This document shows, one piece after another, positions 1-41,753 of a stretch of 41,753 bases of DNA; the stretch's first letter is position 1, and each line of letters begins with the position of its first letter. The notes under the pieces were generated by a model. The model searched no databases, was not told the DNA's origin, and saw only the letters and a list, made by a program, of their open reading frames with translations. The position numbers were made by a program, and so were the translations under genes. The DNA is from Jimgerdemannia flammicorona (taxonomy: Eukaryota): NCBI GenBank assembly GCA_003990765.1, contig RBNJ01000098.1:1-41753 (forward strand), in the 5' to 3' direction.

Positions 1-3000
1 TGGTTGTACTTGATATAGCGCCCGCCAACCCCGATTCTATGAAAATCCTGGTGGAGAGTCCATGCACAAGATGTCATTGGCGTTCTGGATGTTGGCATGA
101 TTCCAGCACATGTTAGGGAATCCCGGTCCGGGGCCGACTTTAACGACTTGCGGCAACATGCTGTTCTCGTTACTGGTGAGAATATCAGTATTCTCGCAAA
201 TGAGAGCGACAGAAGTACGTTGGTCAGGTTTAGAAATTTCAGGAACCCGATGCCGTGCAATTTTGGGTACGCGTTTTGCGGTATGTTGGACGAGTTTGGC
301 GATGTTGACGGGACCATCATGGCTGTTACTGGCAGTTGTTCGACGGGGGATTGCAGAGGTTGACTAGGATGTGTATTCAGATCTATCTCCCTTTCTAGTC
401 GGACATGGTTATCATTCGTAGTTGTTCGACGAGATTGTGGGGTTGGCTGGGATCTGTGTCCAGGTCCTCATCCATATCTAAATACTCGATAGGAACAAGT
501 TGAATATGGACCTGAGACACTAGTCGTCCAAATGCGACACATAAGGTGCCGGCAATCTCCGGAAGGAATCGTCGCTCTTGCTACCTTGCGAGCGTGGTTT
601 CTAATGACTCGGAGGTGTTCGCAAAATGAACTGGACGATATGCGCGGTTTCCTAATTGGTCGACCGTTTGGGCTTCTCGATATGGGTACTGTGGGTGGGA
701 CGTTGTGAACACGAAATGTGGAGAAAGCCCGATGGCCTCGCTATTGCGCTGTCTAATCATCGCCGTCGAGACTTCCGCGATGGTATCCAGTGGTGTGCGA
801 ATAATTTCGGAAACACACAACACTTAGAACAGGCAACCGGTAACCTCCCTTGTGCAAGCAAGACACTTGTGGAGCCTTTCGTAAGTTTTGGTTACACACT
901 TGCGCCATTGAACATTCAAATTGTCCTGCCGCACCCTTCTCGCATTTTCAACGGCTTTTCGTTGGGTCATGACTTGTATGGGCGGGTTTTCGGAAGCGCA
1001 TTTTGCGTTTATGCTGTCGTTGGCATTGATATTGACATTAGCGTTGAAATTGGCATTGGCGTTGAGACTGGAGCCCGAGGGACGGCATCCTTTTCGAATC
1101 GAATACGAACATGGACCTTACCATTGCTTCGAGGTCAAGGTTGTAATGGATAGCGACGTCGACACGGGTGAAATGGCGGCAGCTACTTGGCGTTCCGACG
1201 AAGTGCTTTCGCCTAGTTGTACGACCCACCTTGGGTTTGGAAGATGTGGAGTCCATATGGATACAAGCAGTTTCGGGGTCTGTTTTGTTAACAGCCGCTG
1301 GGCGCTTCTTTGGAGCTACGGTGTGGATAATAGTGCTAGCAGCGGCGTAGCGCTTGGAGGATGCAGCCCCATGGCTCGTTGTAGAATCAACCACGGCGAC
1401 GTCGCTGTAGTGGTTGCAGGGCTCGTAGTTATAGATGCTATAGGACGCGTCGTGGAGCATGCCGCTAAGCGCCTTATGCTTGCAACTGTGGGACGTGTGG
1501 AAGTAGCAAGAGCGGCGCGCGTCGGGGTAGGACACGCGGGGAGCGACGTGTAATCGGCCGCGCGGCGCGTCGTAGAAGTGGCCATGTGGCGAGACGACCT
1601 TGAGTGTCGCGGTGGAGGCATCGTGATATAGCGCATCGCGGTGGAGTGCGTCGTGACCGACCGACGTTGTTGCAGCCACGCCTTGAGTGGTGGAGCGCGT
1701 GGCAAGGGAGGGCATGGTGGAGGAGTGCGTCGTGATAGAACGACGTAGTTGTAGCCAGCCTTGAGTGCTGGAGCGCGTCGCAAAGGAGGGCATGGTGGTG
1801 GAGCGCGTCGTGGTGGAGCGCGTCGCGATAGGCGGGGCGCGAGGGAGCAGCAGCCACAGGACAGCCTTGACTAGTGCAGTGGAAGACGTCGTGGTGGAAC
1901 GCGTCGTGGTGAAGCGCGTCGTGATAGTGCCAATGGGGTACAATGTAATAGGGCCTCCGGGGTGCGACGTTGTTGCGGACGCGGAACAACCTTGAGTGGG
2001 GGAGCGTGTCGAGTTGGAGGGTCGGGATGGAGGGCGTCGTAGTGGAGCGCGTTGTGGTGGAGCATGGTGTCGTGGAGCATGGTGTGGTGGAGCGCGTCGT
2101 GGTGGAGTGTGTCGTGGTGGAGCGCGTCGTAGCAGCAGCCCCGGGACGTCCTTGACTAGTGAAGCGCTGCAGTTGAAGGCTTCGTGGTGGAGCGCGTTGT
2201 TGTGGAGCGCGTCGTGATGATGCGAGTCGTGATAGGGCCAATGGAGTACGTTGTATTACGGCCTCCGGGGCGCGACGTTGTTGCGGACGCGGAACACCCA
2301 TGAGCGGTGGAGCGCGTCGAGTTGGAGGAGGTTGGGATGGAGGGCGTCGTAGTGGAGCGCGTTGTGGTGGAGCACGTTCTGGTGGAGCGCCTCGTGGTGG
2401 AGCGCGTCGTGGTGGAGCGCGCGTCGTGATAGGGCCCGCGGGGCGCGACGTAGTAGCAGCCACAATGAAGGGCGTCGTTATGGAGCGCATCGTGTTGGAG
2501 CGCGTGCCCACGGGGCTCCTCGTTGTTGCAGCCACGGGCTGGCCTTGAATAGTGGAGGGCGTCGCGGTGGAGGGCGTTAAGGTGGAGTGCGCCTTGATGA
2601 GCGCGTCGTGATAGGGCCAGCGCAGCGCGATATAGTAGCCGCCACGGGCCGGGCTTGAGTGGTGTAGCGTGTCCCGGTGGAGGGCGTCGTCACAATGAAG
2701 GGTGTCGTTATGGAGCGCATCGTGTTGGAGAGCGTGCCCGCGGGGCTCCTCGTTGTTGCAGCCACGGGCTGGCCTTGAATAGTGGAGGGCGTCGCGGTGG
2801 AGGGCGTTATGGTGGAGTGCGCCTTGATGAGCGCGCCGTGATAAGCGCGATATAGTAGCCGCCACGGGCCGGGCTTGAGTGGTGTAGCGTGTCCCGGTGG
2901 AGGGTGTCGTCACAATGAAGGGCGTCGTTATGGAGCGCATCGTGTTGGAGCACGTGCCCGCGGGGCTCCTCGTTGTTGCAGCCACGGGCTGGCCTTGAAT

Positions 3001-3260
3001 AGTGGAGGGCGTCGCGGTGGAGGGCGTTATGGTGGAGTGCGCCTTGATGAGCGCGCCGTGATAGGGCCAGCGCAGCGAGATATAGTAGCCCCATTTCCTT
3101 CAATAGAGCTTCCTAAAAGAAAATAAAAATATGCAAAAAGTCAATTCTGATATATCAACTGTCTCTTTTTTTCATTACGATAAGGTAAGATATTAATTAT
3201 ATAATCAATACTCACTCTCCCTCAACCCCTCCGACAGTGCATGCACACTTGCTGCTGACA
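1..3260 (-). pseudogene. Decayed 3' continuation of the gene above: His/Arg-rich repeat exon followed by unique sequence running off the window
   Basis: Reading through two stops (TAA 3261, TGA 3222) reaches a GTGAGT donor at 3215. A 103-nt intron ending TTTTAG at 3113 joins in phase 0 to EALLKEMGLLYLAALALSRRAHQGALHHNALHRDALH. Downstream are frameshifts and stops, a KCLACTREVTGCLF Cys cluster near 820-870, and an open frame over ~1-315. Confidence 0.45.
1550..3090. repeat. GC-rich hierarchical minisatellite: 15-nt core GTGGTGGAGCGCGTC inside ~310-bp and 220-230-bp higher-order units
   Basis: CACAATGAAGGG(C/T)GTCGTTATGGAGCGCATC recurs at 2461, 2691 and 2911. GCCTCCGGGG..CGACGTTGTTGCGGACGCGGAAC recurs near 1953 and 2261. 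Confidence 0.9.
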
Positions 3261-4521
3261 TTATTGTCCCCCACCCGACTTTGAGGACCAATAAGTTGTG
3301 CATACTGGTCCGTAACTCTCCCTAATATTGAATAGATACTGTTAAACCTTCAATCCTAGAATATCAAAACTATGACATCACCAAAAATTAAAGGAAATGA
3401 TAACCTCTTCGCAGGCCAAGGTTCAAACTCAATGCCCTCCATAGTATTACTGGGATATTCAACTCCCTCCATCGGGTCATAGTATTCAACAGGAGCAGGC
3501 TCGACCCCCTCCATGGGGTCACCACACTGCTGTATGCCGGCCATGAGATCGTCCAGCATTGAGATAGGCAACGGGGTCAAGATCGGAATGAAGTTGCCTA
3601 TAGGATTGACAAGTGTTTTCAAGATAAGACAATATCCATGCACTGGCGAATGGGAACTGCAAATGGTTGGTGACTTTTGCTATCAGTGTTCTTACCAGCA
3701 GCGGGTAACCCATTCTCGTAGCATGGAGGAGATGGTAAATAGGGAAGTGGCTGGGGTGGCGGTAATCCCCTTGCACCTGGTAAAATATATGGTTTAAAAG
3801 GAATGAGAACTATAGAGCATTATTGTATATACTATATGCAGATAACATTACCTGAAGAAAAAAACTCGTGGGATTGCCCGATTCCGGAGTTGCAGAAGGC
3901 ATAATCTTGAATGACGTTGGAGGCGCGGCCGGCATTAGCGCGGACATTGTTGGTTTCGCGAGGGGGGGGGCCAGCCTTGAAGGAGCGAAAGGAGGCGTCG
4001 AGGTGGATGGCATCAGCGCGGACGACGTTGGTGTCATGAGAGGTATGACGTAGGAGGGGGCCAGCCCTAGTTCGAAAGGCGGCGTCGAAAGAGGTATGGC
4101 GCAGGCGGGGGCCAGTCCTGAAAGAGCGAAAGGCGGCGTCGAAGCGGACGGCATCATCCCGGAGCTTCCGGTTGTGGAAGGAATCTTGAAGACTGGAGCG
4201 GAACGCCTCGGCACGGGAAGTGTCGAAATCGACTGCACTATTGCGAAGGGTGTCGGAGTCATCGGAGCTGAGAGCACGGGTAGGGGAGTACGAGGGAGCG
4301 TCGGGTTGTGGGCCACACCTGATAGAGAGATGGTAGAGGAAAACGTTAGGCTTACGAATGTGATATTGATACGCTGCGTGGGTGGATGCATGTTTGTTTA
4401 TTTACGTGATAGACACGAATTTGAAGTTTGTACGGAGAACCATCACCAAGGCCTGAATCACGAGAATGATCAGGACCCCAGTGATGGTTTCCAGCAGGGT
4501 CGTCAAGGTGGAGAATGTCAT
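3261..4521 (-). CDS. Spliced 5-exon gene of unknown function (~305 aa) with an N-terminal hydrophobic segment and short internal repeats; possibly the intact 5' part of a longer decayed gene
   Basis: Exons 4521-4406, 4318-3852, 3776-3696, 3597-3405 and 3321-3261 join in phase through GT-AG introns of 87, 75, 98 and 83 nt (intron 1 has CTAAC). Product: MTFSTLTTLLETITGVLIILVIQALVMVLRTNFKFVSITCGPQPDAPSY...FDAAFRSFRTGPRLRHTSFDAAFRTRAGP...GARGLPPPQPLPY...DPMEGVE repeats...RESYGPVCTTYWSSKSGGGQ*. Confidence 0.65.
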
Positions 4522-5679
4522 GGTGTGTTTAGGTTCTGGATGCGAAAGCTTGAAAGCGTAGTAACGTAGAATTTGCCACCCATCACCAATTGTTTATGGT
4601 TGCCACCATTTGTGACGTCATCAAAATTGGAACAACAATGGAGGAGGGAAATCGAAAGGTAAGTCTTTATAGTTTTGAACCAACCTGGATCTGGCGTGAC
4701 AAAGTCTTTGCTGTTACCAGCACCCATCTCCGAGACTGAGATACGGTTGTTAATATGTGGGTTATTATTTTCTTTTCTAAATGGTGGCAGAGAAAGGGAG
4801 ATAGGGTAGAGGTGGATGTAGCACGTGATCGACGTGATCCAAATGATCCGTATTATTTGGTCCTAAACTGCAACCAGACGAAACTTGTCTGATCGGCCGA
4901 TCGTTCCGTTCCCACGTAAAAAAAAGAGAAAAGGGGGAGGGTGGTTGATAATGACAACCAAAGGCAGAACATATATTGGCAATTGGGTGATTATTGATTC
5001 GGCATAACTATGGTTATTGGCATAACGCCAATTTTTGGTAAGAGGAATGCAGAATATTGGCCCAGGTTAGTTGCAAATATGCTTATATTATCAGAATTAC
5101 AATTTAGGCAGAATAAATTTTGGTATAGCGATATTGTATTCCCAATAACTGTCATTTTGCAAATGTAAAATACGATGTTTATGTTGAGTCCCTGTCAGTT
5201 CCATTTGTGGCGATGTCTCTTGTCTCGATCAGGACGTCCCGCCTTAAAACATTAAAAAATTTTGGACAGTTTTACATGGATACTAGGCGGGCCGTCGAGG
5301 CAATCAGGCTAATTACTGACGCGTATGAGGCCTCGCCTCTTCCTTCGCCTATTACATTCAGCAGCTCCCACTCGCCATACACGAGGCGCCGGATGCGTGC
5401 TGGGAAAATAATTCGAATAATCTTTTTCAGACATGATTCCATGGTTGCAGAGTTGCTCGTATCTGTCCAATTTTGAGGGCATCTAATGAAATAATAAACT
5501 TGGCTAAGTAAGCTTGAATGAAAAACAAGTTGCTAAATCGCCAACATACGCGAATCCAAATACCAAACCTGTTCTTTTCCCACACGATCACTCCTTTTCC
5601 TATCGTAAAGGTAATAGACTATCCCGCTTCCGCTCCCTAACGTAGTTACTGTCTCATGCAATCGGATGACGACTTGCCG

Positions 5680-5800
5680 CTGGATTACAATTTACAGCCG
5701 AGAAGCGGTTTACGGCCGGGAAACGATTTACGGCTGGGAAACGATTTACGGCTTGGCGAAGATTTATCGCTGAGCGACGATAAACCGTTGGGCGACGATT
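5680..5800. repeat. 18-nt degenerate tandem repeat (GGGAAACGATTTACGGCT), about 6 copies
   Basis: Directly visible; translates as AVNRFP repeats on - and FTAGKR repeats on +. Confidence 0.75.
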
Positions 5801-7540
5801 GGCGGAAGAGGTGACGAGCTGAGTAAGCGACGCATTACGACCATTCTCGCTGGGCCACAATCAGGCTCGCTGTTAATGAAGAAGAACGACGAGTTGTGAG
5901 CAACGCAACGACTTGATACCGGACAATTATTTACTGCAGGACAACGATCTGTAGCTGGGCGACGCTTTGCCGATTCAACCTTGCTAGCAAATTAGGGCTA
6001 CGTTACGACGACTTACTTTTGGGTGGTAATAGTGCAACAACTTGCCACGGGGGGTGACGCATTGCGACGCGGCAATTGAACTTGAGGGGTACGCCGAAAG
6101 TCGCTGGGAGATGGTTAGCCGCTATGAGAAGGCAAGCCGTTGAGGTATGAGAACAGCTGAGGATGGTGATGGACGAAATGAAGAGGGACGGCGGAATGGC
6201 AGAGTGTAGCACAATATGCAAGAAGAACTTCGTCTGTTTCAAAAAACGTCCACGGTCACGTGAGCACCTTCGCCACATTTCGACTTTTGCGAAATTCAGA
6301 TATCGAATGTATGTACATAATTGTTGGTTAATGCAGGAGAGCCTCGATGTTGGCAAGTGGGTTCCAATGCAATATCACAGGCTCCCCAATTATTTTCTGC
6401 TAGAGTCTGATATGGAGATTTTTTTTTTTTTTTTTTTGCTATTTATAATCCTTTTAAATACATTTACCTTATAAAAATATATATAACCTGGCTTGCAGGT
6501 ACTTATTGATTTGTTGCATTCCCCTACAAGTAGCCCTGAATAGACCAATTAGTTGAGGTTGCAGTCTATAAGCCAAATATCTATTAAGTGCAAATATGAA
6601 AAGTTCCTCCTCAAGCTCTCTTTTAAATTCTCAAATTCACCTATCTGATTTGTCACTCATTTCTGCCAGCTATAGATCAGGAACCCTGGAAAGTATTGCA
6701 TATATCAAGACTGGGTAAGTATGTATGATACAAAGAAATATATTCAAATAAATTGTTTGTGTTTTGAACAAATGATGGGGAGGGGGCTGCAATAATATGT
6801 CAAAAGCACGCGCGAATTAGCGAAATGGCGTAGTGGCAAAAAAAAATAAAAATAAAAACGAAGTGTTTCAATAAGGCGGAGACATAAAAATGTCGAAATG
6901 GCAGGCGAGGAGCAGAATGCGTGACAATCTTGGGGCCGCAAAAATGTCATGTAAGGAAGGATGGAAATCGAAAAGGGGAAATAAGGTTATGGGTAATGTC
7001 GATCTGGATTTTGGGAGGATCTATAATAAATAAGGCATATTAAAGAAATGTAAATAATACTACCATGTGGCTAACTACCGAGAGAAAAAATATTTTAATA
7101 CCAGGAAAAAGAGTGGTAAATTGTTTGAAGGGGAACAGCGTCATGAAATCTCCCAAAGCAGAATTACAAAGATTGTGCATGGGAAACGGTCATCTGGCAC
7201 ATAAGACACAAAGGTGGACAAGCAGGGTCCAGCGAAACATCCATATGCTTAAGGAGGAGCTCATCTGCCTTGTAGGCGAAACACGACGAGTATTACCTCA
7301 CCATAGCAATAGTAGTAGGTTAAACAACAATCTACAGGAAACGACATCTATATTCGAAGTATTGAACATGGGCGAGTTAAAAAGAAAAACGTATAGGGTG
7401 ATGCGATATATATGTATGTAGGTAGCCGTTCGCTGATTGCGCCAATTTCACTTGGAATACTGGTGGCTAAGCAAATTAACGGAAATATGTCACTCTGCGA
7501 ACATTTATATGGTCTCAGCCCAATCTCTCATAAATTAAAT

Positions 7541-7629
7541 GAAAGTGTAGCTTAGGAGTGAGTCCCTCCGATGATGGATGGTTTCAATTCCCGGAGGAGG
7601 GAGCTGGGTTCGATTCCCGGCCTTACGCA
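7541..7629 (+). tRNA. tRNA-like pseudogene or tRNA-derived Pol III element, with a tRNA-Gly-like 3' end
   Basis: Intact T-arm/B-box CTGGG-TTCGATT-CCCGG followed by CCTTACGCA. A-box-like TAGCTTAGGAG at 7548. CCTCCG/CGGAGG stem between them and an oligo-T tract just downstream. The acceptor stem does not pair and there is no canonical anticodon loop. Confidence 0.5.
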
Positions 7630-9284
7630 CTATATATATTTTTTTTAATATATTTTTCGTCGATTGGCCTGGACTAGTTACGTCACCCAGGCCAATCGAC
7701 TGACTGGCCAAAATAATCGCGTGGCTCCTTGCCCACTTAGTATACCTCCCGATCAGCACACCACTCTCCCATTCTGGCTGAACGATTTCATGAATTTTCC
7801 TCACTCACGCGCGGTTCCAAATTTTTCTCTCTCTGTGCCAACAACTGCATTCCTCGCGTGAGGATCCTGCAGTCCTCCCCCCTAACCAAGAAACATTTCC
7901 GTTCTGTTTGTGTTACCATGTTACTCTATTTTGTTACCAACCTGACAGCCCTCCTCGAAAACTTGAGACCTTCGGAATACTCTAGCTATTAGCTCCCGAA
8001 ATTTTTGAGATCATCTGAGCCTTCGCTGTCTTTTTTCTTCCTTGTCGCACATTACCTACTTTCATGAAAACCGTGGACTGCCAACGAAACTGGCTCAACC
8101 ACCAGCGGATGTCCTAACCATCACCACGCTACCCATCTAACTCCGCGCCTTCACAACGAACCCCCGAACCTCATTCGCAAAAGCCCAAAGTTCATCTCAT
8201 CTCACCAATGTCAAATTTGAGCACAGGAACACCGTCGGCGTCTCGAAATTGTTTGCACTACAACTACAGCACGACTATCACAACTAAGGGTGCGTGAACT
8301 TTGAGACGGTGCTGGGCCTCGGAGAATATGCTGGTGTTAGTTGTTTATTTGAAGGGCATGCCTGTGATGAAGGCCACCCTACGTTTGAAGTTTTTAAAAG
8401 AGACGGAGAGTGAGTGGATGGTTCCTATTATTGTTTTTTTTTTTGCCTTGTCAACTGAAATTCATTTGAATGCCAGCACATGTTCGCCCTCCGATCTATG
8501 TTCAAGGAGCGCTTCCTATATCTTTTCCAAGATATCCATTCGCTATACCAAGAGGTTGTTGTATTACATGAGAACTGAAAAATAAAAAATTCCTAACGGC
8601 GCCGGAGGCAATTGTCACAAAATGGTTGTGGTAAATGATTTCTAGGTTAAGAAAGTTTATTACTTCAGTTTTCAAGTTTATATCTCCACATTCATTTTCA
8701 CCATCATACCATAGAACACCATTCTGCTAGGCATGACATTTGTAAAAATGAGACGACGATTATATGTCCTCCCCCTAGTGAAAATAGTTTCAATGTTGTT
8801 GACATGCTGCACAGAGCCCATCGGGCGATCTTCCTGCATGCTTGTAGTTTACCTCGTTGGATATTCGTTTCATCACTTTCAGACGACATACTTACGATTA
8901 TAAGATATTGTGAGACATTGCTGGATTTAACGCGCCTTCCACCCAGAAGCTTTAAAAATGCACTTGATCTCGATGTAATTTTCGGTAGATTTCTACAGGC
9001 GGCTTTCGATCGCTCTTGGAGGAGCCCGTTCCATCAAAAGGGCAAGCGCGGGGACTTGGGAATCGGTACTGTCTTCTACTTCCTCTGCCTTTCTCCCTTT
9101 CAAATTCCTTGATAATTCCAGATATGCCTTTGGCTCAACACACCTCTCTTTTTCTTTTACTACTCTTGTTCTGTCTGCATTTTAACGAACTGGTCAATTG
9201 GACGCATTCTTGTTCAACACATACGTCCAATAAATGAAAATATGCTGAAAATTACTGACCAAAACCAAATTTTGACCATGTCCA

Positions 9285-11070
9285 ATTATACAAAACAAGC
9301 AAGATGAACACTAGAATTCAAGAATTCAAACTTTCATTCCCAGAATTCGCTCCCTACGGTTACATACTCCCCACAATTAGATATTCACGATTAGGCAATA
9401 CATACATTTTCCTTTCGGCTTCTCCTCCTACAACTCCTACTGGCCGACGCTTTTCTTGGCCTTGCCATTTACATGTCCGGCTATACGAACAAACAAATGA
9501 GCATTAGCATTCAAAAATTCACACCGTCATCCCAGCGTTCTCTCCCCACGGTTAAATGTTCCCCACGGCTACATACCAATACACATTCTTTCCCTTCGGC
9601 TTCGCCTCTTCGTACGACTCCTCCAGGCCAACGACCTTTTTGGCCTTACCCTCTACATTTCCGGTTATACGAAAATAAGCAAGAGGAGCATTAGTATTCA
9701 ATTATTCAAACTTTCATTCCCAGGATTCGCTCCCCAAGGTTACATATTATCGAATAGGCAATACATACTATTTCTCTTTGGCTTCTTCTTTTCACTCAAC
9801 CCCTCCTGGCCGAAGTCCTTCTTGGCATTGGCCTCTGCACGTCTGGTTTATGATAACAATTGTACGAAAACAGATGCGATGAACATTATTATTAATATTT
9901 CACCACAAATCTCTGCAGACATTTACATATATACTATATACAAGGGAGCACATACTTTTTCACCTTCGCAGCTCCTTGTCAACCAAATCCACTTCGGAAG
10001 GCCGAATGCCGACCTCTTCTTCAGCCTTGGCCTCTTTGTGTTCAGTTGTATGAAAACGAGCAAGATGAAGATCAACATTCAAAAACCATACTTTCGTCCT
10101 CAGAATTTGCTCCCCAAGCTAACATAATATATATCAGAAAATAATACGCTTTCCCCTCCATTGCTCCTTTTCTTCCAAATCTACCTTGGGTCAACATCTT
10201 GCTCTGCCTTGCCCTCTACATATCTAGATAAAAGAAAACAAATAAGGTTAAAATTAGTTTTCAAAGCGTTTGAAATGGATAGAACATAATGACAAAATTT
10301 TCCACACTTCCTTTCCTACCCACAGTTATTTACTAAGAAATACATACTGTTTCTCCTGGGCTCCTCTGCTTCTCCTAACTACTCCTCCGAATGCAGAGGG
10401 CCGACCTCCTCCTTGGCCTTGTGTTCTGCATGTTCGATTGTATGAAAACGAGCAAGATGGACATTAGAATTCAAAGCATTTTGGATAGCATCATATAATA
10501 ACCGTAATAACTCTGCTCTTTCGTTTTCGGTATTCGCTGCAATGCATAAACGTTATCTGCAAGAAAATACATACTCTGTCCCCTTAGCTGATCTTCTTGC
10601 TCCAATTCCTCCGAATGCAGAGGGCTGACCTCCTCTTTCGCCTTGCGTCCTGTATGTTCCATTGTAATAAAGTGAGGGAAATGATTAAAATTGAATATAT
10701 TAGGGAGAGAGACATATTAGCCAAAAAACTACACACTTTAATTCCCAGCATTCCTTTCAACGCCTACATTACAGCTATCTAAAAATACATATTCTTTTCT
10801 CAAGACAACTCCACTTCCTCTAACCCCCCCTCGGAGTACAGATGGCCTATCTCCTCAGCCTTGCTCTCTGCGCATGAAGAAATTAGTATTCCATTCATTG
10901 GGAATAGAATCATACAAAAACAAAACAATTCCACATTTTCGTTTTCGGAGTTTGCCACCCTCTTTAACATATTATCTGAGAGACAATACCTATTCTTCCT
11001 CTTTGGCCGCTCCTCCTCAAAATCATCTTCGGAACACAGGGGGAATTTGTAATCGACGACCTTTACTAAT
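9285..11070 (-). repeat. Tandem array of about 9-10 exon+intron modules (~180-220 bp) encoding Lys/Glu-rich peptides
   Basis: On the - strand most units have a GTATGT donor, a CTAAT branch point, a pyrimidine tract and a YAG acceptor (CATGTAG/CATGCAG). Measured exons are about 63-78 nt, 3n, phase 1, e.g. GKAKKVVGLEESYEEAKPKGK and ANAKKDFGQEGLSEKKKPKRN. Some contain stops. Confidence 0.8.
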
Positions 11071-11319
11071 GGGAGAAGGCAAGACAAGAAAATATTTTGG
11101 CGAGAATAAAAACCACATACCAAATGACTTCAATCAATACATCTAATGCATACCTCTTCTGAGCTTCATCCCATCCGCGTGGCGGTTGTCGTCGTACGTC
11201 ATCGTCCTCGCGCCCTTCGTTTTCCTATTTTCACCACCTGTGTTGCCCAGTGAGATAGAGAAGGAAAGGAAGGAGGTTAGTAATATTTAACGATTTAAAG
11301 CATCAATACCATCGCCCTT

Positions 11320-11785
11320 TATGATCGCCACTCCACGTACCATCTGTTGGGTGTCAAAAACGGAAATAACGACTCCTGACCCAGCATCGCTTGGCGAATA
11401 ATACGTACCCTGGTGTTGCAAGAAACTCTTGCACATTGCCGTCCCACTTCTCAATCTAGATGAATACGAAATTGTCGATTTCGCCAACGCTAATTGTCTT
11501 GAAGATATTCTTGTTTTTAACCCTTAGAGATATCTCCATCTCCCGCTGGAAATCGCGCAAGTGAGCCGGTTTCAGCCGTTTCGAGAAGAATTGGACGGCC
11601 GTTGTACGAAAATCAGGATGCCGGGCTTCATGCGCCAAACCGAAAGATCCTGCCCCAGCTCCCAGATCACGGAAAGGTCGGCATTGACACAGGAACCAAA
11701 GTAGAAAAAGGTAAGGTCGGCTTCCTCAGTGAGAACGTATTCGGAAAGATCGGGTTGCTCGTCAGATGGGTCGCCGGGTTGACCT
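11320..11785 (-). pseudogene. Protein kinase pseudogene fragment (subdomains I-V plus start of VIa; no C-lobe)
   Basis: With one frameshift and one stop: WELGQ(G)SFGLAHEARHPDFRTTAVQFFSKRLKPAHLRDFQREMEISLRVKNKNIFKTISVGEIDNFVFI*IEKWDGNVQEFLATP, then a GTACGT..CAG intron and MVRGVA. The spacing of the Gly loop, alphaC Glu (FQREME), KNI and hinge matches eukaryotic protein kinases. Confidence 0.8.
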
Positions 11786-12419
11786 TTGGAGATAGCGAAA
11801 GAGGGAACATATACTCTCTCATATACTTTTGCTCCGTACTTGCTACTCAGAGAACTCTAACACCAAATAAATAAGTATTAATAACAGTATAACATACAGG
11901 TTGGTTGTGAAGAACTATTCTGGAAAACGTTATGGTCGTCGTTCCGGCTCATGAGTTTGGTGTTAAATAAGATTGCTATGGCAACCATAAGACTTCCACG
12001 TCCAAAATAATATCCACTATGTCAATCTCCTCAACTTCATCAATATCATTTATTATGCCATCGATTTCAACTGTTGTCATTCTTTTTCGATGTTGATAAT
12101 ATCTTCCTTTCCTCTTTGGTTAGACTGTTGAGGTGCCTGAGGAAATGCGAGTTGACTCTCCAGAGAGGGGTGGCGCCCAAATAGGTGCCGGACATTGTAG
12201 AGTGCGTTATTGAGGATGCAGTTGAGATGCCATCCAGATTATTTTCGTTTTCGTTTTCTGCTATGATAAATTGAAGCCTGTGCGATTCCTCTTGCATGCG
12301 AAAGAAACGATACCACCTGGTGATGGAGGGGAATTGCAGACCTTTCCGAAATGGTGACGGAGCGCCGATATGTCATCCCGCTTGAGTGTGTTCAGATTTA
12401 AGCCAGTCAAAATGACCTC

Positions 12420-15400
12420 CTTGGCCGGCATTGCACGCCGTTGACTGGAGTTGGTGACCGGAAGGTTGCGGGCGTTGTTGGGATGTCAATCTGTCGCCGT
12501 CATCTTAAAGAAGATATTTATCGCCCCCAGGTGTCGCCTAGAGTTTGGGGTTTGATTCCGCAGACTTACCTTTAGGACAACAAAGGAGGGGAAATAAGCC
12601 TCAGTCAAATACTATACGTTAAGGGCTGTCGATCGTACGTCTTACAGAAAACGAACTCGTCAACAACGGGGATGCCTCGGATTAAAACGATTTGTTGGTG
12701 GCCGCACAGTTTACCTTTTGGTTATTCTACATATTTGCATGTGACAGAAAGTGTTGATATGTCGCTCGGTCGCCTCCAGTTTCGAGATTTCGCCCCCAGA
12801 CTATGCCGCCCCAAATGTCGGATATAGGTCGGTTCTGACAATGAAAGAGGAGGAATAAATACGTCAGTCAAATAATATACGTCGTGTGCTGTTAATCGTA
12901 GTTTTTGCACAGAAGAACTCGTCACCAAATCCCAGTATATTAGGATTAAACAAGCAATGTATTATAGAGAGCACAGCATACTTTTGATAGTTCTGCATAT
13001 TAGCATTGCACGTCACTGACAAATATTAGGTGACAGGAAGGCTGTAGACACTATTGAAATGTCGCTCAGTCGTCTTCGGCTTCGAGAAGAGATTCACCAC
13101 TTAGGTTTCGCACCCAAATCGCGTCGCCTCGAGTTCGGGTTTTGGTTCGGTTGCCTTGCCTTTGGGGAAATAAAAGAGGTGGAATAATATGTCAGTGAAA
13201 TTCTATGCACCGAGGGCTCTTAATGATAGTTCTTGAACAAAACGAACTTGCCGCCAACAACTGCGATGCTTCAGATTAAATTAGCGAAGTATTGACGGCA
13301 GCGCAAATACCTTTTGGTTGTCCTGCGTACTGGCATTGCACGGCGCTGACAGGAGTCGGTGACAGGAAGGCTGAGTACATTGTTGAGATGTCGCCCGGTT
13401 ACCGTCAGCTTCGTGAAGAGTTTGATAGCAGATGGTTTTCCCCAAGATCAAGTCACCTTCAGTTCATTTGACTTGCCTTTGCGACAACAAAAGAAGGGGT
13501 ATAAATATGTCAGTCAAACACTATTACGTCGAGTTCCATTAATCGTAGGTCTTACGTCGACAACATCTGGAATACCTCGAATTAAACAAGCGATCTGCTG
13601 GTGGCAGCACTGCAGACCATTATTTTTCTGCGAATTAGCATTGCACATCGTTGACAGAGTTGGTGACAGGAAAGCTAAGGATATTGTTGTTATGTCGCTC
13701 GGTCGTCGTCGGCTTCCAAGTGTCGCCTCAAAATCAGATCGTGTCGCCTCGAGTTCAGGCATTGCTTCGGTTGCGACAATAAAATAAAATGGATGAATAT
13801 ATTACTTTAGTTAATTACCATTGCGTCGTGTGCTGTTAATCGTAGGTCTTGCACAAAACAAACTTGTGCCATCAACTGAGATGCTTCGAATTAAACAGGC
13901 GATGTCTAAGAGGGAGCATAACATACCTTCTGGTTGTTCTAAATATTGGCATTGTACGTCGTTGACAATGAGTTGATAACAGGAAGGCTGCGGACACTGT
14001 GGAAATGTTCCTCGGTCGCAGTCAAGTTCAAGAAGAGTTAGTTTCACTGTGCAGGTGTCGCCCCAGATCGCATCGCATCGTGGATTCTCCTGTCTTTCCT
14101 TTTGGACGACAAAAGAGGAATAAATACATCAGTCAAATTCTATGCGTCGAGGCTGTTAATTGTACATCTTGCACAAAATGAACTCTTCGCCAACAACTGG
14201 GATGTTTCAGATTAAACATACCATGAATTTCGTTTGTTTTGCACGCCTTTGACAAGAGTTGGTGAAAGGTAGGCTGCCGATGTGGTTGATAAGTCGCTCC
14301 GTCGCCGTCAGCCTCGAGTTGTCGCCCTCCAGATTGTGTCGGCTCTAGTTCGGGTTTTGGTTCGGTTCTGAGGAGGAACAAATAGGTCAGAAATACTATG
14401 CATCGAGTGCTGTTAAACCTAGTTCTTACACAGAAGAACTCGCCGCCAACAACTGAGATATATTGAATTAAAGAGCATAGCGTACCTTTTGGTTATTCTG
14501 CATATTGGCATTGCACATCGCTGACAAAAGAGTTGGTGACAGGAATTCTGTAGACGTTGTGGAAATGTCGTCGGCTTCGAGAAGAGTTTCACTGCGCAAG
14601 TGTCGCCCCCAGATCGCATCGCCTCGAGTTAGGGCTTTGGTTCAGCTGGCTTGCCTTTGAGACAATAATAGAGGAAGAAAATACATCTGTCAAATGCTAT
14701 GTGCCGAGGGCCCTTAATCATAGGTCTTGCAAAAGACGATCACGTCACCAACAACTGGGATGCTTCAGATTCCACAAGTGATCAGAACAGCATACCTTTT
14801 GGTTGTTCTGCTTATTAAAATTGTTCTGCATATTGACATTGCACAGCGTTGACGCCAGGAGGCCTGCCGACTTGTTGAAATGTCTCTCGATCGCTGTCAG
14901 TTTTGAGAAGAGTTTCGCTGCACAGACATCGCCTCCGGAACATGTCGCCTGGCGTTGGCTTTGTTAAATTGAGAAAACGAAAGAGGAGGAATAAATACGT
15001 CAATCAAATACTATTGCGTCGAGTTCTGTTAATCGTAGATATTGCACAGAAGGAACTCGTCGCTATCATCAGAGTGGCAACGCAGCATGCCTTTTAGTTG
15101 TTCCGCACATTGGTATTGCACGTCGTTAACAAGGGTGCAAGAAGTGTTTGATAGCAGAGGTGTCGCCACCAAAACCTGAAGCCTTCAGTCCAGTTGACCG
15201 GCAATAAAAGAGGAATAAATAAGTCAGTCAAACCCTATTTCCCCAAGTGCTGCTAATCTTAAGCCTTGCACAAAACGAACTCGTTACCAATGTCTGGGGT
15301 GCCTCGGATTAAACAAGTGATTTGTTGGTGGCAGCGCAGCATATCTTTTGGTTGTCCTGCGAATTAGCATTACACGTCGTTGACAAGAGTTGGTCACAGG

Positions 15401-18160
15401 AAGGCTGCGGACGTTGTTGAGGTATCGCCCGGTTATCGTCGGCTTCGAGAAGATTTATCGCGCAGTTGTCGCCCTCAAAACGTTCCGCCTCGAGTCCGGG
15501 CTTTGATTCAGTTTGCTTGGCTTTAGGTCAACAAAGGAGGAAGAAATACGTTAGTATAATACTATGTGTCGAGTGCCGTTAACCGTAGGCCTTGCGCAAA
15601 ACTAACTCGTCGCCAACAAATGGATGGCAATACAGCATACTTTTTGGTTGATCTGCATATTGGCATTGCGCATCGTTAACTAGAGTTTGAAACAGAAGGG
15701 CTGGAGACGTTGTTGAGATGTCGCTCGATCACCGTCAGCTTCAAGAATTTGATAGCAGAGGTGTTGCCCCCAGAACATGGCGCCTTCGGTTCGGTTGACT
15801 TGCCTTTGGGGCAATAAAAGAGGATAAATAAATAAGTCAGTCAAACAATATTGCCTCTGGTGCTGTTAATCATAGGGTCTTACACAAAACGAGCGCATCG
15901 CAATCATCTGGGATGCCTGGAATTTAACAAACAATTTATTTGTGGCAGCACAGCATACCTTTTGGTTGTTCTGCGTACTGGCATGGCACGTCGTTAACAA
16001 GAGTTGGTGGCAGGAAGGCTGCGGACGTTGTTGTGATGTCGCTCGGTCGCAGTCAGCTTCGAGGAGATTTGATTGCCTTCGGAGCATGTCGCTTTCGGTC
16101 CAGTTGACTTGCTTTTGAGATAATAAAAATGGAGGGATAAATAAGTCAGCCAAATGCTATTGCGTCGAAAGTTGTTAATCCTACGTCTTGCACAAAACGT
16201 ACTCGTCAACAACTGAGATAACAAGCGATGTATTGGTGGGGGGCACCGCCAACGGTTCCGTTCTGCATATTTTCATTGCCCGTCGTAGACAGGGCCGGTG
16301 ACAGGAAGGCTGGGGAAATTGGTGAAATGACGCTCGGTCCTTGCAGATTCGAGAAGAGTTGTGTCGCACAGGTGTCACTCGTAGTCGAGTTTGGGCTTTT
16401 ATTCAGCTGACTTGCGTTTGGAACAATGAAAGACAAGAAATAAATACGTGACTCAATATATATGCGCCAAGATAGTTGTTTGCCTGTGGTTCAGTTGACT
16501 TGCCTTTGAGAAAAGGGATAAACAAGTCGAATACTGCGACGTGGACCTGGATCAACCATTGCAACAAAATCGGAGGAATAAATACGTCAGTCTAATACTA
16601 TTGCGTCGCGTGCTGTTAATCGTAGGACTTGCACAATTCGAAATCTTCACCAACACCTGGGATTCCTCCGATTAAACAATTGATTTTCTGGTGGCAGTAC
16701 AGCATACGCTTTGTTTGATCTGCATATTGGTGTCGCACGTTATTGACAAGAGTTGGTGACAGGAAGACTGTGAGATGTCGCTTGGTCGCCGTCAGCCTCG
16801 TGAATTGTTTTACCACGCAGGTGTCGCTCCCAGAATGAGTTGGCTTTGTTCAGTGGACTTGCCTTTGGGACAATAAAAGAGGAGAGATAAATAAGTCAGT
16901 CAAATACCATTGTATCGAGTTCTGTTAATCGTAGATATTGCATAGAACGAACACGTCGCTAACAACAGGGTGACAACGTAGCATACCTTTCGGTTGTTCT
17001 TCGCATTGGTATTGCACGTCGTTGACAATATTTGGAGACAAAAAAGCTGTCAACTTTGTGATATGTCGCTCGGATGCCATAAGCTTTAAGAAGAGGTTGG
17101 TAGCAGAGGTGTCGCACCCAAAACCTAAAACCTTCGGTCCAGTTGACTTCCCTTGCGACAATAGAAGAGGTCAAATAAATAAATCAGTCAAAACCTATTA
17201 CGTCGCTGCTAATCGTAAGCCTTGTACAACACGAACTCGACGCCAACATCTGGGATACCTTGAATTAAACAAGCAATCTTTTGGTGGCAGCACCGCATAC
17301 ATTTTGGTTGTTCGGCGGATTAGCATTGGCCAGGGACGTCGATATGTATATAACTCGGTCGCCGTCAGCTTCGAAATGACGCACCCCAGATCATGTTTCC
17401 TCGAGTTTCGACTTTGGTTCTGGTGACAATGAAAGAGGGGGAATAAATACGTTATTCAAATACTATGCGTCGACCTAGGTCTTCCACAGATGATCTCGTA
17501 ACCAACAACTGAGATATTTCGGGTTAAACATGCGATATATTTGAGGCAGCACAGCACACCTTTTGGCTGTCTGCATATTGGCATTGCACGTCGTGGGCAA
17601 GGAGATTTGTGATAGGAAGGCTGCGGAGGCTAGCGAAATGTCGCTCGGTCGCCGTTAACAGTGGGGTCGCCTCCAGATCGTGTCACCTCGAGTTCGGGCT
17701 TTGGTTCGGTTGACTACAATATGAGGAGGAATAATACGTCAGTCAAATACTCTGCGTCGTGGGCTCTTATTCGCAGGCCCCACACAAAACGATCCCACCT
17801 CCAACAACTGGGTTGCTTCAGAATAAACAAGCGATGTGACAGTGGCCAGCATGGCATACCTCTTGGTGGTTCTGCATATTGTCATTGTACGTCATTGGCA
17901 GGAATTTGCGACAGGATGCCCGTGGAAGTTGTCGATATACCGCTCGGTCATCGTCAGCTCCGAGAAGAGCCCCGCCGCGGAGGTACCGTCCCCTGAACAT
18001 GTTCGGTTGCCTTGCTTTTGGGACAATAAAAGTGGAGTCGGTCAAACACTATTGCTAATCGTAGGTCGTGCACAAAACGAACTCGTTGCAACAACTTGGT
18101 GGTAGCACAGCATACGTTATGGTTTTTCTGTATACTGGTGTCGCAGGTCGTTGACAAAGA
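12420..18160 (-). repeat. Tandem array of about 20 diverged exon+intron modules (260-330 bp)
   Basis: The anchor GAATAAATACGTCAGTCAAA (+) recurs about 20 times from ~12590 to ~18040. On - the unit reads CTGAC branch point, pyrimidine tract, AAAG|exon|AAAAG GTATGC donor, ~150-nt intron. Confidence 0.9.
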
Positions 18161-18249
18161 TTTGGAGAGGGGAAGGCTAGGGACAGGGGAGGGCTGGGTA
18201 TTTTGTAAAATATTTCGACGAGGGAGGTAGTTGGGAATGAATATCGGAA

Positions 18250-18430
18250 TATTATTCTAAGGGAAAGGAGAGATTAGGAGGCAGGAGAGAGTTCGAAGGG
18301 GAGAAGAGTTCAAAGGGGGAAGAGGGGAGAGGGAGAGATAGAGGATAGTGAAAGTTCGAAGAGGGAAAGAGAAAAAAGGGGGGGTGGGGGAAGAGGAAAG
18401 GGGCAACAGGAAAGTCATGTGGGTGTGTGG
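18250..18430 (-). promoter_or_regulatory. CT-rich leader, putative transcription start region of the 9.1-18.4 kb minus-strand locus
   Basis: Long polypyrimidine tract on - directly upstream of the first donor (GTATGC at 18115). CT-rich leaders are typical of fungal promoters and 5' UTRs. Confidence 0.4.
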
Positions 18431-19011
18431 CGTTTAGCATCCTAATCATGGGACTTTTATTTTTGATGGTCACGCAATTCTAGGCGTTAGACAAATGGTC
18501 AATGAAATTATTTTATTAAACTCTTATGCAACCTTCTATTACCTTCTATTACCAGGCCTTACAGGGCCTCTCTTATATGGCCTTCCCAATATAGAAGTCT
18601 CTCTAATATGAAAGCCTTCTGAATAGTATTAAGAATCGTTCTTACCATGTTATGCTGGAAGGATTCCAACTGGTGTTGCTCTTTTTGATGACCCGTTGCA
18701 AGAACGTGGGGAACTCAGTTGAAAATATTTGTTAATCCCCGTCCTTCATAACGACACCACTGCCCATCACTGTGGCTGCGAGAAGGCCGTATTCTTTGAG
18801 CGTAGGTTGCGCACGTTCGACGAGCGGATTGTGTGAGTAGACCGGAATTCTGAGCTCTTTAGTGGGGGGTTTATTTGGGGGAAAAAATAGAAGAGAGGAC
18901 GGAGAACGGAACGAATTTGATGGAAGTCAAAGGCTATTTATTCCCTTATCTAAAATGTAGGTTGTTCATCGAATTATTTGAATTGTTGACGTTCAACTTC
19001 ACACGCCAAAA

Positions 19012-19045
<34 letters not shown>

Positions 19046-19633
19046 ACAGTCGAAAATATCTACAACCCATTATTGGTAAGACCTCGACGGACGACTACGG
19101 CAGCCTGTTTTCTGTCCCCTTAAATTCTGAGCTGGCAGCCACGCACTTTTTCGACCCTTTGCGAATTGCGAATGGCCCTTACTTAATACCGAATTCATAT
19201 TGACCTCTACTTATACTATCCTTGCCTACTACCCGGGGCTCGACTGGACGGAGTCCTGTGTAAGAAGAACTTTGTCAGGGTGTCAGTGAGATACGGGCAT
19301 GTGGATGTGCTTATTAAAGCGTTTGCTGGATCGTTGGAGGTTGCGGATGTGTAGTGGGTGAGATATTGGCAATGGGACCCAGGGAGAACAATGGTGCGAC
19401 CAAGAATTAGGCAAATGTAGGGAGTAAGTATTGCTCTCTTGGAATAAGGTTATGACGACATCTGCAGGCGGGTTTATCAGGATATCCTAGTGAGGGGAAT
19501 ATCAAGCATGAGGATAAATAGTACAAGGGGCACCACAATGACAACGGACGGCCCTTAATAATACGTATTTGCTCATCAAACGGATGAGGTTATCAATTCC
19601 CCCTGTTGGAGATACGAAATAAATGAACATTCT

Positions 19634-19826
19634 TGGGAAATACAGAACAATTTGAACGTCGTAAAGGACGTAGTAATGATGGTTTATACTATTCAGATCG
19701 TTGAAGTTAATATAGGTAAACTATACATGTTGGGAAATACAGAACAATTCGGACGTCGTAAAGGACGTAGTATTGATGGTTTATGCTTACAGATCCATGA
19801 AGCAAATACAGATAAACTATACATGT
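19634..19826. repeat. ~97-bp direct tandem duplication
   Basis: TGGGAAATACAGAACAATT..ACGTCGTAAAGGACGTAGTA.TGATGGTTTAT...TAAACTATACATGT occurs at 19634 and 19731. Confidence 0.85.
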
Positions 19827-19879
19827 TCCTATTCTCTACAACCCATTACTATTTACTGCAATCTGGTGCTCTCTACCAG

Positions 19880-20398
19880 CTTGATTAATTAGGAAACGAT
19901 TCCCTCATGGCATTCCCTCATAAAATATTCATACGTTTCGGTCTCAACATAACGGAAGGTGGGGGCAATGCCATCACGACTCGAAAGCCTCAATTTATGA
20001 ATTATATACCTTCGACGGCTTGAAAAAGACCTGAACAACGCAGGGACCTCCCGAACGTTCAACTCCATAGATGCATCCCGTGGTACCCGACCAGAGCTTT
20101 TCATGAGCTTGAGCCCCAGCTGCACTATGAACCTCCCAGGGACTTTGCCTCGCATTTTTGCAATATCGTCCTTGGGATCATAAATTCGAAGAGGGCAGGG
20201 CGTGGAATCCGGACGCTAGGTATCGGTTTGGCGGCGGCTGCAGGTACAGGGCTTGGTTTGGGTATCGGTTTAGCGACAGTTGCTGGAGCAGGACTTGGTT
20301 TGGGTCCATCAGGCATCGGTTTGGCGACAGCTGCAGGAGCAACACGAATCGGTTCAGGGGGCCCAACATCGGTAATTTCATGCAGTCAATCAATTTCC
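19880..20398 (-). pseudogene. Kinase N-lobe pseudogene fragment with a Pro/Ala-rich linker (copy 1)
   Basis: AKPMPDGPKPSPAPATVAKPIP...YDPKDDIAKMRGKVPGRFIVQLGLKLMK(fs)LWSGTTGCIYGVERSGGPCVVQVFFK, then a probable intron and TYEYFMRECHEGIV (alphaC / subdomain IV-like). Contains frameshifts. Confidence 0.6.
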
Positions 20399-22554
20399 TG
20401 TTGGGACGTCACTCTCTTTTGACAGCTCGGTTTACAAAATCATAACGAGCAACACCGTCCTGCATCAAATCGGATCGCAATTCCATTAATCCTGCGCCGA
20501 AAGCTGATAAATATATTTGATAAGTTGTTTATTGGGGATGAGGGAGATGTGACCACACACGAATCGCGTGATTTTGATCTTCTTAAACGAATTGCAATGT
20601 AAACCGATCTCGTGGTGTACTGATTAGACTGGGACAGGTCTGGCTGGTCAAGGGCGTTCTAACCTCACCAGCCGGTACTTTTTCTAAATTTTCTATAACC
20701 GGATCACATGACATAGTTGATGGCATTGTATGTGTTTTTCTGTTTAAACGTGTTTTCTCTCTAATATTCATGTCATACAGGTCTTTTTCTATTGTACACA
20801 TGTCATTCTGTTATTCACAGTTGTCCTACGCTATGGACTGTGCCTCGATCTTATCTTATCACCTAGGCATCCCGTCTTCTAGGACGTCGAATATATCCCG
20901 GGTCTTCTGTTCGACTTCAAGCTAGCACATGCACACACCGTCATCAATGCAACTATCCTGCACAGCTTGCAGAAGCACGTGCTTGTCCAACGCTGACAAG
21001 GTAAAATAAAAGAAATTCTCGAATAGAATATATATGCCAATGCCACCAATTATAACATCCTTATACTTTATTTATTTATTTATTTATTATTATTAATATT
21101 ATTATTGTGTTGTTGTTATTGAGACCACATGTCAAGTGTTTCTCTGGGGGTTTCTACTGTTATTTGCGGTTTAAAAAAAAAAAAAAAAGACATCTTTTAC
21201 TTCAAAATTTCAAACAGTTCAAGGATAATGTCATCTCAAAACCCACATCATTATACAATTTTTTGCACAGCATTGGGTGCGTCGGGAACGCCCTGCTCCT
21301 TAAAAACACAGGCACCATCCTCGTCGGCGTCTTCGTCATCACTAGTAACATCTGCGTCTCTTCGACGTCTAGCCCCACCCTCTCAGTGAGCACCTGCATA
21401 TCATCGCCTATCCCTTATTTCTCAAGCAACGATCATAGTCTAAGCAACTGCCCTCCGTTCCCATCGTCCTGCCCTTTCTCTGAATATAAATCCATCTCTG
21501 CTTCATCCACCATCTACTCTCGTCTTATAAAGCCCCTTCGCATCTCCACTGGCCTCCGCCTCCTCTTCCTTCCGCGCTCCCTACCACCCTATCCGACGAA
21601 GGGGGAAGTGGAAGGACAAAAGGGAAGGAACGACAAAGGGGGTTCAGTGAATGAATAAGATATTATTCAACGTTCATCCAAATGGAAAGCTAGTCACTAT
21701 TTGTCCGCGCATCACGTGAACCACTTCGCTCCTAAATCGCACCGCTATAATCTAATCCATGTACCACAGGCGACCAATTTGGAATTTTTATAAAACAAAA
21801 CTTGCCACTTGAATTTCGGCTCCTGGAAAGCTTCGGAACTTCGCGATATCGTGCAGGATGTATAACCAGTGAAAGTCCGGCGTTTAAAAATACATATTGT
21901 TCAGATCCTGCCCCATTTGGAGGCTGCTCCTTTTCTGCTTCTAATTGGGACGCATGATTTTTGGGCCCCGTTTCGCACCCCTTTTGTACTTTTATTATAT
22001 TATATTATATTATATTATATTATATTATATTTTTTATTTTTTTTTAATTTTATTTTATTTAAGACGTAGCGGATCGGGTTCTACTATACTGTAGTCGAAA
22101 TTTCGCATATCGGCAAGCCACTCAATCTTTTCATGATCGCAAATGGATAAGCGGGCGGAACAAATTGATTGATCCACTTAGCGCCATCGGCGCAAGTAAA
22201 ACGCCCTAGATTATGATCATTCATGCAGGAATTTGATTGGTAGCTAATATTCATGCTGGAACGCAACGTTCATGCAACGTGGGGCATGTGGCTTAGCCAT
22301 AAGCACCAGTATGACGTGATGGTTTCATTTTCCACCACAACGCGCCCACACATAAGTGCTCACCTCCCCCTCGCCCCTGCAAATATATCGTCCTTCCTCC
22401 CCTCCACAACATAAGTGTTCTTCGCTCCACCCTTCGTCCCTACCTTCCAGGCAAAATATTCTTCATTCCACACTTCCACATTTTTCGCCTTCGAAAGCCT
22501 TTCTTGCCACCTGCAAGCGTAGGAAATCTAACCCTTCGAACTCGAACACGAGAA

Positions 22555-22665
22555 CTCTCCTCCTCGAACGTCTCCGTCGAACGTCTCCTCCGTCGAACCT
22601 CTTCTCCGTCGGACGCCTCCTCTGTCGAACGTCTCCACCGTTGGACGCCTCTGTCGAACGCTCTT
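22555..22665 (+). repeat. ~15-nt tandem repeat (TCCTCCGTCGAACGT), about 6 copies, in the CT-rich first exon of a plus-strand locus
   Basis: Repeated CTC(C/T)GTCG(A/G)AC motifs following a pyrimidine-rich leader from ~22360. Confidence 0.7.
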
Positions 22666-22684
22666 CTTTCACAACACTCACCCT

Positions 22685-25620
22685 CGATCCCAGTTGAGCC
22701 TGGCCTGACTAACACCCTCGCCAAAACACGTCAAGGCTAGTCACAATTCCCAAGTCTTTGCCTCGTTTGTCAACCAAAGGTCCATTGCGAAGGACCTTTC
22801 TCTTGACTTACCCACATAGACTTCCTCATTCGAACATTCTGGGGGATCTGTACAACATACAACAAACAGTAGCTCAAGGTCACTTTGTATTTGTTTTTCG
22901 CGGAGAAAGTGTCTATCACCGTCAATCGATCCATTGTTCATGTCCATTCTCCAACTTTCATCCAGACTATCTGACCATCGCTTCCAGTTAAACCCACACC
23001 CTCATCAAGATTCATAAAAGCTAGCCAAGATTCCCAATCTTTGTCTCATTCGCGGCTCGATGACGCAGAGCAAACAAAGGCCAGCTACTGCGAAGGACCT
23101 TTCTCTTGACTTGCCCACATCGACCTCCGTGTTCGAGTGTACACTTTGGGAAACCCATCCAATATCCAGCCAGCAGCAATTCAAGGTTAGATTTTTGTTG
23201 CTTTTTGCGGATAAAATATCTGACATCGTCCATCGTCCATCGTACCATTGTTCATCATCCGTCACGTCCTTCCTCCAACGTTCATCCAGATTATCCAACC
23301 CTCGCCTGGCCCTCATCACGGCTCGTCAAGGCTAGTCAAGATTCCCCCAGCCTTTGCCTCGTTCAACCATATGCCAGCTATTATGAAGGACCTTTCTCTT
23401 GGCTTACCCATATCGACCTCCACATTCGAGAGGACATTCTGAGGGATCTGTCCAACATCGGTAATCGTCTATCGTTTCATGGTTCATTATCCATCATTCA
23501 TTGTGTCCATTCCCCAACATTCATCTAGACTGTCTGATCCTCGCTCCCAGTTCAGCCTAGCCCTGGCTGACACCCTCACAAGAGTAGTCAAGATTACCCA
23601 GCCTTTGCCTCGTTTGTGGCTCGATGTCGCCGAGCAACCAAAGGTCAGCTATTGCGAAGGACGTTTCTCTTGACTTGCCCACATCGACCTCCGCATTCGA
23701 GTGCACACTCTGGGAAATCCATCCAATATCTATTCCAGGTAAGATTTTTCTTGCTTTTTGCGGAGTCATCCTCTATCGTTCATCGTTCATTTGTCGTGTC
23801 CATCCTCCGACGTTCATCCATATTATCCGACCCTCGCATGGCCATGGCCATCACCCTCATCAAGACTCGTCAAGGCTAGTCAAGATTCCTCAGCCTTTGC
23901 CTCCTTCGTGTCTTGTTGAGGCCGAGCAACCATTACGCCAGCTATTACGAAGGACCTTTCTCTTGACTTACTCATATCGACCTCCGCATCTAGACGATCT
24001 ATCTAGTATCCGTCATCGCCCATCGTCTCATCGTCCGTTATCCATTCATCGTTCGTTATCCATAATTCATCGTGTCCATTCCCCAACATTCATCTAGACT
24101 GTTCGATCCTCGCTCAGTTCAGCCTAGCCCTGGTTGACACCCTCGACAAGACTCAAGAGTAGTCAATGTTGTCTCGTTTGTGGCTCGATGTCGCCGAGCA
24201 ACCAAAGGCCAGCTATTGCGAAGGGATGATAGTTGATCCCCAGAATATGTTCTCGAATGCAGAAGTCGATGTGGGCAAGTCAAGAGAAAGGTCAGTGAAC
24301 CGCAGCTCAAGGTAAATCTTAACTTTGCTTTTTACAGAGAAACCGGTTGTCATCATCTAGCGATCCATCGTTCATCATATGTCCAAATTTTATCCAGATT
24401 ATCTGACCCTCGATCCCAGTTGAGCCTGGCCCTGGCACGCACTCTCGTTAAGAGTCACCAAGGCAAGACAAGATTCCCTAATCTTTGCCTCATTCGCGGC
24501 TTCATGTCGCCGAGCAACCAAAAGCCAGCTATTGCGAAGGACCTTTCTCTTGACTTGACCACATCGACTTCTACATTTGAAAACACATCTAAGGTAATGT
24601 AGTTAACATACAACCAACAGCAGTTCTCTAGGTCAGTTCCATCATTGCTTTTCTCGGAGTAACGTCTGTCATCATCTATCGTTCCATCGTTGATCATCCG
24701 TCATGTCCATCCTTCAATTTTCACCCCTGGCTCACACCCGCATTAAGACTCGCCAAGGCAAGTCAAGATTCCTTTATCTTTGCCTCATTTGTGGCTCGAT
24801 TCGCCGAGCAACTAAAGGCCAGCTATTCCTTTCTCTTGACTTGCCCACATCGACTTCTGCAAAGGAGACACATTCTAAGGGATCAAATTAACATACAAAC
24901 AACAGAAGTTCAAGGTCAGTTCCATCTTTGCTTTTCGCGGAGAAAACGTCTGTCATCAATATTGTTCCATCGTTGTTCTGTCATATTCATCCTTCAACTT
25001 TCATCCAGATTGTCTGACTTTGGATCACAGTTGAGCCTGGCCCTGGTTCACACACCATCGTCAAGAATCGTCAAGGCAAGTAACGATTCCCTAGTCTTCG
25101 TCTCGTTTGTGGCTCGATGTCGCCGAACAACCAAAGGCCAGCTATTGCGAAGGATCTTTCTCTTGACTTGCCCACATTGACTTCTGCATTCGAGATCACA
25201 TTCAAAGGGATTTAATTATAATACAACCAACAGCAGTTCAAGGTCAGCTCCGTTGTTCTTTTCGCTGATAAAACGTGTCATCACCTATTGTTCCATCGTT
25301 GATCGTCAGGCATGTCCATCCTCCAACTTTCATCCAGCTTATCTGACCTTCGATCCCAGTTGAGCCTGGCCCTGGTTCATACCCTCGTCAAGGCAAGTAA
25401 TGATTCCCTAGTCTTTGTCTCGTTTGTGGCTCGATGTAGCCGAGCAACTAAAGGCCAGCTATTGCGAAGAACACATTCTAAGGGATTTAATTAACATCCA
25501 ATCAACAGCCGTTCAAGGTCAATTTTTCCTTGCTTTTCGCGGGGAAAGTGTCTGTCATCTTCTATCATTCCATTGTTGATTATATGTCATGGCCATCCTC
25601 CAACGTTTATCCAGATTGTC
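22685..25620 (+). repeat. Tandem array of about 10 exon+intron modules (240-370 bp), Ser/Leu/Arg-rich
   Basis: The core GCTATTGCGAAGGACCTTTCTCTTGACTTGCCCACATCGAC recurs about 10 times. Acceptors are TTCATCCAG or TTCATCTAG; donors are AAG|GTCAGT, GTTAGA, GTAAGA, GTAAAT. Two measured exons (24398-24631 and 25009-25242) are both 234 nt. Confidence 0.88.
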
Positions 25621-26628
25621 CTTCGTAGCCCACACGTCGCTTATTACCATCCGACATCCATTAGGTAAGTCTTTTAGATTATGGTAGTAGATATATACAG
25701 ATGGGCGGGTGTGGCTTTGTAGAAGTACCGGCTCATTGTCTGCCTTCGGCTATCCACGTTTGTCATCGGCTATTATCGTCTGTCATCGGCTACATAGTCC
25801 ATCATTCCATCGTTCATCATCCGTCTTGTTCAAAATGCATTCAGAGAGTCCGACACCGTCCATACGTCATCTGTGGCCCGTTTCCATCTCCCCAACATCC
25901 CACATCCCATAGGTTCATCTTCACCAGCAATGGCAATTCAAAGTTAGGTTTTTATTTTTTTATTTCGTGTCGTTGAATAGAATGATGGATTTCTCCTGAC
26001 TATGAGCATCACCATCGTCCCCCCTTCCGCATAGTTATGAAATCTAATCTTTCTAACGTTCCCCTTTCTCAAACCCACCGATTATTATAATTTCTCCGAC
26101 CCTCGCATCTACAATCCTTCCCGCTATTTTTTTTACTCTTTCGCCATGGCCACGAAGGTATGTTTCCAGCAACTCTGGAAGCACAATGGGAGTGTGCGTA
26201 ACTTGGGGGTAGTGTGCTTCTAACTATGTGAGCGCATTTGTTTGATGTGTATTGCTGCCAATGCGAGAACGACCAACACATGCTCACAAATCGAATTATT
26301 TCAATTTCACGATATATTAAATGCTAGAAGCACGACGGTGTTATGCAACTCCAAAGACTGTTGAATGTTAGTTTCTGTTGTCTTCCATTAAAACATTCAA
26401 CTTGTTCAACGACTATTGGATATATACTTATTACACGTCTTCCCATTCGTTTAAAAGGAAAACTACGCCGCAATACCAACGACGACAAGAGATACACTAG
26501 GGTTGTTTGCACAGCCACCAAGTTGCCTGTCCAGTTGATTGGAGCAGTGACCTGGACCGTGTTGAAGACCAACTCCAACACCCCAATGAAAAGGGGCTGC
26601 GGTGGTAGCCATGGCACGTGTATCACGC

Positions 26629-27170
26629 GAACGTAAGATATGCCAAATGATGATTCCCCCCAAACCAGCTTTCAATGCTCGAGAACAAAAGCGGGGTGCG
26701 AAACTGATGGTCTTGGAGCGTTTGCACAACTCTATGGGTCACATCGTAGGCTGCTGGGTGACGCCCTGTGACTCTTGCCTGGAGCAGCATCCGGTGCTGT
26801 GCCGAAGGGCATACGTCACACCTAGAACGTGCCAATGATCGACGATCTGTAGTAGTGACCACAATGGGTATGGTTATGTGTAGCGCAGATGGATGCGGAC
26901 GAACGTAAGTAACGCCAAATGATGATTTTCACCCATATGAGATGCCAATGCTCAAGAACATATACGGGTGCGAAACTGATGGTCTTTAAGCGTTTGCACA
27001 ACTCTATGGGTTACATCGTAGACTGCTAGGTGATACCCTGTGACTCTTGCCTGGAGCAGCATCGGGTGCTGTGCCGAAGGGCAGCCGTCACACCTAGAAC
27101 GTGCCAATGATCTACAATCTGTAGAAGTGGCCAGTAATGGGTATGGTCGTGTGTAGCGCAGATGGATTTT
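26629..27170 (+). repeat. 272-bp tandem duplication of an intron+exon module
   Basis: Donors GTAAGA 26633 and GTAAGT 26905; acceptors CATCGTAG ending at 26749 and 27021; the copies are highly similar. Confidence 0.85.
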
Positions 27171-27667
27171 GGGAATACTAAAGCCAAATGATGATGCCTT
27201 TGATGTGGAAATAATATACTCGATATGATAGTATCTGATGGCTCTTCATAGTGAATCCAAAATCGTGTATCTACTTATCATATTAATATAATCTCTTCTG
27301 TATCGAAAGCTTCCCAGCCATTAAGTTACCATACCATCTTCACAACGTTGCCCTAGTATCGCATCGAAGGCATTGTTCGTATGCATAGTATATTCGTGCG
27401 ATTCCCTGAAGTCCTGTCGCGCATAATCGACGGACAATGGCATGAATTTTGGCTTCTGCAACTGTGGAAGTTGACAAAGCTGACAAACATCTCATTCGAC
27501 ACATTATCCATCGTCTTGACTCCGCTCCTGTAACTCAACAATGTGATTCATTTATTGCACGTTCAAGACTCACACGTGAAAAAGTACAAATTGGGCTGGC
27601 AGACCAAATGCCAATAAGTAAAGATGTTTATGACATATAAATGGATCGTTTGTCATCAAGGCTCAAC

Positions 27668-28150
27668 GCCATCACGACTCGAAAGACTCAGTTTATGAAT
27701 TATTTACCTTCGATGGTTTCGTTCGTCTTGAAAAAGACCTGCACTACGCAGGGGCCTCCCGAACGTTCCACTTCGTAGATGCATCCCGCGGTACCCGACC
27801 AGAGCTTTTTCTTGAGGTTGAGCCCCAGCTGCAATTTGTGCCCCACAGGAAATTTGCATCGCATTTTTACAATATCATCCTTGGGATCATAAAATTCGAA
27901 GGGGGCAGGGGTTGGAATCTATCGGTTCGGCGGCGGCTGCGGGGACAGGGCTTGGGTCGGCGGCGCCAGGTATCGGTTTAGCGGCGGTTGCTGGGACAGG
28001 ACTTGGCTTGGGTCCATCAGGCATCGGTTTGGCGGCAGCTGCGGGAGCAGCTCGAATCGATTCGGGGAGGCCCAATATCGGTAATGTCGGCGGAGCGGCG
28101 CCGTCTTCAAGAATTTTGCGAAGCCAAAAGAAAGGATGGTTGTTCGACTG
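27668..28150 (-). pseudogene. Kinase N-lobe pseudogene fragment with a Pro/Ala-rich linker (copy 2, paralog of 19970-20376)
   Basis: PAAAAKPMPDGPKPSPVPATAAKPIP...(fs)PAPFEFYDPKDDIVKMRCKFPVGHKLQLGLNLKKKLWSGTAGCIYEVERSGGPCVVQVFFKTNETIE, followed by a GTAAAT donor. Confidence 0.65.
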
Positions 28151-30191
28151 ATTAACGTTGATTGGAATACGTGAACAGAATTGCGAAGGGAAATATGAAC
28201 CAGGAATTGACACCGACAGGATCCCTGCAACCCATTATATACCTTGCTATAATCCTTCTGGGGCTTCGATTTAATTAAGGGTTCCCACTAACCTATTCAA
28301 GCCTTTTTCCTTGAGGATGGACGTTGTACCATCACGACTATTTGTTACGGATGCACGCAGTGGGGTCGTGAGGCACGCAATGGTTTTGGTTTGCGCCAGT
28401 TGGCGTATTATGACATATGCGAGGGAGTTTGAGACACGAGCTCCCGACGAGATCGGCTGTCATGGTAGGGAATACTGTTGGAGAATTTAATCAAACAGCT
28501 GCTTCCTTTGCCTCACCGACAATGCTCTCTAACATTCAAAATTGCAACCACCTTCTCGATGGCACCCCATTATATATTGGAAAAATGAATCCTTCTGACA
28601 TTGTTGCAGTTGATGACAAGAAGCGGATGTAGAGGATATGGTGGTGGAGGTGCCGGCCGATCAGCACCAAGCAGACCAATGGGCCTAAATACTGGGTAGA
28701 GGTTGCAATCGCCTAAAGAAACTTCGCGTTTCTGAAGTTTATGGTGCTGCCCGATTCCGATTATAATTGCAGCAGTAACGGTGACGACGATTGTAGCCAC
28801 GGTGGCCATGGTAATGCGGAGGAGGAAGGCGCAGATGTGGAAGAGGAGCGTAGACGGAGGTTGATGAAAAGGTCGTGAGACAATTGGTTGTGGCGCTTGG
28901 TCACGCAGTCGAACCAGCAATGCAATGCGATGGACGCGGGGAGTGAGAGGGTGTCGAGCTTCATAAATTAGGTTGCTTCGATTTTTACCAATATTAACGG
29001 CTGATCGCACCACATTTTCAAGTGGTTTCATTGTTTGCTGTTCTGAAACCCACTAGCAAAGGTAAGGCGAACACTGACTGAACACTAAAAATCACCCTGT
29101 TTTATTGTCAGATAGGTTTTTTAAGTCATGTACGTAATAACATCAATTTTTCCAAAAGCCCTAATTGCCCTCATTATTGTCAACGACCTTTCAGATATGT
29201 CAACATTATTACAGTCAAATGTGGTTATCCAAATAGGAGTATTTCGGGAAACATAGCGTAAACTACAGGAAAACGTCTTTCGCGTGATGGAGAGATGAAG
29301 TTGTATTATGAGTTGGCGGGTTGGAAGCAGACAACCTGCCAAGGCCGGAAGGTATCCGTCATGGGTACGTTTATGTTGCAACCAAGAGCAATTTCAAACA
29401 ACACCCAAATGAAGTTAAAAAAAAAAACATTAATAAGCTTGGGTCCGAAAGAATTGGCCATAAATTATCATAATTATATCCAACTGGTGCTCCTAAGGAC
29501 AGCTCCATCCAGAAAAGCCCGGAGAGCGATCCCACGGACGCTATTAATATCTTTAGTGTGTTGCATGTAGGGTCGTTTACCGTTTCTATACAGTAGAAAT
29601 GACACAATCTTTTGCGGACATGTTATAAAAAAAAAAAAAAAAAAATTGCGCGATCAATTAATCGTACACCGATTCATGGGGTGTTTATTCCGGACCTCTT
29701 ACATAATTTCGCCCTCGGTTTCATATTTCAATGCTCTGTGCATTACGACAGCCTGTTTAGATGGCTTCCTGTCATTCCCCTGGGCGTACTATGGAACATA
29801 CCTTTTTGTCGCATTTTCCTCCTTTGCGAAATAATGCAGACTCGTGTCATTGTCGCTCGAGACGTTCCTTTGCTGCAGCATGTTGTAAGTCCATATGTAG
29901 CTTAGTAAGCGTCAGTGTTTCCGTAGCTTTTGTGCCTCTTCTGTCTCATTAATCTTTAAGGAAAAGTACTCTGTAATTGGAACAGCGCGACTTGTTTTCC
30001 AGCCAAAGGCTGCGCAGCGCCCTCACGCGGATTAAGGATCGAGCGCATCGAGAATTTACATTGTGTGTAAAAGGGGACACATGTATATGTTTTACTTTCT
30101 TGACAGCAACCCACTGAGATTTATTTCGTTGTTATTTATGTATTTTGTCTTGGCGCTCTGGAGAACCTATTTCGTCAACGACCAAACTCAA

Positions 30192-32357
30192 TCAACACGA
30201 GTTGCAATTATCCACATACTCCAGCCAAAGCTCCTCAACCTCGCCAAAAGGTTTCCGAAACTCGCTTCTGGCAACCTTCTTCCATCGCTCCACTTCGTCG
30301 AACCTCTTGAGCTTCCCGTACATCTTTCCGATCAGTAATGCGAGGTCGACGCGGGTGAGATTGATCCCGGCAGAGCACGGTAGGTACTCGAATACCTCGA
30401 GTAGCGCCTGGACCGCCTGATTGATCCGGCCAAGGCAAGTGTTCAGTTCGGCAAATGCAGAGAGCGTGCGGACGAGGCCGATAGGATGTTGGTGTGGCTG
30501 CAACGCGGGCGGTGCCATTTTTGTGGCCACACCGCTGGCGGTAATATTCTTTTTGCCCAGGCGCGAGCGGGTGGATGTTATCGCACCAGTGCTCAAGTGC
30601 GTCTTGCGAAACTCGTCCATGATAATCTTCAGGCGTGGCATCATGCCCACATTGCCGATTTGAATTTCCGGCTGCGTGAATTCGTCGAACAGCTCTGCGC
30701 GGCAATGCCTTTCCTCTGGCTGCGCCCGCTCAAAGTCGCAGAGTGGGCAATGGCATTCAAAATTGCGCTTTTTGAGCTTCTTAATGGGAACTTCATACAT
30801 ATCTAAGACTTCGATATACGTGACGCAGACCTCCTCGCCCTCGCTAAGGTCACGAACCACGCGAATAAACATGAAGTCACCGATGTTGAAGAAGTTTGCA
30901 TTGGGGAGGCACGAATGATTAATTAGGGGCGGTTTTCCTGAGTTGTTTGTTGGGAAAATAGTGGCGGCCAGAGGTCGCCGTGGATCGCAAAGCTGTTTGC
31001 AACAACAGTGTTGGTAATGCGGGCGATGTCGATTTCTGCGGCCTCCGTTGCGTTTGTATGATTCGTGGACATGGGCGGCATGTTGGTGCCGCCATAGAGC
31101 TTGTAGAGTTTAGTTGCCATCCACGACTCTTCTTCAATTTTTTGATGATTTTGTCAACGATGTCTGGAATGAATATCCCTCGAAATTTACCGCAAATGCT
31201 TTGGAGTACAGAATCAGTGTTCCTTCCCCAATTTCCTTCGTGGCCACTATTCCACGGCCCTTTCCAGGAACCTCAGTGACGCGCACAGGCCCAACGTAAT
31301 CGGAGTGGTCCAAGTAAGGTAGGCACGTCGATGAAGCCTCTTGCAAAATGCCAATGACGTCGTACTGACCATACCTTTGTTCCTCGAGCCGCTGCCGCGT
31401 GCGTCGAGACAGCTCTTGCGTCTCTGCGGTCGCTCTGCTCAACATTTTTAAGCTAATGCATGCCTCCTCGTAGGATCTCATGGCATTTAGTGCCTTGAAT
31501 TGACGAAATCGTACCTTTGGATTCCCTTCATCAAGTTTGAAAGCCATCTCGGCACATTCCAGCGCTTTCCCGAACTGCTGCAGTTGCAAATGTACCTGAA
31601 CTCTGTTTGATAGCAGTACAGCGTCCAGCTCCAGTTCCAAGGCTTGAGTGCAGCTATCGATAGCTGATACGTATTCTTTACGATTGAATTGTTCGTTTCC
31701 CCTCCGTTGCAAGTCGCCAATATTTCTACTCCGAGGCTTTGATTGATTCTTGACGAGGAGACCATACATGATTGACACCGTATTGCACTACCGCAATCCG
31801 GCTAACAACAGTTCATCGACCTGCTTGTTCGGCACCAGTATCACATCGTCCAGGGAATCGCACCGGAGCATTGGGAGGCCATCCTCCGCAAAAGTTTCGT
31901 AGTAAAGATCCTTGATGAAGAGGCCCAACACGCACACAGCACACCACTTATATTGAAGTTGTAGAGAGACAGGTGAGCCCTCGTAACTTTCTTCGCCTGT
32001 GCGGCAGACGGCCCTTCACCAATGATCCTCGATTTCTACATGGACGGCAACGGAGTGCATAGGTTTGTTGATAGTGCGACAGACGACGACACGGCGACGG
32101 TGCATAGTATGCAGGCGGAGTTGGGGGAGGATGGCGCGCTCGAGAGAATTGAACTGAGTTATGGACGATTGAGGACACAGTCCGTGGAGGTTTAACGAGG
32201 AACTAATGGCAACAGTAACATTTGTTGGAGAGATGGAGCTAATGTATCCACGGAAAGTAACTGTCGTTGGGATTACATCGACAGCCAAAAGATAAAAGGA
32301 GAAAAATAGTCGTGTGTCGCCCGAAGATGATGGCTTGTGAGTTTGGTGACGCCCCAT
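30192..32357 (-). pseudogene. TPR- and SET-domain (SMYD-like) lysine methyltransferase pseudogene
   Basis: N-terminal VCRTINKP..VEIED..LSLYNF..IKDLYY..LRCDSLDDV. TPRs: GNEQFNRKEYVSAIDSCTQAL, LLSNRVQVHLQLQQFGKAL. SET-N: GKGRGIVATKEIGEG. SET-C: LINHSCLPNA...RDLSEGEEVCVTYI. Post-SET: FECHCPLC. Several frameshifts and stops split it across ORFs. Confidence 0.9.
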
Positions 32358-33282
32358 AAATTTCTCTCAGTCAGCAATGCATCACTGCCTTCATACATGA
32401 GTGGGTTCACAGTTCAATCATCGCAGGAATTTCTTGGGCGCCGTTGGCTAGCGCGCCGAATACAAAGAGTTTAATGCCGAAATGGTTTGATGCCAATGTT
32501 AGAGGCGCTGGACAAATGCAAACCATTATGTAGAGCATTTCGTTTTATGGCATTAGCGCATTTGCGTGCCACTGATCCCATTTTCTACTAAGTTCCATAG
32601 AACTACAAAGGTCGTAACACTGGTTTCAATTCAATTGCAGGTCCTTCCATAATCTTGGCGGTTTGATTAATATTCTTGAGTCTATTGTAAAGATAACCAA
32701 GGTCATGTCAGTAGGATTGTTCCTTGTAAGTGCTGATTTTGGTGTTGATCTTGGAATAAAAAGCAGAAGGAATTGTAGTGACGTGTAGTCCTGCATTTTA
32801 AAAATTTACTTTGCGTTTATCGCCGCCCAAAAATTCATACTCTATACATTCTCAAGATTAAAGATCAAAGCGTGCACCACTCAATTTTGCCTCAATGTAG
32901 ATCGTAGTGGCGAAGAGCCTCATGATTGGTAATGACGTGGCATTGATGACGCTTTTACTTAAGCCACAAATGAATGACGTAGGACATATATTGAGTTTTA
33001 TGATTCCATTCATATATAAATTGCACACTAAAAAATGCAGAGAAAATCAAAGAAATATAAAGCATTATATCTGAAGGCTTTTTGTGGTATGAAAGTCATG
33101 TGTAAAGCTTAGATAGATGCTGCACTATAAATAAAGAGAAAGATATATTAAAAATGTAAAAATATATAATTATTTTCACTATATTTACATAATTGATAAT
33201 AAATATTAATATTCATGATTTTTGAAATAAAAAGAGCTCTTCCTAAAATAATAATTAGTATTGACCTTTTCACCAGTAACAT

Positions 33283-36200
33283 TCAGGTGACACAAGACTC
33301 AGACAATACTTTTGACAATGTTTTTGATAAAAGGTGACTAATAACATAGATGGCAATAATCATACTAATGAGCATATAGACCAGGGGGGCAGCAGTGCCT
33401 TTGACTGGCAACATGTAGGAAGGAGGAGCAGTGATGGTTTGGGAATGCCAGGGCCTTCTTTGGTGGGATGTGACACTGGTAGTAGAGGAAGAGGCAGATT
33501 GAGACAATAAGGAGAGAAGTGAACAACCTTTGCTGACAAGGTCAAGATGGGGAGAATGATGTCTGGGCTGGATAGTTGGCTGGGCCTGGGGAAGTCTTTG
33601 ACAGCTACTGCTGGGGGATGGGCAGGGGCCCTGTTGGGAGGGTCAGGCAGTAGAGGAGAGGGGGGAGTAGGGGCTGAAGATGTGACAGCTAATAGAGCTG
33701 TGACTGGGAATCTGGAAAAAAATCCAGATGTGATAGTGGTTGGTAGTTCAGGACAGGAGAGGAGCATGAGGCCCAGAGACCTGGCGGATGGTGTGATGGG
33801 CTTGGTAGTGGCACTATTACTCAAGAAATCAAGGTCAGAATTTGCCATCATGTTGTATTCCTGGGGCTTGGCAGTGACTGCAAGGATGATCTTGGGGCTG
33901 GTGGTGCAGGAGGCAAAGGGGGCAGCATCAGTGAAGTTCTTGAAGAGGAAGGAAGGGATTGAGGTTGGGTTTGAGGAAGTGGAGTCACTGTTGGCAGCTA
34001 TGGAGAAGAGGGTAATAATGGGAGGAGTAGTGATCTCTATGGTCAGATATATATACTGGGACCCCCAGGTGGTGCAGTTGACAGTACTGGATCTTTCTAC
34101 AGTGTTGAGGGAGAGGGCCAGAGAGTTGATTGTGGAAGTAGTCAAGGAGTATGAGGAAATAGTGGATATCAGATTCAGAGTCTGGGAGGGTACTGAGCTC
34201 TGAACTGGAGATATTGATATCTGGATGAGGCTGGCAGGAAAGGAGAACATAGGGAAGATGAGGGACTGGCTGGCAGCTCTCAAGTGGGGTCAGGTGGAGT
34301 GCAAGGTCTCATGGGTGAAAGGGATGCAAGAAGAGAAGAAGGATTTGCTGAAGGCTCTAGAGGATCTGGCAGGAGTAGTTGAGAGGAGGAGATTGGTGTG
34401 AAAGGAGTATGAAGCCAAGACAGTAGTGGAAGTGATGGATGGCAAGAGGATCAGGATAGACCAGGCAACCTGGGAGAAGAGGCAGGGGAGGCAAATCCAG
34501 AAGGAGCTGCTGGAGAAGTTGGGTGATAGTGGGACTAGCAGTGGTATAGAAGATGGTGGTGCAGGACTGTGAGAGAGTGCCAGGGCTGGGGAGTACAGGA
34601 CAACCCAAGACAGGGCTCAGGGGGGACCAAGTAAGGAGGGACAGGGGGGCTTGGAGGCAGATGCAGAAATGAGCAAAGGAGTACAACCTCAGTATAGCAT
34701 CCCAGGGGGGGCTGGGGTGAGGAGGAATTGCTAGATGTGCCTGAGGAGGAGTGGGATGAATTAGTAAGGAGGAGCACTCTGGTGGACCCAGTGATGGGGG
34801 TTGAGAGGATCACCCAGAGGGCTGCTGAGGTGGTAGATGAAGAGAAGTGGCTGTAGAGGATGCTGGAGGGGGTGGCAGTAGAGTAATTAAAGAGAGAGGA
34901 CTTCTGGGTTATGGAAGATAGGTATTGGGAGGAAATTCTTCATGGTGAGGAGGTACTGAGGAAGGTTAGGAATAAGATTCTGGCAGTACTCTTGGAATCA
35001 GTTGAGTATCAAGTGGACGATCAGTGGGAGGAGGAACTTCAGGGGGTTATGAATGACTGAGCAGTATACTTGTGAAATTCAAGAAAGGGCTTGGAGAAGT
35101 GGAGAGTAGTCTGTGCAGATTATCAGGTGGATATGGAGGTGGTGAATGGGGTGGAATGTCAGGAGATCTTGGAGGCATTGGATGTATAGACTGTAGAGAA
35201 AGGTGACCTGAAGGCAGAGCAGCAATTGAATCTGGCTGGGGATGAGACAAGCATAGAATACTAGGCTGGGTTCTCAAATTCAAACATTATTCAATATGAA
35301 CAGTACAACTAGAATATTTTCTTTGAATATGAATGAGTTGAGGGGGGCAGCTTGGCAACAGTTCATATTTGGTTGGCTTAAGGAATTGGATGCAGATCTC
35401 TTCATACTACAGGATGTATATTATGAGGCAGATGTGGACTTCCACAATTGGACTAGGGAGTGGGAGGGGGCAGTTTGTGGTTTGGGTGGGTGGGTATCCT
35501 AGTTTGAAAGGGGATGGGGGACATTGGAGATATTGGACATTAGGGGAATCAGTTAGTATAGAGAGTGTAGAAGAGGCCTGGATGAAGCCCTTTAATGGTT
35601 GGATCATGTTATTGCCCAGCAGAGAGGGGGGAGTGGGTAGACTGGATCAGAAATCTGTAAGAGGCTGGTGTCATGGGGGAAGCTGAGATCAACTGCCTGG
35701 GGGGGGATTTCAATATGGTAAGGGATAATGTGGTGGACAGGACCAATGGTGGGAGAGGAATGAGGGGCAAAAGTGGTGGATTGGATGATTGGATGGGGAT
35801 GGAGAGGTTGAGTTTTTTGATGGATTTGGGGAGACAGTTCTGGGAAGATTGTCAAATTTACACTCACTGGGTGATAGGGCTGAGTTCCAGAATCAACTGG
35901 ATGCTGACAGCAGAGTGCTGGGGAGTAGATATCTGGGCCACACTGGAGGTGGTTTGGTGTCCATGGTCTGATCACTGGGGTCTGCTGGGGGGGGGGAGGT
36001 TTGGGGGAAGTGGGGATGGGCCTGGACATTGGAGACTGAATTTCTCTTTGTTGGAGGATGGGGATTTATAGATTGGCTGAGAGGTGGAGGTTATTGGAAA
36101 AATCAGTCAGTGGCAGGAGTGAGGCCTGGCAATTGGAGATCATTGGAGGAGGCTGAAATTGAGTGCTTAGGGATATTGGAGGGAGGCAGGGAAAGGAAGG

Positions 36201-37411
36201 AGTATACAGTAGTGGCAGAGAGTGCATTGGGCCTCACAGCAGCTGGCAGTGCTTCTGGGGAGATGGGCAGGAGTGCTAGAAGATAGGGAGGTGGCAGATT
36301 GGTATATTGTGTGAATCCAAAAGGAAGTTGAGGAGCTTAAGGAGGTGTTATGATGGAAGAAAGAGGTTAAATTGAAGGGAATAATAGTAATGTTGAGGTG
36401 GCAAGGGTTGGAGGAGGGCAAAAGACCCAAAAGGTTTTTATCGAGGATGTTACAAGTGTGGAGAACTAAACAGCAGTAGGATGGTCTCTTGGACAAGAAT
36501 GGGGAGATGGTGGTGGGGACTCCAGCAATTCTGGGATTGCTTAGGTCCTGCTGGGAGGACCTATAGAGTGAGGATAATGGGGGTGGAGATACCTTGAACA
36601 TTGAACAGCAGTTGGAGGGTTGGCATCTAAACCCAGTGATGGCTCTAGGGGCTCTGGGGGACCTGGTGAGAGGGGAGGAAGTCTGCAAGATCCTGGCTTC
36701 AACAAGCAAGGGGACAGTCCTGGGAGAGGATAGACTTCCCTGGGATTTTTGGAAAAAGATGGCTGGGGTGGAGGTAGTGTTGGAGGAGTTGATATTGATG
36801 TATGATGAGGTTCTTTGGTCTGAAACTTGGATTGGAGGCCAGCACCTAGGGCTAGTCTCCTTGCTATATAAAGATAAGAGGAGAAGGGAAGATTGGAAGA
36901 ACTGGCATCTAATCATGCTCCTTGACATGGACCACAAGCTGGTAACAAAGGTCTTGGTGACTAGGTTGCAGGAGATCACTCAGTAAGTACTGAGAGTCAA
37001 TCAAAGAGGATTTGTTGATAGTCAGTTAATCTGAGATGGGACAGCCTAGGTCCATGGAGTGATTGAAGGGGCTCAGGCTACCAGGGTTGATGGTCAATTA
37101 GTGTTTCTGGATCAGGAGAAGGCATATGATAGAGTGAGGAGAATCTGGCTAGAGGGAGTGCTGAAGCAGGTAGGTGTTCCACTAGGGTTCAGGAGATCAT
37201 TAATCAGTCTTTTAGAAGACAGTCAGGCAGTATTGGTAGTTAATAGATACAGGAGTACAATCTTCCCTCTGGGTCATAGGGTGCTGCAGAGAGATCCTTT
37301 GTCACCCATCCTATATGCCCTTTTCTTAGAGCCCCTATTGGACAGGATCAGGCATCAAATTGGGGGTTTGGACATTCTGGGGATTAATTGGAAGGTTGGG
37401 GCCTTTGCAGA
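33283..37411 (+). mobile_element. Degenerate non-LTR retrotransposon (LINE, L1/Tx1-like): ORF1 plus APE endonuclease and reverse transcriptase, 3'-truncated
   Basis: ORF2 from 35296. APE motifs IFSLNMNELRG, LFILQD, LGGDFN, SRINW, SDH. RT motifs NWHLIMLLDMDHKLVTKVL, NQRGF, FLDQEKAYDRV, VLQRDPLSPILY, AFAD. ORF1 remnant ~33368-35290 has a CIDC knuckle-like relic near 35180. Many stops. Confidence 0.93.
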
Positions 37412-37688
37412 CATCATGAAACTAGAATTGCAATTCTGAGGTGTTCTAGAACAAATTTAGCAGTATAGATACACCATTCTAGTTACTAGGGGACATTATT
37501 CTGCAATAGATGAAAATTATCCAAATCATTGCTAAAATATCTGGATATGCACATCACGAAACTAGAATCACAGTTCTGAGGTGTTCCAGAACAAATTTAG
37601 CAGTATAGATACACTATTCTAGTTACTAGGGGACATTGTTCTGGAATAGATGAAAATTACCCACTCATTGCTAAAATATCTGGAAATA
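37412..37688. repeat. ~140-bp tandem duplication at the LINE truncation point; possible end of a second inserted element
   Basis: CATCA(T/C)GAAACTAGAAT...TTCTGAGGTGTTC.AGAACAAATTTAGCAGTATAGATACAC...CATTGCTAAAATATCTGGA occurs at 37412 and 37552. Confidence 0.85.
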
Positions 37689-37989
37689 TTTTGATGCATT
37701 CTAGTCAATATCTGGATCTGTGCAAAAATATTTTGCTTTGGTTTTCGAACTGTCCTAGAACTCTCAAAATTACACCCAGATATGCCTCTAGTTTCTGAAC
37801 AATCCTATCCAGATGCTTCATATATATATATTTATATTACAATTGTATGAAATAAGAATGCAGCAGATGATAGACCACAGGATATAAGGTTATGATGATG
37901 ATTACTTCACCTGCAAGACAATAATAGACTGCAAAATGATGATAATGGACTTAAAAATGATAATAGACTGCAAGACAAAGATATTACAA

Positions 37990-38225
37990 GATGATGGAGT
38001 GCGAGATAACAGACAGCGAGATGATGGATGGTGAGATGATGGATGGCAAGATGAGGGATGGCGAGATGATGGACAGCGAGATGACAGATGACGAGATGAT
38101 GGACGGCAAGATGGCGGACAGCGAGATGACGGACAGCGAGATGACAGATGGCAAGATGATGGACGGCGAGATGACGGGCGGCAAGATGACGGATGGCGAG
38201 ATGACGGATGGCGAGATGACAGAAG
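37990..38225. repeat. 15-nt minisatellite GAGATGACGGACGGC, about 15 copies
   Basis: Directly visible; most variants are CpG transitions (ACGG to ATGG or ACAG). Confidence 0.9.
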
Positions 38226-38274
38226 GGTGACCAGGTGGCATGAAACCAATATGTACCATATTAGATGCTGGGTC

Positions 38275-38795
38275 ATGACAGGAAGCTGGAATATGGTGAG
38301 CAGTCCAAAGATGAGAAGTCAAAATACCATAGGTTGTCAGAGGACAGGATGCCGGAATATGGTGGGTCGTCAGAATACAGTGAGTTGTCAGAATACAGTG
38401 GGTCATTGAAAGATGGGAAGCTGGAATATTGTGAGTCATTGAAAGGGGAAGTCGGAATATGGTGGATCGTCAGAAGATGGGAAGCTGGAATACGGTGGGT
38501 CATTGGAATATAGTGGGTCATTGGAATATAGTGGGTCATTAGAATATGGTGGATCATCGGAATATGGTGGGTCATTGGAATATGGTGGGTCATCGGAATA
38601 CAGTGGGATGGGAATACGATGAGTCACAAAGTTGGAATACGGTGGGTCATCAGAGTTTGTTAGGTAGCTGGAATATGGTGGTTGTTGGGAAGCCAGAATA
38701 TGGTGGATACAGTGGATCGTCGGAATACGGTAGGTCTTCAGAATACAGTAGGTCTTCAGAATATGGTAGGTTGTCAGAAAATGGTGGGTCTTTGG
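38275..38795. repeat. 18-nt minisatellite GGAATATGGTGGGTCATC with longer GGAAGCT-containing variants
   Basis: More than 20 GAATA(C/T)(G/A)GT motifs; reads YSDDPP/YSNDPL on the - strand. Confidence 0.88.
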
Positions 38796-38866
38796 TCAGT
38801 GGTGCAGGGGCCTATTAATATAGGGTATAATGGCAGTGTCAGAGAGAGAGACAGCATCGTTCAGTG

Positions 38867-39397
38867 AGTCACAGAGACATTCGCCGACCAGATAATAAAA
38901 TAAATAAATAGAATGGTCATAAGGCTTCAGTCACAGAGACATTTGCCGACCAGATAATGAAATAAAATAAAATAAATATGTAGAATGGTCATAAGGCTTC
39001 AGTCACAGAGACATTCGCCAACCAGATAATAAAATAAAATAAAATAAATATGTAGAATGGTCATAAGGCTTCAGTCAGAGAGACATTCGCCGACCAGATA
39101 ATAAAATAAAATAAAATAAATACGTAGAGTGGTCATAAGGCTTCAGTCACAGAGACATTCGCCGACCAGATAATGAAATAAAATAAAATAAATATGTAGA
39201 ATGGTCATAAGACTTCAGTCACAGAGACATTCGCCGACCAGATAATATAATAAAATAAAATAAATAGAATGGTCATAAGGCTTCAGTTACAGAGACATTC
39301 ACCGACCAGATAATAAATAAATAGAATGGTCATAAGGCTTCTGTATCGCTGACCAGATAATAAATGAAATAAATAAGGCTTCAGTCACAGAGACATT
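38867..39397. repeat. 60-73-nt satellite, 7 full plus 2 partial copies, with a variable (AAAAT)n core
   Basis: CAGTCACAGAGACATTCGCCGACCAGATAAT-(AAAAT)n-AGAATGGTCATAAGGCTT repeated head to tail. Confidence 0.95.
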
Positions 39398-39416
39398 TAA
39401 ATAGAAATATTCTCAC

Positions 39417-40555
39417 TTGGTTTCTGAGCACATCCATCTTCTGCCTGGTTGCTGTAGATAATGTGGCAATGAATGGGTATGATCTCAATGTATGCGATAC
39501 TTGTTTCATAATGTGGGACAGATATCAACGGTCAACCTACCAAGGATTACAAAAGCATAATCAATGACACTAACTGGCTTGCCACGGTCCTCAAACAGCC
39601 ATCTTTGCATGCCTACCCAGAGCATCAGGTCAAGGTCCTTGTAGGCAGAGACGCGAACATATCGTCGAGGAGCTGGATGCCCTCAAGACTCAGGTCTTCA
39701 ACTCTGACGAGTAGTGCAGTGTTGTGGTGTTTTTTCAGGGCACGGAATATGCCACAGTTCCAAGACCTACCTGATCCCTTCCAATTGCAGGGCTGATGAT
39801 CCGCTGGCTACCCAGGTTCTCTGGAGAGCAGCAATGGTGAGGTATACTGCTCCAATATATCACCTCCAATACCAAAATGCTGACTAAAGACAGTTACGTC
39901 GAAAGCTTGGTCAGCGGCATAGACAGGGGCTTGTTAATGTGGATTTGGGGGGAGGATGTATATAAGATGAGTAGGGAGGGAGGGAGGGAGGGTGGGAGGG
40001 AGATAGAGTATATGTGAATACATGAGCGTATGTGGGGGCAAGAGCATAAGAGTAGCATAGTGATAGAAGATGTCCAACAACTCCATTTAATTCTGTCTGC
40101 TCAGTCCCTTTCCTCTATATTTTCATCCCATTCTATACTCGTGCTCCACCCCCCTTTCCCAAAAAAGAAAAAAAGACTCCACCTACTGAATGCTCTGGAT
40201 CGTGACAATATTCTCCTTTAAGTATCAGCAGATAAAATGCGATCTCGGCATCAAAGTCCACCAAATTACTTCCACCAGTTTTCAGAGGAATGGGAGCAAC
40301 ATTAATTTCGTCATCGTGTACAACAGCGACAACAGTATCGAATTCGACACCACCTTTCACAATTGTGAAGGCACTGTACGTCTTTTTCATATTCTTTACC
40401 AAGCAGTGTGATATTCTAGCCAGGACCTAGAGTTGCTTCACCATCGCCAGGGAGTTTTCGCAGGACACCGCTGATGTAGCAAGTGTTCAGGAGCAGCAAA
40501 ACCTGACCTTCGATCGTCCGCAGCTTGTCATATAGCAGATCCCCATTGATGGCGC
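39417..40555 (-). pseudogene. Decayed multi-exon gene fragment of unknown function
   Basis: Exon-like segment 40555-40187 (TAG acceptor, GTAGGT donor) reads GAINGDLLYDKLRTIEGQVLLLLNTCYISGVLRKL...GGVEFDTVVAVVHDDEINV. A further stop-interrupted frame ~39930-39417 ends at a GTGAGA donor. Confidence 0.4.
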
Positions 40556-40937
40556 CTACCAGGGAAACATAGTTATGTCATTGAGAATTGAGTCTGATGA
40601 CGACGACTAAGTACAGAATGGCGATGATATAAGTGGCGTCTAGCCACCACAAAAATATTTCCCAAGATGCAAAGACACTAACCAAAATTCTAGCAGTTTG
40701 TTATTGCAAAGTTGCAATAGAGTGCAGTGTAGGGGGGGGGGTAGGGGAAGATTGCTTGAGTTTGTCATTACCTTCGGGGGGCTTGGGCAGGCTCAGCGAT
40801 GGTGACTTCACCCAGGATGGCTATTTGAAAATGTCATCCATGTTATCATTTAGCATAAGTGACATATATACAAATTTGAACCAAAATACATATTCATACT
40901 ATGAAATTAATGCCATGCTACATTCGAAGAGAAAAAT

Positions 40938-41045
40938 CTGCATACTGCAATCCACATCTCGCAATCCATCTGCATACTGCAATCCACATCTCGCAATCCA
41001 TTTCCCGCAATCCACATACTACAATTCATACTGCAATCTGCATAC
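40938..41045. repeat. Short ~31-nt tandem repeat (TCTGCATACTGCAATCCACATCTCGCAATCC)
   Basis: Two near-perfect copies plus degenerate CATAC..CAATC units. Confidence 0.7.
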
Positions 41046-41178
41046 TTAATTGAAAGCAAAGCCATATATTGAATTGAAGCCAAAGCTGCATGATAATAAA
41101 AGAAGAAGTAGTATACTGATATTAAATTAAAGAGCTGCTAATGTTTTGACTAAAAAACACAAAAGTTACATACCTTTT

Positions 41179-41753
41179 TCACATCCAAGCATTTAGTGTA
41201 TCTTCAACGTCACTCACCGATCCAGAACCAGATCCCTCACCATCCATATCTCCAGTGGTACATACAGCATATACTTCCTTTTGAAGTCAATCTAGTTCCA
41301 ATTTAACCTGACCACGTTTTTCCAACCTTTTAATCCACATTCTGTAATTCTTTCCATCTGTCTTTTCATTCAACTTTGAGTCAATCTGCGATGTGAGATA
41401 TTCCAACTGACAAAAGAAGAGACAAAGATCTGATGAGCTTGAATATTTAGAGAGATGTCATTTTACAGATCAAAGTTTGAGATATATTTACCAAAGTTAG
41501 AACAAATGCAAGCTGTGGAATCATTATCTCCTGAACAGACACATTCTTCCACCATGCTTGATGTGGATCATACCAGAGATACTTGAAAACATTTATAATA
41601 TATTCAGAGTGGTATGGATCACGAGAAGGTTGAATCATTTTTTTTTTGCCATCTTCATCATGCTGAATCTCTCCATTATCATCAAGTGCATACTCCGGTG
41701 CTCGATAAATGAATCTTGGTGACGTGCCCTCTGACAGTGGCTTCAAAAGATCC
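41179..41753 (-). pseudogene. 3' end of a spliced gene entering from the right edge; resembles fungal DUF6532-like proteins
   Basis: RFIY...DPYHSEYIINVFKYLWY...IMIPQLAFVLTL joined by an 85-nt GT-AG intron (41491-41407) to LEYLTSQIDSKLNEKTDGKNYRMWIKRLENV, then an acidic Gly/Ser tail after a frameshift. The family call is from remembered motif pattern only. Confidence 0.4.

Follow-up and report, generated by a model that had tools for sequence, protein, structure and literature searches.

A spliced, apparently non-coding chimera of decayed kinase and Lys/Glu-repeat sequences in Jimgerdemannia flammicorona

The window, a stretch of 41,753 nucleotides from Jimgerdemannia flammicorona (contig C98; the assembly totals 231 Mb in 35,354 contigs), carries on its minus strand a leader exon, a long repeat array (array 1), a central region with the remains of two kinase copies and a second, shorter repeat array (array 2). 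The positions of all features are collected in Table 1. A first-pass annotation of this DNA had placed splice signals on the minus strand from 18115 to about 9290, and these are real, as RNA ends and array-2 joints fall on GTATG/AAAG sites. Array 1 consists of 19 units and one partial internal duplicate, each unit carrying GTATG, a TGACTGAC branch-like motif, a pyrimidine tract and AAAG. The 20 cassette exons counted there are thus genuine repeats, but what they repeat appears to be the 5′ end of a kinase gene rather than a protein domain.

Table 1 Features of the locus in the window
Feature	Position	Strand	Remarks
Leader exon	18116..18323	minus	Donor 18115; RNA contigs start at 18315 and 18323
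Array 1	12427..18115	minus	About 300 bp per unit; probable first kinase-gene intron plus chimeric exon; non-coding
Array-1 chimeric exon			Putative kinase beta2-beta3 piece fused to 5′ UTR end
Central 1.2-kb exon in RNA	11341..12569	minus	Reaches 11409 (run X1) or 11341 (run X2)
Content of central exon			Last array unit, kinase tail, spacer, retained intron, kinase N-lobe
Kinase C-terminal tail	12260..12430	minus	First kinase copy, rest deleted; aligns to C17941 and C1516 as DNA and as protein
Spacer and leader of second kinase copy	11898..12260	minus	Contains most of ORF 12067-12297
Ancestral first intron of second kinase copy	11783..11897	minus	Homologous to C17941 intron
Kinase N-lobe remnant	11411..11782	minus	Pfam Pkinase E 0.043; ends at subdomain V
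Fusion point of kinase remnant and Lys/Glu gene	11404..11412	minus	At donor 11408; few shared bases
Linker exon L1	11154..11237	minus	84 nt; Lys/Glu family; homologs on C20995, C9332, C12813 and C11896
Array 2	9267..11065	minus	Decayed phase-1 Lys/Glu repeat exons
Array-2 exons	11065-10990, 10867-10737, 10649-10575, 10425-10348, 10223-10185		
Array-2 exons, continued	10033-9956, 9842-9769, 9652-9577, 9480 to about 9267		Last exon starts at 9480

Pairwise identity between array-1 units is 67-81% (mean 73%), adjacent units are no more alike than the average pair and the units give a star-like tree. Eighteen of the 19 units have their nearest relative on another contig and not in the window, which rules out concerted evolution of the array, and ten successive units are colinear with the array on contig C5347 at 82-89% identity. 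These off-contig relatives and the colinearity with C5347 indicate that the expansion is old and that whole arrays were copied later. Units are found on at least 30 contigs, several of them near-identical, corresponding to about 20 loci.

The array-1 unit most likely represents the end of a kinase gene's 5′ UTR, the first intron and an internally deleted exon start, repeated head to tail; each of the supposed cassette exons would then be the product of a duplication junction. A profile of 144 unit matches, taken from a first set of contigs, falls inside the intact kinase frame of C1516 (E 7e-5), and the consensus exon aligns with the beta2-beta3 segment of C1516 (blastp, 52% over 23 amino acids) and with the protein P0001 (41% over 29 residues). 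In shuffle tests, whose values are optimistic because the targets were picked once the C1516 profile match was known, the unit intron matched the intron preceding the intact kinase C17941 (2 of 1000 shuffles as good) and the window's own intron at 11897-11783 (0 of 1000), and the last 69 nt of the unit matched a stretch ending at the ATG of the decayed kinase C7366 (0 of 1000) and showed no match to the leader of C17941 (630 of 1000). The last 69 nt of the leader exon likewise match the 3′ half of the unit (0 of 1000 shuffles). Homologs of this leader lie on other array contigs and it is conserved across loci; it probably stems from the promoter and 5′ UTR of the kinase gene. Two other identities were tried and ruled out: kinase subdomain X for the 3′ half of the unit, a match that 403 and 570 of 1000 shuffles equalled, and hidden coding sequence for the array-1 intron, which aligns with the C17941 intron and at whose edges RNA pieces end.

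The intact kinase C17941 (Pkinase E 6e-42) finds its best database relative in P0001, a kinase-like protein of J. flammicorona, at 57% identity, and the next at 30%, which marks the family as lineage-specific. By their shared first intron, P0001, C17941 and C1516 appear to represent the parent kinase family. In each of them a single exon with an open frame encodes the kinase domain, and the DNA covered shows no array, whereas the window combines an array with broken kinases. Kinase-derived DNA lies downstream on the same strand on 15 of the 30 array contigs (seven have none and eight end too soon), which rules out a satellite or dispersed repeat without a link to kinases. None of these 15 array-linked remnants is intact, their best stop-free frames covering 20-139 of 251 domain residues. 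All six kinase loci for which the DNA covered shows no array are intact (248-251 of 251 residues stop-free); for C1516, the upstream part of that DNA is about 180-300 bases. The check proposed in the first-pass annotation, whether intact paralogs carry the same flanking arrays, was negative for these loci, although an intact kinase may lie behind one of the eight arrays at or near which the contig ends.

In the central region, the sequence past the last array unit had been taken as unique. It starts as a kinase tail and has copies of about 70% identity on five contigs (C838, C107, C6103, C19472 and C28004). The last unit does run formally in frame with ORF 12067-12297, through three stops, but the conserved, kinase-homologous frame of the tail is a different one and the ORF carries no weight. 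A 31-nt stretch that matches the C17941 leader, as well as only 1 of 500 shuffles does, identifies the leader of the second kinase copy at 11898-12010. The GTATGT..AAG intron proposed to follow is homologous to that of an intact paralog but is retained in the RNA contigs listed for both runs; it may be removed occasionally, as such contigs drop rare isoforms. Likewise, the proposed kinase exon has true N-lobe homology but is broken by a 1-nt deletion near 11657, placed in the glycine loop by alignment to an intact paralog, and stops at subdomain V. A functional eukaryotic kinase has an open frame, subdomains I-XI, a catalytic loop and a DFG motif. The remnant contains neither catalytic loop nor DFG, has no C-lobe and reaches a best single-frame stop-free cover of 71 of 251 domain residues. 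RNA of run X2 is without an indel at the window's frameshift position (about 11657).

Array 2 derives from the 3′ half of a gene of another family, with Lys/Glu repeats, and did not grow on the kinase, contrary to the view that both kinase flanks had expanded by exon duplication. It is present on five other contigs, and all four paralogs that include upstream DNA have a non-kinase exon ahead of it, the homology of the window beginning at donor 11408. With the linker, array 2 has about ten exons from 11237 to about 9270, agreeing with the ten counted earlier, and the linker predicted at about 11237-11153 corresponds to 11237-11154 by RNA lengths, since the 158 letters that one X1 record carries past 11407 fit two exons. 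In the paralogs C9332, C4847 and C20995, 10/11 called exons in each are triplet in length, phase 1 and stop-free, and the joined exons give stop-free stretches of 215-245 residues with 40-43% Lys+Glu and dN/dS of 0.54-0.60 (few sites). The copies on C12813 and C11896 are decayed, as is that of the window, which has 5 stops in 8 exons. Its dN/dS against the paralogs, 0.44-0.45, is also below 1, which we read as the legacy of a coding past. Array-2 donors have been lost at several sites and the cryptic donors 10736, 10184 and 9576 are used instead, yielding exons of 131, 74 and 76 nt in RNA, sizes that indicate splice rescue regardless of frame. A search for the N-terminus of the Lys/Glu family returned only P0121, P0123, P0124 and an unrelated protein of 3,487 aa, the paralog contigs breaking at homopolymers. 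An assembly chimera at 11410 is ruled out, as RNA of both runs spans or uses the junction; in X2, a change at 11404 (+5 of donor 11408) accompanies use of the downstream donor 11340.

Transcription was assessed with contigs from two runs, X1 and X2, belonging to two studies; both were taken as RNA, with which the GT-AG joints agree, and the contigs are assemblies rather than single molecules. X1 shows no differences from the window in the pieces listed and may stem from the same material as the assembly, while X2 has 16 differences in 1,229 letters of the central region. Among the 15 joints listed of 143, eight are GT-AG joints in array 2, seven of them in both runs; the other seven are non-canonical, four coming from one deep X1 contig with a loose end matching C12813. 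No array-1 GT-AG joint is among these 15, so splicing of array 1 rests on piece ends and record coordinates. Among the 16 pieces listed of 457, ends fall at array-1 splice sites (18116, 16861, 16410/16203, 15520, 13764/13575, 13159/12982 and 12569). In X2 record 12 the leader and exon 5 lie 585 letters apart, where the model has 593. In X2 record 10 (2,587 nt), 121 letters (model 120) separate 12982-13159 from an uninterrupted 12569-11339, and a further 719 letters follow, which fits the 710 of the model if the beginning of the last exon is added. This record departs from the window at places between 13683 and 9616. In X1, record 1 covers 11407-12365 followed by the 158 letters that match donor 11408 and two exons, and record 2 joins exon 13158-12982 to 273 further letters. 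The spliced alignment proposed in the first-pass annotation thus gives one RNA contig that links array 1, the kinase region and array 2. Consecutive array-1 exons are joined in one contig, consistent with serial inclusion and possibly occasional skipping. There is no RNA cover at 7000-8400 and 20543-21000. Paralog-like spliced contigs also map to the locus at 85-95% identity.

The modelled RNA, in which exons e7, e8 and e10-e14 are predicted, has 30 exons and 5,067 nt, with 59, 53 and 48 stops in the three frames. Its longest stop-free run is 170 codons, against a median of 114 and a 95th percentile of 166 in shuffles, and its longest ATG frame is 130; removing the retained intron leaves this result unchanged. 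Array 1 preserves no frame and is non-coding. Its consensus exon measures 178 nt, the length is divisible by three in 8 of the 33 exons whose acceptor is intact, and only 2 of 18 modelled exons are both triplet in length and open. Across 115 non-redundant units, triplet-length indels number 62 of 230 in exons versus 71 of 307 in introns, and no codon-position effect was found in the exons (p 0.30). Some conservation is seen at the donor: its G comes first among 46 non-CpG G columns, and its GT, present in 80% of 95 units, is the best kept of 16 GT pairs. The acceptor AG, kept in 57% of 96 units, is average and not above it. This pattern weakly suggests selection on splicing, which would amount to a slight constraint at most.

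Considering the observed repeats, homologies, disablements, transcription and splicing together, we regard the locus as probably a chimeric, transcribed and spliced pseudogene, giving a non-coding RNA of about 5 kb and 30 exons that most likely has no selected function. As in transcribed duplicated pseudogenes, intact paralogs, disabling mutations, retained introns and spliced RNA occur together. In the proposed scenario, a piece of about 330 bp from a lineage-specific Ser/Thr kinase family, holding the 5′ UTR end, the first intron and the deleted exon start, would have been duplicated head to tail in an old burst, presumably by unequal exchange, and whole arrays with trailing kinase remnants would then have been copied to other loci. 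A rearrangement, possibly a microhomology join at 11410, would have fused a truncated kinase to the 3′ half of a Lys/Glu gene at a donor site. Transcription is presumably driven from about 18320 by the inherited kinase promoter. As every unit contains a full intron, the spliceosome removes the introns in series, and at a decayed splice site it turns to the closest cryptic GT or AG, whatever the frame. The resulting RNA would carry short ORFs only, produce no kinase or repeat protein and probably be exposed to nonsense-mediated decay. Against this reading speak the well-kept donor, as a weak sign of selection, and the fact that the RNA and its splice pattern are common to two runs of different studies.

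A rival reading is a functional family of spliced lncRNAs, in which the RNA or the splicing of its many introns regulates the parent kinases or the neighbouring chromatin. The spread of the units, the conserved leader, the rank of the donor G, the paralog-like contigs and the colinearity with C5347 all fit such a family. However, the acceptor is often deleted (a gap at its place in 20 of 85 units) and exon columns are no better kept than intron columns (0.80-0.85 versus 0.84). An Rfam search of the array-1 introns gave nothing at E<=1 and 17 introns yielded no consensus pairs of a shared structure, results that also rule out a snoRNA or miRNA host gene. Units about 27% diverged would moreover mostly be too far apart for base pairing with kinase mRNA, and we consider a functional family unlikely. 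Less likely still is that short-read assembly has merged two units that overlap or arise by read-through, one being an array-1 RNA with its end in the central exon and the other an RNA of the kinase remnant and array 2 that starts there. The second kinase leader could supply a start of its own, the public 203-aa model P0123 spans array 2 alone and a contig across two genes proves no single transcript. Yet one X2 contig crosses the whole centre gap-free, the two X1 records tie array 1 and the kinase region to sequence beyond, the intron behind the second leader is retained and P0123 crosses DNA that is spliced out in RNA.

It is very hard to credit the locus with an alternatively spliced, protein-coding kinase bearing variable recognition arms, the architecture favoured in the first-pass annotation. 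Exon arrays do stand on both sides of kinase sequence and are really spliced, array 1 is linked to kinase DNA on half of its contigs and the array-2 exons once coded, and a single spliced unit of about 30 exons built by serial duplication of exon plus intron is supported. However, this unit has no long protein-coding frame: the kinase is frameshifted and without a C-lobe, stops abound in every frame, array 1 is frame-blind, its exons are serial rather than alternative and array 2 belongs to another gene family. Dscam-type mutually exclusive arrays choose one exon per transcript, unlike the consecutive exons joined here in one contig. Fungal NLR-like nonself genes combine highly similar tandem repeats with a NACHT or NB-ARC domain, and the likeness once drawn to them fails on the 73% identity of the units and on a Pfam search that found no NTPase domain in the three central ORFs.

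Exon-modular receptors of the Ectocarpus type (PMC3341825) have serial modules of exon plus intron in common with the window. Their frame-preserving repeat exons recur in three array-2 paralogs, and the Lys/Glu parent family resembles them in having one symmetric exon per repeat. In contrast, array 1 was never in frame, array 2 of the window preserves no frame, and the window has neither an open frame, an intact signalling domain joined in frame, nor LRR or TPR repeats. lncRNAs derived from coding genes inherit promoter and exons, as described by Hezroni et al. 2017 (PMC5577775) and, for Xist from Lnx3, in PMC2430539. The window shares with these cases a spliced non-coding RNA, an apparently inherited promoter and exons, and added repeats; it differs from them in that its exons are mostly tandem UTR-intron-exon starts, two families are fused, the host is a fungus with multiple loci and the function is putative at most. 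Sirena1 (PMC7102984) is a chimeric lncRNA that includes part of a pseudogene and supplies RNAi, and the RNA of the window resembles it in being chimeric and spliced, with pseudogene sequence that has living paralogs. The Sirena1 insert is antisense (PMC7102984), whereas the kinase pieces here are sense. Tandem genomic duplication of a gene segment is already known to create spliced introns and exons, so intron gain by this route is not new; passages of the review PMC3443670 describe mostly exonic AGGT duplications in coding genes, as opposed to a whole intron with its flanks copied about 19 times and frame-blind. In the open-access literature, we found no description of this family or of a nineteen-fold, frame-blind copy of a first intron that is spliced across loci.

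The locus suggests that a many-exon RNA can arise without ever coding, by copying a first intron with its flanks and splicing each copy. With well over 100 diverged copies of a single intron, expression in two isolates and a naturally occurring +5 donor variant that shifts the splice site, it offers a test of how long splicing survives without coding constraint, and the family is suited to asking whether lncRNA splice sites face selection. A bolder reading, which we consider unlikely, is that about 20 loci make many-intron non-coding RNAs, composed nearly entirely of tandemly copied first intron and flanks of one kinase gene, under selection on splicing rather than on a protein, either as kinase regulators or as a workshop in which modules are fused; if so, the junction at donor 11408 would exemplify splice-ready modules joined to other genes. 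For the annotation of the J. flammicorona genome, it should be noted that exon arrays next to kinases are not necessarily receptors. The locus also documents exon shuffling at a donor site and reveals an unannotated family of Lys/Glu-repeat genes.

Array 2, the run of decayed Lys/Glu-repeat exons, derives from a previously undescribed gene family with apparently intact members on three other contigs: C9332 (L084), C4847 (L085) and C20995 (L069). In each of these genes, about 11 symmetric phase-1 exons encode one Lys/Glu-rich repeat of 18-26 residues apiece. Their 5' ends are lacking because the contigs break at homopolymer runs, and the sole public model found for the upstream exon of C9332 is a 97-aa partial protein (P0124). 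Where array 2 breaks off in the window, a repeat begins (8000-9250) that has copies on six other contigs, two of which (C4042 and C4533) carry adjoining kinase-family DNA.

Among the open kinase frames, the one on contig C1516 (L101:179-1195) is nearest to the array-1 unit. As it carries HRN in place of HRD and DFR in place of DFG and lacks the glycine-rich loop, its product is probably a pseudokinase. A long palindrome at the start of this contig is possibly an assembly artefact. On C871, C6411 and C7366, kinase-family fragments lie on both strands, no more than a few kb from one another; if transcribed, they could give rise to double-stranded RNA. Across all loci, C-to-T change in array-1 units is 0.21 at CpG vs 0.13 at other sites, an excess consistent with methylation-driven decay.

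Other features of the window are listed below. The very deep RNA contigs at 19078-19375 contain a non-canonical joint (19115/19303) and probably represent part of a transcript that is abundant but made at another locus.

Further features of the window
Feature	Position	Strand	Details
TPR + SET domain gene	30192-31787	-	Pfam TPR_1 E 1.7e-8, SET E 5e-7; split over two frames
Reverse-transcriptase element, broken	35257-37436	+	RVT_1 E 2.6e-6
Tandem repeat	2461-3090		period 220 bp
Tandem repeat	24745-25469		period 317 bp
Tandem repeat	26628-27167		period 272 bp
Tandem repeat	38894-39321		period 72 bp
Very deep RNA contigs	19078-19375		both runs (X1, X2); loose ends on either side
Gly/Ala-rich segment, first of similar pair	19693-20445		opposite strand Pro-rich; RNA cover
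Gly/Ala-rich segment, second of pair	27800-28290		opposite strand Pro-rich

Follow-up and report, generated by a model that had tools for sequence, protein, structure and literature searches.

The SNORD116/115 cluster and the mouse Ipw exon repeats consist of tandem non-coding exon-plus-intron units of snoRNA host genes, and in SNORD116/115 it is the box C/D snoRNA in each intron that forms the conserved part. Mutually exclusive clusters of the Dscam type are composed of coding exons of a single length class, of which one is used per transcript. In repeat-rich fungal genomes, transcribed pseudogenes and gene relics are promoter-driven and spliced, with their reading frames destroyed. Tandem exon duplications also occur in untranslated regions, e.g., in Drosophila hydra with its nine homologous initial exons, according to the sections of Ivanov & Pervouchine 2022 (PMC9013439) drawn on here; for serial arrays of non-coding exons, this general paper on tandem exon duplication, in the same sections, was the only literature found.

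Here we describe an exon-intron array in Jimgerdemannia flammicorona, lying in a 41.7-kb stretch of DNA that was analysed as a whole (the window). Assembled contigs of two public runs from two studies, X1 and X2, were compared with it. The library type of both runs is given as 'RNA?' by guess, and we infer their RNA nature from the GT..AG joints and the word share reported below. The features of the locus are the following:

18116 to 18323, minus strand: first exon in the contigs, a CT-rich leader joined to the 3'-terminal ~70 nt of an array exon (pieces 18116-18315 in X1 and 18116-18323 in X2)
12427 to 18186, minus strand: tandem array (nhmmer matches, donor positions and unit alignment)
16203 to 16410, minus strand: array exon with a decayed donor (pieces 16203-16410 in X1 and X2)
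13765 to 13926, minus strand: array intron of 162 nt, GT..AG, as predicted (joint 13764->13927 in one X1 contig)
12835 to 12981, minus strand: array intron of 147 nt, GT..AG, as predicted (joint 12834->12982 in X1 and X2)
12570 to 12714, minus strand: last array intron, predicted (12714-12834 and 11339-12569 abut in a 2587-nt X2 contig)
11407 to 12569, minus strand: long exon (contiguous pieces 11407-12365 in X1 and 11339-12569 in X2)
11459 to 11725, minus strand: kinase-like N-lobe relic within the long exon, with an LGAGAGSFG glycine loop (Pkinase match)
9481 to 11406, minus strand: downstream part of the transcript, intron 11236-11406 followed by the second array
9481 to 11235, minus strand: second mini-exon array of 9-10 units (unit alignment and exon translations)

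The preliminary description of this DNA had proposed an array of about 20 exon-intron copies on the minus strand, and a search of the 41.7-kb window with nhmmer, starting from a single unit and continuing with a profile, confirmed it: the 20 copies found are confined to the minus strand within 12427-18186, with no further copy in the rest of the window; a donor position is present in 19 of them, and the last one is truncated. Each unit, an intron plus an exon, measures ~254-329 nt (typically ~300 nt) as a whole; the units are arranged head-to-tail, and an extra partial copy lies inside the unit at 16707-16254. Pairwise identity between copies is 62-81% with a mean of 70%, and because the copies are only this similar the array went unreported by TRF. 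Divergence is star-like and shows no gradient with distance; the closest pair (u17300 and u15344) shares 81% identity. A higher-order repeat was considered and rejected, the best partners lying 2-10 units apart with no regular period, as was a RIP-like mutation bias (ts/tv 1.34, with a mild and not striking C>T excess).

According to the same description every unit carries CTGAC, a pyrimidine tract, AG and a donor. The pyrimidine tract (63-81% pyrimidine over the 27 nt preceding AG) and the AG are indeed present in every copy, and a donor-like site (..AAAAG|GTATGC) can be aligned in 19 copies, but only 17/19 begin with GT, the other two reading AT and GC, and an exact CTGAC within the last 65 nt of the intron is found in 9/19, while a YTRAY branch-like motif occurs in 17/19 introns. 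Compared with the rest of the unit, the splice motifs are kept only modestly better: among 327 dinucleotide columns the GT, kept in 80% of copies, comes 22nd, while GTATGC comes 24th of 323 and CTGAC 32nd of 324, which places them in the top 7-10% of equal-length column windows, and hexamers with no splice role are retained equally well. Their somewhat better retention might point to splicing being under weak selection, and hence to some function.

The preliminary description had looked to spliced reads at these junctions, and such joints do exist in the X1 and X2 contigs. At least 13 canonical joints were found (CT..AC on the plus strand, i.e., GT..AG on the minus strand), counting the best-supported of the listing with 92 more joints beside them; among the joints listed, three lie inside the array and ten downstream. 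The three array joints coincide exactly with introns predicted before the comparison with reads, and the cut position of the intron 12570-12714 is ambiguous by one G. A 2587-nt X2 contig joins three successive exons (13159-12982, 12834-12714 and 12569-11339). Since neighbouring array exons are joined in contigs, the units are spliced serially rather than selected singly. The ends of a 1010-nt X2 contig match 18323-18116 and 16861-16662 with 585 nt between them, which would leave room for four predicted exons (593 nt). Contig pieces also end on the predicted exon starts 13159/13158, 13764, 15520, 16410 and 16861 and on the donor at 18116. X1 contains 0.43 of the 31-mers sampled from 9000-18500, and 31-mers wholly within the exon model make up a share of 0.434; this agreement fits a sample in which exons are present and introns absent, i.e., RNA.

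The first exon (18116-18323) ends at the donor ..ATAAC|GTATGC and has a loose contig end beyond 18315, so that the true 5' end is at or upstream of 18323. Where the donor has decayed to GTTGGC at 16253, the exon is 51 nt longer in both runs and extends to a cryptic GTACGT at 16202. One run is 1-5% diverged from the window, and the same joints occur in both. As 98/160 X1 pieces are only 90-95% alike to the window, paralogous arrays are expressed elsewhere. Long-range non-canonical joints were also seen, e.g., 15777->17681 and 16507->18265; they could reflect exon skipping, paralogues or assembly chimeras, and together with joints carrying extra letters they are probably paralogues or chimeras.

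Taking the first AG past the pyrimidine tract as the exon start, 18 complete exons were measured, with lengths of 155, 154, 119, 165, 155, 157, 153, 163, 176, 92, 163, 169, 146, 172, 147, 166, 178 and 120 nt. Earlier, five exons had been measured and all exons had been taken to be 3n+1. Four of those five lengths stand (178, 166, 169 and 163 nt), but the fifth, given as 154 nt (15959-16112), is really 153 nt when a legal acceptor is used (16111-15959), the longer figure being rejected because it makes the exon begin inside the AG at 16113-16112, on its G. The general 3n+1 rule is not borne out: over the 18 exons the remainders 0, 1 and 2 occur 4, 8 and 6 times (chi-square p = 0.51), and the length difference is a multiple of three in 49/153 exon pairs, the chance rate. 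The consensus exon, described before as nearly stop-free in three frames, has 1/0/2 stops in the three frames, one of them thus open, vs 4.7 ± 1.5 in dinucleotide shuffles; as few stops arose in 419/2000 shuffles, which lies within chance. The real exons carry 21/31/22 stops per frame, and 7/18 are closed in all three. Their 74 stops compare with 97.7 ± 6.4 in shuffles (0/300 as low), an observation to be read with the relatedness of the copies to each other and with a consensus that is itself not unusual.

The codon-position substitution bias, a check named in the preliminary description, was not found, column entropy being 0.720/0.744/0.748 by position mod 3 (Kruskal p = 0.84) with the intron control alike, and column identity does not differ between intron (0.825) and exon (0.811, p = 0.23). 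In a 5011-nt spliced model of 30 exons no continuous open frame runs across the exons, the longest stop-to-stop stretch being 156 codons and spanning 3-4 exons. None of the 12 stop-free exon translations matched a Pfam family (0 for 12/12), and a 58-aa exon translation, one of three frames, had 0 relatives among 1.84 billion representatives; the remaining exon frames were compared with Pfam only. A protein search found no database relative of the 74-aa open stretch after the array. Two long plus-strand ORFs cross the array (13350-13787 and 16974-17426) with no Pfam match, on the strand opposite to all splice joints.

Downstream, the 1.16-kb long exon consists of a truncated array copy (12569-12427) followed by unique sequence, and its three-frame translation holds no long ORF. 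The array had been placed upstream of a kinase fragment, a label that the fragment does not sustain: its match to Pkinase (PF00069) scores 13.6 bits (E 0.045, profile positions 8-70), below the gathering cut-off of 31.7, and an in-frame stop (..NFVFI*IEKW..) closes it, with the exon end ~17 codons later and K/E-rich mini-exons next. The N-lobes of JAK2 and JAK1 match it at E 0.07-0.18, unrelated proteins match it just as weakly, and a protein search with the kinase-like 89 aa found no database relative. The second array, with exons of 39-132 nt and introns of 87-151 nt, yields K/E-rich, stop-broken translations and is also spliced, with at least 10 GT..AG joints between 9480 and 11407 in X1 and X2 contigs among the joints listed. 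Nearby in the window are a fragment of a reverse transcriptase and further tandem repeats.

Together, these data are probably best explained if, long ago, an exon-intron module was amplified in tandem within a locus that is transcribed and either pseudogenised or non-coding, in an Endogonales-like fungus. The module, a single intron plus exon, would have multiplied to ~19.5 copies inside a minus-strand transcription unit reaching from 18323, or further upstream, to about 9300, and unequal crossing-over or replication slippage may have produced the copies. The 5' splice site, branch site, pyrimidine tract and AG would have come along with each copy, and because the copies bring their own splice signals the spliceosome would handle the array like any series of short introns and exons. 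In the mature RNA up to ~19 homologous exons of ~150 nt would then follow one another, with near-complete inclusion of the 19 array exons appearing likely, and after them would come the 1.16-kb exon with its dead kinase-like relic and the second, smaller array. No protein of any length can be encoded by such an RNA. Near-neutral drift of the copies fits the equal conservation of exon and intron, the star-like divergence and the excess of differences in array exons of X2; where a copy has lost its donor, a cryptic intronic donor is used or the contig reads on into the intron. On this account the locus would be a pseudogenised or non-coding relic and not a selected RNA.

Three readings had been offered before. 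A pick-one cassette diversifying a kinase N-terminus conflicts with the serial joining of neighbours and the exons closed in all frames, and a repeat read in three cycling frames with the stops in every frame, the mixed lengths and the lack of codon periodicity. The sole survivor, supported in substance, is an amplified non-coding 5' leader: the array is transcribed, serially spliced and devoid of coding signal, but no intact kinase gene comes after it. The view of the array as a protein-diversification device does not hold up. In its general form, that the exons are protein-coding and feed a kinase N-terminus either as a mutually exclusive cluster or in rotating frames, the coding reading is the least credible of all and already largely refuted; 3n+1 is the commonest length class (8/18), the consensus has an open frame and open stretches reach over several exons, but contigs join neighbouring exons, no periodicity or protein relative was found, and the kinase-like piece downstream is sub-threshold and stop-interrupted. 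It is highly improbable that the joined forms are DNA, such as retrocopies or intron-less genomic paralogues. The type of the X1 and X2 runs is a guess, which would allow this, but the diversity of GT..AG joints (at least 13 different ones among those listed), the near-identity of the word shares and the ends of the listed contig pieces at exon edges argue against it.

It is unlikely that the array makes a non-coding RNA or regulatory leader under selection, with the splicing of the modules preserved for the usefulness of the multi-exon product; such an RNA might act as a multivalent scaffold, as a leader whose many uORFs and junctions throttle or mark the transcript, or by supplying small RNAs from its introns. 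The rank of the splice motifs, the GT kept in 17/19 donors despite ~30% pairwise divergence, the joints shared by two runs of two studies of which one is diverged, and the second array of the transcript, fully spliced too, all fit this reading. However, the interiors of exons and introns show equal conservation, hexamers outside the splice sites are kept as well as the motifs, the 18 aligned introns have 0 conserved pairs by RNAalifold, nothing in Rfam matches even at E <= 1, and between strains the array exons diverge faster than the unique exon (X2 vs window, 24/883 vs 16/1231 differences; Fisher p = 0.023). More doubtful still is the bolder idea that both arrays form a selected fungal lncRNA or leader whose purpose is the ~thirty rounds of splicing of homologous modules; if true, many exon-junction marks, uORFs or binding-motif copies would sit on one RNA, and the array paralogues expressed from other places in the genome would constitute a family. 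A snoRNA-host-like array, with throw-away exons and a small RNA in each intron, would share the architecture of a non-coding exon and a ~150-nt intron in serially spliced tandem, and intron conservation does equal exon conservation. Yet it is very unlikely given that Rfam has no match by gathering score or at E <= 1, that the consensus structure is absent, that the C box (RUGAUGA) is missing from the intron consensus and that 4/19 introns lack 31 nt of their 5' part.

If the favoured reading of an old, drifting amplification is correct, the locus would be a natural example of splicing coping with amplification, in which a self-contained module was copied ~20 times, each copy is still recognised and cryptic donors replace decayed ones. 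It would be relevant to the multiplication of new exons and introns and to the rise of long, many-exon non-coding transcripts in fungi. For annotation it carries a warning, as textbook splice sites and few stops in an array need not mean coding.

Overall, the array shares features with each of the known systems. With Dscam-type clusters it has in common tandem homologous exons with conserved splice sites, but 7/18 of its exons are closed, their length classes are mixed and they are joined to neighbours, so that neither one exon per transcript nor coding exons of the same phase are found. As to competing RNA structures or docking-selector sites, RNAalifold gave 0 conserved pairs within the 18 aligned introns. 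Like SNORD116/115-type hosts it is built of tandem non-coding exon-plus-intron units serially spliced into a long non-coding RNA, whereas its introns contain no Rfam family, boxes or conserved fold. It resembles transcribed fungal relics in still being spliced and driven by a promoter, in its destroyed frames and in its neighbouring repeat debris, but the dominance of two internal exon-intron amplifications is unusual among them. It agrees with tandem non-coding exon duplication in its neighbouring homologous exons, which all bring splice signals of their own, and in the removal of introns at GT..AG with exons present in contigs of inferred RNA. The untranslated-region duplications presented in the sections of PMC9013439 drawn on here are likewise tandem homologous exons with their own splice signals, non-coding and RNA-supported, but the cases given there are first or last exons used alternatively or in mutual exclusion, from which the J. 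flammicorona array differs by its serial joining, its ~19 copies, its age (70% identity) and its fungal host.

A profile search seeded with one unit and run over the whole window recovered 20 copies of the ~300-nt unit, all on the minus strand at 12427-18186, and none outside this interval; the array went unreported by Tandem Repeats Finder. The copies share 62-81% pairwise identity (mean 70%), and no fall of similarity with distance along the array was seen. Units were delimited by the aligned donor sites and then aligned to one another, and the anatomy claimed in the preliminary description (exon end, donor, branch-like motif, pyrimidine tract, AG) is present in them: the exon terminates in ..AACCAAAAG and is followed by the donor GTATGC; of 19 copies, 17 have its initial GT and two show AT or GC there. 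The introns measure 101-162 nt (297 nt in the unit bearing an inserted extra partial copy) and contain a branch-like motif (exact CTGAC in 9/19, YTRAY in 17/19) and a tract before the AG that is 63-81% pyrimidine.

Splicing was assessed in assembled contigs of two public sequencing runs from two studies, X1 and X2, whose word shares over 9000-18500 were 0.43 and 0.21 and whose status as RNA is guessed. Among the best-supported joints (92 more lie beyond these), at least 13 are canonical, reading CT..AC on the plus strand and hence GT..AG on the minus strand; ten of those listed lie downstream of the array, and three array joints (12835-12981, seen in both runs, 13765-13926 and 12570-12714) coincide exactly with introns predicted beforehand. 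Since the joints listed are the best-supported ones only, the use of every predicted intron is something we infer. One 2587-nt contig contains three successive exons (13159-12982, 12834-12714 and 12569-11339), and pick-one use of the array exons is therefore ruled out. Another, of 1010 nt, matches 18323-18116 and 16861-16662 at its two ends, and the 585 nt between these matches are presumably filled by four predicted exons (sum 593 nt). Moreover, the share of 31-mers lying wholly within the predicted 30-exon model is 0.434 and the X1 share is 0.43, which fits a library with exons and without introns, as a coincidence of two numbers rather than proof. At the following decayed donors the contigs behave as expected:

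16410-16254, minus strand: exon with donor decayed to GTTGGC; both runs extend 51 nt to 16203, adjoining a cryptic GTACGT in the intron
13764-13618, minus strand: exon with donor decayed to GTCTGC; contigs extend 43 nt to 13575, adjoining GAG|GTATTC in the intron
15520-15345, minus strand: exon with donor decayed to ATATGC; a contig continues into the intron up to the contig end

To the extent that assembled contigs can tell, the array is spliced.

On the minus strand, the transcript begins at or upstream of 18323 and reaches approximately 9300, and its spliced model comprises 30 exons and 5011 nt, with a longest stop-to-stop stretch of 156 codons. It starts with a CT-rich leader, which carries a 17-nt tandem repeat (18284-18324); in X2 an additional copy of 17 nt follows 18295, and the copy number of the leader repeat thus varies between strains. 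About 700 nt upstream of the first exon, 37 consecutive A (19008-19044, plus strand; T on the minus strand) possibly represent a retroposed element's tail. After the array, the truncated last copy passes into unique sequence to form a 1163-nt exon (12569-11407, minus strand). Its donor differs by run, with the X1 joint at about 11407 and an X2 contig reaching 11339, adjoining a second GTACGT; either the strains differ here or the exon has an alternative 5' splice site. Further downstream lies a smaller array:

9481-11235, minus strand: second array, 9-10 units of ~190-225 nt, with exons of 39-132 nt and introns of 87-151 nt

Its nine or ten introns are all spliced out at GT..AG in contigs, and its translations are K/E-rich and interrupted by stops.

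The array exons are not coding. Four of the five exon lengths measured previously (178, 166, 169 and 163 nt) are correct; 15959-16112 ('154 nt') takes in the G of the acceptor AG as its first base, and without that base the legal exon is 16111-15959 (153 nt). When the first AG after the pyrimidine tract was taken as acceptor in all 18 complete exons, the length classes 3n, 3n+1 and 3n+2 held 4, 8 and 6 exons (chi-square p = 0.51), and among the 153 exon pairs, 49 showed a length difference divisible by three, which is the chance rate. Not all exons are thus 3n+1, as had been proposed; the ancestral unit (~166 nt) belonged to the 3n+1 class, a pattern later blurred by indels of any size. The 18 exons contain 21, 31 and 22 stops per frame (frames numbered from the exon 3' end), with a stop in every frame in seven. 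The consensus, earlier read as nearly stop-free in three frames, has 1/0/2 stops compared with 4.7 ± 1.5 in dinucleotide shuffles, a result not beyond chance (419 of 2000 shuffles had equally few). Pooled, the real exons have 74 stops against 97.7 in their own shuffles (0/300 so low), which restates the consensus result because the copies share ancestry. No three-base periodicity of column entropy was found (p = 0.84). Column conservation was not higher in exons (0.811) than in introns (0.825; p = 0.23). None of 12 stop-free exon translations, sampled from all three frames, matched a Pfam family at E <= 1, and a search with one 58-aa translation, in a single frame, against 1.84 billion representative proteins retrieved no relative.

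The supposed kinase fragment sits inside the 1163-nt exon. Its LGAGAGSFG resembles a glycine loop, and it matches Pkinase at profile positions 8-70 with 13.6 bits against a cut-off of 31.7, while its matches to JAK N-lobes (E ~0.07-0.18) stand alongside unrelated matches just as weak. It closes with an in-frame stop and has no relative in a word-indexed protein search; it does not hold up as a kinase and is at best a dead N-lobe relic.

Elsewhere in the window, two protein-related features were found:

30192-31787, minus strand: TPR and SET-domain gene, apparently intact
37050-37439, plus strand: reverse-transcriptase fragment (RVT_1, 27.7 bits, slightly below the 29.6 cut-off)

Among 2314 candidates, two proteins alone reach E <= 1e-5 as relatives of the former; both are from J. 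flammicorona, with 68% and 64% identity, and they indicate that the window derives from a member of Mucoromycota in or near Endogonales. The latter is probably a decayed non-LTR retroelement; no family was found for the neighbouring ORFs at 35661-36986. Tandem repeats also occur at 1640-3090 (15-mers rich in GC; a 220-nt unit, x2.8), 23000-25500 (a 317-nt unit, x2.3, in which plus-strand ORF peptides recur), 26628-27167 (a 272-nt unit, x2) and 37989-39321 (arrays of 15, 18, 36, 60 and 72 nt).

Overall, what stands of the preliminary description is the array and its splice anatomy; neither the 3n+1 rule nor the openness of all three frames nor the kinase is upheld. We consider it fairly probable that an exon-intron module was amplified in tandem long ago, inside a locus that is still transcribed and no longer coding, and that the resulting array is spliced serially; serial splicing would follow because each copy bears its own splice signals. 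The main rival, a selected non-coding function, appears unlikely. Splice motifs do show somewhat above-average retention: GT persists in 80% of copies, which places it 22nd among 327 dinucleotide columns, and GTATGC and CTGAC rank 24 of 323 and 32 of 324, with several hexamers without a splice role retained equally well. Compared with the window, the X2 strain shows differences at 24 of 883 array-exon positions and at 16 of 1231 positions of the unique exon (p = 0.023), and this faster divergence of array exons is the opposite of constraint. The consensus fold of 18 aligned introns has 0 pairs and Rfam gave no match even at E <= 1, which argues against an intron-borne small RNA. Substitutions (ts/tv 1.34, 18% from consensus) showed no strong RIP-like signature. 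In X1, 98 of 160 contig pieces have 90-95% identity to the window, which implies that paralogous arrays exist.

The repeated exon-intron units of snoRNA host genes have an architecture like that of the array, which is itself without a snoRNA. Among described phenomena, duplication of exons in tandem within untranslated regions comes closest; in the cases described in PMC9013439 the copies are used alternatively, whereas those of the array are spliced serially.
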